The notes below the pieces were generated by a model. It saw nothing but the letters and a program-made list of their open reading frames with translations, was not told the origin of the DNA and searched no databases. Below are positions 1-64,000 of a stretch of 64,000 bases of DNA, piece by piece. The DNA is from Chloroflexota bacterium. GTDB taxonomy: Bacteria; Chloroflexota; Limnocylindria; Limnocylindrales; CSP1-4. The translations under genes and the position numbers were made by a program. Position 1 is the stretch's first letter. Each line of letters opens with the position of its first letter. The DNA is taken from the NCBI GenBank assembly GCA_947475545.1, contig CANJLL010000002.1, positions 144,950 through 208,949 on the forward strand. The letters run 5' to 3'.

Positions 1-679
1 TCCGGGCCCGAACGCGCGCGGCATGACCTGGATTGAGCGCCCGGAAGCCACGGACCGTGGCGCCGGCCGGATCGCCGGCGAGCATCCCCTGCCCGACCGG
101 CGAATAGGCGACCACGAGCCGGTGGTGGCTGACCGCCCACGGCACCAACGTCCGCGCGGGCCCCGGAGCGATCAGGCTGAACCGGACCTGGTTGGCGACG
201 ACGGGCGCGCCCAGCGCGGCTTCGGCGGCCTGCCAGGCCTCCAGCGAGTAGTTGCTGACCCCGACGCGCCGCACGAGGCCGGACTCCACGAGCGGGCGCA
301 GGGACTGCATGACGCGTCGGGCGGAGACGAACGGGTTGGGCCAATGCGCGTAGTACAGGTCCAGGGCGTCCACCTGGAGGCGGCGGCGGCTGCCGGCAGC
401 CTGGCGGGCGACGATGCCCTCCAGCGGCGCGATCGGCATGAACTTCGTCGCGACGATCAGCCGCGACCGGGCCTCCGGGGCCAGGCTGGCCAGGGTCTCG
501 CCGATCACCTGCTCGGACCGGCCTGGCCCGTACGCCTCGGCGGTGTCGATCAGCGTGATGCCCAGCTCGACCGCGCGCCGGAGGAGGGCCGGGGCCATCT
601 CGCGGAGGTAATCGTCGCCGTACCCCCACTCCCGGGAGCCAAACTGCCAGGTGCCCAGCCCGATACGCGAGACCCGCAT
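1..679 (-). CDS. aldo/keto reductase family oxidoreductase (3' part truncated by window start)
   Basis: The reverse-strand translation from ~703/679 downward reads MQQVEAAGMRVSRIGLGTWQFGS...LIDTAEAYG...YYAHWPNPF...VGVSNYS, a typical AKR N-terminus and core. The frame runs off the window, so it is not in the ORF track. The start is either MRVSRIG (679) or MQQ (703). Confidence 0.8.
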   Translation of the reverse strand, partial: MRVSRIGLGTWQFGSREWGYGDDYLREMAPALLRRAVELGITLIDTAEAYGPGRSEQVIGETLASLAPEARSRLIVATKFMPIAPLEGIVARQAAGSRRRLQVDALDLYYAHWPNPFVSARRVMQSLRPLVESGLVRRVGVSNYSLEAWQAAEAALGAPVVANQVRFSLIAPGPARTLVPWAVSHHRLVVAYSPVGQGMLAGDPAGATVRGFRALNPGHAARVRAR

Positions 680-689
680 CCCGGCCGCC

Positions 690-1913
690 TCAACCTGCTG
701 CATCGGATCGGGCCTTCATCGTTCGGGGTGCCGGTCGGGCCACGACCGCGTCCAGCCCGGCCAGGATCCCGTCCGCCTTGGGCGCCGGAAGCTGGGGCTC
801 GGGACCGCCGCCGCCTTCTGCCGCGCACTCCGCGAGCCTGGCGTCCAACCTGGCGAGCAGGCCCGGGATGTGGGCCCGGAGCGCATCCCCGTAGGCCGGC
901 CCAATCTCCGCCATCGCGGCCTGCTCGCGCTTGGTCTTCGGGGCGGCGAACCGGATGTGGATGATGGTGCCGGTGGCCGTCGGCTCCAGCTCGATCGTGT
1001 GGAGCGTCGTCACCGGGCCGCCGGGCGCCTCCAGGATGGTCCGGTCGGTGACGTAGTCGTACGGCCGCCAGTCCACGATCTCCTCGACCACGGCGTCCTT
1101 GCCGTGCATGCAGTGGTTGGACGACCCGGGGCCCCGCCGACCGCCGGTTGCGCCCTGGATGGAGACGGCCGTCACCCACGGCTGCCACGCCATCCGCTGC
1201 CCGGGCCTGGTGAGGTACTCCCAGGCGATCTGCGGCGGCACGTCGGTCGGCACCGAGATCGCCAGGATCGCGTCGGCGGGCGAGACGCGGACGCGGCCGC
1301 GGGCCTCTTCCTCCTGCCAGCGGCGCTCCAGGTCGTGAGCCCAGGCCGGCACGTCGCCGATCCGGTCGTACGTCTCGGTGTGGGGGCGCATGCCCAGCGC
1401 CACCGGATCGAGGCCCGCGGCATCGATGCAGCGCCAAGTGATGAGGGCGTAGGCCGGCATGTCCAGCCGGTCGGCCACGTCGTTCTTCAGGAGCCGGTGC
1501 GCGACGATCACGTCCGAGCCAAGCAGCTCCTGGCGGCCGGCGACTTTCTGGATGATCGCGGCGCCGTGGTGGACGACGAACTTCAGGTCGAGGTCCGGAA
1601 TCCGGGCGCAGGCCTGGCACTCGCAGGTCGTGGCCTGCCGGACGTCACGCCGTCGGCGCCGGAAGCCGAAGTAGCAGCGCTCGATCGTGTCGAGGAGCAT
1701 CGAGCCGTCGACAGCCTCGCCGATGGCGTAGGTGAAGGCCGCGTCGCCTTCGAGCTTGGCGAGCCGGAACGCCGGCCGCAGGGCCGACACCACGGCGCCG
1801 ATCAGGTCCGCAAGGATGTCCTGGGCGTGATCCAGCTCGACCTCGGCGAGGTAGCCGGTGTACCCAGAGACATCCGCGATCAGGCAGCAGGTTGGCTGGG
1901 CCGTCGAGAGCAT
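690..1913 (-). CDS. DUF2652-like (nucleotidyl-cyclase-like fold) protein with C-terminal SRPBCC/polyketide-cyclase-like domain
   Basis: Within ORF 690..2438 the coherent protein starts at MLSTAQPTCCLIADVSGYTGY (ATG at 1913). The upstream part of the ORF is a low-complexity antisense extension. Confidence 0.7.
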   Translation of the reverse strand: MLSTAQPTCCLIADVSGYTGYLAEVELDHAQDILADLIGAVVSALRPAFRLAKLEGDAAFTYAIGEAVDGSMLLDTIERCYFGFRRRRRDVRQATTCECQACARIPDLDLKFVVHHGAAIIQKVAGRQELLGSDVIVAHRLLKNDVADRLDMPAYALITWRCIDAAGLDPVALGMRPHTETYDRIGDVPAWAHDLERRWQEEEARGRVRVSPADAILAISVPTDVPPQIAWEYLTRPGQRMAWQPWVTAVSIQGATGGRRGPGSSNHCMHGKDAVVEEIVDWRPYDYVTDRTILEAPGGPVTTLHTIELEPTATGTIIHIRFAAPKTKREQAAMAEIGPAYGDALRAHIPGLLARLDARLAECAAEGGGGPEPQLPAPKADGILAGLDAVVARPAPRTMKARSDAAG

Positions 1914-2007
1914 CGGTTCTCGTATGGTGGGGCGATCCGGGCCACTATACGGGCACGCCGCGCTCTCACGGCCCCCGGTCCTGGGACGGCAGCTTGCGGG
2001 CATCAAG

Positions 2008-2847
2008 ATGGACGACTTCAGCCCACGCAGAGCCCCAGTCGAGTACTGGTTCTGGCGCTTCCGTCCCGGTGACCTGTCCTTCCTGGTCGACTTCATCGTC
2101 CGCCAGGATCGTGACGCGGAGGTGCGCGTCAGCGTCTGGGTGCGCGGCGAGGGACGCGTCGCCCGCGTCACGGACGGCGGCGCTTCCGCCGCCGAGTCCG
2201 GGATCGCCATCGGCAAGAGCGTGTTCGAACGCCGCGGCTCGCACGGCGCCGTGGACGACATCCGCTGGGACCTGGCGTGGGATGCGGGCAGCAGGCTCGT
2301 CGACCCCAGCCCGCCGCTCCTTGGTCGGTTGCACGCCCTGGACCTCGAGATCCTGATCCGGCCGGATGCGCGCTTCCGCGGCAGCGTGACCGTCGGCGAG
2401 GAGACGTTCACGATCGACGACGTGGCCGGGGCGATCACCCACTACTGGGGCCGCCGGCTGCCCGACCGCTGGTGGTGGATTTCCGCCTCCGAGTTTGAAG
2501 GTGCGCCCGGGATGCGCCTGGAGGCGATCGTCCTGAGATCGAGCGTGTGGGGCCGCGGACGGCTGCCCGTCGACCTGGGGTACCTGTGGGTCACCGATGG
2601 CACGCAGGCCGACATGACCGTCTGGCCGGTCACGGGAATCCTGCGCTCGCGCGTCCTTGGCACCGGCATCCAGATCGACTCGCTGAGCGCGCGCGGGCGT
2701 CGCCACCGGGTGCGTGCGAGCGCGCCGGAGACGTCGTTCAACGATCTGGGTGAGGGAATCCGCCAGACGCTCCTGGGCGACCTCGTGTGCGATGGCTCAC
2801 GGGCCGTGGCGGGGACGGTGGGCCTCGAATCCCGCCACTCGGGCTGA
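2008..2847 (+). CDS. hypothetical protein (conserved-looking, Trp-rich)
   Basis: ORF 1858..2847; ATG at 2008 (MDDFSPRRAPVEYWFWRF). It diverges from the 690..1913 gene. Confidence 0.55.
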   Translation: MDDFSPRRAPVEYWFWRFRPGDLSFLVDFIVRQDRDAEVRVSVWVRGEGRVARVTDGGASAAESGIAIGKSVFERRGSHGAVDDIRWDLAWDAGSRLVDPSPPLLGRLHALDLEILIRPDARFRGSVTVGEETFTIDDVAGAITHYWGRRLPDRWWWISASEFEGAPGMRLEAIVLRSSVWGRGRLPVDLGYLWVTDGTQADMTVWPVTGILRSRVLGTGIQIDSLSARGRRHRVRASAPETSFNDLGEGIRQTLLGDLVCDGSRAVAGTVGLESRHSG

Positions 2848-2903
2848 TCGCGTCCTGCCGCCTCTCCCAGAGGCTGGCAGCCCGCCCGGGCGCCGACGGC
2901 CCG

Positions 2904-3368
2904 TCAGACGAGGACGGCGTCCCCCACGCGGATCGTCCCGCCCGACACGATCTCCACGCGGATCCCGGCCCGGTCCTCCAGCACCGCCCTGAGCCCGGGG
3001 CGGCCGGTGACGCGCTCCAGGTGGCCACACGGCGGGCACGGTCGGATGGAGCGGAGTTGGACGTCGCCGATCGCGAACTCCTTGCCCTCCAGGGCGCCCA
3101 GGTCCACGCCGCGGACCACGACGTTACGGCGGTGCTCGCCGGGCGCCATGGGCCAGCCCTCGGCGGCGATCGCCTCGAGCTCCTCGGCCGCGATGAGCGT
3201 CACGTGGCGGTCCGGGCCGGGCTTGGCGGAGTACGTGCCCACCCCCAGCTCGTAGCGATCGCCGGCGAGGCCACGACCGGTGACGGCCTCGGCCGACTCG
3301 ACGGAGCGGAGCGGACGCGTGGCGTCGTCCGTGACAAAGATGGCTTCGACGTGCGGCTGGCTGGTCAT
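2904..3368 (-). CDS. MOSC domain-containing protein (YiiM-like)
   Basis: Full ORF with MOSC beta-barrel motifs (GDRYE...GxxxENxxVxGxDL...CxPC). Confidence 0.8.
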   Translation of the reverse strand: MTSQPHVEAIFVTDDATRPLRSVESAEAVTGRGLAGDRYELGVGTYSAKPGPDRHVTLIAAEELEAIAAEGWPMAPGEHRRNVVVRGVDLGALEGKEFAIGDVQLRSIRPCPPCGHLERVTGRPGLRAVLEDRAGIRVEIVSGGTIRVGDAVLV

Positions 3369-3586
3369 GCGCGGAGGATAGCAGCGGCTTGGGTGCGTCT
3401 CCCGCCGGTCCGCCGGCTCAGCCCTTGGGCTGCACCACCGCCAGCACGTTGCGGCTGCGCGGCGGCGATTGCAGGGCCCTCCACAGGGTCGCGGCCCGTC
3501 ATGCTCCCGAAAGGTGGGCGGTCGCAGTCTGCGGGCAAGAGGTCAGTCCCGACCTCGAACCAACCAGACCGCGAAAGGAACGACCA

Positions 3587-4204
3587 GTGAACCGAACCAT
3601 CGCCAGCGCGGCGCTCGCCGGCGCACTCCTCCTCGGTGGCACCGGTGCCGCCATCCTCCCCTCGCTTGTCGCAGCCGCCGAACCGACGGCCGCACCCGCC
3701 GTCAGCGCGACCGCGCCCGTTGCCAACGACACCGATCCGGCCTGCCGCCACGGCGGACCCGGCGGACCGGGCATGGGTGGGCCCGGCAAGGGCGGCCCCG
3801 GCGGGATGCATGCCGAAGCCGTCAGCGACGCCTCCGTCGTGGCGACCGCGCTCGGCATCTCCGAGGCCGACCTGACCACGGCGCTCCAGGCCCGCAAGTC
3901 GCTGGCTGACGTCGCGGCGGCCAACAATGTCGACGCCGAGAAGGTGATCGACGCCCTCGTCGCCGATGCCCGGGCCGAGATCGCCGCCGACGTCACCGCC
4001 GGCACACTGACCCAGGCCCAGGCCGACACCCAGCTGGCCAACGTGGTCCAGCGCATCACCGACCGGGTCAACCACGCGGGCTTCGGCCCGGGCGCCGGCG
4101 GACCCGGCGGGCCCGGCATGGGCGGCCCCGGCAGGGGCGGCCCCGGCGGCCACCACGACGGTCCCAACCAGGCTCCAGCCACCACCGCGACGCCCGCCGG
4201 CTGA
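3587..4204 (+). CDS. secreted protein with duplicated Gly/Pro-rich GGPGGPGMGGPG motifs
   Basis: GTG at 3587 preceded by AAAGGAA. Signal peptide VNRTIASAALAGALLLGG. A helical central domain is flanked by two near-identical GP-rich blocks. Confidence 0.65.
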   Translation: MNRTIASAALAGALLLGGTGAAILPSLVAAAEPTAAPAVSATAPVANDTDPACRHGGPGGPGMGGPGKGGPGGMHAEAVSDASVVATALGISEADLTTALQARKSLADVAAANNVDAEKVIDALVADARAEIAADVTAGTLTQAQADTQLANVVQRITDRVNHAGFGPGAGGPGGPGMGGPGRGGPGGHHDGPNQAPATTATPAG

Positions 4205-4421
4205 TCACCGGCACCCAACCCACCCCGCTCGACCCGGGTCCGGCACCGCCGGTCCCGGGTCGTTTCGCGCCCCTGGAAAGCGGCGCGTCGCGCCCCGGCC
4301 AGGCGCGTCGGCGCGGCGGCCCGAGGTCAAGCGGCCCGTTGGGCTACCCTGTACGCACGGCAGCCTGTTCACGGTGGCCGGCAAGCGAGCCCATCGGGCC
4401 CGCCCACCTCGAAAGGATCCG

Positions 4422-4682
4422 ATGGCCAAGCACTCGAAGTACGAGCGCGAGATGCGCGCCCAGCAGGCCGAGAAGGTCCGCCAGCTGGAATCGGCGTGGG
4501 TCGCCGCCCTGCCCGCCGACGTGATGAAGGCGCATACGCGCGACGTCGATGCCGCCCGAGCCCGCGGTCCGCTCCCGCCGCCGCCGAACCAGGCGCCCGG
4601 GACCCTGCCGCATCCGCCGCGACCCGGTCGCGAGCCCAAGCCCGTCAAGGACGACGAGCGACCGCGCCGCCGCTCCTACTAG
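4422..4682 (+). CDS. small hypothetical protein (MAKHSKYEREMRAQQAEKV...)
   Basis: ATG at 4422 preceded by GAAAGGA. Charged helical N-terminus and Pro-rich C-terminus. Confidence 0.45.
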   Translation: MAKHSKYEREMRAQQAEKVRQLESAWVAALPADVMKAHTRDVDAARARGPLPPPPNQAPGTLPHPPRPGREPKPVKDDERPRRRSY

Positions 4683-4826
4683 CCGTCCGCTCCTGCCAGC
4701 CGTCCGCTACGACGCGTAGCGCACGGCGGCCCCGCCAGGGCCATCGACTCGGGGGTCCCGCCAGGGGCCCCCGTCTTGTTTGCCTGGCCGTCTCGGTCGG
4801 CTGCCCGTCGACTCCCCGTCAGCACA

Positions 4827-6650
4827 CTAGGGGCCCACTCCCGGTCGGGCCGTCGTCGGCTCGGGTGCCCGCCGCCGCGCGGCCAGCCGCGCCACCAGAC
4901 CCGCGATCCCGGCCAGCCAGCCGTCGAGGATGGTCCGGATCGCCGGCGTCAGCGCGCCGAGCGCGAAGATCGTGAACCCGTCGACGCCGTGCAGGATGTA
5001 GCGGGCACCCGATTCGTGCTCCACGACGCTCCAGACACCCAGGTAGAGCACGAAGATGGAGACCGCCATCCCCGTCCCGACCAGCAGGAATGGCAGGTAT
5101 CGGCGTGGATCGTGGACCGCGGCCAGGGCGGCAACCAGGAGGAACCCCACCCATGTGGGCTGGTACTCGCCGAAGAAGTAGCGCACCAGCGGCCCGAATG
5201 AGCCCTCGGGGTGGAACGCCAGGAGCGAGCCGAGGTCCAGCGAGTAGTAGGCGCCGATCTCGTGGGCCTTCAGCTGGGCCCCCCACAGCTGGTTCGCGGC
5301 GAGGGCGCCGGCGGCGACAGCGGCGAGGGCGACGAGGTACGGCCGAAGGCTGCGGCCCGCCGGACGCAGGACGACCCCGGCGACCAGGAGCGTCGGGACG
5401 ATCGCGGGCAGCAGCAGGAACGAGAGCGGCGGCTTGCTGATCGCCGCCAGGACCCCCAGGCCCACGCCCAGGAGGGCCAGCGCGGGGACCCGGCGGGTGG
5501 CGCTCGCGGACCGCCGCGCGTGGTCCAGCAGGACGAACAACAGGATGGTGAGGACGGTGGCAAACGCCTCGCCGTACCAGAGCTCGAAGAACATCGAGTG
5601 GATCCAGTCGCCCTGGAAGAGGAGCACGTACCCGACGACGCACACCAGCGCGGCGGTGGGACCAAGCAGGTCACGCGCGCCGCGGCCGGCGAGACCGCGC
5701 GTCAGCAGCGCCAGCGCCAGGAACCCGTACAGGAACGGGAGCGCCCGGCCGGCGGCGAAGAACAGGCCGTCGGGCAGCCAGCCGAGCAGGACATTGGCGA
5801 CCAGGGGGTAGCCTGGCGCGTAGCCGGCCGAGTAGAAGGTCGCCAGGTAGCGGTCCCAGCCGACCTGGTGGAGCACCTCGGTGGCGCTCCACCAGAAGCT
5901 GACCTCGTCGCCGATGGCGGCGGGTCGGTAGAACGCGAGGTGGACGGCATCAAGGGCGAGCGCGAACCCGAGCAGCCCCAGCGCCGCGGCCGCCACCAGC
6001 GCGACGCCAAGGCGAATGAGCCGGCCGGCTCGACCGGGCGAGCCTGGTTCAGGCCGCACGTTGGGATCTGATTGGCGCCGGGTGTCCCCGTGGTCGGGGA
6101 GACCGCCCGGCTCGTCGTCGGGCGCCCCACCCGGCGCGTCGCTCGCCAGGTCGCCCGGTTCACCGCCCTGCGCGCGGCCCTGCGCGCGGCCCTGTGCGCC
6201 GCCCTGCGCGCCGCCCCGCGTTCCCCACCAGGCGACTCCCGCCGCAACAATCACCGCGACCACCGTGGCGACGGCCAGCAGGGGCGGACCCGCGAGCGCG
6301 GGAGCCAGCGTGGCGACGGCCAGCGCCATTAGTGCCGCGGTGCCCACGAGGGCGAGGAGCAGCCAGGCCGGGGCAAGGCGCCCGCCCAGCGTCAACACCC
6401 CAAGGGGGCCGCGCCGGATCGTGACCAGCGCCAGGACAGTCCAGGCACCGATGACGGCCAGCGTCACGGCGGCCTCCCCGACGGGATGGAGCGGCTCGGT
6501 CAGCCCGGGGCCTGTCCCGCGAACAAGCCCGGCCACGGTCCCCGCAAGCGCCCCCAGCTCGCGCCGAAGATCCACGAACCAGATCCTGCCCATGTACAGG
6601 GCCAGTCCGGCCAGCAGCAACCATCGGGCGATGTCGCGCAGTCGTGCCAC
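4827..6650 (-). CDS. polytopic integral membrane protein (GT-C/mannosyltransferase-like topology; function unknown)
   Basis: ORF 4827..6854 has more than 12 predicted TM helices. The likely start is GTG at 6650 (VARLRDIARWLLL). An internal loop carries a GAQGGAQGRAQGRAQGG repeat. Confidence 0.6.
   Translation of the reverse strand: MARLRDIARWLLLAGLALYMGRIWFVDLRRELGALAGTVAGLVRGTGPGLTEPLHPVGEAAVTLAVIGAWTVLALVTIRRGPLGVLTLGGRLAPAWLLLALVGTAALMALAVATLAPALAGPPLLAVATVVAVIVAAGVAWWGTRGGAQGGAQGRAQGRAQGGEPGDLASDAPGGAPDDEPGGLPDHGDTRRQSDPNVRPEPGSPGRAGRLIRLGVALVAAAALGLLGFALALDAVHLAFYRPAAIGDEVSFWWSATEVLHQVGWDRYLATFYSAGYAPGYPLVANVLLGWLPDGLFFAAGRALPFLYGFLALALLTRGLAGRGARDLLGPTAALVCVVGYVLLFQGDWIHSMFFELWYGEAFATVLTILLFVLLDHARRSASATRRVPALALLGVGLGVLAAISKPPLSFLLLPAIVPTLLVAGVVLRPAGRSLRPYLVALAAVAAGALAANQLWGAQLKAHEIGAYYSLDLGSLLAFHPEGSFGPLVRYFFGEYQPTWVGFLLVAALAAVHDPRRYLPFLLVGTGMAVSIFVLYLGVWSVVEHESGARYILHGVDGFTIFALGALTPAIRTILDGWLAGIAGLVARLAARRRAPEPTTARPGVGP
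6163..6220. repeat. 12-bp tandem repeat (GCCCTGCGCGCG x ~4) inside the membrane-protein gene
   Basis: Direct reading: gccctgcgcgcggccctgcgcgcggccctgtgcgccgccctgcgcgccgcc. Confidence 0.7.
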
Positions 6651-7033
6651 CCCGGGAGGATAGCGAAGGATCCAGCGGCCGGCCTTGCCCGGCCATGGGA
6701 CCCGCTCCGCGGGATGACCTTCGGCCCCCGCATTCCGACGCCGGTGGGTCGCCGACGACGGACGTCGGCGCCGCGCGACGCCGGGACCGTGGCCCTGCCG
6801 ACCACGGGCGGGCCACGAGCGCCGACGAACCCCTCCGTCCCCACGCCCGACCATGTCATCCCGGCGCCCGTCTCGCCCGGAGCTACGCCTGACCGCCCGA
6901 TCCCGGCGCCCGTCGTGGTCATTTCGCGCCCACGTCCACCGGCTTCAACCCCACGGCGTCTGGGGATCGGCCGGGCCGCTGGGCAGACTCAGGACAGGCA
7001 CGAATGCGTCCCAGAAGGACAGAGGTGAATGGA

Positions 7034-7309
7034 ATGAACGGTGGAGTCCTGACCAACAAGCCGGAGACTCACCCTCCCGGCATCGTCCACGCGATCGGCC
7101 TGGTTCTTGGCTGGGTCGTGCTCACCGCGGTCGTCGAGCTGGCACTGGTCACCTTCTGGTTCGCCTCGACGATCGCCGTCTTCTCCTTCGCGGGCCCGCT
7201 CCCCACCCTGATCGGGATCGGGTTCGCGGTCCTGGCGTTGGCCGGTGCCCCGCTCGGCTGTGCGTTCATCGTGCGCCGCGGCGACCGCTGGCTGATGTCG
7301 GACAAGTGA
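7034..7309 (+). CDS. small membrane protein (2-3 TM)
   Basis: ATG at 7034 preceded by AGGACAGAGGTGA; hydrophobic segments. Confidence 0.5.
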   Translation: MNGGVLTNKPETHPPGIVHAIGLVLGWVVLTAVVELALVTFWFASTIAVFSFAGPLPTLIGIGFAVLALAGAPLGCAFIVRRGDRWLMSDK

Positions 7310-7334
7310 CAGACCGGCCCTGGAGGCGCGTGCT

Positions 7335-8033
7335 GTGAAGAGCAACGTGTCCGGACTCGGCGGCGGCGGGAAGCTGGGGGTGCTCCTGGCAATCCCCGAC
7401 TTCCCGATGCTGCGGGCCGGCTTCCGCTCCATCATCGACGGCGAGCCTGACATGCGGGTCGTGGGCGATGTCGACGGCGCCGCGCTGGTCGATGAGCTCG
7501 ACCGGACCGGGGCCGACGTGGTCATCGCCGAATGCCACCCACGCGGGGATGACCGCGCGTCCTTCCCGGCCATCGAGGCCATCAAGGCCGTCCGCCCCAC
7601 GACCCGGCTGATCACCATCGACTACCGGACCGCCGGCGACCACTTCTCGCAGGTCCTCAAGGCCGGCGCCGACGGCTTCCTGGGCCGCGAAGCCGGCCCG
7701 GACGACGTCATCAGCGCCGTCCGGAGCGTGAGCCGCGGACAGACGTACGTCAGTCCCGCGGTCGTGACCCGAATGGTCAACGCCTTCGTCCTCCATAGCG
7801 ACCAGGCCACCGCCGAGGACGCCTACGCCTCCCTCACCGAGCGAGAGCGCGAGGTGCTCCTCCTGGCCGCGGTGGGGCATACCAACCGCGAGATCGCCGA
7901 GGCGATCCACCTGTCCGAGCAGACGATCCACAACTACCGCGCCACGGTGATGGAGAAACTGGACCTCCACGACCGGATGGACCTGCTCAAGTACGCGATC
8001 CGACGCGGGCTGGTGAACACCGCCGACCTGTAG
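7335..8033 (+). CDS. LuxR/NarL-family response regulator with degenerate receiver (phospho-acceptor Asp apparently absent)
   Basis: GTG at 7335 with GGAGG 8 nt upstream. C-terminal LuxR HTH (LTEREREVLLLAAVGHTNREIAEAIHLSEQTIHNYR). In the receiver, the DD pair is replaced by PD and the D-site reads VVIAECHP. Confidence 0.8.
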   Translation: MKSNVSGLGGGGKLGVLLAIPDFPMLRAGFRSIIDGEPDMRVVGDVDGAALVDELDRTGADVVIAECHPRGDDRASFPAIEAIKAVRPTTRLITIDYRTAGDHFSQVLKAGADGFLGREAGPDDVISAVRSVSRGQTYVSPAVVTRMVNAFVLHSDQATAEDAYASLTEREREVLLLAAVGHTNREIAEAIHLSEQTIHNYRATVMEKLDLHDRMDLLKYAIRRGLVNTADL

Positions 8034-8048
8034 GCGGCGGCCCCAAGG

Positions 8049-8669
8049 TCAGGACCTGGCGAACTCGATCAACGAAGCGCAGTCGTCCAGGGCCGCGCGT
8101 CGGATCGCCGCCAGATACGCCGTGCGGGTTGCCTCACGATCCTGGCCGCTCGCGCCCCACGGCAGTGCCGGGAGGGCCCGGGCCGCCAGGTAGAGGTCCG
8201 CCAGCAGGCGCGTGGCTCGACCGTTGCCGTTCCTGAACGGGTGGATGGTCACAAGACGGTAGTGGAGCCGAACGGCAAGCTCCGTGGGCGGGTAGACCTC
8301 CTGTGCATGCCAGTACCTGGCGTCATCGACGGCCTGCCGAGTGTCTGCGACGATGCGGTGCGGCGCGACGCCCACGTTCGTCTCGCGCCGCCGGAGCGCT
8401 CCGGACCACCGCCAGACGTCCGCGAACATCCGGCGGTGCAGCTCAAGCAGGAAGCGGTCGTCAAGCACGGCGAGGGGGCCAATGGCCCGGGCTCGCTTGA
8501 GCGCCCACGGCAGCGCCGTCGTGATGGAATCGTACTCCGCCTGGTTCAGGTCACCGCGTGTCGCGACCCAGGTCGGGACCAACCCCTCCGCATCCTCCAG
8601 CTCGAGCGGCGTGCTGCCGTCGGGTTGGGGTCCGATGGACCAGAGCCAGGCCTCGCGTGGGTTGGCCAT
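8049..8669 (-). CDS. Fic-family protein, mobile mystery protein B-like
   Basis: Fic motif HPFRNGNGRATR. It is paired with an upstream HTH gene. Confidence 0.8.
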   Translation of the reverse strand: MANPREAWLWSIGPQPDGSTPLELEDAEGLVPTWVATRGDLNQAEYDSITTALPWALKRARAIGPLAVLDDRFLLELHRRMFADVWRWSGALRRRETNVGVAPHRIVADTRQAVDDARYWHAQEVYPPTELAVRLHYRLVTIHPFRNGNGRATRLLADLYLAARALPALPWGASGQDREATRTAYLAAIRRAALDDCASLIEFARS

Positions 8670-8675
8670 CGCGCG

Positions 8676-9173
8676 CTACTGCCGATGTGTCGGCGGGGTC
8701 GCCGGGCTGTCCCAGACCCGGCCTTCCGCGATCAGCTCCTCGGCGACCTGCACGACGACGTCGCGCCGCCGATCGCCGGGAATGTCCTGGCCTTCAAGCG
8801 CCATCGTCTGGGACACATAGCCAATCTGCTGCTCAGCGGCCTTGATCGCATGGCGCTGAACCGTGTCCTGGAGGGACGTGACCGGCACCAACGCATAGAC
8901 CACCCGACAGTCGAGGGCCTCGGCGACCTGCGCCAGCTTGGCCAGGGAGATGCCTCCGCGCGTCTCGGACGCCTCCAGTTGGGAGATGGCGGCCGCCGAG
9001 ACCCCGACGCGTGCCGCGAGGGCGGCCTGACTCATGCCCAGCGCATCACGGACGGCGCGAATCCATCCGGCGTGGGGGCGGGCAAACGGGGCGGCCTGGA
9101 GGTCGGCCAGCCGACGATCAAGCTCTCGCCGAGCCTGGGTGGCGCGATCGATGGTCTTCATGAAGGTATACAT
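8676..9173 (-). CDS. HTH (XRE-type) protein, mobile mystery protein A-like
   Basis: HTH LGMSQAALAARVGVSAAAISQLE. There are 7 nt before the Fic-B gene. Confidence 0.75.
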   Translation of the reverse strand: MYTFMKTIDRATQARRELDRRLADLQAAPFARPHAGWIRAVRDALGMSQAALAARVGVSAAAISQLEASETRGGISLAKLAQVAEALDCRVVYALVPVTSLQDTVQRHAIKAAEQQIGYVSQTMALEGQDIPGDRRRDVVVQVAEELIAEGRVWDSPATPPTHRQ

Positions 9174-9369
9174 TACTCAAGGACGCCGCTATGTCAAGGT
9201 ATTCCTTGCTCAACGGCGTCCACACTTCAATGCATACCTTGAGTCTCGCCTTCCATCCGGCACGTGGAGCCTATGTTGCGCGACACGACGCCGGGGCGGT
9301 AAAGTGTGCCTGGCCAATTACCTTGGTCACTGCGGCACACTTCATGGACCCTCGCGGAGCATTCGCGCC
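9174..9369. promoter_or_regulatory. AT-richer divergent promoter/operator region with repeated TCAAGGTAT motifs
   Basis: tgAAGGTATac, gTCAAGGTATtcc and the inverted copy gcATACCTTGAg lie within ~100 bp between the divergent MMP-A and Fic genes. Confidence 0.5.
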
Positions 9370-10407
9370 ATGACGATCACCAAGTCGGGAAGAGGACGTC
9401 CCAGCCGGGCGTACGTCCTCGCCCAGGTCGACATCGGGATGCAGGATCTCGCGCGAGCCGGAGGGCTCCCAAGCCCAACCGAGAACGAGCAGATCTGGCG
9501 TGACATCTGGTTCGAGGAGGCTCACCACAGCACGGCCATCGAAGGCAACACCCTCGTGCTGAAGGAGGTCCGAACCCTCCTCGCCGAGGGTCGGTCCGTC
9601 GGGAACAAGGAGCTCTGCGAGTACCTCGACGTTCAAGGCTATGCCAGGGCGGCCGAATGGGTCTACTCGCAGGCCTTGGGACCGGGTGACGCGGCGTGGG
9701 AGGGCAGGGGGCGCATCTCCCGAACGGAGCTCCGCGAGATCCATCGCCTGGCCGTTGGCCTTTCCTGGGACGTCTGTCCGCCGGACCACCCGCCACTCGA
9801 TCCGCGCGAGCGGGCCGGCAGCTGGCGCGTCCACGACATCGCGGCGTTCGCCGATGGCATGGTCCCACCGCCCTGGACGGAGGTGGACGCCCGGGTCTCG
9901 GACCGGCTCGCCGCCATCGATGCGGGACCCGGTGAGGGCGAGCACATCCTCGTCCACCTCGCGCGGATGCACAACGGGTTCGAGCGCATCCACCCGTTCC
10001 GCGACGGCAATGGGCGCGCCGGACGCCTGGTCCTGAACCTGCTGCTGGTTCGGGCAGGCTACCCGCCCACGGTCGTGCGCAAGGCCGGGCGGACTCGCTA
10101 CCTGCTCGCCATGCGCAGGGCCGACCGGGATGATCCCGGGCCGCTCGCCGAGCTGATCGCCCGCGGCGTCAAGGAGAGCCTGGACCGGTTCCTCCTCCCC
10201 AACCTGGCTGGGCCCGTGAAGCTGCTACCCCTGTCGGCACTCGAACGTCCCGGCCTGACGGTGAGGGGCCTTCGTTCCGCCGCCGAAAAGGGCACGCTGC
10301 GCGCGCAGCGTGACGGCGCCGGGCGGTGGATGAGCAGCGCCCGCTGGATCGACGAGTACCGCGCGGCCAGGCGAATGGGACGCCCGCCGAAGGCGCCCGA
10401 GGCATGA
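9370..10407 (+). CDS. Fic-family protein (Fic_N IEGN motif + HPFRDGNGRAGR core)
   Basis: ATG at 9370 (MTITKSGRGRP...). Its stop overlaps the next gene's ATG (ATGA). Confidence 0.8.
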   Translation: MTITKSGRGRPSRAYVLAQVDIGMQDLARAGGLPSPTENEQIWRDIWFEEAHHSTAIEGNTLVLKEVRTLLAEGRSVGNKELCEYLDVQGYARAAEWVYSQALGPGDAAWEGRGRISRTELREIHRLAVGLSWDVCPPDHPPLDPRERAGSWRVHDIAAFADGMVPPPWTEVDARVSDRLAAIDAGPGEGEHILVHLARMHNGFERIHPFRDGNGRAGRLVLNLLLVRAGYPPTVVRKAGRTRYLLAMRRADRDDPGPLAELIARGVKESLDRFLLPNLAGPVKLLPLSALERPGLTVRGLRSAAEKGTLRAQRDGAGRWMSSARWIDEYRAARRMGRPPKAPEA

Positions 10408-11648
10408 GCCGGGCCCGCCCCGGGCCGGACAACAACGCCGGCCTCCGCCTCGCCCTGGCCGAGCGCCTGGCCCTCGTCGGCGCCCACCCCGACGACCCCG
10501 ATGAGCTGAGCGCCCGCAAGGCCACGCTGGTCATCGCCACCACCCTGGTCGTGGTGCTCGCGACCGTGTGGGTGGGCATGTACCTGGCGTTGGGTCTGCC
10601 CGGCTCCGCGGCCATCCCATTCGCGTACCAGCTGCTCTCGATCACGGGGCTGGTGTTGTTCGCCCGAACGCGCAGCTGGGCCCGCTTCCGCGCCAGCCAG
10701 CTCTTCCTGATCACGCTGCTGCCGTTCGCGCTGCAATGGAGCCTGGGTGGCTACGGGGCCAGCAGCGCGGTGAGCCTCTGGGCGCTGGAGGGCGCGCTGG
10801 GGGCGCCGTTCTTCCTGCCGGCGGCCGAGGCCGTCCCCTGGTTCGTCCTGTTCGTGGGGCTCACCGTGGTCTCCGGGCTCATCGACCCCGCGCTGGCCGC
10901 CCATCCCGCCGCCATCCCGGGCGCCCTCCGGACGGCCTTCTACGTCCTCAATGTCACCGGCGTTTCGCTGACCGCGTTCCTGCTGCTCCAGTACTCCGTG
11001 CGCGCCCGCGAGGCAGCGCTGGCACGCTCAGACAGCCTGCTGCTCAACATCCTGCCCGCCACCATCGCCCGCCGGCTCAAGCGGAGCACCGGCATCATCG
11101 CCCAGGATCACCCGGACGTGACGGTTCTGTTTGCGGACGTCGCCGGGTTCACCCCGTTCGTCCAGCGGACGTCCGCCGCGGAGGTGATCGGCGTGCTCAA
11201 CGATGTGTTCAGCGCCTTCGACCGCCTAGCCGAGCGCCACGGGCTGGAGAAGATCAAGACGATCGGCGACGCGTACATGGTGGTGGCCGGGGTGCCGGAG
11301 CCGCGGGCGGATCACGCGCAGGCGGCCGCCGACTTTGCCCTCGAGATGCAGTCGGCCATGGCCGAGGTCAGCCGTTCGCACGGCCTCGACCTGCAGGTCC
11401 GCGTCGGGATGGCTACCGGGCCCGTGATCGCCGGCGTCATCGGCGAGCGCAAGTTCGCCTACGACGTCTGGGGCGATACCGTGAACACGGCGAGCCGGAT
11501 GGAATCGCACGGGATCCCCGGGCGCATCCAGGTGACGGAGGCCATACACGCGGCGCTGCGCGACGAGTTCCGCTTCGAGCAGCGCGGCGAGATCGAGGTC
11601 AAGGGCAAGGGTCCCATGCGGACCTGGCTGCTGGTGGGACGGGCGTAG
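10404..11648 (+). CDS. membrane-anchored class III adenylate/guanylate cyclase
   Basis: About 6 TM helices at the N-terminus, then a CHD domain (VTVLFADVAGFT...KTIGDAYMVVAG...GDTVNTASRMES). The ATG at 10404 overlaps the Fic stop. Confidence 0.85.
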   Translation: MSRARPGPDNNAGLRLALAERLALVGAHPDDPDELSARKATLVIATTLVVVLATVWVGMYLALGLPGSAAIPFAYQLLSITGLVLFARTRSWARFRASQLFLITLLPFALQWSLGGYGASSAVSLWALEGALGAPFFLPAAEAVPWFVLFVGLTVVSGLIDPALAAHPAAIPGALRTAFYVLNVTGVSLTAFLLLQYSVRAREAALARSDSLLLNILPATIARRLKRSTGIIAQDHPDVTVLFADVAGFTPFVQRTSAAEVIGVLNDVFSAFDRLAERHGLEKIKTIGDAYMVVAGVPEPRADHAQAAADFALEMQSAMAEVSRSHGLDLQVRVGMATGPVIAGVIGERKFAYDVWGDTVNTASRMESHGIPGRIQVTEAIHAALRDEFRFEQRGEIEVKGKGPMRTWLLVGRA

Positions 11649-11955
11649 CGCCGAGGACCGGCTGGCCCGTCAGGGCGGCCAGGGTCAGGCCGACGAGGGC
11701 TAGGACGAAGGGCGCTAGACGCTCACGCATTCCTGGGTTCGAATTCCTGATCTGATCCACTCGTCCTCCTTGCCGGGAGGATACGGCCGAGCCGATGGAA
11801 GAGCACGTGCACCAGCCCCGGCGGGGCTGGCTTCGGTGGTAGGCTGGCGCCCGAACGTGGTGTCCCAGCGTCGGGGCCCTCCGCGGTCGACCGTCGCGCG
11901 CCTGCACGAGCGCCGCCGGATCATCGCTGAACGCCAACCTGGTGGAACCCGACCG

Positions 11956-12807
11956 ATGCCCTTCGCGCGACGACAGTCAGAGACGATCGAGGACGTGATC
12001 GCCGTCATGGATGGCATCATCGAGGCCGCGATCCTCCATCCCAACCGGCTCGGCTACTTCGCCTCGCTGTATCGCGCAGTCACCGTCGTCGTCAAGGAAC
12101 GTTGCGACGCCGCCGACCTGTTCGACGACAACGACCGGATGCGCCGGCTGGACATCGTGTTCGCCAACCGGTACTTCGACGCCTTCTTCGCCGAACACGA
12201 CGGAGGAAGCTGCACGGGCGCCTGGAAGGCGGCGTTCGACAATGCCCCCGACCGGCGCATGCTCATCCTCCAGCATCTCCTCCTGGGGGTGAACGCCCAC
12301 ATCGCCCTCGATCTGGGGATTGCCGCCGCCACGATCGCCCGGGAGTACGACGGCCTGACCCAGTCGCTGGAAGACGACTTCACCCGCCTGAACCACCTGC
12401 TGGGCAGCATGGTGGACATGGTTCAACAGGACATCGGCGAGCTGTCGCCCTTGATCAAGTACGCCGACCGGTTGACGTGGCGTGTCGATGAAGCATTCGT
12501 GAGCTTCAGCATCAACATCGCCCGGAACAAGGCGTGGGCCTTCGCGCGCAGCCTGGTCGAGCTCCCGGCTGCCGACTGGAATCAGGCGATCACGGCCCGT
12601 GATGCCAAGGTGGAGCGGTTCGGCCGGCATGTGATCGGGGGGCGCACGGTTCCGTTCGCACCGCTCGTCTGGATCGTCAACCTGCGTGAAAGCAAGGATG
12701 TCCGCCGCGTCGTCACGACGCTCAGCAGCGAGACGTCGCAGGCGATGGTCCGTCAGCGCCTGGCAGTATCGCCAGCGCCACGAAACCCAGGGGTGCCGAC
12801 GGGTTGA
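11956..12807 (+). CDS. conserved hypothetical protein
   Basis: ATG at 11956 (MPFARRQSETIEDVIAVMDGII). Globular; no recognisable motif. Confidence 0.55.
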   Translation: MPFARRQSETIEDVIAVMDGIIEAAILHPNRLGYFASLYRAVTVVVKERCDAADLFDDNDRMRRLDIVFANRYFDAFFAEHDGGSCTGAWKAAFDNAPDRRMLILQHLLLGVNAHIALDLGIAAATIAREYDGLTQSLEDDFTRLNHLLGSMVDMVQQDIGELSPLIKYADRLTWRVDEAFVSFSINIARNKAWAFARSLVELPAADWNQAITARDAKVERFGRHVIGGRTVPFAPLVWIVNLRESKDVRRVVTTLSSETSQAMVRQRLAVSPAPRNPGVPTG

Positions 12808-12954
12808 CGCCGGCGTGGCTGGCGCGGGCTGCGATGCCCGGCTGACGACGCGCCCGCGCCACAGGCGAACCCAACGGCCAGCTGATCGGTCATGGAGTCT
12901 CGATTGGCCGACTTGAGTCGAGCTCCACGGACACCTGGTCCGGGAGGTGGCCCG

Positions 12955-13299
12955 TCAGGGAATCTCGTCCGCGGCCTCGAGCCTGGGCCGCCGGCGGCTT
13001 GGACGGGCGTCGGCGTCCTGCAGTCGCCGGCCGAGCAGGTCATCGGCCGCGAGGTGGTCCAGGTCTGCCTCCAGGCCCAGGACCCCCAGCGCGCGGACCA
13101 GGACACCCAGGCTCACGGTCATGTCGCCGCGCTCAAGCGAGCGCAGGGTGGGGCGAGACACCCCGATCCGCTCGGCCATCTCGGTCGCCGACATGCGCCG
13201 ACGAAGACGAGCGTGGCGAATGCGCTCGCCGAGGTTGGACGCCAGCCGCCGGTAGCGCGGGTAGAGGGGCGGAACCTGGTTCGGCATGGCAAACAACAT
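12955..13299 (-). CDS. XRE-family HTH transcriptional regulator
   Basis: HTH ...IRHARLRRRMSATEMAERIGVSRPTLRSLERG. The start is M35 or M39 (13299 or 13287). Confidence 0.7.
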   Translation of the reverse strand: MLFAMPNQVPPLYPRYRRLASNLGERIRHARLRRRMSATEMAERIGVSRPTLRSLERGDMTVSLGVLVRALGVLGLEADLDHLAADDLLGRRLQDADARPSRRRPRLEAADEIP

Positions 13300-13687
13300 A
13301 TCCGTTAGCGCCACTACCGACAACTCTATCGTCCACTCTGAGCGCCTGACGCGGCGGAGCGCACAGCGCCGCGGTCGATCATCCGATGCGGCTGTCGCCA
13401 CAGGGTGCGGTTCGCCACGTAGCAGCCGGGATGGCGTTGCGCGCCGGTTCGGAACTGATTCCCGTCCCTCAGCAGTGGACGTGGTGGTACGTCCGCCCGG
13501 GGCGTCGGCAGGCGGCCAAACTCCCGGCCGCCACGCTCAGGAGCGCGGCTCGGACGCCGGGAAGGACCGCTCCATTCGGTTACCACCACGGGGAGTGGGA
13601 GGCGGGGGGAAGCCCGCGCGAAGGCGGCGGCTGGGGCCCCCGGGCGCCCAGGAAGGTCAGACTCCGGCAACCCGGCGCCCGGCGTGC

Positions 13688-14191
13688 CTACATCGACGTG
13701 GGTAGCTTCCCCTGGATGCCCAGCACCTTCTTGCCCAGGCGATGCGCGAAGTCACTGGTCTGGCCGTACATCAGCGGGCAGGCGCCGGCGATGCAGTCCA
13801 TCCCGGCCTCCTTGCAGGCCGTGTGGGCTTCGTCCGTGAGCGAGCCCTCGCCGAACGAGTCGTGCATCCAGACCCGGGTGATCCCCAGGTGCCAGCACTC
13901 CGCGACCACCGCCGCGGTCCGAGCCTTGGGCGTGGCGATGACCACCGCGTCGACGCCATCGGGGATGGCCGACAGGTTGGGGTAGCAGGCGTCGCCGTCG
14001 ATGCTGAAGGAGACGGGGTTGACGGCGAAGACCTCGTAGCCGCGCTCCTTGAGGCGGCCGTAGATCATGTTGGCGCCGTGCTTCCCCACGCCCTCGCGCG
14101 AGACGCCGGCGATGGCGATGCGCCTCTGGGCCAGGAAGTCATTGATGGCCTGGTCGACGCTGAGCTTTGGCTTCTGCGTGAGCGGCGGCAT
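13688..14191 (-). CDS. CoA-binding domain protein (YccU-like)
   Basis: IAIAGVSRE..KHGANMI...GYEVFAVNP; the fold is typical of PF13380. Confidence 0.8.
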   Translation of the reverse strand: MPPLTQKPKLSVDQAINDFLAQRRIAIAGVSREGVGKHGANMIYGRLKERGYEVFAVNPVSFSIDGDACYPNLSAIPDGVDAVVIATPKARTAAVVAECWHLGITRVWMHDSFGEGSLTDEAHTACKEAGMDCIAGACPLMYGQTSDFAHRLGKKVLGIQGKLPTSM

Positions 14192-14812
14192 GGGGACCTA
14201 CCTCGCTGACCCGGGCTGCGCCGTAGCTCCCGCAACCCGCGGACTCCTGTCCGCCCACGGTACGCCTTCCCCCGCCATGACGGGCCAGTGCCCAAGTACC
14301 CATGCCGCGGGGGCCGGATGGACGGGTTACGGGACCGCGCCACGCGGGATCGGGCCGGCGGCGCCTTGCGGCGGCGGATCTTCCGGCCGACCCGAGGCGC
14401 CAGGCAGGTTGGCGCATCGGGATGTTCCCCCCGGATACAACCTGACGAGAATCGCGCTACCGATCGGGCTTCGGGGTCGACATTTGCCGGGTCGACCCCC
14501 CAACTCCGGTGATTCTGTACCGGCAAGGAACCAATTCGGCGATTTCTGGCCTCTTGGGCCTGCCAGTGGGGGAATCAACGACAGGTTGTCCTCCACGGGA
14601 ACATCCGTCGGGCCGGACGGCCCGGACGGGGTCCGCGTGGCCCGGCTCCGCATGGCAAGTGCCACGGACCCGCTCCGCATGGCCCGCGTCGGCGGGGGCC
14701 CGATCGCGAAGCGCGCGACGGAGCATCGGGCCGAACGCCAACGGCATCGGGCGGGCGCTGGTACTTCCGGGTCGTGGTGCGGATTGCGGCGGACTGCGAC
14801 GGTCCGGGTGCG
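14192..14812 (+). promoter_or_regulatory. long (~620 bp) non-coding leader upstream of a secreted peptidase gene, a candidate structured cis-regulatory RNA
   Basis: No credible ORF. It holds a perfect 9-bp palindrome GGGGTCGAC-N9-GTCGACCCC (~14470-14505) and G-rich blocks (GGGGGAATCA, CCACGGGAAC, CCGGACGGGGTCC). Confidence 0.35.
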
Positions 14813-16354
14813 ATGTTTCCCGGCCGTCACCCCAGCCCCAGCCGGTTGGCGGCCTCTCCAGACAACGTACGCCGAGGTCCCCGCTTGCCCCAGTTCGCGC
14901 CCAGGCGCGCCCGTGGCCTCACGCGCGCACGCGCCGTCGTCCTGGTGGCGGCATCGATGCTCGCCCTGCTCACACCCTCGGCCGCCTCCGCCGCCTCCCC
15001 GCAGCCGTTCCCCGGCTACCAGCCCGCCTTCGTGACCGAGCGCGAAGACGGGCCCTGGCGGGACTGCGTCTGGGCGTCCGCCGCGATGCTCCTGGACAAG
15101 TGGACGAGCGGGGAGACGATCGTCAGCCGCCAGCGGCTCCGGGCCCTGTCCGGCGATGGTCAGGGCGGCTCGGGCCTCAGGGAGGTGCGGGCCGCGTTTG
15201 CGCGGCTGGGATTCCGCCTCACGATCTCGCCGTACGACAGCGTGGCCATCGACTGGCCCGATCTCCTGGATCGCCTTGCCGCGGGCGGCGGGGCGATCCT
15301 GCTGGGCGACGACGGCCTGCTGCCGGCCCAGTTCGGCCGGTGGGATCCCGTCTTCTGGGGCCGAACCGGCGACCTGGACGACCATGCGCTCTACCTGGAC
15401 GGCTACGACCGGGAGACCGGCAGGATCCTGGTCATGGACCCGCTGGCTCCCGCCGACTGGGGCGGTGAATGGATCCCCGTCTCGGCGCTCAAGCGGTTTG
15501 CCTGGCGGAACGGCAACGGCGCCCTCTCGGTGGCCATCACGCCGCCCGCGCTGACATCGTCGTTCCAGGGCGTCACGCTGGGGGCCCCAACGGCCACAGC
15601 CGATGCCGCCGCGGTGCATCTGGCGTGGCCGATCGGGGCCGCTCCCGCCGGGTGGACCGACCAGGGCACCAGGCTCACCACGCAGATCGTGCCGGTCGAG
15701 GTCATGGACCCGCTGGCCTGGATCGTGAGGGCGCTCCCCGCGAACGCCGCCGCCCGTCTGCGGGCGGACGCCGTCATGTCCAGTGCCGACGGGTTGCTCA
15801 GGGCTTCGATCCCGCTGCCGGCGGCGTCGGGGATCTACAGCGTCTCCGTCTCGCTGGCGGATCAGGTCCTGGGCCAGCTGGTGGCCGCCGCCGGGCCGTT
15901 CAACCTGTATTTCCCCGGCCCGCGAGCGGCCGCCTACGAGATCCCCGACCGCGTCGTGGCCGCCGCCGGGTCGCTGGCGTATATCCCCGTCAGGGTCACC
16001 AATGCGGGCAGCGAATCATGGGCGGAAGTGCCGTTCGTTCCCTGGCTGTCACCCGTCGACCAGGGCTGTCGGAACATGCGGCTGACCGGTAGCTGGGTGC
16101 GCGATCCGTCCACGACGCCCGCGGGCGCCGCCTTGCCAAGGCCGCCCGCGTCCTTCGACCTGGGCGCCCTCCACCTGGAAGCCGGCGACTCGAAGACGAT
16201 CGATGCCGCCGTCCGAATGCCGGTGAACGCGGGCTCCTGGCGGCTGGTCTTCGACCTGGTCGACGACCTTGGCCAATCGCTGGCGGTCACGGGCTCGGCG
16301 CCCGGGGTGATCATCGTGGAGACGGTTGGGCCAGGGCCGGTGGGCGGGCAGTAG
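14813..16354 (+). CDS. secreted protein with N-terminal papain-fold (C39/NlpC-like) cysteine peptidase-like domain
   Basis: Signal peptide ...RARAVVLVAASMLALLTPSAASAAS. Candidate catalytic Cys (WRDCVWASAAMLL) and His (DDHALYLDGYD). The start could be a downstream TTG. Confidence 0.6.
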   Translation: MFPGRHPSPSRLAASPDNVRRGPRLPQFAPRRARGLTRARAVVLVAASMLALLTPSAASAASPQPFPGYQPAFVTEREDGPWRDCVWASAAMLLDKWTSGETIVSRQRLRALSGDGQGGSGLREVRAAFARLGFRLTISPYDSVAIDWPDLLDRLAAGGGAILLGDDGLLPAQFGRWDPVFWGRTGDLDDHALYLDGYDRETGRILVMDPLAPADWGGEWIPVSALKRFAWRNGNGALSVAITPPALTSSFQGVTLGAPTATADAAAVHLAWPIGAAPAGWTDQGTRLTTQIVPVEVMDPLAWIVRALPANAAARLRADAVMSSADGLLRASIPLPAASGIYSVSVSLADQVLGQLVAAAGPFNLYFPGPRAAAYEIPDRVVAAAGSLAYIPVRVTNAGSESWAEVPFVPWLSPVDQGCRNMRLTGSWVRDPSTTPAGAALPRPPASFDLGALHLEAGDSKTIDAAVRMPVNAGSWRLVFDLVDDLGQSLAVTGSAPGVIIVETVGPGPVGGQ

Positions 16355-16358
16355 GGAT

Positions 16359-17087
16359 CTAACCCGCTGTGATTGGTTTGAGGACGAAGACTATGGCCCT
16401 GTACTCGCGACCGTCTTTGACAGTCCGCTCAGCCTCATGCCTGAGATACTCAAACCGACCACCGTAGCGGTAGACCTCGCCGAGCTTCTGGAAGAGGTGC
16501 AGTCGGGGACTTCGGTCAATCACGGCTCGGTTGTGGGCCGTCAAGACCATGTCTCCCTCACCGCTCCACGCGCCGTAGTAGCGGTACAACCCAGCCTCCC
16601 AGCGGTCTCGGTATCCATGCTCGTGGGCGGCATTGGGGTCAGAAAAGAGCATGGTGAAGGCGGCGCCGGCTGGAGAACTGATTCCCGTCTGGCGATTGCC
16701 ACCGAACCGATCATGTAGGTGCGTCCGCCGATATGTGTCACCAACAACGAGCGCGCCTTCGGGATCCGCGAGCGGCCCGTCATGGGCCACAACGCGTGGC
16801 TTTCGTTTGTCGGGCCGGGTCGGCGCCCCCAGCTGACCCAGAACGGCCTCCAGGTCGCGTTCAACCTGTGACGATAGGGGCGATCGAAGGGCTGCTCGTA
16901 GGCAACGGACCGCCTCGACGCCTGCTCCGAATTCGGCGGTGCGCGCGATTGTTCGGACGGCGAACGCCGCCATGACCGGATCTCGCAGCCAAGGTTCCAG
17001 CGCGGCGATCGCTGCCGCGCCATGTTTGGCAATGGGGTCACGAAACTCAATCCTCACGGCCGGAGGAGATTCGGTCGCACCAACCAT
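16359..17087 (-). CDS. SRA/YDG-like (PUA-superfamily) modified-base reader domain protein
   Basis: C-terminal half: VGDTYRRTHLHDRFGGNRQTGIS...YRDRWEAGLYRYYGAWSGEG...YRYGGRFEYLRHE...YRAIVFVLKP, matching SRA hallmarks. ATG at 17087, 38 nt after the upstream helicase stop. Confidence 0.6.
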   Translation of the reverse strand: MVGATESPPAVRIEFRDPIAKHGAAAIAALEPWLRDPVMAAFAVRTIARTAEFGAGVEAVRCLRAALRSPLSSQVERDLEAVLGQLGAPTRPDKRKPRVVAHDGPLADPEGALVVGDTYRRTHLHDRFGGNRQTGISSPAGAAFTMLFSDPNAAHEHGYRDRWEAGLYRYYGAWSGEGDMVLTAHNRAVIDRSPRLHLFQKLGEVYRYGGRFEYLRHEAERTVKDGREYRAIVFVLKPITAG

Positions 17088-17125
17088 CGCCTGGTGAAGC
17101 GTTAGGTCACTCGGATCGATTGGCA

Positions 17126-19036
17126 CTAGTCGAGCTCCCGGAAGCCCGACGCGACGAGGAACTCGTAGGTTTCGTCCCACAGTGGCGCCGGCGGGACGAA
17201 CACGACGTTTGCGTCTCGAGCCCTGGTGAGCAGCACGCGGTAGGCATTGACTCTCAGCTGGCGAGCATCACGGATCCGCTGCGGTTGCTGGTACCGCTTC
17301 GCTCGGCTCGTGTCCCAGCGGCCGCCCTTACGGATGAAGTCGGCGCCCCATGCGACGAGAGCGGCGTCGAGCTCTAGGCCCTGAGCTCCGAATTCGGTAA
17401 CGCAAGTTCGAAGTGCGCGGCATGACCGACCGAGGTAGTCGGCATCGCCCTCGACGTACCACGGGCCATATTCAAAGCGCTGAAACCGACCCTGGCTCTG
17501 GTTAGGAATGCCGAAGCGGAACAACTCCTTGTCGCGCGCACTCGCCACAATCCCAAACCTGGCGTCAGGATCACCATCGTATCGACCTCGCAGATACGCC
17601 TTCGCTTGATCGAGATCTCGCGTCACCCGGAGGTGGTGCCCCTGGCCTTCGAGGCGGCGTGCGAGGTCCCCAAGATCCTCGGCGGCCTCGTCGCCGACAA
17701 GGGTCCCGACGAAGCGATCGATCTCAGTGGCCAGATGAAAGCGGATCGCCACGTCGAGGTGCAAGGCGGACGACCTGTGAAATGAGCCATACCCGTCAAA
17801 TGTCACCGCGACCTGAGAAGGTCCGTGGACGGTCCAACCTCCCCCCGATCCATCGACCGCAGCGCGCCATTGGCGGAGTCCGCCCTCCTCACCAATGTGG
17901 ATCTCCTGGCCCTGGCCGATGAGACCGATGACGACGCACCAACCCGGAACCCGCTCGGCGAACTCAAGGAAGTGTTCGGGTTCCGATCGGCCATCTCCGC
18001 GCCCACCATGCTTCTCCGCGACCTGGGCGGCGTCCCACGCCCGTTGTGCCTCGTCGTAGATCAGGACGTGCTCGCCCGGGATCAGGGATGGATTCCGTGT
18101 ATAGCGCTCCACGTAGTCCTTGACGCCGCGGACGAAGGCCTTACCCCCGCCCCCAGAGCCGCGAAACTCGTATTGGAGAACTTCCACGAGGGGGCCGTTG
18201 CCCGACAGGTATACGCCGGGTGGCAGCTTCCGGCCATCCTGCCGTGCGACGGCGAGGTCGTCGAGGTACCGGGCATGGGCCACCTGGAGGCCGACGAGCG
18301 TCTTCCCGGCTCCAGGAACTCCGGTGAGGAGGATCAGGCGACGGGTCCCCGTCGCCGCGGCCTCGTGGATGATTCGATTGACTTCGTCCAGAGCCGGCTT
18401 GGTGTTCATCGCCGCGCGGTGAACACGCCGCAACGTCCCGCTGTCAAACAGCTCACGCGCCGCTTCGACGATGGTTGGCAGAGGAGAGTAGGCCTCGGCC
18501 GCAAGGAACCGCTCGGGATCGATCGGAGGAAGCTGGCCTCGATCGATCTCATCGACCAGCCCATCGATGGCGTCGAGGCCCACGACTTGAACGCCGGCGA
18601 TCTCCCCCATGCGCCCAGATGCGCGAGTCAGGACCAGCACGGGGTGCACGGCCCGGTTGTGGCACTCCGCGTGATAGGCCAGCAGGTCCCGCGCATAACC
18701 GGCGGCTTGATCGACGTCGGCGAGAATTGCTGCTCCCTTGCCCTTGACCTCCAGAACGAGCACGGCACCCGACGCAAGAAAGATCACGTCCGGCCGTCGT
18801 CGCTCCATCGGCAGCTCGTACTCAAGAATGGCGGAGTAGTCGGCGGACGGCGCATATCTGGCCATCACCTCGCTTACTTCGCGCTGCAGTGGAGAAATGG
18901 AGTCATCCCAGGCCCGAATCTGCTCGGGCGAGGCGTCACGGATGAATTGCTCAAGCGAGCCGCGAATCACAACTGGCGACGTTGCCCGAAACTCTTGCCA
19001 TGGGGACGCCCAGCCATAGCGAGCTACCTCGGTCAT
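17126..19036 (-). CDS. NERD-domain + DUF2075 (P-loop SF1-like helicase) protein
   Basis: N-terminal NERD (PDVIFLASGAVLVLEVKGK), Walker A LLTGVPGAGKT, DEAQ box LIYDEAQRAW, C-terminal LLTRARDANVVFV. ATG at 19036 with GGAGGAG SD. Confidence 0.8.
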   Translation of the reverse strand: MTEVARYGWASPWQEFRATSPVVIRGSLEQFIRDASPEQIRAWDDSISPLQREVSEVMARYAPSADYSAILEYELPMERRRPDVIFLASGAVLVLEVKGKGAAILADVDQAAGYARDLLAYHAECHNRAVHPVLVLTRASGRMGEIAGVQVVGLDAIDGLVDEIDRGQLPPIDPERFLAAEAYSPLPTIVEAARELFDSGTLRRVHRAAMNTKPALDEVNRIIHEAAATGTRRLILLTGVPGAGKTLVGLQVAHARYLDDLAVARQDGRKLPPGVYLSGNGPLVEVLQYEFRGSGGGGKAFVRGVKDYVERYTRNPSLIPGEHVLIYDEAQRAWDAAQVAEKHGGRGDGRSEPEHFLEFAERVPGWCVVIGLIGQGQEIHIGEEGGLRQWRAAVDGSGGGWTVHGPSQVAVTFDGYGSFHRSSALHLDVAIRFHLATEIDRFVGTLVGDEAAEDLGDLARRLEGQGHHLRVTRDLDQAKAYLRGRYDGDPDARFGIVASARDKELFRFGIPNQSQGRFQRFEYGPWYVEGDADYLGRSCRALRTCVTEFGAQGLELDAALVAWGADFIRKGGRWDTSRAKRYQQPQRIRDARQLRVNAYRVLLTRARDANVVFVPPAPLWDETYEFLVASGFRELD

Positions 19037-19091
19037 GGCTCCTCCTCTTCGTCCCGACTCGTCTGAGTTTCGACCGCACCGAAGGTAACCC

Positions 19092-21317
19092 GTGGCGCAA
19101 GCCCGGAGTGTCCCAACCCGTCAGTCATCTGACCAGGCGCCGGCTGGCACGTCGGCGCCGTCCGGCCTGTTCTCGGACGGCCACCCCGTACTGATCCCGC
19201 TGGCCGTGTCAGGCGAGGTGGCACCTGCTGGCCGCAGACTACCGCGCATGGAAGCCGTGGAGCCCGAGACAGACAAGCGCCTCCAGGCCCTGCTGGAGCA
19301 GATGTTCGGCCCACAGGCTGAGTTTCGGCCGGGCCAGCTGGAGGCCATCCAGGCCGTCCTTGATGGGTCGCGCACCCTCGTCGTCCAGCGGACCGGATGG
19401 GGGAAGAGCCTGGTCTACTGGCTGGCCACGCGGATGCTGCGCGACCAGGGCCGGGGGCCCACCCTGGTGATCAGCCCGCTGCTGTCGCTGATGCGCAACC
19501 AGATCGACGGGGCCACGGCCCTTGGCCTCCGCGCGGTGACCATCAACTCCGCCAATCGGGCCGAATGGGATGACGCCCGGGCGGCGCTGGAGGCGGGCGG
19601 TGTCGACGCCCTCCTGATCTCGCCGGAACGGCTGGGGAATGAGCGGTTCACCACGGAGATCCTGCCGTCGATTCCGGGCGGGATCGGCCTTGTCGTGATC
19701 GACGAGGCGCACTGCATCTCCGACTGGGGCCACGACTTCCGGCCCGACTATCGGCGGATCCAGCGCATCATCAACAACCTGCCGCCCAACGTGCCGCTCC
19801 TCGCCACCACGGCGACGGCCAACGACCGTGTGGTCGCGGACGTCATCGAGCAGCTGGGTGGTGATGTGGTGACCCTGCGGGGTCCGCTCGCCCGCGCCTC
19901 GCTGCGTCTCCAGGCGATCTACCTGCGCGACGGCGCCGAACGGCTGGCGTGGCTGGCGGAACACCTCCCGGGCCTGCCGGGCAGCGGCATCGTGTACTGC
20001 CTCACCATCGCGGACACGGAGCGGGTCGCCGAGTGGCTCCGACTGAACGGGGTGGACGCGGCGGCCTACCACGCCAGGGTGGAGCCGGATCGGCGGGTGG
20101 AGCTGGAAGGCCGCCTCCTCCGGAACGACCTCAAGGTCCTCGTCGCCAGCACCGCCCTGGGCATGGGCTTTGACAAGCCGGACCTGGGCTTCGTCATCCA
20201 CTACCAGCGACCCGGTTCCGTCATCGCGTACTACCAGCAGGTGGGCCGCGCCGGGCGCGCCATCGACACCGCGTACGGGGTGCTGCTGAGCGGCCGCGAG
20301 GACGACGAGATCAACGACTACTTCATCCAGAGCGCGTTCCCGCCCGAGGCGGACATGCGCGCGGTCCTGGCGGCCCTGGAGCGCGTCGAGACAGCCACGG
20401 TGCCGGCGCTGGAGTCGCGGCTCAACATCCGGCGCAGCCGGATCCAGCACATCCTCAAGCTCCTGGAGCTGGACGGCGCGGTTGGCCGCGAGGGATCCAG
20501 CGTCTTCCGAACGCCCAACCCCTGGCTGCCCGACACCGAGCGGATGGAACGCGTCACCGCCCGCCGACGCGAGGAGCTGGCGCACCTTCGCGCGTACATG
20601 ACCCACGACGGCTGCCTGATGGCCTATCTGACGTCGGCACTCGACGATCCCAGCCAGGCGCCGTGTGGGCGCTGCGCCCCGGAGACCGGACAGCTGCTCC
20701 CGGTCACGCCCAATCCGGCCATGATCCAGCGGGCCATCGGCTTCCTGCGCGGCGCATGGCGCGGCATCGAGCCGCGGCTCCAGTGGCCGCCCGGGGCGCT
20801 GGCCGGGCACAGCGGCCGGATCACGCCGCCGAACGAGCCGGGCCTGGCGCTCTCGTTGTACGGCGACGCGGGCTGGGGCAGGCTGGTCGCCGACGGCAAG
20901 TACCGCGACGAGCGGTTCGACCAGGCGCTGGTGGAGGCGTCGGCCCAGATGATCCGGGCGCGCGGCCTGGTGCCGGCGCCGGCCTGGGTCACGGCGATCG
21001 CGTCCTTGCGGCGGCCAGGCCTGGTCCCCGATTTCGCCCGGCGGCTGGCCGAAGCGCTTGGGCTTCCGTTTCACGACGTGCTGGCGGCCGCCAATACCCG
21101 GCCCCAGAGGGAGATGGAGAACAGCGGGGCGCAGCTCAGGAACGTGGCCGGCATGACCGTGGCCGGCGCCTGTCCGACGGGCCCCGTCCTGCTGGTCGAT
21201 GACGTCGTGGACTCGCGCTGGACGCTGACGTACGGCGGTTGGCTGCTGCGCCAGCACGGTGCGGGTCCGGTCCACCCGTTTGCGCTCGCGATGGCCACGC
21301 CGCAGGATGACGGCTGA
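19092..21317 (+). CDS. RecQ-family helicase fused to C-terminal ComF/type-I PRTase-like domain
   Basis: RecQ motifs TGWGKSLVY, VIDEAHCISDWGHDFRPDY, ATATA and a Zn-finger C..C..C..C. The C-terminal ~150 aa carry a PRTase loop VLLVDDVVDSRWTLT. GTG at 19092 (GAAGG SD) or ATG at 19248. Confidence 0.8.
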   Translation: MAQARSVPTRQSSDQAPAGTSAPSGLFSDGHPVLIPLAVSGEVAPAGRRLPRMEAVEPETDKRLQALLEQMFGPQAEFRPGQLEAIQAVLDGSRTLVVQRTGWGKSLVYWLATRMLRDQGRGPTLVISPLLSLMRNQIDGATALGLRAVTINSANRAEWDDARAALEAGGVDALLISPERLGNERFTTEILPSIPGGIGLVVIDEAHCISDWGHDFRPDYRRIQRIINNLPPNVPLLATTATANDRVVADVIEQLGGDVVTLRGPLARASLRLQAIYLRDGAERLAWLAEHLPGLPGSGIVYCLTIADTERVAEWLRLNGVDAAAYHARVEPDRRVELEGRLLRNDLKVLVASTALGMGFDKPDLGFVIHYQRPGSVIAYYQQVGRAGRAIDTAYGVLLSGREDDEINDYFIQSAFPPEADMRAVLAALERVETATVPALESRLNIRRSRIQHILKLLELDGAVGREGSSVFRTPNPWLPDTERMERVTARRREELAHLRAYMTHDGCLMAYLTSALDDPSQAPCGRCAPETGQLLPVTPNPAMIQRAIGFLRGAWRGIEPRLQWPPGALAGHSGRITPPNEPGLALSLYGDAGWGRLVADGKYRDERFDQALVEASAQMIRARGLVPAPAWVTAIASLRRPGLVPDFARRLAEALGLPFHDVLAAANTRPQREMENSGAQLRNVAGMTVAGACPTGPVLLVDDVVDSRWTLTYGGWLLRQHGAGPVHPFALAMATPQDDG

Positions 21318-22387
21318 TGACCATCCACCATCAGCTGGGCGCCAACGGACTGGCCATCCTCGCCCTCACGGCTCGAGGCGGCGCCGGGCGGCGGGCCGGG
21401 ATCGGCGCGGGGTCCCGGGTCGGGCAGGCGGATCTCCCTGCGCCGCTTCGATCGCGGGAGTGGGCGCACCTCGCGCGAAGCCTCGCCCTTGCGGGCGCGC
21501 AGCCGGCCGACCTGCTCGGCTGGAGCTCGGCGGAGATCGCCGCGGCCCTTGGTACAACCCCGGCCGCCAGCGACGAGCTGGCACGCCTGGCCAGCCGGGC
21601 ATCAACGCTGGCCCTGGACGTGGAGCGACTGGGCAGCCGCGGGATCTGGCTCCTGAGCGTGGACGACTCCGCCTACCCGGGGCGGCTGCTCGCGCGCCTC
21701 GGCGACCTGGCGCCGCCAATCCTGTATGGATCGGGCGCACTCGAGGTCCTGGGCCGCGGGGGCATCGCGATCGTCGGCTCGAGGGATGCGGACACCGACG
21801 CGCTGGCGTTCGCGTCGGCCGCCGCCGCCGCAGCCGCCGGGGCAGGCCGCTCCGTCGTGTCCGGCGGGGCGCAAGGCATCGATGTCGCCGCGATGTCTGC
21901 CGCCGCGGCGGCGGGCGGTTTGGTGGTGGGCGTGCTCGCCGAGAGCCTGGAACGGCGGATCCGGGCGGTGGAGACGCGGGCGCTCATCGCGGAGGAGCGA
22001 CTGGCCCTGGTCTCACCGTACGGTGCCGACGTGTCGTTCTCCATTGGGAATGCCATGGGCCGCAACCGGCTGATCTACTGCCTCGCGGATGCGGCGATCG
22101 TGGCGGCAGCGGCCGAAGGCGAAGGGGGAACCTGGGCCGGCGCCACGGAGGCGCTCGACGCGCGATGGGTGCCCGTCTACGTCCGCGTCTCCGCCTCGGC
22201 GCCGTCGGGGAACCGGGCCCTTGCGGATCGTGGCGCCATCCCATTCGCGTCGGACGCGGCGGCGACTGGCGGCCTGCCGTTCGCGGGCGACGACCCGGCG
22301 GGCGCGGCGCTCCCGGCGTCGTCCGTCTCCCCGGCACCGCCCAAGCGGGCGGCCGAGCAGCAGACGCTCTTTGGTGGCGACCGGTAG
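21317..22387 (+). CDS. DprA/Smf-like (SLOG Rossmann) protein
   Basis: GIAIVGSRDADTDALAFA...VVSGGAQGIDVAA...NRLIYCLADAAIV. The ATG overlaps the RecQ-PRTase stop (TGATG). Confidence 0.8.
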   Translation: MTIHHQLGANGLAILALTARGGAGRRAGIGAGSRVGQADLPAPLRSREWAHLARSLALAGAQPADLLGWSSAEIAAALGTTPAASDELARLASRASTLALDVERLGSRGIWLLSVDDSAYPGRLLARLGDLAPPILYGSGALEVLGRGGIAIVGSRDADTDALAFASAAAAAAAGAGRSVVSGGAQGIDVAAMSAAAAAGGLVVGVLAESLERRIRAVETRALIAEERLALVSPYGADVSFSIGNAMGRNRLIYCLADAAIVAAAAEGEGGTWAGATEALDARWVPVYVRVSASAPSGNRALADRGAIPFASDAAATGGLPFAGDDPAGAALPASSVSPAPPKRAAEQQTLFGGDR

Positions 22388-22496
22388 ACCTGGTAACGGG
22401 GAGGCCTGCCGACGGCGTCGCCGAGCTGAGCCCGGCAGCCCGCGCCAGGCGGGCTTCATTGGTTGACTTCTACCCAGTCATGGGTAGACTTCTACC

Positions 22497-22745
22497 GTGA
22501 CCCTCAACATCAAGAATCCGGAGACCACGCGGCTCATCCGCGAGCTCGCGCAGGCCACCGGGGAGTCGCTGACACAGGCCCTGACCACGGCGGTCCGGGA
22601 GCGCCTGGGTCGCGTACGCGCGCAGGCCCAGCCGGACGACGTCTGGGCCATCGTGGACGAGATCCGGTCGCGGCTGCCCGCCGGCTACCTGGACCAGGAT
22701 TTCGACGGCCTGCTCTACGACGAGACGACGGGGCTCCCCAGGTGA
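22497..22745 (+). CDS. vapB: type II antitoxin, VapB-like (Rv0623-type MTLNIKNPE...)
   Basis: GTG at 22497. 82 aa. Its stop overlaps the toxin start (GTGA). Confidence 0.75.
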   Translation: MTLNIKNPETTRLIRELAQATGESLTQALTTAVRERLGRVRAQAQPDDVWAIVDEIRSRLPAGYLDQDFDGLLYDETTGLPR

Positions 22746-23182
22746 TCGTGGACACGTCGGCGCTGGTCGCGATCCTGCGTCGGGAGGCGGACGCGCCCGC
22801 CATCCTCCAAGCGCTGCGGTCCCTCAGCCCGCGACGGATGTCGGCCGGGACCTACCTTGAGCTGGGGCTCGTCATCGACGGGGCGCGGGATCCGACGGCA
22901 TCGACGCTGCTGGACGACCTGATCGAGGCGTTGGACATCACCATCGAGCCGGTCACGGCGGCCCAGGCCCGCATCGCTCGCGGCGCGCACCAGGAGTTCG
23001 GCCGCGGGAGCGGCCATCCCGCCGGCCTCAACTTTGGGGATTGCTTCGCCTACGCGCTGGCCAAGGATCTCGACGAGCCGCTGCTCTTCAAGGGCGACGA
23101 CTTCGCCCAGACGGATATCCCCTTCGTGGGCCGGCGCCAGGAGCGCGGGCGCCTTCGCGAGCTCCTCGCCGCGTACGGCTGA
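22742..23182 (+). CDS. vapC: PIN-domain toxin VapC
   Basis: VIVDTSALVAIL...LNFGDCFAYALA. Lies in the frame of ORF 22463..23182. Confidence 0.75.
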   Translation: MIVDTSALVAILRREADAPAILQALRSLSPRRMSAGTYLELGLVIDGARDPTASTLLDDLIEALDITIEPVTAAQARIARGAHQEFGRGSGHPAGLNFGDCFAYALAKDLDEPLLFKGDDFAQTDIPFVGRRQERGRLRELLAAYG

Positions 23183-23222
23183 CGGCGCGGCACCGACCGA
23201 TCGAGGGCCGTCCTGGCTTCTG

Positions 23223-23272
23223 AACTGCTAAGTTGGCACGAATTGGCACTCGATTAGCAGTTGCCCTCGGCC
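23223..23272. terminator. bidirectional hairpin between convergent genes (9-bp arms AACTGCTAA/TTAGCAGTT; the loop holds a TTGGCAC direct repeat)
   Basis: Direct reading between the vapC end (23182) and the convergent HD gene. There is no U-run, so it may instead be a protein-binding site. Confidence 0.4.
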
Positions 23273-23409
23273 GCGGTCAGGCGCCCGCTGCTGGTCTGCC
23301 ATCACGCCCCCGCCAGCCGCTCCATCTCCCCCACCACCCGATCCAGCTCGGCGATCAGGTCCGTGGGCGCGGCCGGGTTCGCCTGGAACGCCGTCACCAG
23401 CGAGCGGTA

Positions 23410-23907
23410 CTACCAGATTGGGTCCGAATCCGGGTTGAAGCGCCCGAACATCGACGGCCCGTGCCGGCGGAGGTCCGCGACGATGCTGCGGGCGTTGTGG
23501 AGCTTGTCCGAGGCCGAGACCAGCAGCACCGCGGCGTCCGCGTGGGCCAGGTGGGCGATGTAGGCCTCCTTGCGCGGCGGCCAAGGCGGCTTCGACTCCT
23601 CGTGGGCATCCGTGCAGGCCAGGACCAGCCGGAGGACTTCGGAGCCGAAGGCCGCCACCGTCTCCCGCGCGCCGGGCGCGTAGTGGACGTCCTCGATGGC
23701 GTCGTGCAGGACGGCCGCGATGGCCTGGTCCTCGTTGGCCCCGTAGTCCAGGGCGATGCTGCACGTCCCCAGCAGGTGCGACGCGTAGGGAATGGTGGTC
23801 CCCTTGCGCAGCTGGGCGGCGTGCATCTCCAGGGCCACGCTCACGGCGCGCACGAACCGCGGGGTGTACGCCCACGGCTCCGCCGGGATCGGATGCCCGG
23901 CTGTCAT
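23410..23907 (-). CDS. HD-domain phosphohydrolase, ending at an in-frame TAG. The same frame continues for 32 more codons to 23313.
   Basis: HD motifs HLLGTCSIALDYG...LHDAIED...DKLHN. After the TAG the frame reads YRSLVTAFQANPAAPTDLIAELDRVVGEMERLAGA, then TGA at 23313. Confidence 0.7.
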   Translation of the reverse strand: MTAGHPIPAEPWAYTPRFVRAVSVALEMHAAQLRKGTTIPYASHLLGTCSIALDYGANEDQAIAAVLHDAIEDVHYAPGARETVAAFGSEVLRLVLACTDAHEESKPPWPPRKEAYIAHLAHADAAVLLVSASDKLHNARSIVADLRRHGPSMFGRFNPDSDPIW

Positions 23908-23917
23908 CGGCTCACCA

Positions 23918-23952
23918 TTGACGCATCTGGTGTCGGAATTCATACTCTCTTT
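23918..23952 (+). promoter_or_regulatory. sigma70-like promoter (TTGACG-17-CATACT) for the AbrB-type antitoxin operon, with an ATGCAT-centred imperfect palindrome downstream
   Basis: Direct reading ttgacgcatctggtgtcggaattcatact. AT-rich for this genome. Confidence 0.45.
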
Positions 23953-23980
23953 AACTCAGTATGCATATTGGAGATTGGGT

Positions 23981-24262
23981 ATGGGCAGCCGCGTTGGCGA
24001 GCGGGGCCAGGTGACCATCGAGAAGGCCATCCGGGAGCAGCTGGGCGTGTACGCCGGCGACCAGGCCGTCCAGCGGGTGGAGGACGGCCGCGTCGTGATC
24101 GAGTTCATCCCGGCACCACACGACCGAAGCCTGCTGGGTGTCCTGAAGGACAAGGTCCGGCGCTGGCCGGAGGACGAAAGCGACTTCGCGGCGATCCGCG
24201 AGTCGGCCTGGGAGACGCCCGATCCGGATCGGCTGCCACCCGTTGACGATCGGTCCGCATGA
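23981..24262 (+). CDS. AbrB/MazE/SpoVT-family antitoxin
   Basis: GQVTIEKAIREQLGVYAGDQAV...GRVVIEF. GGAGA SD. The stop overlaps the toxin ATG (ATGA). Confidence 0.75.
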   Translation: MGSRVGERGQVTIEKAIREQLGVYAGDQAVQRVEDGRVVIEFIPAPHDRSLLGVLKDKVRRWPEDESDFAAIRESAWETPDPDRLPPVDDRSA

Positions 24263-24654
24263 TCGCGCTCGATACCTCGGTCATCGTCCGGTACCTGGTC
24301 CAGTCGCCGCCCGAGCCCGCCCGGCGCGCCGGCGAGCTGCTGGATGGTGGCGGGGAGATCGGGATCCCGGTGGTGGTGCTGCTGGAGACCGCGCACGTGC
24401 TCCGCACGATCTACGCGGTCCCGCGACCGGACGTCGCCACCGTGCTCATCGAGCTGCTGACGCGACGGAACGTGCGGCTCCTCGGCCTGGGCGTCGACGA
24501 TGCGATCGACGCCCTGGTGCGAGCCCGGGCCCTGCCGGGGACGCCGATCGCCGACGCGCTCATCGTGGCCATGGCCAAGGCCGCCGGAGCGCGGCCGCTG
24601 TACACGTTCGACCTGGGGCTCGCGCGCCACGGGATCGAGATCGCCGTTCCGTGA
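24259..24654 (+). CDS. vapC: PIN-domain toxin VapC
   Basis: MIALDTSVIVRYL...LLETAHVL...ADALIVAMA. Confidence 0.8.
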   Translation: MIALDTSVIVRYLVQSPPEPARRAGELLDGGGEIGIPVVVLLETAHVLRTIYAVPRPDVATVLIELLTRRNVRLLGLGVDDAIDALVRARALPGTPIADALIVAMAKAAGARPLYTFDLGLARHGIEIAVP

Positions 24655-24694
24655 CGTTCCGCTGGTCTTGACCGCGCCCGTGGGACGTCCTACC

Positions 24695-25024
24695 ATGCGT
24701 CCTACCATGTCAGAGACTTCTTCCTACCTCGCCACCGGCGTCGCGGAGGCGGTGACCCCGTACGGCGCGGATGGCTCGGGCGCCCCGCACACCAAGTTGT
24801 CCATCAGCCTGCCATCGGACCTGGTGGCCGTGATCCGCCAGGTCTCGGAGCAGACCGGGCTGACGATGAGCGCCACCATCGGTGCCTGCGTTCGCCGGAC
24901 GCTGGCCCTGGTGGAGCAGGAGCGCCTGGACCGCGCATTGGAGCTGGACGCGGAGGAGAACCTGGCGTGGGCGGGTGCGCATCTGCCCGCCGCGGCGCGG
25001 CTCTGGGAGTCAATCGAGTGGTAG
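24695..25024 (+). CDS. ribbon-helix-helix (CopG-like) antitoxin
   Basis: KLSISLPSDLVAVIRQVSEQTGLTMSATIGACVRRTL. The 12-bp duplication cgtcctaccatg creates two candidate ATGs (24695 and 24707). Confidence 0.6.
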   Translation: MRPTMSETSSYLATGVAEAVTPYGADGSGAPHTKLSISLPSDLVAVIRQVSEQTGLTMSATIGACVRRTLALVEQERLDRALELDAEENLAWAGAHLPAAARLWESIEW

Positions 25025-25392
25025 GGATCGGTCGCGTGCTGCCCCCAGTCGGGCCCCGGCGCGGCGACGTTCACTTCGTGGCCTTCCCGGACCTGGATGG
25101 TCGTGTCATCAGGGGGCCGCATCCCGCAGTAGTGGTCCAGTCGGACCGCCTGGCCCGGTCGGCCACCGTGATCGTGGCACCGCTGACTAGCGCCCCCCGC
25201 TCCGCCCCTGAACGTCCCCCGTACCTGGTGCCGCTGGCGGCCCGCGAGGCGGACCTGCCCCGGGATGGCTTCATCAAGTGCGACCAGCTGACCACGCTCC
25301 CGGTCTCCCTCCTGGGTCCCCGGGTTGGTCGGCTCAACCCCGAGGCCATGGGCCGGCTGGACGCCGCCCTGCGGTTCGTCCTGGCGCTCTGA
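25018..25392 (+). CDS. mazF: MazF/PemK-family toxin
   Basis: RRGDVHFVAFP...HPAVVVQSD...TVIVAPLTS...GFIKCDQLTTL. The GTG overlaps the antitoxin stop. Confidence 0.7.
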   Translation: MVGIGRVLPPVGPRRGDVHFVAFPDLDGRVIRGPHPAVVVQSDRLARSATVIVAPLTSAPRSAPERPPYLVPLAAREADLPRDGFIKCDQLTTLPVSLLGPRVGRLNPEAMGRLDAALRFVLAL

Positions 25393-25415
25393 TCGGGCCG
25401 CCCGGCGGCTGAGGG

Positions 25416-25832
25416 CTATGCGGCGCCTCCGGGCCGCGCGTTCGGCACCGTCGCGAATCCCGCCGTCCGGAAGTCCGCGTCCAGCGCGATCGCCCGATCG
25501 ATGCCCTCCCGCCGCATGCAGGCGAAGCTGGTCCGGTCGACCAGGGAGACGGAGGATTCGACCGTGTCTCGAAAGGCGGTCAAGGCCGCGGCATGGAGCT
25601 CCGCGTCCACCGGCATGACCTCCAGGGCAGGAAGCACGTGGTCGATGATGCCGGCGGCCGTCGCCGCGCCAAAGCGCCGGCGGGCCACCGCGAGGGTCTC
25701 AACCACGACGTAGGCGTGTGTCACGAGGCGCTCCGTGTGGCCGGCGGCGAAGGCCGCCACGACGCCCTCGTGCGCCGGGTCGTCGCGGTCCACCAGCGCC
25801 AGAATGCCGCTGGTGTCGACGAACAGGGTCAC
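25416..25832 (-). CDS. vapC: PIN-domain toxin VapC
   Basis: MTLFVDTSGILALVDRDDPAH...VVVETLAV...DRTSFACM. Confidence 0.8.
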   Translation of the reverse strand: MTLFVDTSGILALVDRDDPAHEGVVAAFAAGHTERLVTHAYVVVETLAVARRRFGAATAAGIIDHVLPALEVMPVDAELHAAALTAFRDTVESSVSLVDRTSFACMRREGIDRAIALDADFRTAGFATVPNARPGGAA

Positions 25833-26071
25833 CAGCGATCCCCGCTCAGGACCTCATCGTGATCGCGCGCGACGGTGCCGGTTCCGGACGCCGCGGTGCC
25901 GGCCACCGACAGCAGCCCCTCCATCCGGGCCGCGCGCTCGGCGTCCTGGGTGGGCACCACCTGGTCCACCGCGTCGCGGATGACCGCGGCCAGCGACACG
26001 TGACGGCGGCGAGCCTCACGGCGGAGGCGCTCCATCTGCTCCTCGGTCAGCGAGACCTGCGTCCTGATCAT
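25829..26071 (-). CDS. ribbon-helix-helix antitoxin (VapB/CopG-like)
   Basis: MIRTQVSLTEEQMERLRREARRRHVSLAAVIRDAV. Overlaps the vapC start (ATGA). Confidence 0.7.
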   Translation of the reverse strand: MIRTQVSLTEEQMERLRREARRRHVSLAAVIRDAVDQVVPTQDAERAARMEGLLSVAGTAASGTGTVARDHDEVLSGDRW

Positions 26072-26177
26072 GGGCGGGATGATAACAGTAGCGCTCCTGA
26101 TGATGTAACCCTTGCCTTCCGCTGGCCGACGCGCTCGCGCCATCCGGGCCCAGCCCGACCGGTCATACCCCCATGTA

Positions 26178-26729
26178 TTACCGGAGGCGGTAGTGCTTCG
26201 CCCTTAACGCGCTGACCGCCGCCTCCGCGTCGTTGGCGTAGATGATCCCGGCGAACGGGCGGGCGGCCGTGATGAGCTCGTACGCCTCCTCCGGCTCGTG
26301 GCCCAGCGCGCGCAGCACCGCGTAGGCGGCCGACGGCCCGCGGTTGATCCCCGCCCCGCAGTGGAGCAGCACGCGGGCGTTGGGGTTCGCGTCCAGCGCC
26401 CGCAGCGAGAAGGTGATCGACCGCTCGAACCAGGCCGTCCGCTTGGCCGTGCCGTCGTCCCAGGTGCCGTTGGCCAGGTGGACCGCCCGGCCGGCCAGGA
26501 GCCGGCGGACATCGGCCTCCAGCTCGCGGGCCGCGGTCACGACGTGGGTGATCCCGGCGTCCAGCACGGCCCGCGCGTCCGCCTCGTCCCAGAGCGCGCC
26601 GCCGGTGGCGACGCGCGGGGTGACGAAGTCGAAGTCCCCGGGCCGGCGGAGGGTCCACCCGCCCGGGGTCCAGGTCCGGCCGCCTGGCGTGCGGCGGCCG
26701 GGACCGGGTTCGGGAGTCCGCTCCGCCAT
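26178..26729 (-). CDS. dual-specificity / tyrosine protein phosphatase (CX5R)
   Basis: Active site VLLHCGAGINRGPS. The ATG lies 1 nt after the VWA gene stop (TGAgATG). Confidence 0.8.
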   Translation of the reverse strand: MAERTPEPGPGRRTPGGRTWTPGGWTLRRPGDFDFVTPRVATGGALWDEADARAVLDAGITHVVTAARELEADVRRLLAGRAVHLANGTWDDGTAKRTAWFERSITFSLRALDANPNARVLLHCGAGINRGPSAAYAVLRALGHEPEEAYELITAARPFAGIIYANDAEAAVSALRAKHYRLR

Positions 26730-26730
26730 C

Positions 26731-28065
26731 TCAGGCGTTTGGGTCACGCCGCATCGGCGCCCCCATCTCCATCCGCGACTTCATGCGGTACGCGGAGGCC
26801 GAATACGCCAGCTTGCGGGTCCCCTCCTCCTGCATGACCGACCAGCGCTCGGCCTCACGCTCCAGCTCGTCCACGATCCCGCGCAGGACCTCGTCGCGAC
26901 CGGCATAGCCGCGGATCCGCTTGGCCACGGCGCGCAGGGCGTGGCGCGCCTGCTCCAGCTCGCCGCGGCGGTTGAGCGCCACCACGTCCCGGAGCGCCCG
27001 GTCCGCGTAGGCCCGCGCCACCAGGCGATCCACTTCCCGGTCGCGCGGCTGGCCGTCGTTGGCCAGGGTGTCCGCGTAGCGCCAGGTGAGCGTCTCGCTG
27101 TGGGCCACGCGCCCGTCGGCATCCGCCAGGGCCAGCTCCACGCCCACGGTGCGATCCACCTCGCCCATCGGGAAGGTGAGCGCCACCACCAGCCGGACCA
27201 CCTGGTCGGAAACGAGATCGCCCAGGTGAACGACGCCCCCACCGGTCTTCGGCTCGAAGGCGAAGGCCCCGATGGGCTCCACCTGGATCCCGCTGGCGGG
27301 CCCTGCGGTGGCGAAGCGCAGCTGGACGCCGCGCGCGGTCACCTCCAGCAGCTCGCCGACCTCGGCCGCGATGAGGGTGGGGATGTCCGCCGGGCTGCCG
27401 ATGAACCGGAAGGACCCGCCGCCGGCGTCGGCCATGGCGCCAAGCAGCGCCTCGTCGAAGTCCTCCCCCACGCCGAACGTGGAGGTGGAGACGCCGCGTG
27501 CCCTGAGCGCCGCAGCGTGCGCCGTCAGCTCGGACGGATTGGTGATCCCCTGGTTGGCCAGGCCGTCGGTCAGGAGGAGCACGCGGTTGACGGCCGCGGG
27601 ATCCAGCGCCTCGGCGACCTGCTCCGCGCCGCTGAGCCAGCCGCCCGCCAGATTGGTGTTGCCGCGGGGCTCGATGGCCGCGATCGCGCGATCCGCCGAC
27701 GTCTTGCCCTCGGCGGTCGCCGGACGGCCGGCCGCGACCACGTCGATTCGATCGTCGTAGACCACGACGGCGAACCGGTCGTCGTGGGCCAGGCGCGCGA
27801 TGCCCTGGCGGACGGCATCCCGGGCCAGCTCGATCTTGCGGCCGCCCATGGAGCCCGAGCGGTCCAGGACGAAGGCCACGTTGACGCGCGGCCGAACGGA
27901 GGTGGCCGTGGCGGCGGGCGCGGTGACCTCCACCGCCAGGTAGCGGGTGGAGTGGTGGATGGCCCGGACCAGCCCGCGATCCGGGCGGACGGCGAGGGTG
28001 GGGGTGTTGCCGGTGGCGGCCCGGTTGGTGGCGGCGTCGGTGTGGGTGGGGGTCGTGTCGGTCAT
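26731..28065 (-). CDS. von Willebrand factor type A (VWA) domain protein
   Basis: MIDAS motif VLDRSGSMGG; ...LLTDGLAN. ATG at 28065 with AGGAGGA SD. It overlaps the MerR stop (ATGA). Confidence 0.8.
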   Translation of the reverse strand: MTDTTPTHTDAATNRAATGNTPTLAVRPDRGLVRAIHHSTRYLAVEVTAPAATATSVRPRVNVAFVLDRSGSMGGRKIELARDAVRQGIARLAHDDRFAVVVYDDRIDVVAAGRPATAEGKTSADRAIAAIEPRGNTNLAGGWLSGAEQVAEALDPAAVNRVLLLTDGLANQGITNPSELTAHAAALRARGVSTSTFGVGEDFDEALLGAMADAGGGSFRFIGSPADIPTLIAAEVGELLEVTARGVQLRFATAGPASGIQVEPIGAFAFEPKTGGGVVHLGDLVSDQVVRLVVALTFPMGEVDRTVGVELALADADGRVAHSETLTWRYADTLANDGQPRDREVDRLVARAYADRALRDVVALNRRGELEQARHALRAVAKRIRGYAGRDEVLRGIVDELEREAERWSVMQEEGTRKLAYSASAYRMKSRMEMGAPMRRDPNA

Positions 28066-28880
28066 TTGATGTCCTCCTGGAGCTGCCGGGCGAACGCAAT
28101 GAGGCGTTCGACAAGCCGGTTGTCCGAGCGGGTCAACGGCCGCCGGACGTGCAATTCGATGTCGGTGGTGATGGCGATGCGCTCCCACTGGGAGCGTTCG
28201 CCGAGGCTGGGGGGCTGTGGTGGGGTGATGGATTGGCTGGCCGTGGCGATGCGGGCCGACGAAGCCGACGGCGGGGGGGCCGATGGGACGGGGGCCGATC
28301 GGACGGGCAGGTCGCAGGCCGCGGGCGCCTCGGCACGCTGGCTGGATAGCGGGACCGGCGGTTCGCCGAGGTCCGTTGGGCCGATGGACCGCCTGGCGTG
28401 GATCAGCCGCGACGTCCTCGCCTGGGCCACCGGGGCCACCGGGACCTGCGGAGCGGATGCTCCCAGCGGGGCCGATGGGACCGGCGGAGCCGACGGCGCC
28501 GGAGGGGCTGATGGTGCCGGCAGCGTCCCGGACCGCGCCGAGATCACGCCCGAACCCGCCTGGCCCGTAAGCAGGGATCGGATGTAGTCCAGCGCCGAGG
28601 CCGGCTCGGCCGGCTGCTGGGGCGATGCCGGCGCCTCGGACAGGCTGGCGATGGAGTCCTCGTGGAGCGACGCCAGCCGGGTTCGGATCGCGGCAAGCGG
28701 CAGGTGGGCGTCACGGAGACGGGCAATCAGGCGGAGCCGCTGGAGCGTCTGCTCCGGGTAACGGCTGCTGGGCCCTTCGCGACCCGGCGACGGGATCAGC
28801 CCCTGGGCGATGTAGTAGCGGATGGTCCGCGCAGGCAGCCCGGTGAGCGCCTCGAGATCGGAGAGGGTGTAGTCGGCCAT
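28062..28880 (-). CDS. MerR-family transcriptional regulator with Pro/Ala/Ser-rich repeat linker and C-terminal extra domain
   Basis: HTH MADYTLSDLEALTGLPARTIRYYIAQGLIP, then a PAPSAPPAPSAPPVPSAP repeat. Confidence 0.75.
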   Translation of the reverse strand: MADYTLSDLEALTGLPARTIRYYIAQGLIPSPGREGPSSRYPEQTLQRLRLIARLRDAHLPLAAIRTRLASLHEDSIASLSEAPASPQQPAEPASALDYIRSLLTGQAGSGVISARSGTLPAPSAPPAPSAPPVPSAPLGASAPQVPVAPVAQARTSRLIHARRSIGPTDLGEPPVPLSSQRAEAPAACDLPVRSAPVPSAPPPSASSARIATASQSITPPQPPSLGERSQWERIAITTDIELHVRRPLTRSDNRLVERLIAFARQLQEDIK

Positions 28881-28920
28881 GGCGTCATACTGCCACTTGC
28901 CATGGCTACTGTCAATACCA
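28881..28920 (-). promoter_or_regulatory. MerR-type promoter: TTGACA-20-TATGAC with palindromic GCCATGGC in the spacer, ending 3 nt before the ATG (leaderless)
   Basis: Reverse-strand reading ttgacagtagccatggcaagtggcagtatgacgccATG. Confidence 0.5.
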
Positions 28921-29064
28921 TACCACGTCTCGTAGCTCTTCCATGCGGGCCGGGAGGCCGGCCACGAACCGAGCGCGGGCGCTACCCGGCTGCCCTGGCT
29001 GTCTTGTTGCGACCGGCGTGACAGGATATCTTGACAATGACTGGCGTCAGGGTCTCCTGACGCC

Positions 29065-29466
29065 ATGACCAGGCAGGACAAGCCTCGGGATGTCTACCCG
29101 CAGGCGCCCGCGCACCGCCGGCAGGGCCGGACGCTCCGCGAGGTGGCCATGCCATTGGTCGCGCCGCCGCAGCTCATGTCACTCGCGGCGATCGAGCGGG
29201 AGCTTCGCGCCATGGAGTCCCGGCGCGAGGAAGCGAACGCGGACGCGCGCGCCGCGGGCGACAGCTGGGACCAGGTCGCCGCAGTGCTCGGCATCTCGCG
29301 CCAGGCAGCGTGGGAGCGGTACCGAGAAGCGGTCCTTGGGCAGCTCACCGAATCGGATGCAGAAGACGAGGTGCTCGCCAATGCGCCGGAGTTCGACGAC
29401 CGGGAGCTTGCCGCCTGGGGTGACCATGCCGCGGGACGGAGCGTGCGTCTCGAGGACCTGGACTGA
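29065..29466 (+). CDS. small hypothetical protein with sigma-region-4-like HTH (SWDQVAAVLGISRQAAWERY)
   Basis: ORF divergent from the MerR gene. The start is uncertain (29065 or 29149). Confidence 0.4.
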   Translation: MTRQDKPRDVYPQAPAHRRQGRTLREVAMPLVAPPQLMSLAAIERELRAMESRREEANADARAAGDSWDQVAAVLGISRQAAWERYREAVLGQLTESDAEDEVLANAPEFDDRELAAWGDHAAGRSVRLEDLD

Positions 29467-29665
29467 GCGGCCCGTTCGCAGTTCAGCTTGGGACCACTGC
29501 TGCGCGTGAGTACGCCGGTCTGCCGCCGGACGTCGAGCGTGGCGTTCGTGCTGCCCTGACCCAGCTTGCCGTGGAAGCCGGCATACCGGGCCGATGGCCG
29601 GCTCCGGGCCCATCGCCCACAATGGTCGCCTGACGGCGGGTGCAGAGGACACCGAATTGGGCGAG

Positions 29666-30382
29666 ATGATCGAGATCGCGGGCGCCAAGGGCACCATGCC
29701 CGTCTACATCGCGCGTCCGGACGGTCCTGGCCCATGGCCCGGAGTCCTCGTCATCGCCGACGCGTTCGGCATGACCGCCGATGTCCGCGCCCAGGCGGAC
29801 TGGCTCGCGAGCGAGGGCTACCTTGCCGCCGCGCCGAACCTCTACTACTGGGGCGGGAAGATGCACTGCCTGGTCAGCACGTTCCGCCAGGCCGTCACCC
29901 GGAAGGGACCCGCGCTCGACGATCTCGAGGCCACCCGCGCCTGGCTGGCCGCCCAGCCGGGTGCCACCGGCAAGGTGGGTGTCATCGGGTTCTGCATGGG
30001 CGGCGGCTTCGCGCTCCTGCTCGCGGCGATAGGCGACTATGGGGCGGCCAGCGTGAACTACGGCCGCGTGCCGGGCGACGCGCTCAGGCTGCTGGAGGAT
30101 GCCTGCCCGGTGGTGGCCAGCTACGGGGGCCGCGACCGGTCGCTGGCCGGCGCGCCCGCGGCACTGCAGGCCGCCCTGGCCGCCAACGAGGTCCCGTTCG
30201 ACCTCAAGGTCTACCCGGACGCGGGCCACACGTTCATGAACCAACACGACGCTGCGGACGTGCCGCGCGTCATGACCCTGTTATCGCCGATCCTCGGCCA
30301 GGGCCACAAGCCGGAGGAGACGGCCGACGCCCGGCGCCGCATCACGGCGTTCTTTGGCACCCACCTGCAGCCGAAGGCCTGA
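29666..30382 (+). CDS. dienelactone hydrolase family protein
   Basis: ...GVIGFCMGGGFALL...YPDAGHTF. ATG at 29666 (MIEIAGAKGTMPVYIARP). Confidence 0.8.
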   Translation: MIEIAGAKGTMPVYIARPDGPGPWPGVLVIADAFGMTADVRAQADWLASEGYLAAAPNLYYWGGKMHCLVSTFRQAVTRKGPALDDLEATRAWLAAQPGATGKVGVIGFCMGGGFALLLAAIGDYGAASVNYGRVPGDALRLLEDACPVVASYGGRDRSLAGAPAALQAALAANEVPFDLKVYPDAGHTFMNQHDAADVPRVMTLLSPILGQGHKPEETADARRRITAFFGTHLQPKA

Positions 30383-31065
30383 CGGCGGGCACGACGCTGC
30401 CCCGCGTGGCTTCCCGGGACGCCGCCGCCGGGTGGCGCCGGTAGCTCGACGAGGGTGGCGGCCCTCGCGAGCACCAACCGTGCGAGGGACACCAGCTGGT
30501 CGGCGGGGTGCTCACCGGGCGTGAAGCCGATCGAGAAGCAGAGGCGACCCTTGCGCACGGCCAGCAGGGCGAACGCCTGGCCGTAGTCGTCGGTCAGCTG
30601 CAGGACGGCGTCGTCCACCTCGGGGAGGGCCTTGCGGCCGGCGCCTTCGTCGCGAGGCGCGTCCAGCGGGGTGACGAACAGCCGCGCGGCATCGGCCGCG
30701 TCCGTGCCATGGAGCACGCGAAGCTCGATGGCGTCAACGCTGCCGTTCGTCGGCGCGTAGCGGCAGGCGGCACTCGCGGCACCGGCAATGGGCTGGGGGA
30801 TCCCCGCGCCCGCGACGCCGGCAGCCGCGAAGTCGCCCGGGCCCAGGAGCCGGCACCCGTCGGACAGGACGGGGACGGGCACACCCGTGGCGAGGACCTG
30901 GCCAGGGGCGGGGACCTGGGTCGCGGCCGCCGACGCCGGTGCCGGCGTGGCCCGTGGACTGGCGGCCGCGCCGGCGCATGCCTCGAGCAGCAGGCCGGCG
31001 AGGATCATGCCCGCGAGAACGACCCCCGCGAGCCCCGCGCCTCGAGGCCGCGATCCGGCGCGCAC
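30211..31065 (-). CDS. putative lipoprotein. Its C-terminal ~57 codons overlap the convergent hydrolase gene and may be a spurious extension.
   Basis: Signal/lipobox MRAGSRPRGAGLAGVVLAGMILAGLLLEAC. No stop occurs until 30211. Confidence 0.4.
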   Translation of the reverse strand: MRAGSRPRGAGLAGVVLAGMILAGLLLEACAGAAASPRATPAPASAAATQVPAPGQVLATGVPVPVLSDGCRLLGPGDFAAAGVAGAGIPQPIAGAASAACRYAPTNGSVDAIELRVLHGTDAADAARLFVTPLDAPRDEGAGRKALPEVDDAVLQLTDDYGQAFALLAVRKGRLCFSIGFTPGEHPADQLVSLARLVLARAATLVELPAPPGGGVPGSHAGQRRARRQAFGCRWVPKNAVMRRRASAVSSGLWPWPRIGDNRVMTRGTSAASCWFMNVWPASG

Positions 31066-31066
31066 C

Positions 31067-32140
31067 CTACTTGATCCGGACGCCGCGCATCACCACGGCC
31101 ACGGGGTTCGCCAGCACGTCCGGGTCCTCGCGAGGGTCGGCATCGAAGGTGACCACGTCGGCCAGCTCACCCGTGGCGAAGCCGGGGAGGCCCAGGTAGG
31201 TTCGAGCGTCCGTGCTGGCGGCGCGCAGGGCCTGGGTTGGCGTCAGGCCGTGGCGCACCAGGTGGCGGATCTCGTCAAGGAGGCTGCCGTCGTTGTCGGT
31301 GCCGGCCAGGATGGTGACGCCGGCCGCGGCGGCGCGGGGCAGCTGCTCACGCATGTTGGCGCGGATGTCCTCCCAGAACGCGCGCGTTGCGGCGGGGAGG
31401 TCGTCGGGGAAGGGCTTGTTGAAGCCACACAGCGTGGGGGTTCAGGCGGCGCCGCGGGCGGCCATGGCGGAAACCGTGAGGGCGTCCAGCATGCAGCCGT
31501 GCTCAATCGAATCGATGCCCGCCGCGACCACCTCCGTCACGCCGGCCCACTGGCTATGGGCGGCGACGCGGGCACCCGCGGCGTGGACGGCATCGACGAG
31601 GGCGCGCAGGACGGCCGGCTCCCAGTTGGGCGGCTCGTCGCGCTCCCAGTCCGCGGTGACCTTGACCCACTGCGCGCCGGCAGCGATCTCGGCGAGGGCG
31701 GCGGGGATGATGGTCTCCGGGGTCACGGGGTCGTGGTACGGGGCAAACATCCGGCCCTGGGGTGCCAGGAAGCGGCCGGCGGCGATGAGGCGCGGGCGAT
31801 CCTGGGCCGGTGTCAGCCGAAGGGTGACTGAACCGGGCGAGCCGGCGTCCCGAACCAGCAGGACGCCCGTGGGCGGGAGCGCGCGGAGGGTCTCCTCGGC
31901 CTCGGAACTCCCGAAGGGCCCGCCGCTCCGGATGGTCACGTGAATGTGGGAATCGACCAAGCCGGGCAGCGCGAAGCGGCCGGGCAGGGGCTCGGCGGGT
32001 GCGGCGCCGAGACCAGCCCCGCTGTCGGGCGGCTCGTCCGTGAGGCGACCGCCTGGGGTGATCCACAGGTCGCGGCGCTCGCCGTCGGGGAGCAGGGTGG
32101 CGGGAAGCCGCCAGGTCGTGTCGGTCATGGTGGTGCGCAT
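31067..32140 (-). pseudogene. metal-dependent amidohydrolase interrupted by an in-frame TGA (31442-31444)
   Basis: The N-terminal ORF 31442..32140 (...GLVDSHIHV...) and the C-terminal ORF 31067..31354 (...VTILAGTDN...) share one frame: ...MAARGAA-TGA-TPTLCGFNKPFPDD...MREQL. Confidence 0.7.
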
Positions 32141-32171
32141 TCTGCCGGATGGCTCGCGGGACGCCGGGAAC

Positions 32172-33494
32172 CTATCCCCCGTTCACGAACCCCGTCGTGT
32201 CCACCGCCTCGAACGCCGACCCCGGGATCGCCTTCAGCGCGTTCAGCTGGTTGTCGTCGAAGCGCGGGTCGCTGGCGCCCTGGAAGAACCACGACGAGCC
32301 GTTGTCGGCCAGGAGCATCCCGAACGTCTGCATGGCCACCGCGATCACTCGCGCCTGTGCCGGCAGCGTCGCCACGTTGTACGACGCCTTCAGCCGGACC
32401 CGCAGCCCCATCGGCGGCAGCGCGGCGCTGGTCAGCGACGACGCGAAGTGGCGCGCGGGGTAGATGTACGCGCGCTGCGTGGTAGGGGCGGTGAATCGGA
32501 TCGCGTGGTTGATCGCGCCGGCGACCACCTCCGAGTAGCGGACCAGGCCGGGCAGGATCGGCAGCCCGGCGGCGTCGGCGGAGGTCCAGCCGTCGGGGCG
32601 GAGCGCGTTGGAGCGCAGGTCCCAGGTGGCGCCGCTGCCGGCAGCCCAGGCACCGTTGACCAGCCGGCTGTCCCAGGTCTCGTACAGGCGGCAGGTCGAG
32701 GAATCCACGATCAGGATGTGGTGGTCGGAGGGCACCTCCATCGCGGGGTTGTCGGGGATGGGGTACGGGCCGGGATCGGACTCGTCGGCATAGTCGAAGG
32801 CCACGGTCACGCCCGGGATCCCGCTCACCACGTTGTACGGGATGCCGTACCCGGCGAAGGACCCGAAGTCGGGATGGAGCCCCTTCGACGCGCCGATGCT
32901 GCCGATCAGCGTCGCCGAATCGGACCGAACGGCCAGACCGGAAACCGGCCGGTTCCAGACGTTGGTCGCGGGGAAGACTGGGCAGCCGGCAATCGTTGGG
33001 CCCGGGCCGCTGGGCGGCGGGACGGTGGGCGCGGGGGTTGGGACGGGAGTGGGCGCGCGCGTGGGCGTCGGCGCGGGGGTGGGCGCGGGCGGGGCCGTGG
33101 GCAGCGGCGGGTCGGTGACCACGGGCGGGGCCGTGGGGTCGAAGGTGGGCTCGCTACCCGGGCCCGGGATGAGCGAGGCCAGCGGGCTGGAGCCCGGGCC
33201 GGTGGCGCCGGGGCCAGCCGAACCGGCCGGACCCCCAGAGCCGCCGGGGTCGCCCGACCCGAAGCCCGATGGCGAAGCCGCCGAGCCGGAAGCCGAAGGC
33301 GAGCCCCCGCCGGATAGCGACGATCCCGGCCCCTGGCTGAACAACAGTGCGATGTCGCCCGGCGAGCTGCTCCCGTCCCCCGGCCCCACGCCCGGGAACG
33401 GGCCGCTCCCGGCGAAGGTCAGCGCCAGGATCGTCAGCACCGTGCCGGAGGCGGCAAACCGCTGGCGGGCGGCGAAGGTGGGCAAACCAGGCAT
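32172..33494 (-). CDS. secreted protein: signal peptide, Gly/Ser- and Pro/Thr-rich linker, C-terminal globular domain
   Basis: ATG at 33494 (MPGLPTFAARQRFAASGTVLTILALTFAGSG). Coherent C-terminal domain. Confidence 0.65.
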   Translation of the reverse strand: MPGLPTFAARQRFAASGTVLTILALTFAGSGPFPGVGPGDGSSSPGDIALLFSQGPGSSLSGGGSPSASGSAASPSGFGSGDPGGSGGPAGSAGPGATGPGSSPLASLIPGPGSEPTFDPTAPPVVTDPPLPTAPPAPTPAPTPTRAPTPVPTPAPTVPPPSGPGPTIAGCPVFPATNVWNRPVSGLAVRSDSATLIGSIGASKGLHPDFGSFAGYGIPYNVVSGIPGVTVAFDYADESDPGPYPIPDNPAMEVPSDHHILIVDSSTCRLYETWDSRLVNGAWAAGSGATWDLRSNALRPDGWTSADAAGLPILPGLVRYSEVVAGAINHAIRFTAPTTQRAYIYPARHFASSLTSAALPPMGLRVRLKASYNVATLPAQARVIAVAMQTFGMLLADNGSSWFFQGASDPRFDDNQLNALKAIPGSAFEAVDTTGFVNGG

Positions 33495-33856
33495 GCCGCC
33501 ACTGTGCCCTGCCAGCCAGCCCGACGCCCCCGGCCGAAGGTCCGACCCGACCCGCCTCGGAGGTCCCATCGGGCGGGCGCCGGCGCCACCAACGAGGCGG
33601 CACGGACCACGGCCAGTGCCTCAGGTGCCGGGAGGCGCCGGGCGCAGCGCAGATCCAGCCCACACCCGCGCCACAGGGTGGGGTTAGCCCCACCCCCAAG
33701 ACGCCCGCTGCCCGGCTGGGACGCGGCGCCTCCCGAGCCCAGCATTCGAACCACGAGATCCGGCCACGAATGGGCCGGGGCGGGACCGGCAGGGCGCCGG
33801 CCCGCACATGACAGGGGCCGATCCGCCAGGAGCGAGACCGGCAACGGAGGCAAGGG

Positions 33857-34843
33857 ATGGTCAATCGCAGGTTGCTGAACTGGGGAGTCTTCCTCCTCGC
33901 GGCGGGCGGCGTGATGCTGGCCGCCAACGCCGGGATCCTGGACCCCGGGCTGGCCGCCCAGGCCCTGGCCCTCTGGCCGATCCTCTTCATCGCGTGGGGG
34001 CTTCGGCTCCTCCTGCGCCGGACGGCGCTCGCTACTCCGAGCGGCGCGTTCGCCGCCGCCATGCCGGGCCTCCTGCTGGGCGGCCTGGTCGTCGCGGCCC
34101 CCAGCGCCACGCCGGCCTGCCGGCTCGCGGAGCCGCCGACCTACGCGCAGCACCAGGGGACGTTCCAGGGCTCCGCCAGCGCCGAGCTGAACCTGTCGTG
34201 CGGCGACATCACGATCGCCACGACGAGCGGCACAGACTGGAAGGTCGAGACCGGCCAGACCGGGGGCGCCACGCCCATCCTCGAATCGGACGGCCACCGG
34301 CTCCGGCTGGCGACCGTCAGCCAGCGCTTCGTGGCCACCTGGCCCGGCGCCAACCCCCGCTGGAGCGGCGACGCCTTCCGGGTCACGCTGCCCACGGCCA
34401 ACCCCATCGACCTCCAGGCGACCGTGAACGCGGGCCGCGCCCGCTTCGACCTCGCCAACGCCCGGCTGGGCCGGGTCAACCTGGACATCAACGCGAGCAG
34501 CCTCGACATGGACCTGTCGACGGCGACGCTGGACCGGCTGGTCATGGACGTCAACGCCTCCAGCGCGACGATCCGCCTGCCGAGGGCTGCCTCCTTCAGC
34601 GGCGACATCTCCATCAATGCGGCGAAGGTCTCGATCTGCGTTCCGCCCGAGCTTGGGCTGCGCGTTCGGTCCACCACGGTCCTGGGCTCGTCTCACCTGA
34701 ACGGGCTGATCAAGACCAACGGCGCCGGCACCAGCAGCGGCTGGGAAACCCCCAACTACGCGTCCGCTGCCTACAAGGCGGACGTGACCGTCGACACAAA
34801 CGTTGGTAGCGTGGACATCAATCCTGTGGGAGGCTGCAAGTGA
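33857..34843 (+). CDS. LiaF-like membrane protein (DUF4097/DUF2154-type putative adhesin domain)
   Basis: ATG at 33857 with GGAGG SD. N-terminal TMs, then a beta-rich repeat domain. Confidence 0.7.
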   Translation: MVNRRLLNWGVFLLAAGGVMLAANAGILDPGLAAQALALWPILFIAWGLRLLLRRTALATPSGAFAAAMPGLLLGGLVVAAPSATPACRLAEPPTYAQHQGTFQGSASAELNLSCGDITIATTSGTDWKVETGQTGGATPILESDGHRLRLATVSQRFVATWPGANPRWSGDAFRVTLPTANPIDLQATVNAGRARFDLANARLGRVNLDINASSLDMDLSTATLDRLVMDVNASSATIRLPRAASFSGDISINAAKVSICVPPELGLRVRSTTVLGSSHLNGLIKTNGAGTSSGWETPNYASAAYKADVTVDTNVGSVDINPVGGCK

Positions 34844-35469
34844 ACGGCAAGCGACTGTACCGGTGCCGCGAGGACCGGCAGCTCGCCGGCGTGGCCGGCG
34901 GCATGGCGGAGTACCTGGAGATCGACCCGACGATCGTTCGGATCCTGTGGATCCTCTCGGTCTTCCTGGGCGGCTTCACGCTCCTCCTCTACGTGATCAT
35001 GGCCTTCGTGGTGCCGCTGGAGCCTCGGGGCTATGCGGGCCCGATGGGTCCGAACCCGGCCGGGACGAGCGCCTCGACCCCGGCCGAGGCGACGGGCACC
35101 GGCGACGGGACGATCAATGCGGCCGAGACCGATGCAACGACCGGCGGCGAGGCGGCCGGACCAGGCACGGGACCAGGCGCACATGGCACCACTGGCTGGA
35201 CGGGTCCGACCTACTTGACCCACGGCGGCAACGCGACCGGCTGGACCCCCGGCCCGGCGCACCGCGAGGCGCGCAGCGGCCGCGGCAGCGGCAGCGGCAG
35301 CGCGACAATGGTGTTCGGGATCCTGCTGGTGGTCTTCGGCGGCATCGCCCTGCTGGGCCCGCTCTTCCCCGGCTGGCTCGTCGGTGCCCACCTTGGCCCG
35401 GCGTTCCTGGTGGCCCTTGGCATCGCGCTCCTGGCCGTGGCGCTCCGCCGCCCCGCGGCGAAGGCCTGA
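34840..35469 (+). CDS. PspC-domain protein
   Basis: RLYRCREDRQLAGVAGGMAEYLEIDPTIVRILWILSVFLGG. The GTG overlaps the LiaF stop (GTGA). Confidence 0.8.
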   Translation: MNGKRLYRCREDRQLAGVAGGMAEYLEIDPTIVRILWILSVFLGGFTLLLYVIMAFVVPLEPRGYAGPMGPNPAGTSASTPAEATGTGDGTINAAETDATTGGEAAGPGTGPGAHGTTGWTGPTYLTHGGNATGWTPGPAHREARSGRGSGSGSATMVFGILLVVFGGIALLGPLFPGWLVGAHLGPAFLVALGIALLAVALRRPAAKA

Positions 35470-35499
35470 CGGCGCACGCGTGATGAGGGCGGTGCTCCC

Positions 35500-36984
35500 G
35501 TGCTGATCTTCTCCGGCATCGCGATCGTCCTCGGCGTGCTCCTGACCCTGAGCGCCCTGCTGGGCGCCAGGGTCGGCCGCGCGTCGGCAAGAGCGGACGG
35601 CTGGCCGGGCGGCGTCCGCCGGTTCCTCCTCTCCCCCATCGACCCCGCCACGTGGGAGTCCGCGTGGGCGATCGGCCAGGGGTTCTTCGTCGGGACCATC
35701 GGGTTCAGCCTGGTCGTCTCGATCTTCTCCACCGGGGCGTCGTTGCTCGTGGTCGGCATCGGCGTGGTGCTGGTCGGGGTCGGCGTCGAGGTATCACGGG
35801 TCATCGCCGGCATCGAGCGGGGCCGGGTCTCCGTCACGGGGACAGCGCCGCTCCTCGCCCACGGCTACCGGCCGCGGGGCCAGGGCGCCCGCGACCTGGC
35901 GATGGCGGTCTTCCTGGACCTGAATCGCTGGCGTGACGTCGCCTACGTGTTGATCTCGTTCCCGCTCACGGTCATCGAGTTCGGGGTGACGATCACCCTC
36001 TGGGCGGCCACGCTGCTGCTGCTCTCGATGCCGGCCTGGATCGGCGACGTCGGCGGAGCGGCGGCGATCAGCGTGGGATCCGGGCCGGTGACCGGGCCAC
36101 TGGCCGACTGGGTCGTGATCCTCGCCTTTTCGGCGGGCGTCGTGCTCCTCTTCGTCGCCTCGTCGGTGACGCAGGCGCTCCTGGCGCTCCATCGCGCGGT
36201 GGTCGCGGGGCTGCTGTGCGAATCGGAGCAGCGGGCGTTGCATCGGCGGGTGGCCACGCTGGAGGGCAGCCGCCGGGCCGTGCTGGACGTGGAGGCGAGC
36301 GAGCTGCGCCGGATCGAGCGGGATCTCCACGACGGCGCCCAGCAGCGGCTGGTGATGCTGGCGATGAGCCTGGGCATGGCGGCCGAGAAGATCGACGACG
36401 ACCCGGCCCGCGCCAAGGCCATGGTCCTGGAGGCCCGCGAGCAGGCCCGCCAGGCGCTGGCGGAGCTGCGCGACCTGGCCCGCGGCATCGCGCCATCCAT
36501 CCTGATGGACCGTGGGCTGGTCCCGGCGCTGGAGTCCATCGCTGGCCGGACGCCCGTGCCCACCTCCGTGCTCAGCACTGTCCCGGTGGGGATCCGCCTG
36601 CCGGACGCCATCGAGCGGGCGGCCTACTTCGTGGTCGCAGAATCGCTGGCCAACGTGGCGAAGCACGCGGCGGGTGCGGCGGGTGCCGACGCAGCCCTCG
36701 CTCCCGGCCAGGCCGCCACGCGCTGCGAGGTCCGCTGCCGGCCCGATGGCCCCAACCTGGTCGTGGAGGTCTGGGATGACGGGGCGGGTGGCGCAACGCT
36801 GGTCCCGGGCGGGGGGCTGGCAGGCCTGCGAGACCGGGTGGAGGGCGTCGACGGGACGCTGACCGTGGAGAGCCCGGTGGGCGGCCCCACCCTCATCCGG
36901 GCGACGATCCCGGTGGCGGGCCGCGTCACCCACGCGGCCCCGACGCCGCCCCCGGCCCCCACCGGCGACGGCTGGGTTCGCTAG
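35500..36984 (+). CDS. sensor histidine kinase (HisKA_3/NarL-partner type, LiaS/VraS-like)
   Basis: Membrane sensor domain; H-box ELRRIERDLHDGAQQRL; ATPase VAESLANVAKHA...VEVWDDGAGG. Confidence 0.85.
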   Translation: MLIFSGIAIVLGVLLTLSALLGARVGRASARADGWPGGVRRFLLSPIDPATWESAWAIGQGFFVGTIGFSLVVSIFSTGASLLVVGIGVVLVGVGVEVSRVIAGIERGRVSVTGTAPLLAHGYRPRGQGARDLAMAVFLDLNRWRDVAYVLISFPLTVIEFGVTITLWAATLLLLSMPAWIGDVGGAAAISVGSGPVTGPLADWVVILAFSAGVVLLFVASSVTQALLALHRAVVAGLLCESEQRALHRRVATLEGSRRAVLDVEASELRRIERDLHDGAQQRLVMLAMSLGMAAEKIDDDPARAKAMVLEAREQARQALAELRDLARGIAPSILMDRGLVPALESIAGRTPVPTSVLSTVPVGIRLPDAIERAAYFVVAESLANVAKHAAGAAGADAALAPGQAATRCEVRCRPDGPNLVVEVWDDGAGGATLVPGGGLAGLRDRVEGVDGTLTVESPVGGPTLIRATIPVAGRVTHAAPTPPPAPTGDGWVR

Positions 36985-37097
36985 GCGGGCACGTGCCACT
37001 CGGGCAGCCCGGGGCGGCGACAACGCATCCGGCCGCGCCGGATTCGGCCGCCCGGGCGCATCATGCGGTCAACGTCCGGCCTCTGGAGTTGAGGCCC

Positions 37098-37664
37098 ATG
37101 CGCAGCGACATCGTCCCCGGCGCCCAGTTCCCCGACTACACGCTCCCCGACCACACGGGTCGCCTGCATCGGCTGTCCACGCTCCAGGGCCGTGATCCCA
37201 TGATCCTGGTCCTGTCGCGCGGCCACCACTGTCCAAAGGATCGGATCCAGCACCGAAACCTGGTCGGGCTCTGGCCGGAGATCCGTCTGGCCTACACGAA
37301 GATCGTGACCATCACCACGGATGCGCAGCGCGAGGCCAGCGAGATGCGCGACGGGGTCAGCGCCGAGTGGCCGTTCCTGTGTGACCCGGGGCGAACGGTC
37401 CAGCAGGACCTGGACGTCGGCGAGTACACGGACCCGGACCACAACCCCATGGTGCCGCACGCGCTGGTGCTGGCCCCCGGCCTGGAGATCCACTCCATCT
37501 ACAACGGCTACTGGTTCTGGGGCCGGCCCACCTACGAGGACCTGCGCCGGGACCTGCGCGCGGTCACGCGGCGCGTCCGGCCGGACTGGGACCTGGGCGC
37601 GCCCGGGCTGCGCGAGCGCTGGGACTCGGGCGATCGGACCGGTTTCTGGCCCTACCGGGGCTGA
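37098..37664 (+). CDS. redoxin/peroxiredoxin-like thioredoxin-fold protein
   Basis: LVLSRGHHCPKD...; ORF 36993..37664 with the probable start at MRSDIVPGAQ. Confidence 0.55.
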   Translation: MRSDIVPGAQFPDYTLPDHTGRLHRLSTLQGRDPMILVLSRGHHCPKDRIQHRNLVGLWPEIRLAYTKIVTITTDAQREASEMRDGVSAEWPFLCDPGRTVQQDLDVGEYTDPDHNPMVPHALVLAPGLEIHSIYNGYWFWGRPTYEDLRRDLRAVTRRVRPDWDLGAPGLRERWDSGDRTGFWPYRG

Positions 37665-37714
37665 CGGCGGGCGTCGTCAGCCCCGAATCGCGGCGACGGG
37701 CGCAACCGTCGCCG

Positions 37715-40066
37715 CTAGTAGGTCAGCCGGACCGCGGCACCATCGAGTGAGAACGTCCTCGACGTCGAGCTGGCCACGTCGATGACCCGGACCCGGAAGT
37801 TCGTCCCGAAGTCCGCCGCGGACCACGCTCGCCCCCACAGGTCCGCCGTGGTGCCCAACGTGTAGGTGGTCAGGGTGGTGCCCAGGTTCGCCGTGAGCTT
37901 ACCGGTGGTCCAGCTGGTCCCTCCGTTCCAGGAGAGCTGGACGCAGAACTTGGGCGAGCTGCTCGAGGAGTTCACCTGACCGCGGAGCTGGACCTCGATC
38001 CCCTTGACCGCGGCCGCTCCGGGCAGGCCGAAGCCGTACCCGGACAGGAGCTCCTTGTCACGGAGGGTGCTGGTACAGGACTGGCTGGAGCCGGTCCCGC
38101 TGTTGGCATCCGTCGCAAGGTTCCCATCAAAGGCGAACAGGTTGGCGGCGTTCGACTCATAGCCGTTGTTGTCACCGGCACCGCTCGTCACCGCGGCGGC
38201 GGTCGTCGGGAAGATCCAGGCGGTCTGGGTCGGCGTGGGGGTCGGCGACGGGGAAGGCGTCGGCGACGGGACCGGTGAAGGGGACGGAGTGGGGACGGGC
38301 GTCGGCGCGGGGTCCGGCTGGGCGACGCAGTTGGGCAGGGTGAACGACGCGATACGCGTCCGCCACGGCGCCGAGCCGGTCGTCTGGACGTACTCGCTGG
38401 TAAACCAGAAGGTGCAGTTGTCCGTGGGATCCACGGCCAGCATGCTGTAGTCGCCCCAGCGCGACGCGCTGTGCGTCTGGGCGCCCGTGCCGTTGATGAT
38501 GGTGCCCTCGCCCTGGGGGAGCGTCCCGAGTGGGTCCGTGGCGACGCGCCCGGTGTACCGGATGGACGGATACATGGTGGCTGCCGAGACCGAGTACCCG
38601 AGCGCGATCCCGCCGCTGCCGTTCATCGCCGCGCTGGCCATCCAGCGGTTGTTCGCGTCGGGCGAGAACGTACCCTGCTGGAAGATCACCCAGCCCGAGC
38701 CGGTGTTCCGCAGCTCGTACCAGCGGATGCCCGCGTGATCGGCGCTGTCGACATCCACGGTGTGGTTGACGACCAGTGACTGGTGGTCACCGAAGTTGCG
38801 GTACTGCAGCCGGTACATCAGCCGGTCGGCCAGGGTATCCAGCTTGGCGGTGGTGCCTTGCTGCGGGATGCAGCTCCGCGCGCCGTTGCACAGGTTGTAG
38901 TCGAACGCCGCCGTGGGCAGGGTGGGCGCCACCTTGGTGAAGCTGGAGCTGGCGGTGTTGGCCCAATCCACGTGGAAGTTCCAGATCTGGAGCTGATCGG
39001 GCGAGTAGCCCCAGGCGTCGTCGTCGAACTGCATGAAGGCATTTGGGGCGCCGCTTGGCGGAGTGGGGCCGTCCAGGTCGGACGGGAGCATGCCGCCCAG
39101 CTGGTAGCGCGGATCGCTCGTGTTGGTGGTGTACATGTCGAACTTGACCATCCGGGCGGGCTGGCCCTGGAGCATCTTGTCGCGCTCGAAGACGGCGACG
39201 CCCTGGCCGCCCCACGACGTGCCGTTGGTGAACTGGTTGACGGACATGTAGTACCCGTCCGGCCAGACGCCGAAGTGCGGGTAGTCGTTCATCTTGGTGG
39301 TGCTGTACAGGAAGTCGTAGCGGTACCAGGCACCGGTCGGATCCGGCGTCTGCGAGATTGCGATGCACTCGTGGTAGCCGGCTGCTCCACCCGGGAGCGC
39401 GAACTGGCTGACCATCCAGCGATCCGCGAGCGGGTCGTACAGGACGATTGGATCCCCATCGTTGCGGGTCTCGCAGTAGCCGCCGAAGCCGGCCCAGATG
39501 GTGTTGCCGTTGGTTGGCCCGTAGAGGACGGTCCCGGACTTGCTGTAGACGGCCAGGCTCAGGTTGACGAACTGGACGTAGTGGTTGGGGCCCACGTCGC
39601 CGTTCGTGTCCGGCGGCAGCACGCCGTTGCGATTGTTGATGCCCTCGAAGCTCTGGATGGGCGCGGAGACGGATGTCGCCGAGACGGGGCCTGCGGGCTG
39701 GAGAGCGGGATCGAGCGCCGCGCTGCCGGAGGCTCCCCTGCCCGGGGCTCCCGGGCCGTCGCGCCCGGCGATGATCTTCTTCGGCTTCACATTGGACGGG
39801 TCGTCCACGACGGGGGTGTAGCTGAGCTGGGTGGGCATCCCGGCCAGGGGGGCCGACACGTCGTGCCGCTCAGCCTGGACCACCGTGAACGGGCCGTCCA
39901 CACCGGCTCCACGGTCCCCGCCACCGACCGACACCCCGACTGGCGCGTTGGCCCCACGGTCGGACACGGCTGCCGGGGTGAGCGCCGACGACAGGATTGA
40001 CATCGTCACGACCACGGCGACGCCGGCGATTGCGGCGGCGAACCAGGTGCGTCGCGGAAGGCGCAT
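37715..40066 (-). CDS. large secreted protein: N-terminal beta-propeller/glycosidase-like domain, PT-rich linker, C-terminal beta-sandwich domain
   Basis: 783 aa. Signal peptide [46 protein letters not shown] linker. Confidence 0.75.
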   Translation of the reverse strand: MRLPRRTWFAAAIAGVAVVVTMSILSSALTPAAVSDRGANAPVGVSVGGGDRGAGVDGPFTVVQAERHDVSAPLAGMPTQLSYTPVVDDPSNVKPKKIIAGRDGPGAPGRGASGSAALDPALQPAGPVSATSVSAPIQSFEGINNRNGVLPPDTNGDVGPNHYVQFVNLSLAVYSKSGTVLYGPTNGNTIWAGFGGYCETRNDGDPIVLYDPLADRWMVSQFALPGGAAGYHECIAISQTPDPTGAWYRYDFLYSTTKMNDYPHFGVWPDGYYMSVNQFTNGTSWGGQGVAVFERDKMLQGQPARMVKFDMYTTNTSDPRYQLGGMLPSDLDGPTPPSGAPNAFMQFDDDAWGYSPDQLQIWNFHVDWANTASSSFTKVAPTLPTAAFDYNLCNGARSCIPQQGTTAKLDTLADRLMYRLQYRNFGDHQSLVVNHTVDVDSADHAGIRWYELRNTGSGWVIFQQGTFSPDANNRWMASAAMNGSGGIALGYSVSAATMYPSIRYTGRVATDPLGTLPQGEGTIINGTGAQTHSASRWGDYSMLAVDPTDNCTFWFTSEYVQTTGSAPWRTRIASFTLPNCVAQPDPAPTPVPTPSPSPVPSPTPSPSPTPTPTQTAWIFPTTAAAVTSGAGDNNGYESNAANLFAFDGNLATDANSGTGSSQSCTSTLRDKELLSGYGFGLPGAAAVKGIEVQLRGQVNSSSSSPKFCVQLSWNGGTSWTTGKLTANLGTTLTTYTLGTTADLWGRAWSAADFGTNFRVRVIDVASSTSRTFSLDGAAVRLTY

Positions 40067-40244
40067 GCGCTGTGACCCCCAGGAGTTGGCTTCAGGTTGG
40101 GACGAGGCGTCATGTTGTCACACGCGGCCGTCGATGGGAATCCCCACAGCCGTACCTCACCCCCCAGACCCAGGTCCGCCCGCGGGGCGTCCGCCGGCTC
40201 GGCTTCGACCGCCGGGCGTCCGCCGGCTCGGCTTCGACTTCGCC

Positions 40245-40919
40245 CTATCCGCCCAGGTAGGTCAGGACCGCCAGGACCCGGCGGTGATCGTTCTCCGTGT
40301 CGGGCAACTCCAGCTTCCCGAAGATGTTGCTGATGTGCTTCTCGGTGGCGCCCTCGCTGATGCCCAGCAGCACGGCGATCCCCATGTTGGTGCGGCCCTC
40401 GGCCATCGCCGCCAGGACCTCCCTCTCGCGCGGGGTCAGCGAGGTGATCCGGTCGTCGGCGCGCCGAGGGACCATGAGCTGGGCGACAACCTCGGGGTCC
40501 AGGGCGGTCCCGCCGCGGGCCACCCGGCGGAGCGCATCCATGAAGTCGCGCACGTCCGCCACGCGGTCCTTGAGGAGATAGCCCACGCCGCCGGCGCGAT
40601 CGGCGAGCAGTTCCGTCGCGTACTGGCGCTCGACGTACTGGCTCAGCACAAGCACCGGGGTCCCGGGGACGCGGCGTCGGGCCTCGATGGCGGCGCGCAG
40701 CCCCTCGTCGCGCTGGGTGGGCGGCATCCGGACGTCGACGACGCTGACGTCGGGGCGGTGCTCCACGACGGCGGCCACCAGCGACGGGCCGTCGGCGACC
40801 TTGGCGACCACCTGGCCGCCGGATTCGGAGATCAGCGAGGCCAGCCCCTCTCGGAGCAAGGCCGAATCTTCGGCGATGACCACCCGGAGCGGCGCGCTGT
40901 CCACGCGCCGATGATGCAC
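40245..40919 (-). CDS. NarL/LuxR-family response regulator (typical receiver)
   Basis: RVVIAEDSALLREG...VSVVDVRMP...; HTH LTPREREVLAAMAEGRTNMGIA. GTG start near 40919 or 40904. Confidence 0.8.
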   Translation of the reverse strand: MHHRRVDSAPLRVVIAEDSALLREGLASLISESGGQVVAKVADGPSLVAAVVEHRPDVSVVDVRMPPTQRDEGLRAAIEARRRVPGTPVLVLSQYVERQYATELLADRAGGVGYLLKDRVADVRDFMDALRRVARGGTALDPEVVAQLMVPRRADDRITSLTPREREVLAAMAEGRTNMGIAVLLGISEGATEKHISNIFGKLELPDTENDHRRVLAVLTYLGG

Positions 40920-41066
40920 CAGCGGGCAGCGCCGCGGGAAGGGGGGCGGCGTGGGACTGCGGTGGATGGGGCCATTCCTCCATCCGGCGGGCGGCGGCAG
41001 GACGGTTGGCCCGTTGACCCCGGTGGGGGGCGTTGGTGATACTGACGCAACGTAGAGGGAGAGCCA

Positions 41067-41747
41067 ATGACTCGTGACGCCGACGTCCCTTCCATGGGCA
41101 GCACGGCCCCCATGGCCGAGACCGAGACCCTGCCTCCGCCCGATTGGGCCGAGGGCGACGCCTCCGTCCACCTCGAGGACCTGGTCGTCGCGCCACTACC
41201 CGAGCTGCACGGGCACTTCAAGGTGGGCGCCTCGTGCAGGATCGAGCTGATCGGCGCGCACCTGCGCCTGCGCGCCACGCTGCTGCTGGGTGGCCATCGC
41301 CGGCTGTCGGACTTCCTGAACAACCACGACGGACTCCTGGAGTGCCGCGACGCCACGGTCTTGCGCCGCAACGGCGTGCCGACCAAGGTCACGGCCAGCA
41401 GCATCTGGGTCAGCCCATCCGACGTCACGCTGATCGGCGACCTTGATGCGGCTGCGGGTCCCGGCTCGCCGCGCGAGTTCGTCCAGCCGCGTGCGCGGCG
41501 CCCGATCGTCGTCGTGACACCTGGCCACACGCTGACCGGGGACGTCTACCTGGCTCCGGAGGCGGAGCTCTCGGTCTTCATCGCGTCGAACTATCCGAGG
41601 TTCCTCCCGCTGACCGGCGTCCGGACCCGCTCGCTCGCGGACCGGCGGATCCTGGCGGGCTACGACTTCGTGCTGCTCAACCGAAGCCAGATCGTCGCGG
41701 TGACGGCGCTCCAGCCCGGCATGGGGACGGGCCGCGCCGCAATCTGA
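41067..41747 (+). CDS. hypothetical protein
   Basis: ATG with GAGGGAGAG SD. Coherent globular sequence. Confidence 0.55.
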   Translation: MTRDADVPSMGSTAPMAETETLPPPDWAEGDASVHLEDLVVAPLPELHGHFKVGASCRIELIGAHLRLRATLLLGGHRRLSDFLNNHDGLLECRDATVLRRNGVPTKVTASSIWVSPSDVTLIGDLDAAAGPGSPREFVQPRARRPIVVVTPGHTLTGDVYLAPEAELSVFIASNYPRFLPLTGVRTRSLADRRILAGYDFVLLNRSQIVAVTALQPGMGTGRAAI

Positions 41748-41754
41748 ATGCGGT

Positions 41755-41809
41755 GCGACGCGGCACGGCGGGGCGACGCGGCACGGCGGGGCGACGCGGC
41801 ACGGCCGGG
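41755..41809. repeat. 18-bp tandem repeat x3 (CGACGCGGCACGGCGGGG) in a convergent intergenic region
   Basis: Direct reading gcgacgcggcacggcggggcgacgcggcacggcggggcgacgcggcacggccggg. Confidence 0.7.
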
Positions 41810-41890
41810 CCTCGCCTACACCCCCGGCCCCAATCGCAGCACCAGGCCGCTTCGGCTGGCCACCAGCGCAAGACGGCCCCACGACCAGCC

Positions 41891-43246
41891 TCAGACCAGG
41901 CGGGCGAACAGCTCGTTCGAGAGGAGACGGCCCGTCGTCGTCAGGGCCACGCGACCGCCGGGTGCCTCGGCCACGAAGCCGCCTTCCAGCGCCCAGGCCA
42001 GGTGCGGAGCCAGCGACCCTGCCTCGGCCTCGGCGAGCGAGAGGCCCGTGTCGAGCCGAAGGGCGAGGATCGCGGCCTCGGCGGCCGCGGTGCGCGCGTC
42101 CAGGGTCTCCGATCCGCCGGGCGGCGGCTCGGGCGGCTCGTGCGGGGCGCCCGGCGTGCCCAGCAGCGCCGCCAGATAGCCGTCCAGCCTGGCGCCATTC
42201 CAGCGCCGAGTGGTCCCGTCGAACGCGTGGGCCCCCGGGCCCACGGCCTCGTACGGGAGGCGCTGCCAGTAGGCCAAGTTGTGCCGGCTCTCGTGCCCGG
42301 GACGTGCCCAGTTGCTGATCTCGTAGCCCCGGAAGCCGGCCGACGCCAGCCGCTCCACCGCCAGGCGGTACTGGTCCGCCGCGCGGTCATCGTCCTGGCG
42401 GGCGCGGGCACGTTCCCGCCAGCGGCGCGCGCCGGCCGTCGCGGGGAGGTGGTCCCCGCCGGGCCCGGTGAGTCCTTCCGCGTCCGGGTCGTCGAGCGTC
42501 AGCGCGTAGAGGGAGAGGTGCTCCGGGCCCAGCCCAATCGCGGCGTCCAGCGAGGCGGCCCAGCGCTCCAGCGTTCCACCGGGAATGTCGTAGAGCAGGT
42601 CCAGGTTGATCGACGCGATGCCGGCGCCCCTCGCCAGGTCAAGGGCCGCGGCCACGTCGGCGGGCTTATGGCGACGGCCGAGCGCGCGCAGCTCGGCGGG
42701 GTCAAGGCTCTGGACCCCGAACGACACGCGGTTCACGCCAGCTGCGGCAAACCCGGCAAGGTCGCCCCGATCGTCGGTGCCCGGGTTGGCCTCCAGCGTG
42801 ATCTCTGCGCCGGCCGCCATCCCGAATCGCCGCGCGATCAGCTCCAGGAGGCCGCCAACCGCCGCGGCAGCGAGCAGCGACGGCGTGCCCCCACCCAGGT
42901 AGACGCTCCGGAGCGCCGGGCGGGCACTCCCCCACCGCTCGTCGAGCGCATCGGCGCGCAGGCGCAGCTCGGCGGTCAGCGCCTCCACGAAGGGCACCAC
43001 CTGGCTGCGCGGCCCCCGCGCGAGGGCCCCCGCGTAGACGACGAAGTCGCAGTAGGGGCAGAGCGAGACGCAGAACGGGACGTGGACGTACAGGGCGACG
43101 GGTGGCGCGGCGCGTGGGGCGGCCAGGGCCGGGTCAGGGGACTGGGCCGGGGACCCGCCGGTGGTCGTGCCGGTCGTGCTGGCCGCCCCCAGGTCAGGCT
43201 GGGGCGCACCCGCGCCGGGCGAGGCGGGCAGTGGGCCCGCCGTCAT
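41891..43246 (-). CDS. hemW: radical SAM heme chaperone HemW / HemN-like coproporphyrinogen oxidase family
   Basis: CxxxCxxC LCPYCDF, ...SFGVQS...; sits downstream of lepA. The start M15 (43246) overlaps the CPBP stop (ATGA). Confidence 0.8.
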   Translation of the reverse strand: MTAGPLPASPGAGAPQPDLGAASTTGTTTGGSPAQSPDPALAAPRAAPPVALYVHVPFCVSLCPYCDFVVYAGALARGPRSQVVPFVEALTAELRLRADALDERWGSARPALRSVYLGGGTPSLLAAAAVGGLLELIARRFGMAAGAEITLEANPGTDDRGDLAGFAAAGVNRVSFGVQSLDPAELRALGRRHKPADVAAALDLARGAGIASINLDLLYDIPGGTLERWAASLDAAIGLGPEHLSLYALTLDDPDAEGLTGPGGDHLPATAGARRWRERARARQDDDRAADQYRLAVERLASAGFRGYEISNWARPGHESRHNLAYWQRLPYEAVGPGAHAFDGTTRRWNGARLDGYLAALLGTPGAPHEPPEPPPGGSETLDARTAAAEAAILALRLDTGLSLAEAEAGSLAPHLAWALEGGFVAEAPGGRVALTTTGRLLSNELFARLV

Positions 43247-44013
43247 CGATCGCGCGTGGTCTGGCTTCGGGTGGGAATGGTCCGCCACCCGTCGGGCGGC
43301 CGCCGGCGGCGCTCGATCTCCTCGGCCTCGCGGCCCTTCGGCAGCGGCGAGCCGGCGTGGCCCGTGACCAGGAAGACCGATGTGCGCATGACGGCGTGGC
43401 CGAAGAATGCGGCCGCGAACCCACCCGACACCACGGTCACCCAGCCGCCCAGGAACCCCGCCACCAGGGCGAGCGCGAACATGTACGGATCCCGCCCCGG
43501 CGCCCCGGCCCGCGTCGAGAGCACGTAGACCAGCGCCTGGATGATCACCGCGGCCATCGTGTTGACCCCCGCGATGACGAGGAAGCCCAGCAGCGCGCCG
43601 CGGAAGATTGCCTCGTCCAGGAAGGCCGTGACGACGTCGTTGACCAGCGCGCCTGGGTACGCACGGGCGTCCGGCAGCCGGACCTTGCCGTAGCGATACC
43701 AGGAGTACCCGACGGCCTGGGCAGCCCCGACCAGCGCGTAGAGCAGGCCGAGGAGGATCGTGGCGCCGCGATCACCGGTGCCCAGGTAGAGCTCGCGCGA
43801 AGGCGCGGGATGGAGCACGATCACGGCGAGGACCAGCGCCGCGCCCAGCCCGTACCAGGCCAGTCGCCGGAGCCTGGAGGGCGGTCGACCGTCGGTGGGC
43901 TCGTCGTACTCGGCGGCGCCAAAGCGCTGCGCGTCGAGGCGCAGGAGGACCAGGAGCAGGGTCAGACCAAGGGCGATCAGGACACGGAGCGGATCCGGGA
44001 TCGACCCGATCAT
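43243..44013 (-). CDS. CPBP-family (CAAX) intramembrane metalloprotease
   Basis: EExxxR/FxxxH-type motifs (FLDEAIFRGALLG...FFGHAV); multiple TMs. Confidence 0.75.
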   Translation of the reverse strand: MIGSIPDPLRVLIALGLTLLLVLLRLDAQRFGAAEYDEPTDGRPPSRLRRLAWYGLGAALVLAVIVLHPAPSRELYLGTGDRGATILLGLLYALVGAAQAVGYSWYRYGKVRLPDARAYPGALVNDVVTAFLDEAIFRGALLGFLVIAGVNTMAAVIIQALVYVLSTRAGAPGRDPYMFALALVAGFLGGWVTVVSGGFAAAFFGHAVMRTSVFLVTGHAGSPLPKGREAEEIERRRRPPDGWRTIPTRSQTTRDR

Positions 44014-44018
44014 CAGTC

Positions 44019-45827
44019 TTACTCCTCCCCCATCCCCAGGATGGCCAGGAAGGCCTCCTGCGGAATCTCCACCGATCCAACCCGCTTCATGCGCTGCTTG
44101 CCTTCCTTCTGCTTCTCCAGCAGCTTGCGCTTGCGGCTGATGTCACCACCGTAGCACTTGGCCAGCACGTTCTTGCGCATGGCCCGGACGGTCTCGCGGG
44201 CAATGACGTTGCTGCCGATCGCCGCCTGGATGGGGATCTCGAACATCTGGCGCGGGATCAGGATCTTCAGGCGCTCCGTCAGCTGGCGGCCCAGCGACTG
44301 TGCCTTGTCCCGGTGGCAGATCAGGGACAGGGCATCGACAGGCTCGCCGTTGACCATGATGTCGACCTTGACCAGGTTGGCGGCCCGGTAGTCGGTCTCC
44401 TCGTAGTCCATCGAGGCGTAGCCCGCTGTCCGGCTCTTGAGCTGGTCGTAGAAGTCGACGATCAGCTCGGCCAGCGGCAGCTCGAACTTCAGCAGGACAC
44501 GCTGCGGGTCCAGGTAGTCCATCCCCTCGAACGCGCCGCGGCGGTTGGTGGCCAGCTCCATGAGCGGGCCGATGTAGGTCGATGGCGTCACGATCGAGAG
44601 GCGCACCCACGGCTCGCGGATCTCCTCGATCGTCCCGGAGGACGGCAGGAGCGACGGGTTATCGATCGTGATCACGGGCCCATGGATGAGCTGCACCTGG
44701 TACTCGACGGATGGCGCGGAGGCGATCAGGTCCAGGCTGAACTCGCGCTCCAGGCGCTCCTGGACAATCTCCATGTGGAGGAGTCCCAGGAAGCCGCACC
44801 GGAAGCCAAACCCCAGGGCCACCGAGCTCTCCGGCTCGTAGGTGAACGACGCGTCGTTGAGGTGCAGCTTCTCCAGCGCGTCGCGCAGGAGCGGGTAGTC
44901 CTCGCCGGAGAGCGGGTAGAGGCCGGCGAAGACCAGGCTCTTGGCCTCCTGGTAGCCGGGCAGCGCCTCTGCCGCGGGCCGGACGGCGCTGGTCAGCGTG
45001 TCGCCCACCTGCGCTTCGCGGACGTTCTTGAGGCCCGTCGCGGCGTAGCCCACCTCGCCCGCGACCAGCAGCTGGACCGGCACCAGCTGCGGCCGGAAGA
45101 CGCCCAGCTCCAGCATCTCGCTCTCGGCACCCGACGCCATCAGGCGGATCCGGTCATGGGCGTGGAGGGTGCCGGCGGCCAGCCGCACGTAGTTGATGAC
45201 GCCCTTGTAGGCGTCGTAGTGGGAGTCGAAGATCAGGGCCTTGAGCGGCGCCTCCGGGTCGCCCTTGGGCGGCGGGATGCGGGCGACCACGGCTTCGAGG
45301 ATGTCGACGATCCCGATACCTTCCTTGGCCGATGCCAGGATGACCTCCTCGCGCGGGATCGCGAGGATGTTCTCCAGCTCCTCCATCACCACCTCGGGCT
45401 GGGCGGAGGGGAGGTCGATCTTGTTGATGACCGGCACGATCGTCAGGCCCTCCTTGAGGGCCAGGTGGACGTTCGCCAGGGTCTGCGCCTCGATGCCCTG
45501 GGCCGCGTCCACCACGAGGATGGCGCCCTCGCACGCCTGCAGGCTGCGACTGACCTCGTAGCTGAAGTCGACGTGGCCGGGCGTGTCGATGAGGTTCAGG
45601 CCGTAGACCAGGCCGTCCTTGGCCAGGTACTCCAGGCGGACGGCGCGCGCCTTGATGGTGATGCCCTTCTCGCGCTCCAGGTCCATGGAGTCCAGGACCT
45701 GGGACATCATCTGGCGGCCTTCGACCGTGTGCGTCACCTCCAGCAACCGGTCGGCCAGTGTGGACTTGCCGTGGTCGATATGGGCGATGATCGAGAAGTT
45801 GCGGAGGCGGTCCTGCGGGATGGTCAC
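44019..45827 (-). CDS. lepA: elongation factor 4 (LepA)
   Basis: [19 protein letters not shown]...; full EF4 length. The probable start is the GTG at [12 protein letters not shown] (possibly leaderless). Confidence 0.9.
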
Positions 45828-45946
45828 GACGCCGGAGTGTAGCCGGTCCGGGGGTGGTACCTCCCGAGGTGGCGGGCGAGCCCTCCGCGGGCCCTGTGCC
45901 CGTCTGCTCGGCCAGCCGCGCAAATGCTGCGTTAACAGCCGCGCGT

Positions 45947-46648
45947 ATGCTGAGCGAGATGGCACGCACCATCCTCGTGGTCGAGGACGAACCCACCCTG
46001 CGCGAGACGCTGATGGAGGCGCTCGAAGGCGAGGGCTACCGTGCGATCGGTGCGGGCGACGGCCGCGAGGCCCTCGTGCGCTTCCGCGCGGACCGGCCTG
46101 ACCTGATCCTCCTTGACCTGATGCTCCCCGAGCTTTCAGGGATCGAGGTCTGCCGGATCATCCGCGCCGAATCGGGGGTCCCCATCGTGATGCTGACCGC
46201 GCGCAGCTCCGAGGTGGACAAGGTGGTGGGCCTGGAGCTTGGCGCCGACGACTACGTGACCAAGCCATTCAGCGTTCGGGAGCTGTCCGCTCGAATCCGG
46301 GCCATCTTCCGGCGCGGCGAGCAGGTCTCGGCCGCGCCGCCCGCGCTGGTCGACCTGGGGCCCGTCCAGGTGGACCTGGCCGGGCATCGGGTCCTTCGGG
46401 ACGGCGAGCCGGTCCCGCTCAAGCCCAAGGCCTTCGAGCTCTTCGCCTTCCTGGTCCGGAATGCCGGCCAGGTCTTCACCCGCGACCAGCTGCTGGAGCG
46501 GGTCTGGGGCTACAACTACGCCGGCGAGACGCGGACGGTGGACGTCCACGTCCACTGGCTGCGAGCCGCCATCGAGCCCGACCCGGCGCAACCACAGCTC
46601 ATCCACACGGTCCGCGGCGTGGGCTACGTCTTCCGCCGACCCGGCTGA
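45947..46648 (+). CDS. OmpR/PhoB-family response regulator (RegX3/MtrA-like)
   Basis: [12 protein letters not shown]...[13 protein letters not shown]...; winged helix ...[12 protein letters not shown] at 45947 or 45959. Confidence 0.85.
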
Positions 46649-46652
46649 GCCG

Positions 46653-47336
46653 CTAGGGGTTGAGGTCCTCGACCTGGCCGATCGCCAGGTAGACGACGTC
46701 CTCCGCGATGTTGGTCACCCGGTCGCCGATCCGCTCCAGGTAGTAGGCGGCGAACAGGACGAAGGCGCCGGGCTCCACGTTGGCCGGGTCGGCCTGCATG
46801 CTCCCGATCGTCTCCGTGAACGTCCGGCCATACAGGTGGTCCAGCTCATCGTCCCTCTGGGCGACCACGCGAGCGGCTTCCGGGTCCAGGTCCACCAGCG
46901 CGCGCAGGATCCCGTGGAGTTGCTCCGCGGCAAGCTCCCCCATCCTCGGCAGATCGCTGGCGCGGCCGGGACGAGTGGCGGTGCCCAGCTTGAGGGCCTG
47001 CTTGGCGACTGACGCCGCGTGATCCCCCATCCGCTCCAGCTCGCTGGCCACGTGGTCGAGGGCCATGAGGAAGCGCAGGTCGCGAGCCACAGGTGCCTGG
47101 GTGGCGATGGTCAGCGCGATCCGCTGCGAGACGGACCGCTGCGCCTCGTTGACCTGGCCATCGCTGCGGATCACCGCCAGCGCAGAGTCCGCATCGTGGC
47201 TGACGAGGGCCGCGATGGCGGCCCGGATCTGGGCCTCCACCAGGGAGCCCATGCGGAGGATCTCGTCCTTGATCTCGCGTTCGCCGCGGTCGAGGGCGAG
47301 ACGCTGAGGCGGCTGCGCCGCAGGCTGCTCATGCAT
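46653..47336 (-). CDS. phoU: phosphate signalling modulator PhoU
   Basis: Two PhoU repeats (ELERMGDHAASVAK...; YLERIGDRVTNIAE). Confidence 0.9.
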   Translation of the reverse strand: MHEQPAAQPPQRLALDRGEREIKDEILRMGSLVEAQIRAAIAALVSHDADSALAVIRSDGQVNEAQRSVSQRIALTIATQAPVARDLRFLMALDHVASELERMGDHAASVAKQALKLGTATRPGRASDLPRMGELAAEQLHGILRALVDLDPEAARVVAQRDDELDHLYGRTFTETIGSMQADPANVEPGAFVLFAAYYLERIGDRVTNIAEDVVYLAIGQVEDLNP

Positions 47337-47354
47337 TCGGACTCATGTCTCCCT

Positions 47355-47768
47355 TCAGACCAGCTCACGCTCGTCCGAGCGAACGCGCTCGGTGAGTGCC
47401 ATCACGATGCCCAGCCGGACAGCGCCGAACCGGTCCATCAGCCGGACAAATTCCTCACGCCGGATCTCGATGGCCCGGACCTCCGTCTCGGCGACGACCG
47501 TCGCGGTTCGCGGTCGGCCATCCACGAGCGAGATCTCGCCGAAGAAGTCGCCGGGACCAAGGGTCTTGATCAGGCGGCCATGGCGGGCGACCGACGCCCG
47601 TCCCGCTAGCAGCAGGTAGAACGCCACGCCTTCATCACCCTCGGCGGTGATGACCTGACCCTGGCCGAATGTCGTCTCGGATGCCAGCGCCGCCAGCGCA
47701 TCGAGCGCCCGATCGGTCAGGCCCTGGAAGAGTGGGACGCGCTGGAGGTCGTCGAGATTGGCGCGCAT
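47355..47768 (-). CDS. cyclic-nucleotide-binding (cNMP/CAP effector) domain protein, no DNA-binding domain
   Basis: ...GDFFGEISLVDGRPRTATVVA...; 137 aa, single domain. Confidence 0.8.
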   Translation of the reverse strand: MRANLDDLQRVPLFQGLTDRALDALAALASETTFGQGQVITAEGDEGVAFYLLLAGRASVARHGRLIKTLGPGDFFGEISLVDGRPRTATVVAETEVRAIEIRREEFVRLMDRFGAVRLGIVMALTERVRSDERELV

Positions 47769-47785
47769 GCGTTCCTCCCCGCCTC

Positions 47786-48691
47786 TCAGCCAAACCGGCC
47801 GGAGACGTAGTCTTCGGTGAGCTGGTGCTGCGGGTTGGTGAAGATCCGGCTCGTCGGGCCAAACTCGACCAGGTAGCCCGCCCGGTCATCCCCCATCGTG
47901 AAGAACGCCGTCTGATCGCTGACCCGCGCAGCCTGCTGCATGTTGTGGGTGACGATCACGATCGTGTACGTCTCGCGCAGCTCGGCGATCAGCTCCTCGA
48001 TCCGGAGCGTGGCGATCGGGTCCAGGGCCGATGCCGGCTCGTCCATGAGGATCACCTCGGGATCCACGGCGAGCGCCCGCGCGATGCACAGGCGCTGCTG
48101 CTGGCCGCCGGACAGGCTGGTGCCGTTCTCCTTGAGCTTGTCCTTGACCTCGTTCCAGAGCGCAGCGCGCCGGAGCGACGACTCCACGATGCCGTCCAGC
48201 TCGGACTTTGCGCGGCGGCCCGTCAGACGGACACCCGCGACGACGTTGTCATAGATGGACATGGTCGGGAACGGGTTGGGACGCTGGAAGACCATGCCCA
48301 CGAGCCGGCGGAGCTCGACGGGATCCACATCCGCGGCGTAGACATCGGCACCGTCAAGGCGAACCGAGCCCCCCACCCGGGTACCTGGGATCAGTTCGTG
48401 CATCCGGTTGAGGGTGCGCAGGAACGTGCTCTTGCCACAGCCCGAGGGCCCGATGATCGCCGTCACGGACCGCCCCGGGATCGCGAGATCCACGTCCCGG
48501 ACCGCACGGAACGTCCCGTAGAACACGTTCAGCCCGCGGATCTGGAGCTTGGGACTGGGGGCCGGCTGCTCCGGCATGGCGGCGACGGCATCAAACGCCT
48601 CCGGCCGGGTCGGCGCGCTGCGGTCGGCGGCGGCGGCAGGCTCGGGCACGTTGAGCGCTCCGTTCAGGCTGACTGGAGTCTTGATGGCCAT
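47786..48691 (-). CDS. pstB: phosphate ABC transporter ATP-binding protein PstB
   Basis: GPSGCGKST...[15 protein letters not shown]...ILMDEP. ATG at 48691 with AGGAGA SD. The N-terminal extension is unusually long, so the start could be at 48577. Confidence 0.85.
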
Positions 48692-48698
48692 GCGTCTC

Positions 48699-49598
48699 CT
48701 ATCCGCCGATCTGCCTGCCCCACGTCCGGGCACGGACGGCGACGTTGATGATGAGGACCATGAGCATGAGCAGGAAGGCGGCGCCCCATGCCTGCTGGTT
48801 CTGGGCCTCGTACGGCTGGCGGGCATTCATGTAGATGAACAGGGGGAGGGCGTCCATCGGCCGGCCGAAGTCGCCCACGTTCACCAGGCGGCTGCCCAGG
48901 GCGGTGAACAGCAGGGGCGCCGTCTCGCCCATGGCCCGGGCCAGGGCCAGCATCACGCCGGTCAGGATGCCACCCAGCCCGCTGGGGATGACCACGGACA
49001 GCACGGTGCGCCAGACGGGGATCCCCAGCGCCAGGGCGCCTTCGCGAAGGCTGCGTGGCACGAGGCCGAGCATCTCCTCGGTGGTTCGAAGGATCACCGG
49101 GACCATGATCAGGGCCAGCGAGACGCTGCCCGCGAAGGCGTTGAACTGCTTGAACGGCAGCACGAGGAACGTGAAGACGAACAGGCCGATCAGGATGGAC
49201 GGGACGCCGACGAGGACGTCGGCGGCGAAACGGACCACGCGGCCAGCCCGGGCGCCGGCGAACTCGGAGACGTAGATGCCCCCCGCGACGCCGACCGGCA
49301 CGGCGATCAGGGCCGCCAACGGGACCATCTGCAGCGTCCCGGCAATGGCGTTGAGTGCACCGCCGCCGTTACCCAGGGCGCGCGGCGCCTTGGTCAAGAG
49401 GTCAATGTTGAGCGCGCCGATCCCATTGATCGTCACGAAGACCAGCACGGCCCCCAGCGGCAGGACGCACAGCAGGGTGGCCACGAGGGCGAGCAAGCGC
49501 ATCAGCCGATCCGTGACCGCGCGCCGCGAAGCGGTGCGCGGTCCCGTGAGGCGGGCACGAGTGGCGGCTTCCGCGCCGGTGTCCATGGGGGTGGTCAT
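48699..49598 (-). CDS. pstA: phosphate ABC transporter permease PstA
   Basis: The coherent protein begins [11 protein letters not shown]... inside ORF 48699..50156. The ATG overlaps the pstC stop. Confidence 0.85.
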
Positions 49599-50554
49599 CA
49601 GCGCCCGCCAGCGCCCGTGGCGGTGCGGCCCACGAGGACCCGCGCTGCGACGTTGAGCCCAAGCGTGATGACGAGCAGGACAAGGCCGAGCGCGATCAGG
49701 CTCGACGTCTGGATCCCGACCTGCGCCTCGTTGAAGGTGGTTGCGATCTGGGAGGCGATCGTCTGCGCCTGGTCGAACAGCGACTGCGGGATCCTCTGCG
49801 CGTTCCCGATGACCATCGTGACGGCCATGGTCTCTCCGAGCGCACGCCCGAAGCCGAGGATGATGGCCCCCGCGATCCCGGACCGAGCGGCCGGGAGGAC
49901 GGCCCTGGTGACCACCTCCCAGCGCGTGGCGCCCAGGGCGTACATCGCCTCGCGCTGGCTGTTGGGGATGGACCCGATCACCTCGCGGGCAATCGACACG
50001 ATCGTCGGCAGGATCATGATCGACAGGATGACGCCGGCGGCGAAGAGCCCGACGCCAAACGGCGGGCCAGCAAAGATCGGGATCCAGCCGAGGGTATCGA
50101 CCGCCCAGGCTTCGATCGTCGACTGGAGGAACGGCGAGAGGACGAAGACGCCCCACAGGCCGAAGACGACGCTGGGGATCGCCGCCAGGAGCTCGATCGT
50201 GAAGGTGAGCGGGATGGCGATGCGGCGTGGTGCCAGCTCGGCAAGGAAGATCGCCGTCAGGAGGCCGATCGGGGCCGCGATCACGAGCGCGATGGCGGAC
50301 GACAGCAGGGTCCCGACGATGAACGGCAACGCCCCGTAGATGTTCTTGACGGGATCCCAGTCCGTGCCGATCACGAACCCGGGGCCGAAGGTGGCGAACG
50401 CCCCCCAGCCGTTGACGAGGAGCATGGCCCCCAGCCCGATGAGCGAGACGACGAGCGCCCAGGCCAGCGCGCGGCTGGAGCCCCGGAAGAGCCGGTCCGG
50501 CAGCCGGCTGCCGGACCGGCGTCGGGCGAGTCGGGAAGGTGAGAAGGCCGTCAT
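49598..50554 (-). CDS. pstC: phosphate ABC transporter permease PstC
   Basis: Typical PstC membrane sequence. Start M1 at 50554. Confidence 0.85.
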   Translation of the reverse strand: MTAFSPSRLARRRSGSRLPDRLFRGSSRALAWALVVSLIGLGAMLLVNGWGAFATFGPGFVIGTDWDPVKNIYGALPFIVGTLLSSAIALVIAAPIGLLTAIFLAELAPRRIAIPLTFTIELLAAIPSVVFGLWGVFVLSPFLQSTIEAWAVDTLGWIPIFAGPPFGVGLFAAGVILSIMILPTIVSIAREVIGSIPNSQREAMYALGATRWEVVTRAVLPAARSGIAGAIILGFGRALGETMAVTMVIGNAQRIPQSLFDQAQTIASQIATTFNEAQVGIQTSSLIALGLVLLVITLGLNVAARVLVGRTATGAGGR

Positions 50555-50620
50555 CGGTGGGTCATTATCCCCTCACACGCCGGCCGGCACAGGGCCAGCC
50601 GGCTCGGGACGGATGCGGCA

Positions 50621-50654
50621 GAGCACCCCTGGGGAGGATCCCCGGGGGTGCTCA
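50621..50654 (-). terminator. pstS-pstC intercistronic stem-loop (9-bp arms GAGCACCCC/GGGGTGCTC), likely attenuator or processing site
   Basis: Perfect inverted repeat directly after the pstS stop. No U-tract. Confidence 0.5.
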
Positions 50655-50676
50655 TGGACGGGCAGGCCGTGGGAGG

Positions 50677-51831
50677 TTACGGCCAGATCGCCTTGCCGTT
50701 GACAGTGATCAGGTGGAGCTGCTGGAGTGCCTTGACGCGGATCGGCTCCGGCAGCCGGGCGTAGCCGAGGCCGCCGGTCGTCGTCTGGCCGTCGGTCAGG
50801 CCCCAGTAGATGTAGGCGACCAGGGCCTGCGCCTTGTTCGCGTCCTTCTGCGCCTGGTAGGCCAGGAGGTAGGTGTAGGCCGCGACCGGGTAGGTCGCGT
50901 CGCCGGCGCCATTGATGATCGGTGCCTGGCGGAAGTCGGCCGGGAAGCTGGCAACGGCGCCTTCGGCGGCCGCCGTGACACCGGCCGTGGAGCCGGCGAC
51001 GAACTTGCCCGCGGCGTTCTTCATCTTCGCGGCGGTCAGCTTGGCCGTGGTGGCGTAGTTGAGCTCGACATACCCGATGGCGCCCTTGTTGGCATCGCCC
51101 TTGACGCCACCGGCCACGCCGTCGTTGCCGGCCGCGCCGATGCCCGTGGGCCATTTGACTTCGGTCCCCTTGCCGACCTGGGACTTCCAGTCCGGGCTGA
51201 CCGTGTCGAGGTACGTGGTAAACGCATTGGTCGTGCCCGAGCCGTCCGAACGGTGGACGACCTTGATGGCGAGATCAGGCAGCGTTGCGCCGCTGTTCAG
51301 GGCAACGATGGCCGGGTCGTTCCACTTGGTGATCTTGCCGAGGAAGATGTTGGCGACCGTGGTCCCGTCGAGATTGAGGTCCACACCGGCCACGTTGTAG
51401 ATCACGACGACGGCGCCGAGGACGGTCGGGATGTGGAGGACCTTGCTCCCGGCCGGGAGGGCTGCGACCGCCGTATCCGTGAGCGCGGCGTCCGAGGCGC
51501 CGTAGTCAACGGTCTGCTCGGTGATGGCCTTGATGCCACCGCCGGAGCCGATGCCCTTGTAGTCGACCTGGACGGTCTTGTACTTGAAGTTGAACGCGTC
51601 GTTCCAGACGTCGTAGAGCGGTACGGGGAACGTGGCACCCGTGCCCGTGAGGGTGACGTTGGCGCTCGGCGGAAGCGGGATGCTCGCGCCCGGGGCGCCA
51701 CTGGCGACACCCGAAGCCGCGGCGCTGGGGGCGGCGGTGGGGGCGGGCGTCGCGGCGGACGAGCAGGCGCCCGCCAGGACGGCCGCCGCGAGGGCAAGGA
51801 CCCCGATGCGCTTCGTGGAGATGACGGTCAA
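50677..51831 (-). CDS. pstS: phosphate-binding lipoprotein PstS
   Basis: Lipobox AVLAGACSS. Typical PstS motifs (TGTGATFP, GSGTTN). Confidence 0.9.
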   Translation of the reverse strand: MTVISTKRIGVLALAAAVLAGACSSAATPAPTAAPSAAASGVASGAPGASIPLPPSANVTLTGTGATFPVPLYDVWNDAFNFKYKTVQVDYKGIGSGGGIKAITEQTVDYGASDAALTDTAVAALPAGSKVLHIPTVLGAVVVIYNVAGVDLNLDGTTVANIFLGKITKWNDPAIVALNSGATLPDLAIKVVHRSDGSGTTNAFTTYLDTVSPDWKSQVGKGTEVKWPTGIGAAGNDGVAGGVKGDANKGAIGYVELNYATTAKLTAAKMKNAAGKFVAGSTAGVTAAAEGAVASFPADFRQAPIINGAGDATYPVAAYTYLLAYQAQKDANKAQALVAYIYWGLTDGQTTTGGLGYARLPEPIRVKALQQLHLITVNGKAIWP

Positions 51832-52095
51832 GCGATCAATCCTCCTGGTCGTTCGGCGGGTCGGCGCCGCTCATGGGCTCCGTGGATCTGATGGCCCGCT
51901 ATCTGAAGGTTCGCTTCGAAAGGTCAACCCACCGTCGGCGTCGCGTTAACGTACTGTCAACGGGTCGGTCGCGAGCTCCCTGGTCGGGTGAAATGCCGCA
52001 TTGGAGAACGGGCTGGCTTCCCCTGCCTGGCTCTGCTACCATCGCGGTTCGCGTCCGGCGCATATCCCGCGTCCGACGCACGACAACCACCCGCA

Positions 52096-52904
52096 TGACG
52101 AGGTTCGCACCGTTGGCCAAGACGCCCCGCACGTGGACAGGCGCGCGGACTCCCTCGGGCCTGAAGCGCGTTCGGCAGGCCGAAGCCCGGCGCGCAATCC
52201 TTCAGCCCCGGCGAAGTGCCGCAAAGACCCTGGTTTCCAAGGCAATTACGGTCGCCGCCAATCCGATCGAGGGCACTGACCCGCAGTTCGCGCTCCGCGA
52301 GGCGCTCAGCGCCCTGGATCGTGCTGCCAAGGTCGGCGCCATCCACCCGAATGCCGCAGCGCGACGCAAGTCGCGCCTCACGCTCAAGGTGAACGCCGCA
52401 CTGAGCGGGTCGGTGGTGCAAACCTCCGCGCACGTCAGCAAGACAACCGGCAAGGCTGCCGCGGTCAAGGCTGCCAAGGCCCGCATCGCGGCCGGCAAGG
52501 CCGACAAGGCAAAGGGCGCCCAGACGGCCGCCGGCAAGGCGCGCGCCGCGCTGAGCAAGACGGCCCGCACGGACGCTGCTGCCGCTGCCGCGGCCAAGGC
52601 TGCCAAGGCGGAGGCTCCCAAGGCCACCGTTGCTGCCAAGGCTCCGAACAAGGGCTCTGCTGCCAAGGCGGCCAAGGCGGCCAAGGCCGCCAAGGCTCCG
52701 GCGGCGGCCAAGGCCGCCAAGGCTCCGGCGGCGGCCAAGGCCGCCAAGGCTCCGGCGGCCGAGAAGCCCGCCAAGGCTCCGGCTGCTGCCAAGGCTCCGG
52801 CTGCCGAGAAGCCCGCCAAGGCTCCGGCTGCTGCCAAGGCCCCCAAGGCTCCGGCTGCTGCCAAGGCCCCCAAGGCTCCGGCTGCCGAGAAGCCCGACAA
52901 GTAA
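52096..52904 (+). CDS. rpsT: 30S ribosomal protein S20 with long C-terminal Ala/Lys/Pro-rich histone-like tail
   Basis: S20 core ...KRVRQAEARRAILQPRRSAAKTLVSKA...ALDRAAKVGAIHPNAAARRKSRL, then ~170 aa of AAKAAKAPA repeats. The start may be ATG 52096 or TTG 52111 (GAGG 9 nt upstream). Confidence 0.8.
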
Positions 52905-52916
52905 TCGCGCCAACTG

Positions 52917-52946
52917 AAACGCCCCGGGCAATGCCCGGGGCGTTTT
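52917..52946 (+). terminator. rho-independent terminator after rpsT (GCCCCGGGCA-atg-CCCGGGGC + GTTTTG)
   Basis: Direct reading aaacgccccgggcaatgcccggggcgttttgatt. Confidence 0.8.
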
Positions 52947-53040
52947 GATTCACGGCGCCGCGCAGGCGGCCGTCGCACCGGATGCCCGAGGCCGGGCGAC
53001 TACCCGGTTCCAAGCTGGGCGATGGCCCGAAGCCAGGCGG

Positions 53041-53106
53041 CAGCCCAGCCGGTCAGGCGGGCTTCGGCAGCCCAGCCGGTCAGGCGGGCTTCGGCAGCCC
53101 AGCCGG

Positions 53107-53121
<15 letters not shown>
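53041..53121. repeat. 27-bp tandem repeat x3 (CAGCCCAGCCGGTCAGGCGGGCTTCGG) at the 3' end of the convergent membrane-protein gene
   Basis: Three perfect copies. On the reverse strand each unit encodes PAGLPKPA followed by TGA. Confidence 0.8.
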
Positions 53122-56224
<3,103 letters not shown>

Positions 56225-56231
56225 GCTGGCC

Positions 56232-57404
<1,173 letters not shown>

Positions 57405-57457
57405 CTACCCTCGGTCATCCCGGGTGATCAAGGGGCGTGAGCCGGGCCCACTCTGTC

Positions 57458-58474
57458 TCAGCTTCCGGCCCAATCCCCCGCCGCGCGACTGCCCACGAGA
57501 CCCAGCGCGCCGACCAGTCCCACGTCGTCGCCCAGCCGGGCGGGCACCAGGCGGACCCGAGCGGCCTGGATCCGGAAGGCCTCGCGGGCCACGGCATCCC
57601 GGGCAGGCCCAAGGAGCCGCTCGCCCTGGCCATGGGCCAGGCTTCCCCCGACGACGATCACTTCGGGGTTGAACACGTCGACGACGCCGACCATGGCCGC
57701 AGCAAACGCGCGTCGAGCACGGTCCAGGAGTGCCGCGGCGTCGGGGTCGCCCGCGGCGTCGGCCTCGGCCAGGTCGCGGGCAGAGAGGCGCCGGCCGACG
57801 AGGGTCGCCATGGCCGTGAGTCCGGGAGCGCGGCCGGTAGCGACGAGGTCCGCCGCGGCCCGCGCGAGGCCGGAGCCCGACGCGATCGCCTCCAGGTGGC
57901 CGCGGCCACCACAGCCGCACATGGGCCCGTCGAGATCCACGGTGAGGTGGCCGATCTCGCCCGCCAGCCCGTCGGCCCCGGCAAGGAGCCGGCCGCCGGC
58001 AAGGACGGCGCCGCCGACCCCCGTGGAGACCGTGATGTATACCGCGTCGCGGGCGTCGCGGGCAGCCCCGAAGCCCAGTTCGCCGAGGAGGGCCACGACC
58101 GTGTCGCGCTCAAGGGCGGCCGGCAGGCCAAGGGCCGCCGCGATGGGACCCGTGATCGGTGTGTCGCGGAAGGCGGGGCCAAGGTTGGGCGTGTCGATCA
58201 ACCGTCCGGCCGCGGCATCGAGCGGACCCGGGGCACAGACGCCGATCCCCGACAGGCTGGCGGCGATGTCGGCGGGCGCGGCGGCGCGGACTGCCTGGAG
58301 CAGGCCGATCATGTCGGCAACTACGGCCTGCGGGCCGTCCGAGGAGCGGGTCACGCCCTCAGCACGCGCCGCGAGCGAGCCGTCGGGCAGGACGACGGCC
58401 GCACGGATGCGGCTCGCGCCCAGGTCGAGCGCCAGCACCGGGGCCGACGAGAATGAGTAGTCGCTGGTTGTCAT
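57458..58474 (-). CDS. ROK-family protein (glucokinase-like sugar kinase)
   Basis: LALDLGASRIRAAVV...; ROK Zn motif CGCGGRGHLEA. Confidence 0.8.
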   Translation of the reverse strand: MTTSDYSFSSAPVLALDLGASRIRAAVVLPDGSLAARAEGVTRSSDGPQAVVADMIGLLQAVRAAAPADIAASLSGIGVCAPGPLDAAAGRLIDTPNLGPAFRDTPITGPIAAALGLPAALERDTVVALLGELGFGAARDARDAVYITVSTGVGGAVLAGGRLLAGADGLAGEIGHLTVDLDGPMCGCGGRGHLEAIASGSGLARAAADLVATGRAPGLTAMATLVGRRLSARDLAEADAAGDPDAAALLDRARRAFAAAMVGVVDVFNPEVIVVGGSLAHGQGERLLGPARDAVAREAFRIQAARVRLVPARLGDDVGLVGALGLVGSRAAGDWAGS

Positions 58475-58533
58475 CTGAATCACGACGACCCCCGCCGGGA
58501 TGGGCGGGGGTCGTCGTGATTTGCCGTCAGGCG

Positions 58534-58677
58534 ATCAGCCGCCGCCGATGCGGAAGACCTTGTTGCCGCACTCCGGGCAGACACCCGAGACGGCCGGCTT
58601 GCCGTTCTTCATCGTGATCTGCTGCGGATCCTTGATCTCGACCTTCTTCTTGTCCTTGACGCAATAAGCCTCAGCCA
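58534..58677 (-). CDS. small zinc-ribbon protein (DUF5679-like; MAEAYCVKDKKKVEIKDPQQITMKNGKPAVSGVCPECGNKVFRIGGG)
   Basis: Not in the ORF track (47 aa). GAGGAGA SD 6 nt upstream of the ATG; CxxK...CPECG ribbon. Coordinates are +/-1 nt. Confidence 0.6.
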
Positions 58678-58705
58678 TCGAGATTCTCCTCGTGTGAGTG
58701 GGGCG

Positions 58706-59605
58706 TCACGGGAGCCCATGTCCCGTGTCCGCAGTTGGACGACTCCAGAGCGATGGTCGCCACCGATCCACGCCGGCCTGGCGCTTCTGGTGGTCCATCT
58801 CGGCAAGGATCAGGAGGCTGTCAAGCCCCGTCTCCACGCACGCGGTTTCTGCCGCTTCCTGCTGGGCGCCGGTCACGAACTGACCGGCATTGCGCTGGGC
58901 GTACACGGCGCACAGCACGCCCGCTCGACAGCGGGCCAGGCCCGCCAGGACGAGGAGCGCCGAGGCCTCCATCTCGAAGTTCAGCACGCGCTGGCGCATC
59001 ATATCGTCGGCCAGCCCGGGATACCGGATTGGCAGCTGCGGAATGGGTCGGCCCTGTGCCCCGTAGAACCCGGGGGCGGTGGCAGTCAGCCCCACGTGGG
59101 TCCGATGACCCCGCCGCGCGGCCGCCTCCTGGAGCGCGAGGATCACCTCATAGTCGGCCACGGCCGGGTAGCCGTCGTGCACGAACCAGCTTGTGGTGGT
59201 CTCGAGGCGCACGGCGCCCGTGCTGATCACGAGGTCCCCCAGCTCCATTTCCGGCTGGAGCGCGCCACACGACCCGACGCGGACGAAGGTGGGGCGCTCG
59301 GTGATCGCCAGGATCTCCGCGACCACGATCTCGACGTTGTCGGTGCCGATGCCCGTCGAGACGACCGAGACGCGCATCCCCTGGTAGGTGCCCGTGACCG
59401 ACGCGAACTCACGGTGCCGGTGCTCGCGCTCAACGCTGTCGAATCGCCCGGCAATGCGGCCGGTGCGGTCGGGATCGCCGGGGAGGAGGATGTACTCGGC
59501 CAGCTCACCCGGGGCGAGCCCGATGTGGTACTGGCGCTCACCGGCGGGGAGGGCGACGCGGGGGTCCGCGTTGGGCAAGAGGTGATCCCTTCTGCTGCGC
59601 GACAC
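58706..59605 (-). CDS. nucleoside phosphorylase (PNP/UDP family 1, DeoD/Udp-like)
   Basis: ...HIGLAPGELAEYILLPGDPDRTGRIA...VSTGIGTDNVEIVV...FEMEASAL. Confidence 0.8.
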   Translation of the reverse strand: MSRSRRDHLLPNADPRVALPAGERQYHIGLAPGELAEYILLPGDPDRTGRIAGRFDSVEREHRHREFASVTGTYQGMRVSVVSTGIGTDNVEIVVAEILAITERPTFVRVGSCGALQPEMELGDLVISTGAVRLETTTSWFVHDGYPAVADYEVILALQEAAARRGHRTHVGLTATAPGFYGAQGRPIPQLPIRYPGLADDMMRQRVLNFEMEASALLVLAGLARCRAGVLCAVYAQRNAGQFVTGAQQEAAETACVETGLDSLLILAEMDHQKRQAGVDRWRPSLWSRPTADTGHGLP

Positions 59606-59656
59606 GCTGGGCGGCCACGAGGTCCGGGCGAGGATAGCCCTGCCTTCTCACGAGCG

Positions 59657-62600
59657 TCAAGCGACCGAGGCGCGCGGGCCAACCACCTTTGCCAGGCGCT
59701 CGGCGAGCCGGGCATTCGCACGGCGGCGCACGCGGCGACGGTGCAGCGCCGAGGCGGCCACCGAGACAGCCGAGAGGAGCAGCAACGGGACCAATCCGAC
59801 GAGACCGCCCGGGTCGTCGCCGAGGAGGCCGCCGAGCCCCAGCCAGCGACCGGGGTGTCCGGCCTCACCGTTCGCCGCGGCAGGGTCTGCGACTGGGTCC
59901 GGGTCGACCGGGCCCACGCCCGGGCCGGCGATGGCCCGCGGCTCGCCCAGGTCGCCGACCCGCACCAGCCCGTCCGGGCTCGTGACCTCGACCGCCCAGT
60001 CATCCGTATGGCCCTGCCGGGCGACGACGAGGCCCACGGCATTCACGGCGTCCCCGGGCTCGAGCAGACCGGCGAAGGCTGCGGCATCGCCCCGGAGGAG
60101 GACGGCGGCCAGCGCCGTGCCGTCGTCCAGCCCGAAGCTATCGCCTGCCGGCTCCGCGACCAGCCCGCCGACGCGGACGTATTCGCCGACGTGCTCCGCC
60201 AATGCCGCCAGGTCGACATCGGGGGCGGACTGGGCGGCGCCGGCCAGCACGGCGCCGTCCCGTGCGCTCGCGTTGCCGCCCCCCGGGCTTGACGCCCCAT
60301 TGGATCCGCCCATGGCGGTCGCACCACCGGCGGGCACCGACCTGCTCGTCAGGGCCAGCCCGAGATCCTTCGGGCCACGCGGCACCAGGCCGAAACGCTG
60401 GTCCGAGGCTCCCGGGTAGGGCCGGCGGACGATCCCGATGACGGTCGCCTGGCGCCCGGCGACCAGTGCGGTCGATGGGATCCCGGCCCCGGGCAGCCCA
60501 TCGACCAGGACCCGCTGCCCGCCGACGGACAGCTCGGCGCGCCAGCGGCTGCCCAGGCGACTCACCGAGGCGACGATGCCGGCTGTCCGGGCCAGCCGCC
60601 ATTCGAGTGCCGTCCCCGGTTGGCCGGTGAGCGGGGCGGGTTCCGGGGTGCTGGTCGCGGCGATGACCTGCACCGCGCTGGCACGGATCCGCGGCGCACC
60701 GTAGGCGCGCGTCATCGTCCCGACGACACGCAGGCGCTGGCCCAACGGCGGCGCCACGGTCCCGATCGGGAGGAGGACCTCCACCGCGCCGGACGCATCC
60801 TGCACGACGATGCGCCGGCCGGTGGCGTCCAGCAGCGACGCCGGGATCGTGACGGTGCCTTCCACGACGACGGTGGCATCCAGCTGGGTGATGGCCCGCG
60901 CAATCGGGATCGCCGGCACCTGAGTTGGCGCGGCCGACGGCGTTGGGACCGGCGTGCCCAGGACCACGATATCGAGGATGTCGCGGAGCCAGACCCGGTA
61001 GCCGTCGAGCGCGTCCTTGCGGGACGCCCGTTGACCGACGACCCCGACCAGGCGATACGAGCGCCCGGCTCGCACGGCGGTGGTCGTGAGACCGCTGGAG
61101 GCGTCGGCCATGACGCGTACTCGGCCGCCCTGGGCATCGATGACGTCGAACGAGATGTCGTGGCTGGTGGACCGCCACGGCGTCGCAGCGACGGTCCCCT
61201 CGATCGAGAGGAGGCGGGCCTCGGTCCCCTCGCCGATCGCCGACGCCCGGGTGAGCAGCGGAGTGGGCAGCGCGGCGCTGGCAATGACCCGGAGCCCGTC
61301 TCCGGCCAGCTTGACCTCGAGCTGCCCGTTGGGGGCGGCGAGCGTCCCACGCACCTCTACCCGGCTGCCGCGCGGGGGAGCCGACGCGCCGTCGGCGAGG
61401 TGGAGGACCACGGCGGCCGTTCCGTCCTCAATGGCGAGGAGGTCCGGCGTCCCGAGCCGCCCTGCCTCCGCGGTGACAATGCCGGCGACGGCGACCACGC
61501 TCCCAACCGAGCGCGCCCGGGCCGTCCCGATGCCGATCAGGTCGGACGGCGTCGGCGATGGCGTGGGCGTGGGCGTTGGGTTGGGGGTTGGCATTGGGCT
61601 GGGGGCTAGCGTTGGGCTGGGAGTTGGGTCGGGGGTTGGCGTTGGCGTGGGGCTGGGGGTTGGTGCAGGGCTGGGAGTTGGGGCAGGCGTCGGGCTGGGG
61701 GTTGGCGTCGGCGTTGGGCTGGGGCTGGGGGTTGGCAGCGTCGCGACCAGGTCGCCAGGCAGCGTGACCATGAGCCGGTAGCCGGACGCCCCCGTGCCCG
61801 TGCTGTCGCGCTGACCGACCGAGCCCGCCGCAACGATCGTGGACCCTGGCGGGATCGTTGCCGACCCGAGCGCATCGGGGGCAACGATCACCCGCACCGA
61901 GCCACTGCCGTCGTCCACGAGGATCCCGGTCCCGTCCGCGTAGGCCGTCGCCGCCCCGATGGTGACCCCGACGACCGTCACGCGCCGGCCCTCCACGGTC
62001 TCGCCGACCTGACCCGTGGGCAGGGCCGGCGCGGCCGGCAAGGCACCCGGGCCCAGGTCCTCGATCGCGGTCAGCGCCACCCGGAGGGTCCGCGCGCCGT
62101 ACCGCTCGTCAATCGTGCCGCCGGCGCGGATCAGCGTGCCGGCCGGCCAAGGGGTCGGCGGCGCCCCGTCCAGGTAGAGCGCGATTCCGCCGGTCGCATC
62201 CTCCACGAAGGCCGACCGACCATCCTCGAGCAGCCCGAGCGGCGTCGTGAGCACCCCCACGATGGTGGCCGATTCGCCGGCTGGCAGCGCCCGGGCATCC
62301 GCGATCGCGGTCGGCGTGGGAATGGGGGTTGGCGTGGGGGTGGGGACCGGCCTCGGGGTTGGCGTCGGGTTCGGCGTCGGGGCAGGGGTCGGGTCCGGCA
62401 CGGGTGTCGGCGCGGGGGTTGGGGTTGGGGTGGGCCCCACCGTGGGAGCCGGCGTCGGACTCGGCACCGGGTCCGGCGTCGGGATCGGGGTCGGGATCGG
62501 GGTCGGGATGGGCGTCGGGGTGGGGCTGGGCGAGGGATCCGGCGCGGTGGTCGGAGCCGCGGAGGGCGCCGGCGAGGGGGCGATTGTGGTACCCGGCGTG

Positions 62601-63352
62601 GGGCTGGAGGTGGGGATGGGCGACGCCGACGGCGTGGGACTCGGCGTTGGCGCCGGCGTGGGCAATGGGGTGGGCCACGGGTCCGGGCTGGGGCTGGCCG
62701 AGGCGGAGGGCACCGGCACCGGCGGCGCGGCGAGCGGCTGCGGGCTGGGCGCTCCCTGCACGAGCCAGTCCGTGGCGTTGTCGTTGGTATCCACGCCGTT
62801 GCCGTCGATGGCGCCCGGGCGGCGCTCCAGGCTGGAGCCGGGTGGCGGCGCGGGCGCCGCGGCACCCTCCACAAACGAGCTGACGGTATCGCCCCAGCCG
62901 ATGGCGTCGACGGGAGCACCGCCGATCCGGCGCAGGACGATCGCCCCGCCGGTCGCCGCCAGGCCGCCGCTGTACACGGCGTCGGCGACTGGCGAATGGA
63001 GACCCGCCCCATTCGCAATCAGCAGGTGCCGCCCGGGATCCAGGAGCAGTGCCGATGTCCAGCTGGCCTTGCGCGTGATGGTGGCGCCGCTGGAGGTCAC
63101 GTAGGCCACCTCCAGGCCTGCGAGGTCAACTGGCACCGACCCGGCGTTCGTGAGCTCCACGAACTCGTCGGACGCCGACGCACCCCCGGTCTGGACCTCC
63201 GAGACCAGAAGCGTCGAGACAGGCCAGGCGACGGCCGCAGCCGGTCTGGCCAGCAGCAGCCGGGCGGCCGGCGCAGACGTGCCCGCGACCACCAGGGCGA
63301 GGGCAAGGACGAAGAAGATGGCAGCAACTGTGGCGCGCCGGGCGCGATCCAT
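59657..63352 (-). CDS. giant cell-surface protein: signal peptide, lamin-tail domain (LTD), several PT-linker-separated OB-fold-like repeats, C-terminal TM anchor with basic tail
   Basis: ATG at 63352 with [48 protein letters not shown]. Long PTPTPSPTP linkers. C-terminus ...[25 protein letters not shown]. Confidence 0.85.
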
Positions 63353-63570
63353 CGACGACCTCCTGGCGGGGAGCTGGGGTGCCCGGGCGGAACGGACCGG
63401 CCAGTTCTACCAGCCCGCGCTTACCTGCTACCAAACCGGGCGGTCGGCAGCGCCGTCTGCTCCGTCGTTCGCGTACGATGCCGTCCTCGCTCACGCGCGC
63501 CGTCGCCTCGCTCCGCCGGCGCCCGAGCCTCGCGCCCAAGACTTCGCCCCAGACCCAGCCAGGAGGCACC

Positions 63571-64000
63571 GTGGCTCGCGCCAAGCGCACAGATCTTGAT
63601 CGGGCCGACGCTCGTCGTCGCTACCGGGCCGCCATCGCGGCCGATCCCACGACCACCGACGCCGAGACGGGCGAGGAGGCCGGTGCGACCATGCCGACCA
63701 CCCGTCCGGCCGCCCGACCGTCTGGCACCCGTGCCGGCGCACCGCCGATGGCCCCCAGGATGGGGATCGTCGCCGCCGCGCGGGCCGCGTATCGACCCGT
63801 CCACGTCCGGCAGGACCTGCGCGGCCTGCCCGCGCTGGTGCTCCATCGCGCCGTCTGGATCCCGATGGTCCTGGCCGTCGTGTCGATGGTCGCGGCAGTC
63901 ATCACCGGACCCGGCAACCAGGTCGTCTGGTTCGCCTTCACGGTCTTCACGCTCCCGCCGGCCATGGCAGGCGTGTTCATCGCCGGCTTCTTCGCGCCCA
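63571..64000 (+). CDS. membrane protein, 5' part (runs off window end)
   Basis: GTG at 63571 preceded by AGGAGG. The open frame to position 64000 reads MARAKRTDLDRADARRRYRAA...VWIPMVLAVVSMVAAVITGPGNQVVWFAFTVF. Confidence 0.55.
   Translation, partial: MARAKRTDLDRADARRRYRAAIAADPTTTDAETGEEAGATMPTTRPAARPSGTRAGAPPMAPRMGIVAAARAAYRPVHVRQDLRGLPALVLHRAVWIPMVLAVVSMVAAVITGPGNQVVWFAFTVFTLPPAMAGVFIAGFFAP

Follow-up and report, generated by a model that had tools for sequence, protein, structure and literature searches.

A probable chromosomal hot spot for defense and toxin-antitoxin modules in an uncultured freshwater Chloroflexota

Two divergent helicase operons followed by a run of small toxin-antitoxin (TA) genes occupy the 16.3–26.1 kb segment of the 64,000-nucleotide stretch of DNA analyzed here (the window), which comes from an uncultured freshwater relative of Ca. 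Limnocylindria within the Chloroflexota. We asked whether these genes form one system, one mobile island, or a collection of separate units. The initial annotation had proposed a composite defense/addiction island in which separate nucleic-acid-targeting modules precede type II TA pairs, and domain and family matches bear out this content. Most of the modules have been described before, and in kind this is an ordinary defense and TA island. We consider it likely that the segment is a chromosomal defense/TA hot spot in which a conserved gene is followed downstream by a mosaic of modules, each autonomous, that lie together because hot-spot loci gather cargo and not because they constitute one system. 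The features discussed below, referenced in part to a sister MAG (L004), are as follows.

14885–16354, plus strand: left-flank gene, 489 aa, no Pfam family; conserved and outside the island
16357–19176, both cassette genes together with 140 bp of upstream DNA that belongs to them: exchangeable SRA-helicase cassette, delimited by its absence from L004 and by composition
16359–17126, minus strand: protein with a HEAT-like helical repeat at the N-terminus and an SRA domain at the C-terminus
17126–19036, minus strand: 636-aa protein with a predicted PD-(D/E)xK-like domain and a Schlafen-group-3/DUF2075 SF1 helicase; PADLOC candidate PDC-S41
19037–19247, intergenic: chimeric head-to-head spacer of 211 bp, defined by blastn and pairwise alignment to L004 and by codon-position GC
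19248–21317, plus strand: PsyrT/RqlH toxin, with RecQ-family SF2 helicase core, winged-helix region and C-terminal PRTase-like domain; PADLOC PsyrT
21317–22387, plus strand: PsyrA/RqlI, DprA-like (SLOG/Rossmann) antitoxin; PADLOC PsyrA, 4.4e-92; PF02481, 8.6e-33
22497–23182, plus strand: VapB, Rv0623-like (22497–22745; PF07704, 4.7e-20), and VapC PIN toxin (22742–23182; PF01850, 1.6e-15)
23410–23943, minus strand: stand-alone HD_4 (RelA/SpoT-type hydrolase-like) protein, 177 aa; PF13328, 4.8e-18
23981–24654, plus strand: AbrB/MazE-type antitoxin (23981–24262; TIGR01439, 2.7e-07, above cut-off) and PIN toxin (24259–24654; PF01850, 4e-13)
24695–25392, plus strand: RHH-like antitoxin (24695 or 24707 to 25024) and PemK/MazF toxin (25018–25392; PF02452, 2e-21)
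25416–26071, minus strand: RHH antitoxin (25829–26071, ORF reaching 26143; PF01402, 6.5e-07) and PIN toxin (25416–25832; PF01850, 3.6e-14)

The locus was compared with two relatives, L004 and the Ca. Limnocylindrales MAG L005. The left-flank gene (GC3 = 0.89) is present in both, at 87% and 45% amino acid identity respectively, and anchors the hot spot without being a member of the island. Nucleotide homology between the window and L004 on the left flank stops at 16356 and resumes at 19177; between the same breakpoints, L004 has a 3244-bp stretch that codes for a type IV enzyme of the SauUSI family with PLD-helicase-DUF3427 architecture (SauUSI 7clg_A, 6.7e-90; PADLOC mREase_IV, 5.1e-276). The flank, PsyrTA, and VapBC are kept in L004 at 88.7%, 94.8%, and 94.4% nucleotide identity, and L004 has an extra TA/Fic insert relative to the window. 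In L005, the left-flank gene is followed directly by the RHH-MazF pair, with the MazF at 70% amino acid identity. Among contigs of the window's own species, synteny is identical throughout. Composition marks out the same interval: the cassette has the lowest GC of any 2.8-kb stretch in the 64 kb (0.641 against 0.71; z = −3.1) and a tetranucleotide deviation of z = +3.2, while PsyrTA and the TA block, with GC of 0.726 and 0.706, resemble the host. GC3 is 0.64–0.73 in the cassette genes versus 0.87–0.90 in PsyrTA, and the two operons differ in residence time; the helicase value (0.73) resembles that of its homologs elsewhere (0.72–0.76), and PsyrT stands at 0.90. The cassette is therefore a recent, exchangeable insert. 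On the best reading, type-IV-like restriction cassettes are swapped at the hot spot by allelic exchange, which would proceed through homologous recombination at the conserved flanks.

These comparisons had been put forward in the initial annotation, which held that an old, fixed locus would show identical synteny in relatives and no compositional deviation. Both relatives differ from the window, and 16.36–19.18 kb is a strong compositional outlier. The segment is not one compositional unit.

The two cassette genes form a translationally coupled operon, and this two-gene SRA and nuclease-helicase module is the sole mildly new element of the island. Gene callers start the SRA protein at ATG 17087 (242 aa); it is probably 255 aa from GTG 17126. 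Its partner matches PDC-S41 end to end (3e-124), has an SF1/Schlafen fold, and bears Walker A (G238–T245) and DEAQ (327–330) motifs. In the N-terminal domain, E71, D82, and E95-x-K97 are invariant, and this motif together with the predicted topology suggests a PD-(D/E)xK-like nuclease. The domain had been called NERD, which we could not confirm: no family model matched it, Pfam gave no match even with the N-terminus isolated, and comparison with a NERD protein by hhalign was also negative. The helicase family is large (>6000 homologs at 1e-10) and located in defense islands. PDC-S41 is a purely computational candidate, for which our literature search found neither mention nor experimental validation.

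Adjacent SRA and helicase genes occur in the window and in L006, L010, and L012, and homologs of the two (P0002 and P0050) share one 4153-bp contig; gene order varies among these pairs, and overlaps span 1–11 nt. On viral contig L100, a Tudor and SAD_SRA protein lies directly upstream of a 36%-identical helicase, and other distant helicases are flanked by a C5-cytosine methylase and an HNH nuclease. PADLOC lists PDC-S41 as a single-gene phage-defense candidate, and the window helicase shares its full-length match and defense-island setting; however, in the window and at four or more further loci it is paired and translationally coupled with an SRA-domain protein, and it is therefore not a single-gene system there.

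SRA domains are readers of modified cytosine. In the mechanism we propose, the SRA domain would flip out and recognize a 5mC/5hmC-type modified cytosine of the incoming DNA, the HEAT-like domain would tether the SRA protein to the helicase motor, and the ATP-driven helicase-nuclease would then translocate and cut the DNA. Both the physical interaction and the modification-dependent cleavage are predictions; if they hold, the pair would be a type-IV-like, ATP-dependent restriction enzyme split over two proteins, the functional equivalent of the SauUSI-family enzyme that fills the sister genome's slot as a single chain. SauUSI likewise joins a nuclease to an NTP-driven helicase-like motor and an SRA-like reader of modified cytosine (PMC3141236, PMC7913695), and it is a true SauUSI homolog that fills the identical slot in L004. 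The window differs in that its reader is encoded as a polypeptide of its own that carries a HEAT-like N-domain, its motor is SF1 Schlafen/DUF2075 rather than SF2, and its putative nuclease is PD-(D/E)xK-like rather than PLD, with no sequence homology between the two. The two-component logic of a modified-base reader plus NTPase and nuclease also recalls McrBC and McaZI neighborhoods (PMC6765204), although in the window an SRA domain serves as reader in place of DUF3427-DUF3883 or an McrB N-domain, and the NTPase is an SF1 helicase rather than an AAA+ GTPase. Lutz 2019 (PMC6765204) had already noted DUF2075 NTPases that are fused to PD-(D/E)xK domains and adjoin modification-dependent endonucleases.

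The head-to-head arrangement of the cassette and PsyrTA invites the view that they are one co-regulated or synergistic super-system with a shared bidirectional control region, in which PsyrTA could sense ssDNA or DNA ends made by the restriction module. The initial annotation had suggested such co-regulation from a very short, 55-bp shared region, taking 19092 as a possible PsyrT start. Gene callers, the register of the PsyrT HMM, homology to L004 (which begins at 19177), and codon-position GC instead agree on ATG 19248; GC by codon position is 0.77/0.65/0.73 across 19092–19247, as in non-coding DNA, and from 19248 onward GC3 is 0.91. This puts the spacer at 211 bp (19037–19247). Its first 140 bp (19037–19176) belong with the cassette, and the remaining 71 bp (19177–19247) are conserved with PsyrT in L004, giving PsyrTA its own conserved upstream region. 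A sigma-70-like promoter scan, whose E. coli-type consensus may be ill suited to Chloroflexota, found no match in the spacer.

Nor is the pairing conserved. Neither the helicase, the SRA protein, nor a SauUSI-like gene appeared at any of 80 other diverse PsyrT loci, 31 of which have >2.5 kb of upstream sequence, and the upstream neighbors of PsyrT are heterogeneous (40 loci). Conversely, six of seven other distinct helicase contexts lack PsyrTA. The seventh, L011, places a helicase of 74% identity head-to-head with a PsyrT of 72% identity, ~95 bp apart after IS removal, with flanks unlike those of the window and no SRA gene; the pairing is therefore not unique, and there may be some co-transfer or functional affinity between the two. 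The slot beside PsyrT in L004 again holds an ATP-dependent, modification-dependent nuclease-helicase, which also speaks for a functional link. Against these points stand the chimeric spacer, the unequal GC3 of the two operons, the survey counts, and the fact that PsyrTA works as a stand-alone two-gene system (Millman 2022, 10.1101/2022.05.11.491447). We regard a super-system as unlikely; the cassette is probably not a co-regulated partner of PsyrTA.

Somewhat less probable still is that horizontal transfer brought in the whole segment at once as one mobile genomic island, whether integrative or degenerate. Its accessory gene content, the differences among L004, L005, and the window, and the presence of distant helicase homologs on 22 IMG/VR viral contigs would fit such an origin. 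But, as the initial annotation had observed of the boundaries, we found no tRNA in the 64-kb window and no integrase or transposase among precomputed Pfam calls at 7–29 kb, and the boundary-repeat search that it had advised revealed neither direct nor inverted repeats flanking the cassette. Compositional deviation is confined to the cassette, and the sister MAG retains PsyrTA and VapBC while neighboring cassettes differ, indicating piecemeal gain and loss rather than one insertion.

The RecQ-PRTase gene (ending at 21317) and the DprA-like gene (21317–22387), described as an operon in the initial annotation, were confirmed but are not new: they are the known PsyrTA/RqlHI TA defense system. PsyrT, called as a 689-aa gene in metagenome contigs and 97% identical at the amino acid level in L004, matches positions 5–688 of the 689-position PADLOC model (1.8e-264), scores 255 bits against TIGR00614 recQ_fam, above its cut-off, and hits PDB RecQ at 1e-61; its isolated C-terminus matches Pribosyltran (E = 0.0017) and contains the motif VLLVDDVVDS. 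PsyrA begins on the last nucleotide of the PsyrT stop codon (TGATG, a 1-nt overlap) and lies immediately downstream of PsyrT in ~65 of the 80 diverse loci. ComF-like PRTases and DprA are both tied to transformation. That these are housekeeping recombination or natural-transformation genes, with the helicase a repair enzyme and no defense locus present, is nonetheless very improbable: apart from that association, it draws on RecQ-family and DprA Pfam/TIGRFAM similarities that fall far under equivalog cut-offs (RecQ 291 versus 640 bits, DprA 81 versus 191), the full-length PsyrT/PsyrA defense-model matches are much stronger, the locus sits among TA pairs and varies in relatives, and RqlH, whose PRTase domain is toxic, is toxic without RqlI (Russell & Mulvey 2015, PMC4670107).

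As in described PsyrTA/RqlHI systems (Sberro 2013; PMC4670107; 10.1101/2022.05.11.491447), a RecQ-like helicase with a C-terminal PRTase precedes an overlapping DprA-like gene, both PADLOC models are matched full length, and the gene pair is preserved as a unit across 80 metagenome loci. The DprA-like partner would hold the toxin in check, and the PRTase domain, once released, would cause DNA stress and growth arrest in an abortive-infection-type defense; PsyrTA is known as both a TA and an anti-phage system (10.1101/2022.05.11.491447), and the mechanism of ShosTA is treated in PMC11961720. The window's pair is set apart by its Chloroflexota host, by sharing only 47–73% identity with its closest metagenomic relatives from beyond the genus, and by a PRPP-loop motif of DSRWT, and by nothing further.

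The four type II TA pairs were confirmed by PIN, PemK, and antitoxin profile matches, and resemble VapBC and MazEF in having PIN or PemK toxins with small RHH/AbrB/Rv0623-like antitoxins upstream and 4-nt overlaps, with no notable departure apart from a weak RHH assignment for the MazF partner (RHH_1 E = 0.1). The ATGA/GTGA overlaps ascribed to every pair hold for three: VapB/VapC (GTGA; 94% amino acid identity in L004), AbrB/PIN (ATGA), and the minus-strand RHH/PIN pair (GTGA). The RHH/MazF junction is either a 7-nt overlap (GTGGTAG) or a 12-nt gap. The sigma-70-like scan described above, with the same caution about its consensus, found three sites versus 0.6 expected, each just upstream of a plus-strand antitoxin: 22463–22490 before VapBC, along with two GACTTCTACC repeats; 23918–23946 before AbrB/PIN; and 24668–24696 before RHH-MazF, overlapping a perfect 12-bp tandem repeat. 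The short direct repeats at two of these three sites are operator-like.

The TA block also contains the HD_4 gene, missed by the initial annotation; its product matches TIGR00691 (4.8e-12) over the hydrolase region only, and its GC3 is 0.93.

The genes recorded for the 16.3-26.1 kb segment in the initial annotation were confirmed, and that observation is largely real. Three kinds of component make up the island: PsyrTA, which is a known system; type II toxin-antitoxin (TA) pairs of the ordinary sort; and a type-IV-like cassette that is exchangeable and was gained recently. They lie in a window with a GC content of about 71% in which real genes have a GC3 of about 0.85-0.95.

Genes of the island (window positions, strand, description)
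ends at 16359, minus: helicase partner protein (SRA), downstream of the helicase
17126-19036, minus: helicase, 636 aa; Schlafen-group-3/DUF2075 (PF09848, 1.8e-52); PADLOC defence candidate PDC-S41 over its whole length
ends at 21317, plus: RecQ-like protein (PADLOC PsyrT)
21317-22387, plus: DprA-like protein (PADLOC PsyrA)
22497-23182, plus: Rv0623-type VapB and PIN protein
23410-23943, minus: HD_4 (SpoT-type hydrolase-like) protein, 177 aa; absent from the initial annotation
23981-24654, plus: AbrB and PIN proteins
about 24695-25392, plus: RHH-like and PemK/MazF proteins
25416-26071, minus: RHH and PIN proteins

Exact copies of the helicase and of the CoA-binding flank protein occur, in identical synteny, on dozens of freshwater metagenome contigs of the same species. 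Scanning species-representative genomes with the left-flank protein yielded two relatives: an uncultured Chloroflexi metagenome-assembled genome that is sister to ours (L004, 87% amino acid identity in this protein) and a Ca. Limnocylindrales genome (L005, 45%), the order of the latter being confirmed as a Chloroflexota lineage. Nucleotide homology with the sister genome falls into three blocks, at 14189-16356 (88.7%), 19177-22409 (94.8%), and 22434-23189 (94.4%). Between the first two, 2820 bp of the window (16357-19176), which hold the SRA and helicase genes plus 140 bp of upstream DNA, are replaced by 3244 bp encoding one 1034-aa protein with PLDc_2, ResIII, Helicase_C, and DUF3427 domains, which matches the SauUSI structure (6.7e-90) and the PADLOC model for type IV methyl-directed restriction (5.1e-276). 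One slot would hold alternative modification-dependent restriction modules, an SRA protein with a helicase-nuclease in the window versus a SauUSI-type enzyme in the sister genome. Between PsyrA and VapB, the sister genome has 2.4 kb of further sequence with a Phd/YefM-PIN pair and a Fic/AbiEi-like gene, and in L005 homologues of the RHH-MazF pair come straight after the flank gene. These differences therefore mark the locus as a hot spot at which modules are gained and replaced piece by piece. It offers a clean natural example of a defence hot spot, in a freshwater Chloroflexota lineage that has received little study.

Deviating composition and variable presence among relatives, both expected of an integrative genomic island, hold for 16357-19176 only; the rest is host-like. 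This cassette has the lowest GC of any 2.8-kb stretch in the window (0.641, z = -3.1), and its tetranucleotide deviation (z = +3.2) is tied for the largest, whereas PsyrTA (0.726) and the TA block (0.706) have host-like GC. GC3 of the helicase is 0.73, equal to that of homologues in other hosts (0.72-0.76), and that of PsyrT is 0.90, the host value, from which we conclude that the divergent operons were acquired at different times. The second region with a large tetranucleotide deviation is at about 59600-63600 (z about +3.2, GC 0.75), where a 1231-aa ORF occupies 59657-63352 on the minus strand.

Integrative genomic islands are marked by an integrase or recombinase, a tRNA or att target, and flanking direct repeats, whereas this segment has none of these. 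As first noted, integrase, transposase, and tRNA genes are missing from its boundaries: tRNA and Rfam scans of the 64-kb window found nothing, Pfam calls for the neighbourhood (7-29 kb) contained no integrase or transposase families, and around 16357 and 19176 a search for direct repeats or att sites gave chance-level short matches only. We infer that the cassette was exchanged by recombination through conserved flanks, which fits the unmarked junctions. PsyrTA and VapBC (19177-23189) are closer to the sister genome (94.4-94.8% at the nucleotide level, 97% amino acid identity for PsyrT) than is the flank gene (88.7% and 87%), possibly through recent exchange between lineages or stronger constraint. 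Separately, in three Logan assemblies from three samples (L003, L097, and L098), the contigs all end about 480 bp into the 5' part of PsyrT, which may reflect strain-level heterogeneity at or near the junction in the natural population.

The RecQ-PRTase-DprA operon is PsyrTA/RqlHI, an already described toxin-antitoxin pair with anti-phage activity in which the antitoxin is DprA-like and the toxin carries a PRTase domain (10.1101/2022.05.11.491447); a relative of PsyrTA, ShosTA, has been structurally dissected (PMC11961720). The PADLOC PsyrT model matches end to end (1.8e-264, positions 5-688 of 689), and the protein encoded directly downstream in the same operon, with a 1-nt overlap (TGATG), matches PsyrA (4.4e-92) and PF02481 (8.6e-33). 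The N-terminal half of PsyrT is a RecQ-family SF2 helicase core (DEAD, 3.3e-22; Helicase_C, 8e-15; PDB RecQ, 1.1e-61), scoring 255 bits against TIGR00614 recQ_fam (cut-off 219.8) and far under the RecQ equivalog cut-off. Its isolated C-terminus matches Pfam Pribosyltran weakly (E = 0.0017, under the gathering score), and the motif VLLVDDVVDS can be read in this PRTase domain. By likeness to PsyrTA/RqlHI, the toxin at this locus would be toxic, PsyrA would neutralise it, and the pair would protect against phage.

The two operons had been described as diverging from a 55-bp shared control region, with co-regulation implied by its shortness. A PsyrT start at GTG 19092, on which that distance depends, was rejected: gene callers on public contigs carrying the exact proteins give a 689-aa PsyrT starting at ATG 19248, the PsyrT profile alignment begins at this methionine, homology with the sister genome on the PsyrT side starts only at 19177, and codon-position GC in 19092-19247 is that of non-coding DNA (0.77/0.65/0.73) versus a GC3 of 0.91 immediately after it. 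This makes the spacer 211 bp long, and the argument for co-regulation loses its support. A scan of 16-26.5 kb, with an E. coli-type consensus that may not suit Chloroflexota, found no sigma-70-like site in this spacer.

That helicase-SRA and PsyrTA together form one super-system is unlikely. Among 80 diverse metagenomic PsyrT loci (47-73% identity), PsyrA directly follows PsyrT in about 65, so conservation extends to these two genes only. None of the 80 loci, 31 of which include over 2.5 kb upstream, contains the helicase, the SRA protein, or a SauUSI-like gene. When the genes preceding PsyrT in 40 diverse loci were classified with Pfam and PADLOC, they formed a heterogeneous set (proteases, methyltransferases, BREX, Iet, and Mokosh among them) with no conserved partner. 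The only evidence for affinity between the modules is their recurrence in one of seven other distinct helicase contexts (L011), where helicase and PsyrTA stand head-to-head, split by IS insertions and with flanks that differ from those of the window; its spacer has no similarity to ours and cannot be aligned with it. In that stretch (L011 1-6000), PsyrT and the helicase are separated by an rve-type IS whose terminal inverted repeats are clear, and an IS21/Mu-like element breaks the PsyrT homologue near its C-terminus; the system appears to be undergoing decay there. The head-to-head arrangement should not be taken for a new composite system.

The PDC-S41 profile covers helicase residues 6-624 on model positions 3-633 of 657 (3e-124). 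We take the "S" in this name to denote a single-gene system; single-gene behaviour is not seen in the window, where the stop codon of the helicase gene and the SRA gene start overlap. This start is likely GTG 17126, judged from the TAGTG overlap and the N-terminal motif, common to homologues, that it restores. The small partner protein matched nothing in Pfam, PADLOC, and NCBIfam scans; it carries an SRA/PUA-type domain, a reader of modified bases, and its AlphaFold model (26-sequence alignment, pLDDT 89.6) comprises a six-helix N-domain and a beta-rich C-domain. Helicase and SRA genes adjoin, in either order and overlapping, in the window and in three other loci (L006, L010, and L012), and homologues of both (P0002 and P0050) share one 4153-bp contig. 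Close, full-length SRA homologues are rare (28 in 5.8 billion proteins); the helicase family is large (>6000 members), and many homologues have no SRA partner.

The helicase model (pLDDT 80) resembles SF1 helicases and human SLFN11. Its N-terminus has invariant E71, D82, and E95-x-K97 in a predicted alpha-beta-beta-beta-alpha-beta core that matched no family model, with no hit in Pfam, PDB-sequence, or hhalign searches. The NERD domain first assigned to it was not recovered: the NERD profile (PF08378) gave nothing at E <= 1 on the whole helicase or at E <= 10 on residues 1-230, and hhalign against a NERD protein from L010 aligned the P-loop only (probability 1.4). The module has no cognate methyltransferase: among the genes annotated with Pfam at 7-29 kb of the window, none belongs to a methylase family. 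On a viral contig (L100), a Tudor + SAD_SRA protein precedes a 36%-identical helicase inside a type I restriction-modification (R-M) locus. Distant homologues (about 29% identity) on three further viral contigs (L114, L119, and L121) have a C5-cytosine DNA methylase upstream and, downstream, an HNH nuclease (L114 and L121) or a RhuM-family protein (L119); the gene order in L114 and L121 resembles an R-M-like operon on the same motor. DUF2075 NTPases adjoining modification-dependent nucleases have been remarked on previously (PMC6765204), and the literature searched contained no mention of PDC-S41.

The SRA-helicase linkage, the Tudor-SRA and methylase contexts, and the DUF2075 precedent lead us to infer that the helicase and SRA protein would form a split, ATP-dependent, modification-dependent restriction module. 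More tentatively, at somewhat less than an even chance, the HEAT-SRA protein and the PD-(D/E)xK-DUF2075 helicase may constitute an uncharacterised two-component ATP-dependent type IV restriction system, with a detachable reader that would guide a Schlafen-like SF1 motor-nuclease onto modified DNA. Novelty is limited to the pairing of SRA with a Schlafen-like helicase-nuclease, which plausibly represents a new version of type IV restriction. Because the same motor family occurs with Tudor-SRA or methylase/HNH partners, it could be a general restriction motor re-targeted by partner swapping. Presumed functional equivalence with the SauUSI-type enzyme and the recurrent SRA partner suggest a hypothesis on the role of the widespread PDC-S41/DUF2075 candidate, which, if true, would give a mechanistic foothold on >6000 unvalidated defence candidates that are kin of eukaryotic Schlafen helicases.

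Two further features of these families emerged. In L013 (7917-11056) and L094 (4896-9052), a PDC-S41-type helicase overlaps the start of a DUF6361 gene, which is followed by a large second gene; those in L013 match PADLOC ZacA (2.4e-115) and ZacB (5e-160), and the helicase may be part of, or accessory to, a ZacA/ZacB-type system in some lineages. The HEAT-like N-domain (SRA protein residues 1-95, window 16842-17126) is rare (281 clusters at E <= 1e-3 among 1.84 billion representatives) and almost always N-terminal, with varied C-terminal fusions, or stand-alone. The L010 defence island holds three extra copies (3556-4095, 10730-11839, and 16187-16594), two of them beside helicase genes, and the domain occurs away from helicases in L008 and L009. 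A role as obligate helicase adaptor was rejected, as proteins P0040 and P0035 carry it with no helicase neighbour.

The four type II TA pairs originally reported (three VapBC, one MazEF) stand, each with a PIN (1.6e-15, 4e-13, and 3.6e-14) or PemK (2e-21) toxin preceded in one operon by a small DNA-binding antitoxin (PF07704, 4.7e-20; AbrB TIGR01439, 2.7e-07; RHH_1, 6.5e-07; the RHH match of the MazF partner is weak, E = 0.1). Their ATGA/GTGA overlaps are present at three of the four junctions, the RHH/MazF junction reading GTGGTAG. Three sigma-70-like sites occur in 16-26.5 kb versus 0.6 expected, each a short distance ahead of an antitoxin gene on the plus strand; two of them overlap short direct repeats. 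One repeat, GACTTCTACC, is present twice before VapB (22465-22496); the other is a perfect 12-bp tandem of CGTCCTACCATG before the RHH gene (24686-24709). Both look like putative antitoxin operators, and the tandem suggests that the RHH start may be ATG 24707 rather than 24695. The HD_4 gene stands alone between two VapBC pairs, with host-like GC3 (0.93), no adjacent synthetase partner, and no PADLOC match; its product might belong with the small alarmone hydrolases by which toxic alarmone synthetases are neutralised.

To the left, at about 8000-12500, gene calls in L001 and L096 (contigs covering this region) comprise two HTH(XRE)-Fic pairs, a Fic gene beside an adenylate/guanylate cyclase, a DUF5995 protein, and a GerE-type regulator. 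This neighbourhood also looks accessory, so the TA-rich region may extend well to the left of the segment. On the right flank, a three-gene run on the minus strand (26178-28880) encodes MerR-like, vWA-domain, and dual-specificity-phosphatase-like proteins, the first with a weak PADLOC mad1 match (1.3e-06).

Follow-up and report, generated by a model that had tools for sequence, protein, structure and literature searches.

The 64,000-nucleotide stretch of DNA analysed here (the window) carries, at positions 16359–19036, two open reading frames (ORFs) on the minus strand, at the coordinates that the original prediction had assigned to them and that the ORF list bears out. Homologues of both genes are numerous and match with very low E-values, which excludes chance ORFs. 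For the larger one, more than 6189 homologues were found at E ≤ 1e-10 in a search that scored the 8000 candidates with the most words in common with it. The locus has the following features:

17126–19036, minus strand: nuclease-helicase gene, 636 aa plus stop, PDC-S41, Nhi-like architecture (ORF list, PADLOC match)
19039–19047, minus strand: Shine–Dalgarno sequence GAGGAGGAG, 2 nt before the ATG of the helicase gene (seen in the sequence itself)
18527–19036, minus strand: N-terminal PD-(D/E)xK nuclease domain, residues 1–170 (fold and motif)
17192–18340, minus strand: SF1 helicase/NTPase domain, SLFN-g3_helicase (DUF2075), residues 233–615 (Pfam, E = 1.8e-52)
17135–17139, minus strand: GGGAG Shine–Dalgarno-like element inside the 3′ end of the helicase gene, 8 nt upstream of the small-gene GTG
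16359–17126, minus strand: putative reader gene, 255 aa plus stop, GTG start at 17124–17126
16827–17126, minus strand: HEAT/alpha-repeat-like helical domain, reader residues 1–100 (motifs RIEFRDPIA, FAVRT)
16764–16826, minus strand: linker, reader residues 101–121 (pLDDT 50–59; variable alignment columns)
16362–16763, minus strand: predicted ScoMcrA-type SRA domain, reader residues 122–255 (motifs GGNRQTGIS, LFSD, GYRDRW, YYGAWSGEGDM, AIVF)

The reader GTG overlaps the helicase stop codon (TAG, 17126–17128) by 1 nt, in the sequence TAGTG, and the pair is organised as a single operon with translational coupling. A perfect Shine–Dalgarno sequence had been claimed for the helicase gene, and GAGGAGGAG is indeed found 2 nt before its ATG. 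A promoter and terminator scan of the locus returned nothing informative. The downstream protein was originally taken to be 242 aa long and to begin 38 nt after the helicase gene, at an ATG at 17087. This start is probably wrong: the GTG is in frame, creates the TAGTG overlap and is preceded by GGGAG; the residues ‘DLTLxEA’ upstream of the ATG are conserved in homologues of the small protein; and the 255-aa form is on record as a cluster member. The same 1-nt stop/start overlap is seen at a second locus (L010). The small gene thus most likely starts at the GTG at 17126 and encodes 255 aa.

Domains of the two proteins

The 636-aa protein gave a strong Pfam match to SLFN-g3_helicase, formerly DUF2075. 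Its Walker A motif (GVPGAGKT, residues 239–246, encoded at 18299–18322) and Walker B motif (YDEAQ, residues 327–331, encoded at 18044–18058) are both intact, and VLLTRAR lies at residues 601–607 (encoded at 17216–17236), which confirms the DUF2075 P-loop helicase of the original prediction. The N-terminal domain is a PD-(D/E)xK nuclease by fold, with McrC among the fold matches. Its putative catalytic residues are E72, D83, E96 and K98, plus Q110; this E..D..ExK..Q motif is invariant, and the stretch from E72 to K98 is encoded at 18743–18823. The domain had been described as a NERD nuclease. Fold and motif uphold the nuclease, whereas the NERD identity was dropped because a Pfam scan of the protein gave no NERD (PF08378) match at E ≤ 0.1, and the generic PD-(D/E)xK assignment was put in its place. 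The Pfam scans also returned no AAA_5 match in either protein and no PLD or DUF3427 match in the 636-aa protein. In a PADLOC scan, the only matches of this protein were PDC-S41 (E = 3e-124, residues 6–624 against positions 3–633 of a 657-position profile) and, marginally, IetA. PDC-S41 is a candidate single-gene anti-phage family, and a literature search found no paper that names it. The earlier statement that the arrangement has no name therefore does not extend to the helicase, which is this PADLOC candidate and has the Nhi/Nhi-like architecture.

The SRA-like motifs first noticed in the downstream ORF are present, and an SRA fold of the small protein is supported by two independent methods, among them a Foldseek search with the predicted structure (E = 1.3e-7, probability 1.0). 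In addition, a profile of the SRA domain (A5) searched against the PDB gave ScoMcrA as its only match (E = 5.3e-5). The latter match needed a trimmed, broader SRA-domain profile; the single sequence and the full-length profile retrieved nothing relevant from the PDB, and local Pfam, NCBIfam and PADLOC scans of the protein contained no SRA match. A precomputed match to PF26348 (SRA_ScoMcrA), a family that no paper found in a literature search names, is recorded for all 16 homologues and flagged ‘weak’ in most loci. The PUA/SRA fold on which the original prediction hinged is thus indicated by the predicted structure, the domain profile and the weak precomputed PF26348 match, from which the SRA assignment is made. 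The SRA motifs GYxD and YYGxW..GDM..GN are invariant among homologues. SRA domains of the ScoMcrA type lack the pocket residues and finger loops of UHRF1, and in the crystal dimerization takes place through the SRA (PMC6224610). For these reasons, 5mC or 5hmC binding cannot be read from the sequence. The SRA domain of the small protein probably reads modified DNA bases.

Conservation and genomic context of the pair

Of 12 distinct loci, about 9 have the helicase and reader genes side by side: the window locus, L010, L011/12, L008, L061, L071 and L084, together with L009, where they are divergent, and L014, the one locus where their order is swapped and where they overlap by 4 nt. Adjacency holds down to 38% helicase identity. 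The two genes are also found naturally fused. One 912-aa protein (P0148), present on two independent contigs (a 668-kb contig and a Logan contig), contains helicase, HEAT and SRA domains in a single chain; another (P0165) joins the helicase to the SRA domain without a HEAT domain. The adjacency, the order swap and the 912-aa fusion bear out the co-conservation on which the original prediction also hinged.

Reader homologues are rare and patchy, forming 16 clusters among 5.8 billion proteins, and three HEAT–SRA loci (L007, L013 and L085) have no adjacent helicase. The partner is absent from 63 of the 65 genome loci with relatives of the helicase, and even in the subclade that has the partner, 5 of 11 helicases stand alone, so the helicase evidently works without the reader. 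Since the helicase family is normally alone, the reader would be an accessory by which one subclade redirects or sharpens its choice of targets. A universally conserved alternative partner for the solo helicases was sought and rejected: their downstream genes (DsbB, CoA-transferase, LarA, ZacA, UDG) are unrelated and cluster by close synteny only. The same SRA subfamily also occurs fused to PD-(D/E)xK domains (P0164, P0168 and P0173), to HNH domains (P0190 and P0193) and, on haloarchaeal plasmids, to a McrB-type AAA_5 domain with a partner ORF downstream.

The pair lies within an island containing PsyrTA and many toxin–antitoxin modules, and its GC content dips to 0.63–0.66 against about 0.71. 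Across loci, the defence neighbours are PsyrTA, toxin–antitoxin modules, GmrSD and ZacA. PsyrTA was considered as a third and fourth component and rejected, being absent from all other helicase–SRA loci. No DNA methyltransferase was called within ±10 kb of the pair, and a crude test for C5- or amino-methyltransferase catalytic motifs found none when applied to all ORFs of 200 aa or longer across the 64-kb window. Two loci (L008 and L094) have LigD, with or without Ku, at a distance of 2–3 kb from the module, which hints at a repair context.

The HEAT-like N-terminal domain of the reader is an additional feature that the original prediction missed. The linker that follows it (residues 101–121) is predicted with low confidence and is poorly conserved (alignment A1). 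In other proteins, this N-domain is linked to various C-terminal domains that sense or process DNA bases (SRA, OGG-like glycosylase, Cys-rich and ‘GYWVMRT...LRQGWGW’), and N-domain proteins are found in defence islands beside an Nhi-like nuclease-helicase, GmrSD, or UDG with BrxC/D-like ATPases. A narrower alignment of the domain (A3) matched 14 loci, mostly short, among metagenome contigs, and a word-indexed protein search returned short fragments only. The idea that the domain is the hallmark of a broader family of plug-in base-reader subunits, so far undescribed, is tentative and, in our estimate, rather doubtful. If it holds, such subunits would give prokaryotes an exchangeable sensor layer that retargets otherwise generic nuclease/NTPase defence enzymes to specific DNA modifications, with Nhi-like/PDC-S41 enzymes as one client. 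A role as a dedicated helicase adaptor is not supported, as no helicase occurs at locus L088 within its 5-kb flanks and the P0165 fusion has no HEAT domain.

Proposed mechanism and alternatives

These observations suggest that the pair is a type IV-like restriction or defence module that depends on ATP and on DNA modification and is split, the reader being a protein of its own, a reading to which we assign a probability of roughly 0.55. The small protein would act as the sensor, its ScoMcrA-type SRA domain binding DNA with modified bases, most likely modified cytosine (5mC or 5hmC). It would then recruit or license the large protein, whose DUF2075 SF1 helicase motor would translocate along or unwind DNA at the expense of ATP and whose N-terminal PD-(D/E)xK domain would cut it. 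We infer that the products of the two genes interact physically; the nature of the modification, activation rather than inhibition by the reader, and an anti-phage role are put forward in the same conditional sense. As expected for a type IV enzyme, a predicted reader (SRA) accompanies a nuclease with an intact motif (invariant E72/D83/E96/K98), and no cognate methyltransferase was called within ±10 kb or revealed by the crude motif test of the 64-kb window. Split SauUSI-like systems, and DUF2075 NTPases beside modification-dependent nucleases, have been described previously (Lutz et al. 2019, PMC6765204).

An unlikely alternative is that the nuclease-helicase is a self-sufficient Nhi-like enzyme and that the HEAT–SRA protein acts as a brake or in self-protection, akin to an antitoxin or immunity protein, rather than as a targeting subunit. 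The HEAT–SRA protein would bind methylated or hemimethylated host DNA, or the enzyme itself, and so hold the nuclease back from the chromosome. Since the helicase's relatives are mostly solo, the partner is dispensable for basic activity; Nhi works as a single protein, the island is full of toxin–antitoxin pairs, and the ScoMcrA SRA is capable of dimerization, all of which this explanation accommodates. However, a targeting domain would explain the helicase–SRA fusions P0148 and P0165 better than an antitoxin would, this SRA subfamily recurs in fusions with nucleases and with a McrB-type NTPase, as in bona fide type IV enzymes, and no self-marking methyltransferase is found in the operon or the window.

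We consider it still less probable that the pair serves DNA repair or replication restart rather than immunity. In that case, the SRA domain would either flip out a base that is damaged or mismatched or recognise hemimethylated DNA in the wake of the fork, and the site would then be passed to a Dna2/NucS-like nuclease-helicase. The LigD genes, with or without Ku, 2–3 kb away in L008 and L094 are consistent with this explanation, as are HEAT-domain relatives that carry OGG-like glycosylase domains or adjoin UDG-family genes. By contrast, the patchy occurrence of the reader in only 16 clusters, the GC content below that of the flanks, the defence neighbours (PsyrTA, toxin–antitoxin modules, GmrSD and ZacA) and the status of the helicase as a PADLOC defence candidate accord with accessory defence genes and not with housekeeping repair. 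That the two genes are uncoupled, independent neighbours in a defence island, a solo Nhi-like gene beside a solo reader, is already disfavoured and highly improbable: three HEAT–SRA loci do lack an adjacent helicase and defence islands pack unrelated genes tightly, but here the stop and start codons overlap, adjacency survives a swap of gene order and a fall to 38% helicase identity, and two kinds of natural fusion exist.

Comparison with known defence systems

Read as a split restriction module, the pair resembles several known systems in part. The Nhi-like/DUF2075 nuclease-helicases are abundant, with more than 6000 relatives among the 8000 candidates scored, and are distantly related to the helicase domain of human Schlafen. 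In architecture, the large protein matches the descriptions of Nhi of S. epidermidis and of Nhi-like proteins (Millman et al. 2022), which likewise carry an N-terminal PD-(D/E)xK domain and a DUF2075 helicase; both are experimentally validated single-gene defence proteins. Nhi, Nhi-like and PDC-S41 are, however, single-gene systems without a modification reader, whereas the pair has a coupled or fused SRA partner. A ‘single-gene’ defence candidate can thus carry optional specificity subunits, and a subclade with a recruited or fused SRA reader offers a testable handle on the poorly understood target choice of nuclease-helicases.

The predicted reader domain is of the same ScoMcrA SRA type as in ScoMcrA, TagI and ScoA3IV, SRA–HNH endonucleases that cut 5mC or 5hmC DNA. 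These enzymes hold reader and HNH nuclease in one chain and are ATP-independent, whereas the pair would have a separate reader and an ATP-dependent nuclease-helicase effector.

SauUSI likewise combines a nuclease, an ATP-driven helicase motor and an SRA-like reader of modified cytosine, and in SauUSI-like split versions the reader is a separate neighbouring protein, as in the pair (PMC6765204). The likeness is one of logic only. The SauUSI nuclease is a PLD domain, the helicase belongs to SF2 and the reader is DUF3427; in the pair, the nuclease is PD-(D/E)xK, the helicase is an SF1 DUF2075 protein and the reader is a predicted ScoMcrA-type SRA after a HEAT-like domain. The motor and nuclease parts of SauUSI bear no sequence relationship to the pair.

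McrBC is a type IV system that consists of two genes and depends on NTP, with reader and PD-(D/E)xK nuclease on different polypeptides, as proposed for the pair. However, McrBC fuses its reader to an AAA+ (AAA_5) GTPase motor and leaves the McrC nuclease alone, the layout also seen in the haloarchaeal relative of the SRA domain (AAA_5 fused to the reader), whereas in the pair motor and nuclease share one chain, the reader stands alone and the motor is of a different class. ATP-dependent type IV enzymes, which serve as reagents for mapping modified cytosines, are few and currently include SauUSI and McrBC; the pair looks like a restriction enzyme against modified foreign DNA in a new, split form and would add an SF1-helicase-driven member to them.

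Gene structure and domain content of the pair

The window contains the two same-strand ORFs of the original prediction:

17126-19036, minus strand: nuclease-helicase, 636 aa
16359-17180/17126/17087 (alternative starts in the ORF listing), minus strand: small protein, the putative reader

The Shine–Dalgarno sequence expected before the helicase was found as GAGGAGGAG, 2 bases 5′ of its ATG. The small protein had been read as 242 aa following a 38-nt gap, a start that is probably wrong. At the gene junction (GAC-TAG-TG), an in-frame GTG overlaps the helicase stop codon by one base, with GGGAG 8 nt 5′ of the GTG. The motif DLTLxEA, kept in small-protein homologues, is encoded 5′ of the ATG originally chosen, a 255-aa form is already on record and another genome locus, L010, has the identical 1-nt overlap. 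From these features, it is most likely that the small protein has 255 residues and that its translation is coupled to that of the helicase. GC content is 0.63–0.66 over 16–19 kb (window 16000-19000), compared with about 0.71 in the flanks and about 0.70–0.75 elsewhere in the window, which would fit a horizontally acquired two-gene module.

The small protein had no match in the local Pfam, NCBIfam and PADLOC libraries or in PDB sequence searches, and its homologues are rare (16 clusters among 5.8 billion proteins). PF26348 (SRA_ScoMcrA) is precomputed on 16/16 of these clusters, mostly flagged weak. The AlphaFold2 model (pLDDT 89) has three parts:

residues 1-100: six-helix (HEAT-like) domain
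between residues 100 and 122: disordered linker
residues 122-255: alpha/beta domain

Fold comparison of the small protein scored ScoMcrA SBD-SRA at 12.8, SUVH5 at 12.7, TagI at 11.7 and UHRF1 at 11.4, with LpnPI, AbaSI, MspJI, SauUSI, PvuRts1I and AspBHI lower. Independently, Foldseek placed ScoMcrA at the top (E 1.3e-7, probability 1.0), then MspJI, SUVH5, AspBHI, TagI, LpnPI and UHRF1/2. A profile of 24 diverse copies of the SRA domain matched ScoMcrA alone in the PDB (E 5.3e-5), and the motifs GGxxQxGI, FSD, YxDG and YxGxG.GDxxLTxGN align with ScoMcrA. The predicted structure, Foldseek and the profile match thus bear out the proposed SRA fold. SRA domains of the ScoMcrA type have neither the fingers nor the pocket residues of UHRF1, and they mediate dimerization in the crystal (PMC6224610); ScoMcrA prefers 5hmC DNA (PMC7461809). 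The ligand of the small-protein SRA domain cannot be deduced from sequence.

In the large protein, the DUF2075 helicase was recovered as Pfam SLFN-g3_helicase (residues 233-615, E 1.8e-52), with Walker A (239-246), Walker B (327-331) and VLLTRAR (601-607) intact. The NERD domain also ascribed to it gave no Pfam match at E ≤ 0.1. The N-terminal nuclease motif pattern is ...LEYELP..RRPDV......LEVKGK....DQA, and E72, D83, E96, K98 and Q110 are invariant in an alignment of residues 1-228 from 18 diverse homologues. The protein matches PDC-S41, a PADLOC candidate single-gene defence family, end to end (E 3e-124). Its family is large (>6189 proteins at E ≤ 1e-10), and a PDB sequence search found no relative. 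The same architecture, an N-terminal PD-(D/E)xK nuclease followed by DUF2075, is found in Nhi and Nhi-like proteins, which are validated defence proteins.

Association of the reader with the helicase

A PDC-S41-type helicase adjoins the reader in nine distinct loci: the window locus (L001–L006, one genome), L008, L010, L011/L012, L014 (reversed gene order, 4-nt overlap), L009 (divergent genes; helicase only 38% identical), L061, L071 and L084. Three reader loci have no adjacent helicase: L007, L013, where none lies near the reader gene, and L085, a short contig. In L007 (5900-7600, minus strand), the HEAT-SRA gene adjoins a frameshifted DUF262/GmrSD-like gene (motifs DGQQRLTT, HHIFP). Searching 1.84 billion representatives with a profile returned P0148, a 912-aa protein with helicase, HEAT and SRA in one chain; it is encoded identically on a 668-kb contig and an independent Logan assembly, which rules out a sequencing error as the source of the fusion. 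In P0165, the helicase C terminus is joined straight to SRA, without the HEAT domain.

From the helicase's side, the reader is present in just 2/65 genome loci, and elsewhere the downstream genes are unrelated, with no common partner. A neighbour-joining tree, which took in those partnered or fused helicases complete enough to include, placed all of them in one subclade that also holds five solo members. Hence the reader is an optional addition, restricted to one clade, to an enzyme that usually acts by itself.

Other neighbours of the helicase were observed. In L016 (7908-9152), ZacA (PADLOC E 2.4e-115; Pfam DUF6361), a further defence-island neighbour, begins 6 nt past a partner-less helicase 67% identical to that of the window. 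In two Methanomicrobiales MAG loci (L058 3030-3536, L074 7597-8196), a UDG-superfamily gene directly 3′ of a PDC-S41-type helicase (about 40% identical) may likewise encode a partner that senses or processes bases.

Genomic context

Divergently upstream of the helicase gene lies a complete PsyrTA (RqlHI) module, beyond which toxin–antitoxin genes of the PIN, PemK and RHH types are densely clustered (window 22400-26200; precomputed Pfam matches on the identical locus L001):

19092-22387, plus strand: PsyrTA module
19092-21317, plus strand: PsyrT ORF, RecQ-like helicase with PRTase tail (PADLOC E 1.8e-264); start probably near 19248
21317-22387, plus strand: PsyrA, DprA-like (PADLOC E 4.4e-92)
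22497-23182: PSK_trans_fac/PIN
23410-23943: HD_4
24259-24654: PIN
about 24967-25392: PemK
25416-26143: PIN + RHH

PsyrTA was rejected as a component of the pair and is a neighbour, because it adjoins the pair in no other locus. A gene at 14774-16354 (plus strand; 489–526 aa) converges on the SRA gene, with stop codons 4 nt apart; it had no match in Pfam and PADLOC scans and is kept beside the pair only within the same genome. Precomputed Pfam matches on L001 also place a Fic-domain gene and then a guanylate/adenylate-cyclase-domain gene with a membrane N terminus at 9034-11648 (plus strand), with a second Fic gene nearby. In two independent loci (L008 945-3668; L094 432-4803, with Ku too), LigD lies 2–3 kb upstream of the module or fusion; this may be chance or may point to a connection with DNA-end repair.

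No DNA methyltransferase was called within 10 kb of the pair, and no long ORF of the window contains a C5- or amino-methyltransferase catalytic motif. This absence agrees with type IV rather than type I–III restriction.

Proposed function and relation to known systems

Fusion of SRA to PD-(D/E)xK, HNH or McrB-type NTPase domains is the classical architecture of modification-dependent restriction enzymes. With the same profile, this SRA subfamily was found fused to PD-(D/E)xK (P0164, P0168, P0173) and HNH (P0190, P0193) nucleases, and on haloarchaeal plasmids to a McrB-type AAA_5 NTPase. These matching architectures support a putative targeting role for the SRA domain. In the haloarchaeal loci (L095 5731-10693, NZ_CP027032.1; L096 5443-10414, NZ_CP045489.1), a 1207-aa protein bearing the annotation 'AAA family ATPase' has SRA near the N terminus and AAA_5 at residues 901-1072, and is followed by an overlapping 448–450-aa ORF in the McrC position; together the two genes look like an SRA-McrBC-like type IV system. 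The subfamily also occurs in the phage protein family PHROG 15103 (Gordonia phage Sidious gp63).

The N-terminal HEAT-like domain (motifs RIEFRDPIA...FAVR) is also combined with C-terminal domains different from SRA (P0279, P0269, P0226, P0234, P0271; L080, L081, L086, L088, L089, L092, L093), among them an OGG-like glycosylase (PF21790), a Cys-rich domain, 'GYWVMRT..LRQGWGW' and another uncharacterized domain. In L092, a VRR-NUC-like nuclease precedes it. Such proteins lie in defence islands beside GmrSD, UDG and BrxC/D-like genes; the L088 copy is flanked by a UDG-family gene, a GmrSD gene and BrxC/D-like ATPases. Because this evidence is thin and comes from short contigs, we think it rather unlikely, though conceivable, that the domain marks a family of exchangeable base-reader subunits.

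Our best-supported model, with a probability of about 0.55, is that the pair forms a split, ATP-dependent type IV-like enzyme. The SRA subunit would recognize a modified base on incoming DNA and recruit or license the nuclease-helicase, which would then translocate and cut the DNA. It is unlikely that the large protein is instead an autonomous Nhi-like enzyme for which the reader serves as a brake or self-protection factor. A repair role, to which the NucS/Dna2-like nuclease fold of the large protein and the LigD/Ku neighbours in two loci would point, is less probable still. As predicted, the two genes are co-conserved, given helicase adjacency in nine distinct reader loci and the fusions P0148 and P0165, and we consider it very improbable that they are merely neighbours.

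A literature search found no paper on this pairing, PDC-S41 or PF26348. As a split type IV-like enzyme, the pair would share its logic with SauUSI, a single chain that combines a nuclease, a helicase and an SRA-like reader, and with the split SauUSI-like systems and the modification-dependent nucleases next to DUF2075 that Lutz et al. 2019 noted (PMC6765204). Its components set it apart from each of these: the nuclease is PD-(D/E)xK and not PLD; the motor, a DUF2075 helicase, belongs to SF1 and not to SF2 or AAA+; and the reader joins an additional HEAT-like domain to a ScoMcrA-type SRA. Type IV restriction in which the reader is separate from an NTP-dependent effector is already known, as is Nhi-like defence, and the pair is therefore not a new category.

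What the first reader, a model, noticed from the sequence alone, without database searches (positions are those of the whole stretch)
19092..22387. RecQ helicase fused to a PRTase domain, translationally coupled to a DprA-like gene: a hybrid of the PsyrTA and ShosTA anti-phage toxin-antitoxin architectures
One 741-aa polypeptide carries a complete RecQ core (Walker A TGWGKS, DEAH box VIDEAHCISDWGHDFRPDY, ATATA, Zn-binding C-x-C-x-C-x-C). It ends in a ComF/type-I PRTase-like domain whose PRPP loop is degenerate (VLLVDDVVDSRWTLT instead of ...TTGxT). The next gene starts 1 nt inside its stop (TGATG) and encodes a full DprA/Smf Rossmann (SLOG) protein. As I recall the literature, PsyrTA pairs a RecQ-like toxin with a DprA-like antitoxin, and ShosTA pairs a PRTase toxin with a DprA-like antitoxin. 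Here both toxin domain types sit in one protein next to the shared antitoxin type, which I have not seen described. The context (SRA/NERD helicase operon on one side, four TA pairs on the other) supports a conflict role. The alternative is a competence-style ComFA/ComFC plus DprA DNA-processing pair.
Basis: partly seen in the sequence, partly recalled or inferred. Interest (0 to 1): 0.85.

Follow-up and report, generated by a model that had tools for sequence, protein, structure and literature searches.

The report
Ordinary PsyrTA (RqlHI) toxin-antitoxin defence pair

Summary
Two + strand genes overlap by one base (TGATG). [quoted passage not shown] The other encodes a DprA-like protein.

The interpretation, an undescribed PsyrT x ShosT hybrid, does not hold.
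- The helicase matches the PADLOC PsyrT model end to end (877 bits, profile 5-688 of 689).
- Its C-terminal domain alone matches positions 490-688 of that model and no ShosT model.
- The partner matches PsyrA (307 bits).
- This domain order was defined for M. smegmatis RqlH in 2012. In 2015 the PRTase domain was shown to be needed for E. coli RqlH toxicity and for binding RqlI. In 2022 PsyrTA (also called RqlHI) was reported as a phage defence whose toxin contains a PRTase domain.
- The window protein is 48% identical end to end to E. coli RqlH and keeps all three mutated residues (K49, D148, D663).
- The "degenerate" PRPP loop is the family consensus.

The pair is accessory and mobile. It occurs across many phyla, in about a third of complete E. 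coli genomes and on plasmids, with unrelated flanks.

Two small deviations: the zinc motif has three cysteines rather than four, and the antitoxin lacks the C-terminal extension of E. coli RqlI.

Verdict: already known, low interest.

The parts
19248..21317 (+). psyrT / rqlH: 689-aa RecQ-like helicase with a PRTase-like tail, the toxin component. The longest ORF starts at a GTG at 19092 (741 aa), but the ATG at 19248 is the likely start.
   Evidence: PADLOC PsyrT PDLC03928: E 1.8e-264, 877 bits, profile positions 5-688 of 689. NCBIfam recQ_fam scores 255 bits against a cut-off of 219.8, while the RecQ equivalog scores 291 against 640. 48% identity end to end to E. coli RqlH. A 98%-identical 689-aa protein is in NCBI.
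19284..20285 (+). RecQ-like SF2 ATPase core, about residues 13-346. It carries Walker A TGWGKS (K53), DEAH (D152), ATTATA and the QQVGRAGR arginine finger.
   Evidence: Pfam DEAD and Helicase_C. PDB RecQ 4tmu and 1oyw at E 1e-61 and 2e-60 over residues 13-338. K53 and D152 align with E. coli RqlH K49 and D148.
20286..20567 (+). RqlH-specific linker of about 90 aa between the ATPase and zinc modules, with weak winged-helix-like signals.
   Evidence: Weak MarR_2 (E 4e-4), TrmB and DprA_WH hits at residues 414-470 of the 741-aa reading. 11 of the 56 sequences scanned hit MarR_2. The linker is described for M. smegmatis RqlH.
20568..20702 (+). RecQ-type zinc-binding module with only three cysteines (C456, C473, C476). 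The fourth position is Glu479.
   Evidence: Alignment of 73 homologues. Cysteine positions. None of the 120 closest homologues has the fourth Cys; it is E or D in 75 and R in 26.
20715..21314 (+). ComF/PRTase-like C-terminal domain, residues 490-689. In E. coli RqlH this is the toxicity-determining and RqlI-binding domain.
   Evidence: PADLOC PsyrT positions 490-688, E 2.4e-51, with no ShosT hit. PF00156 at E 0.002 here, and in 48 of the 56 sequences scanned. AF2 pLDDT 92.9. Foldseek top hit is ComF 7p0h at E 1.4e-5, then APRT, OPRT and PurF, with ShosT 8zvd at rank 22.
21186..21230 (+). PRPP-loop motif VLLVDDVVDSRWTLT (residues 647-661). D652 aligns with E. coli RqlH D663.
   Evidence: The family consensus LL.DD..DS.WT.T is conserved at 80% or more. 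E. coli reads VLLVDDIVDSGWTLT. D663A and DIVD663EVME abolish RqlH toxicity (PMC4670107).
21315..21319 (+). TGATG stop/start overlap of one base. This gene arrangement allows translational coupling.
   Evidence: The same junction occurs in the 95%-identical copy L083. The E. coli loci have a 4-nt overlap.
21317..22387 (+). psyrA / rqlI: 356-aa DprA-like (SLOG/Rossmann) antitoxin component. Its Ala/Pro-rich tail from about residue 316 has no counterpart of the C-terminal extension of E. coli RqlI.
   Evidence: PADLOC PsyrA PDLC03927: E 4.4e-92, 307 bits, against 83 bits for ShosA. Pfam DNA_processg_A 8.6e-33. The dprA equivalog TIGR00732 scores 81 bits against a cut-off of 191. 36% identity to E. 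coli RqlI over residues 43-314.
16357..19176 (-). Context, not part of the pair: a lower-GC cassette holding a 636-aa Schlafen-group-3 helicase (17126-19036, PADLOC PDC-S41) and a 273-aa ORF with no family hit (16359-17180). It is transcribed divergently from psyrT.
   Evidence: Pfam SLFN-g3_helicase 1.8e-52. PDC-S41 at 3e-124. GC is 0.64 against about 0.72 elsewhere. A different gene occupies this position in the 95%-identical locus L083.
22497..26143 (.). Context, not part of the pair: a run of TA modules. Rv0623-like antitoxin plus PIN (22497-23182, +); HD_4 protein (23410-23943, -); MazE-like plus PIN (23792-24654, +); PemK/MazF (24967-25392, +); RHH plus PIN (25416-26143, -).
   Evidence: Pfam hits.

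Best explanation
The locus is a canonical two-gene PsyrTA (also called RqlHI) module.

Shown here:
- psyrT/rqlH (19248-21317) encodes a RecQ-like helicase with the RqlH domain order: ATPase, linker, RecQ-type zinc module, ComF/PRTase-like C-domain, and no HRDC domain.
- psyrA/rqlI (21317-22387) starts inside the psyrT stop codon and encodes a DprA-like SLOG protein.

Taken from published work on homologues:
- In E. coli, RqlH expressed without RqlI is genotoxic, causing SOS induction, filamentation and mutagenesis. This requires the PRTase-domain acidic motif (D663).
- RqlI binds RqlH through that domain and neutralises it.
- PsyrTA protects against phages.

Inferred for this locus: in uninfected cells PsyrA holds the PRTase-like domain of PsyrT in check. 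Phage infection, by an unknown trigger, releases or overrides that control. The toxin then damages DNA or blocks replication, so the infection aborts.

The chemistry of the PRTase-like domain is unknown for the whole family. The closest lead is ShosT, where PRPP binding is required for toxicity.
For: - PADLOC: PsyrT 877 bits over profile positions 5-688 of 689, and PsyrA 307 bits.
- The C-domain alone matches PsyrT positions 490-688 at E 2.4e-51.
- The domain order is identical to published RqlH, and Pfam gives no HRDC hit at E <= 1.
- 48% identity end to end to E. coli RqlH, with K53, D152 and D652 aligned to the experimentally mutated K49, D148 and D663.
- The partner is 36% identical to E. 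coli RqlI.
- The C-domain has a ComF/PRTase fold: pLDDT 92.9, Foldseek top hit 7p0h followed by type I PRTases.
- The DprA-like gene lies immediately downstream on the same strand in 68 of 75 related loci that have room for it, across many phyla.
- Flanks are not conserved: no flank family is shared by more than 4 of 80 loci.
- The pair is accessory: 1756 of 5426 complete E. coli genomes match the Pseudomonas pair used as query, all eight listed matches are annotated as this gene pair, and the two loci examined lie in a tRNA-Thr integrase island and inside a type I R-M operon.
- 12 plasmids carry a full-length helicase homologue.
- A 95%-identical copy in another genome has different cassettes on both sides.
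- The window neighbourhood is rich in TA modules and defence candidates.
- Literature for toxicity, neutralisation and phage defence.
Against: - No experiment exists for this particular pair. Toxicity, neutralisation and defence are transferred from homologues at 48% and 36% identity.
- The zinc motif has three cysteines instead of four.
- The antitoxin lacks the roughly 130-aa C-terminal part of E. coli RqlI. That part includes the HTH domain, which was reported dispensable for neutralisation.
- Pfam PF00156 is below its gathering score for this sequence alone.
- Ordonez et al. raised a DNA-repair role for RqlH in mycobacteria that lack RecQ. Whether this genome has a classical RecQ or DprA cannot be seen from a 64-kb window; none is in the window.
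Confidence: 0.85

Rival explanations
1. One reading: a new hybrid in which a ShosT-type PRTase toxin domain has been fused onto a PsyrT-type RecQ toxin, next to the shared DprA-like antitoxin.
For: Both domain types are present in one polypeptide. ShosT (8zvd) appears among the structural matches at rank 22. ShosA is a secondary hit for the partner at 83 bits.
Against: The fusion is the defining architecture of RqlH/PsyrT and has been in print since 2012. The PADLOC PsyrT profile already covers the C-domain. The C-domain gives no ShosT hit at E <= 10. E. coli RqlH aligns end to end.
Confidence: 0.02
2. A housekeeping DNA-repair, recombination or competence-style DNA-processing pair. RqlH would stand in for RecQ, and the DprA-like partner would load RecA or protect ssDNA, comparable to ComFA/ComFC plus DprA, with no conflict role.
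For: M. smegmatis RqlH is a genuine 3'-5' helicase, and the mycobacteria that have it lack RecQ. The best structural match of the C-domain is ComF. The partner has the DprA fold. No other recQ or dprA homologue is in the window.
Against: The partner scores far below the dprA equivalog cut-off (81 against 191 bits) and far better on PsyrA. The pair is patchy and accessory, present on plasmids and integrative islands with unrelated flanks. A 95%-identical copy sits between different cassettes. E. coli RqlH is genotoxic unless RqlI restrains it, and PsyrTA defends against phage. The local context is TA modules and a defence candidate.
Confidence: 0.08
3. A decaying or functionally altered copy. 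Loss of the fourth zinc cysteine and of the antitoxin C-terminal extension would mean the module is inactive or regulated differently.
For: There are three cysteines rather than four. PsyrA is 356 aa against 441 aa for E. coli RqlI, and the PsyrA profile is matched only over positions 22-298 of 398.
Against: Both ORFs are intact with coding-type third-position GC. All helicase motifs and the PRTase acidic motif are conserved. The three-cysteine state is shared by all 120 closest homologues, so it is a stable clade trait and not decay. Another subclade has no cysteines at all there. The HTH part of RqlI was dispensable for neutralisation. The 95%-identical copy keeps the same lengths of 689 and 356 aa.
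Confidence: 0.05

Closest known systems
PsyrTA / RqlHI (P. syringae PsyrTA, Sberro et al. 2013; E. coli RqlH-RqlI, Russell & Mulvey 2015; anti-phage activity, Millman et al. 2022)
   Same: Same two-gene order with overlapping stop and start. The toxin has the same domain order end to end: 48% identity to E. coli RqlH, full-length PADLOC PsyrT match, and K49, D148 and D663 all conserved. The antitoxin is the same DprA-like type (PsyrA 307 bits, 36% identity to RqlI). The distribution is likewise accessory and mobile.
   Different: The zinc motif has three cysteines plus Glu instead of four cysteines. The antitoxin lacks the roughly 130-aa C-terminal extension, including the HTH domain, of E. 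coli RqlI. The host is high-GC. There are no experimental data for this copy.
Mycobacterium smegmatis RqlH (MSMEG_5935; Ordonez, Unciuleac & Shuman 2012)
   Same: 689 aa against 691 aa. RecQ-like ATPase, about 90-aa linker, RecQ-type zinc module, ComF/PRTase-like C-domain and no HRDC domain. [quoted passage not shown]
   Different: M. smegmatis RqlH is described as tetracysteine. That paper treated the protein as a repair-type helicase and did not discuss a partner.
ShosTA (Kimelman et al. 2012; Rousset et al. 2022; structures 2025-2026)
   Same: A PRTase-fold toxin domain paired with a DprA-like antitoxin. Toxicity is linked to DNA damage and filamentation. ShosT 8zvd is a structural match (rank 22), and ShosA is a secondary HMM hit at 83 bits.
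   Different: ShosT has no RecQ helicase. Published work describes it as coupling PRTase and pyrophosphatase activities. The window C-domain gives no ShosT HMM hit at E <= 10, and the partner scores much higher on PsyrA than on ShosA.
ComFC/ComF competence proteins (with the ComFA helicase and DprA)
   Same: The best structural neighbour of the C-domain is H. pylori ComF (7p0h, E 1.4e-5, TMq 0.59). A helicase, a PRTase-like domain and a DprA-like protein appear together.
   Different: ComFA is not a RecQ-like helicase and is a separate polypeptide from ComFC. The window partner is not the dprA equivalog. The pair is an accessory island gene pair and not part of a competence regulon.
Classical RecQ (E. 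coli RecQ)
   Same: The ATPase core is homologous (PDB 1oyw and 4tmu at about E 1e-60), and a RecQ-type zinc module follows it.
   Different: It scores below the RecQ equivalog cut-off (291 against 640 bits). There is no HRDC domain, an extra linker separates the ATPase from the zinc module, and a PRTase-like domain forms the C-terminus.

Membership tests
PsyrTA / RqlHI | The toxin matches the curated PsyrT profile over its full length. | tested here: met
   PDLC03928: E 1.8e-264, 877 bits, residues 61-739 of the 741-aa reading against profile positions 5-688 of 689.
PsyrTA / RqlHI | N-terminal RecQ-like SF2 ATPase with helicase motifs, including the Walker A Lys and DEAH Asp that were tested by mutation. 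| tested here: met
   Pfam DEAD and Helicase_C. recQ_fam scores 255 bits against a cut-off of 219.8. PDB RecQ at E 1e-61. K53 and D152 align with E. coli K49 and D148.
PsyrTA / RqlHI | An RqlH-specific linker followed by a tetracysteine RecQ-type zinc module. | tested here: inconclusive
   The linker and the module are present and alignable, but only three cysteines remain (C456, C473, C476) and the fourth position is E479. All 120 closest homologues also lack the fourth Cys, and another subclade of clear family members has no cysteines there. Four cysteines are therefore not universal in the family.
PsyrTA / RqlHI | No HRDC domain. | tested here: met
   No HRDC hit in Pfam at E <= 1. The C-terminal 200 residues are occupied by the PRTase-like domain.
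PsyrTA / RqlHI | C-terminal ComF/PRTase-like domain carrying the acidic PRPP-loop motif required for toxicity (E. coli DIVD663). | tested here: met
   PsyrT profile positions 490-688, E 2.4e-51. PF00156 at E 0.002 here, and in 48 of the 56 sequences scanned. AF2 pLDDT 92.9, with ComF and then type I PRTases as the top folds. VLLVDDVVDSRWTLT aligns with E. coli VLLVDDIVDSGWTLT, and D652 aligns with D663.
PsyrTA / RqlHI | A DprA-like partner gene immediately downstream on the same strand that matches PsyrA. | tested here: met
   PsyrA PDLC03927: E 4.4e-92. One-base overlap. 36% identity to E. coli RqlI. The same adjacency occurs in 68 of 75 related loci.
PsyrTA / RqlHI | The toxin is genotoxic alone, the partner neutralises it by binding, and the pair protects against phage. 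| not testable with these tools
   Known only for homologues. It needs expression and phage-challenge experiments.
ShosTA | The toxin matches a ShosT profile (a PRTase toxin without a helicase). | tested here: not met
   The C-domain alone gives no ShosT hit at E <= 10. No ShosT model is among the 25 listed hits for the full protein. The polypeptide carries a RecQ-like helicase.
ShosTA | The antitoxin matches ShosA best. | tested here: not met
   ShosA scores 83 bits (E 5e-24) against 307 bits for PsyrA.
Canonical DprA/Smf (competence and recombination mediator) | Reaches the dprA equivalog cut-off. | tested here: not met
   TIGR00732 scores 81.2 bits against a cut-off of 191.15. PRK10736 scores 58 against 495.
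Classical RecQ | Reaches the RecQ equivalog cut-off and has an HRDC domain. | tested here: not met
   TIGR01389 scores 291 bits against a cut-off of 640. PRK11057 scores 237 against 1015. No HRDC domain.

The most novel reading that the evidence does not exclude
The window's copy belongs to a sub-clade of PsyrTA in which the RecQ-type zinc site has a Cys3 plus acidic (or Arg) configuration and the antitoxin lacks the C-terminal HTH extension. It also sits at a hotspot where alternative helicase-type defence genes are exchanged directly upstream: a Schlafen-like PDC-S41 gene here, and a PLD-helicase-DUF3427 gene in a 95%-identical locus. If these traits changed how the toxin is sensed or regulated, for example through functional coupling with the neighbouring helicase, this would be a mechanistic variant of PsyrTA.
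Probability: 0.07. Interest if true: 0.35.

Novelty: already known. Interest (0 to 1): 0.1.

Why it matters
For discovery purposes it matters little. Current defence-finder profiles would label this pair PsyrTA automatically, and the RecQ-PRTase plus DprA-like architecture has been in the literature since 2012-2015.

It is still useful as annotation. It marks a defence/TA island in a high-GC genome and adds a member from a sub-clade with a three-cysteine zinc motif and a short antitoxin.

The real open question belongs to the whole family and is not specific to this locus: what the PRTase-like domain of PsyrT/RqlH does chemically, and what phage cue releases it from the DprA-like partner.

Tried and rejected
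1. Testing the C-terminal domain as a ShosT-type module. PADLOC on the domain alone, relaxed to E <= 10, returned only PsyrT and two short DpdF-labelled models, so the hybrid idea was rejected.
2. Looking for a solved PsyrT/RqlH structure. The sequence search of the PDB found only RecQ, BLM, WRN and RECQ1/5 cores covering residues 8-366, and nothing for the C-domain. The fold search then gave ComF and type I PRTases.
3. Literature search for a PsyrTA-specific mechanism paper. None was found beyond Russell & Mulvey 2015 and Millman 2022. The recent structural papers are on ShosTA.
4. Mobile-element hallmarks in the window. No tRNA gene is present, and I did not look for an integrase across the whole window.
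5. Identifying the source organism. The best species-representative genome hit is only 61% identical (a Limnocylindrales MAG). A 98%-identical protein comes from MAG GCA_034420275.1. I did not pursue taxonomy further.
6. Direct alignment to M. smegmatis RqlH.
7. Pfam did not reproduce them at E <= 0.01.

Full report
**1. What is in the sequence**

The window is about 72% GC. Two + strand ORFs occupy 19092..21317 (741 aa from a GTG) and 21317..22387 (356 aa from an ATG). Both show the third-position GC expected of real genes here, 0.90 and 0.87. The stop of the first and the start of the second share one base, TGATG at 21315-21319.

The start of the first gene is more likely the ATG at 19248, giving 689 aa. 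A 98%-identical NCBI protein is 689 aa and covers 100% of the query. The PsyrT profile starts at residue 61 of the long reading.

One stated detail is wrong. The zinc motif has three cysteines, not four: C456-x16-C473-x2-C476-x2-E479.

**2. Family assignment**

- PADLOC places the first protein on PsyrT (PDLC03928) with E 1.8e-264 and 877 bits, aligned over profile positions 5-688 of 689. It places the second on PsyrA (PDLC03927) with E 4.4e-92, and ShosA is a distant second at 83 bits.
- Pfam finds DEAD, Helicase_C and, below threshold, Pribosyltran in the first protein. It finds DNA_processg_A (8.6e-33) in the second.
- NCBIfam puts the helicase in the RecQ family subfamily (255 bits, cut-off 219.8) but far below the RecQ equivalog (291 against 640). 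It puts the partner far below the DprA equivalog (81 against 191).
- PDB sequence matches are RecQ-type cores only, covering residues 8-366.

**3. Is the C-terminal domain a PRTase-like domain, and of which kind?**

- Alone (residues 490-689), it hits PF00156 at E 0.002, which is below the gathering score. 48 of the 56 sequences scanned, which include the window's own segment, hit PF00156 at E <= 0.01.
- An AlphaFold2 model built with 55 homologues is confident: pLDDT 92.9 and pTM 0.89.
- Its best PDB neighbour is H. pylori ComF (7p0h, E 1.4e-5). Adenine and orotate PRTases and PurF follow, and ShosT (8zvd) is at rank 22.
- Against PADLOC, the domain alone matches PsyrT positions 490-688 (E 2.4e-51) and no ShosT model, even at E <= 10.

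It is PsyrT's own C-domain and not an imported ShosT module.

**4. The "degenerate" PRPP loop**

In an alignment of 73 homologues from many phyla, the pattern LL.DD..DS.WT.T is conserved at 80% or more. E. coli RqlH reads VLLVDDIVDSGWTLT at the same position.

This is the motif that Russell & Mulvey mutated (DIVD663EVME and D663A) to abolish RqlH toxicity (PMC4670107). It is therefore a family signature and not local decay.

**5. Literature**

- Ordonez, Unciuleac & Shuman 2012 (PMC3378886) defined RqlH from M. smegmatis. It is 691 aa, with a RecQ-like ATPase at 1-346, a roughly 90-aa linker, a tetracysteine zinc domain at 435-499, no HRDC domain, and a C-domain resembling ComF with a PRTase-like module. 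[quoted passage not shown]
- Russell & Mulvey 2015 showed that E. coli RqlH is genotoxic without RqlI. The toxicity needs the PRTase domain. RqlI is DprA-like and co-immunoprecipitates with RqlH only when that domain is present.
- Millman et al. 2022 (bioRxiv 10.1101/2022.05.11.491447) report PsyrTA, "also called RqlHI", as a phage-defence system. They describe the ShosTA and PsyrTA toxin as containing a PRTase domain and both antitoxins as DprA homologues.
- Iyer et al. 2017 (PMC5512222) also describe the PRTase fused to an SFII helicase and coupled to DprA.

**6. Direct comparison with a characterised member**

A Pseudomonas homologue (L032) was used to find E. coli loci. The SCU-102 protein (L082) has K49, D148 and D663 at exactly the published numbering.

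The window protein aligns to it end to end at 48% identity, residues 13-687 against 8-698. K53, D152 and D652 fall at those three positions.

The partner is 36% identical to E. coli RqlI over residues 43-314 and lacks its roughly 130-aa C-terminal extension. The HTH part of RqlI was reported dispensable for neutralisation.

**7. Distribution and mobility**

Nearly all of the 120 listed are about 685 aa and cover 97-100% of the query, and many carry PF00156.
- At least 596 species-representative genomes encode relatives. They include Chloroflexota, Actinomycetota, Cyanobacteria, Pseudomonadota, Bacillota, Bacteroidota and Verrucomicrobiota.
- In 68 of 75 loci with room, the DprA-like gene lies immediately downstream on the same strand. 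No flanking ORF family is shared by more than 4 of 80 loci.
- In E. coli, 1756 of 5426 complete genomes match the Pseudomonas pair used as query, and all eight listed matches are annotated as this gene pair. In one strain it lies in a tRNA-Thr integrase island. In another it lies between hsdS and hsdR of a type I R-M operon.
- Twelve plasmids carry full-length helicase homologues, including haloarchaeal ones.
- A 95%-identical copy in MAG GCA_034420275.1 (L083) shares window 13758-16356 and 19177-22409. Between these blocks it has a PLD-helicase-DUF3427 gene where the window has its lower-GC 16357-19176 cassette. Downstream it has a PhdYefM/PIN pair in place of the window's Rv0623-like/PIN pair.

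This is an accessory module in a variable island, so the "housekeeping sole dprA" alternative is unlikely.

**8. Local context**

- Upstream and divergent lies a 636-aa Schlafen-group-3 helicase that matches the PADLOC candidate PDC-S41 over its full length. A 273-aa ORF with no family hit sits beside it.
- Downstream are an Rv0623-like antitoxin with PIN, an HD_4 protein, a MazE-like protein with PIN, a PemK/MazF toxin and an RHH protein with PIN.
- Further upstream are a Fic protein (a modest SoFic match) and a class III cyclase with weak PycC similarity.

**9. Mechanism**

Shown here:
- identity of architecture, conserved catalytic and toxicity residues, and the gene overlap;
- conserved pairing of the two genes across phyla;
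- accessory distribution.

Taken from the literature on homologues:
- 3'-5' helicase activity;
- PRTase-dependent genotoxicity;
- neutralisation by direct binding of the DprA-like partner;
- phage defence.

Inferred for this locus: PsyrA restrains PsyrT until infection, and the released toxin then damages DNA or blocks replication and aborts the infection. The trigger and the chemistry of the PRTase-like domain are unknown for the whole family. For ShosT, PRPP binding is required for toxicity.

**10. Verdict**

- The conflict-system reading is supported. The novelty claim is not.
- This is a standard PsyrTA/RqlHI pair, so it is already known and of low interest.
- The only deviations are a clade-wide three-cysteine zinc motif and a short antitoxin.

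Noticed in passing
window 16357-19176, compared with L083 2544-5787: There is a cassette swap directly upstream of psyrT. The window and a 90-95% identical locus (GCA_034420275.1) share both flanks: window 13758-16356 and 19177-22409. Between them the window has a lower-GC (0.64) Schlafen-like helicase (PDC-S41) plus a 273-aa ORF with no family hit, whereas L083 has a 1034-aa PLDc_2-DEAD-Helicase_C-DUF3427 gene. Downstream of psyrA the TA pair also differs: Rv0623-like/PIN in the window and PhdYefM/PIN in L083. This looks like a defence-gene exchange hotspot.
   Followed up: partly
window 20613-20687 (residues 456-479 of the 689-aa protein): The RecQ-type zinc motif has three cysteines and a Glu at the fourth position (CGRCAPE against the consensus CGRCxxC). 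None of the 120 closest homologues has the fourth Cys; it is E or D in 75 and R in 26. A separate subclade (for example L033, L035, L042, L043) has no cysteines at all in this module.
   Followed up: partly
window 22262-22387 (PsyrA residues 316-356): PsyrA ends in a short Ala/Pro-rich tail. It lacks the roughly 130-aa C-terminal extension, including the HTH region, of E. coli RqlI (441 aa). Only positions 22-298 of the 398-position PsyrA profile are matched.
   Followed up: partly
L084 4791-13735 (GCA_038914485.1, 72% identical PsyrT): A Schlafen-group-3 helicase again lies upstream of psyrT, as in the window, with an IS (rve) in between. An IS21-like element (Mu-transposase_C plus IstB) is inserted between psyrT and the DprA-like gene and separates the toxin from the antitoxin. 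The recurrence of the SLFN-like helicase next to PsyrTA may or may not be meaningful.
   Followed up: no
L081 2640-12719 (E. coli strain 2/0): In this E. coli strain the RecQ-like/DprA-like pair is nested inside a type I restriction-modification operon, between hsdS and hsdR. In strain SCU-102 (L082) it lies instead in a tRNA-Thr integrase island next to a GTP pyrophosphokinase gene and a SLATT gene.
   Followed up: no
window 9034-11648: A 457-aa Fic-domain protein (PADLOC SoFic 7.9e-21, PDC-S04 1.2e-22) overlaps the start of a 440-aa class III adenylate/guanylate cyclase that has weak similarity to Pycsar cyclases (PycC 6.8e-17). Whether these form a defence module was not examined.
   Followed up: no
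plasmid hits H12-H14: Full-length PsyrT homologues at 46-47% identity are encoded on plasmids of the haloarchaea Halomicrobium salinisoli and Halanaeroarchaeum sulfurireducens, so the module crosses the bacteria/archaea boundary.
   Followed up: no
window 20286-20567 (linker between the ATPase and zinc modules): The "RqlH-specific linker" gives weak winged-helix signals: MarR_2 at E 4e-4, plus TrmB and DprA_WH. 11 of the 56 sequences scanned also hit MarR_2. It may be a displaced or inserted winged-helix domain. No model was built for it.
   Followed up: no
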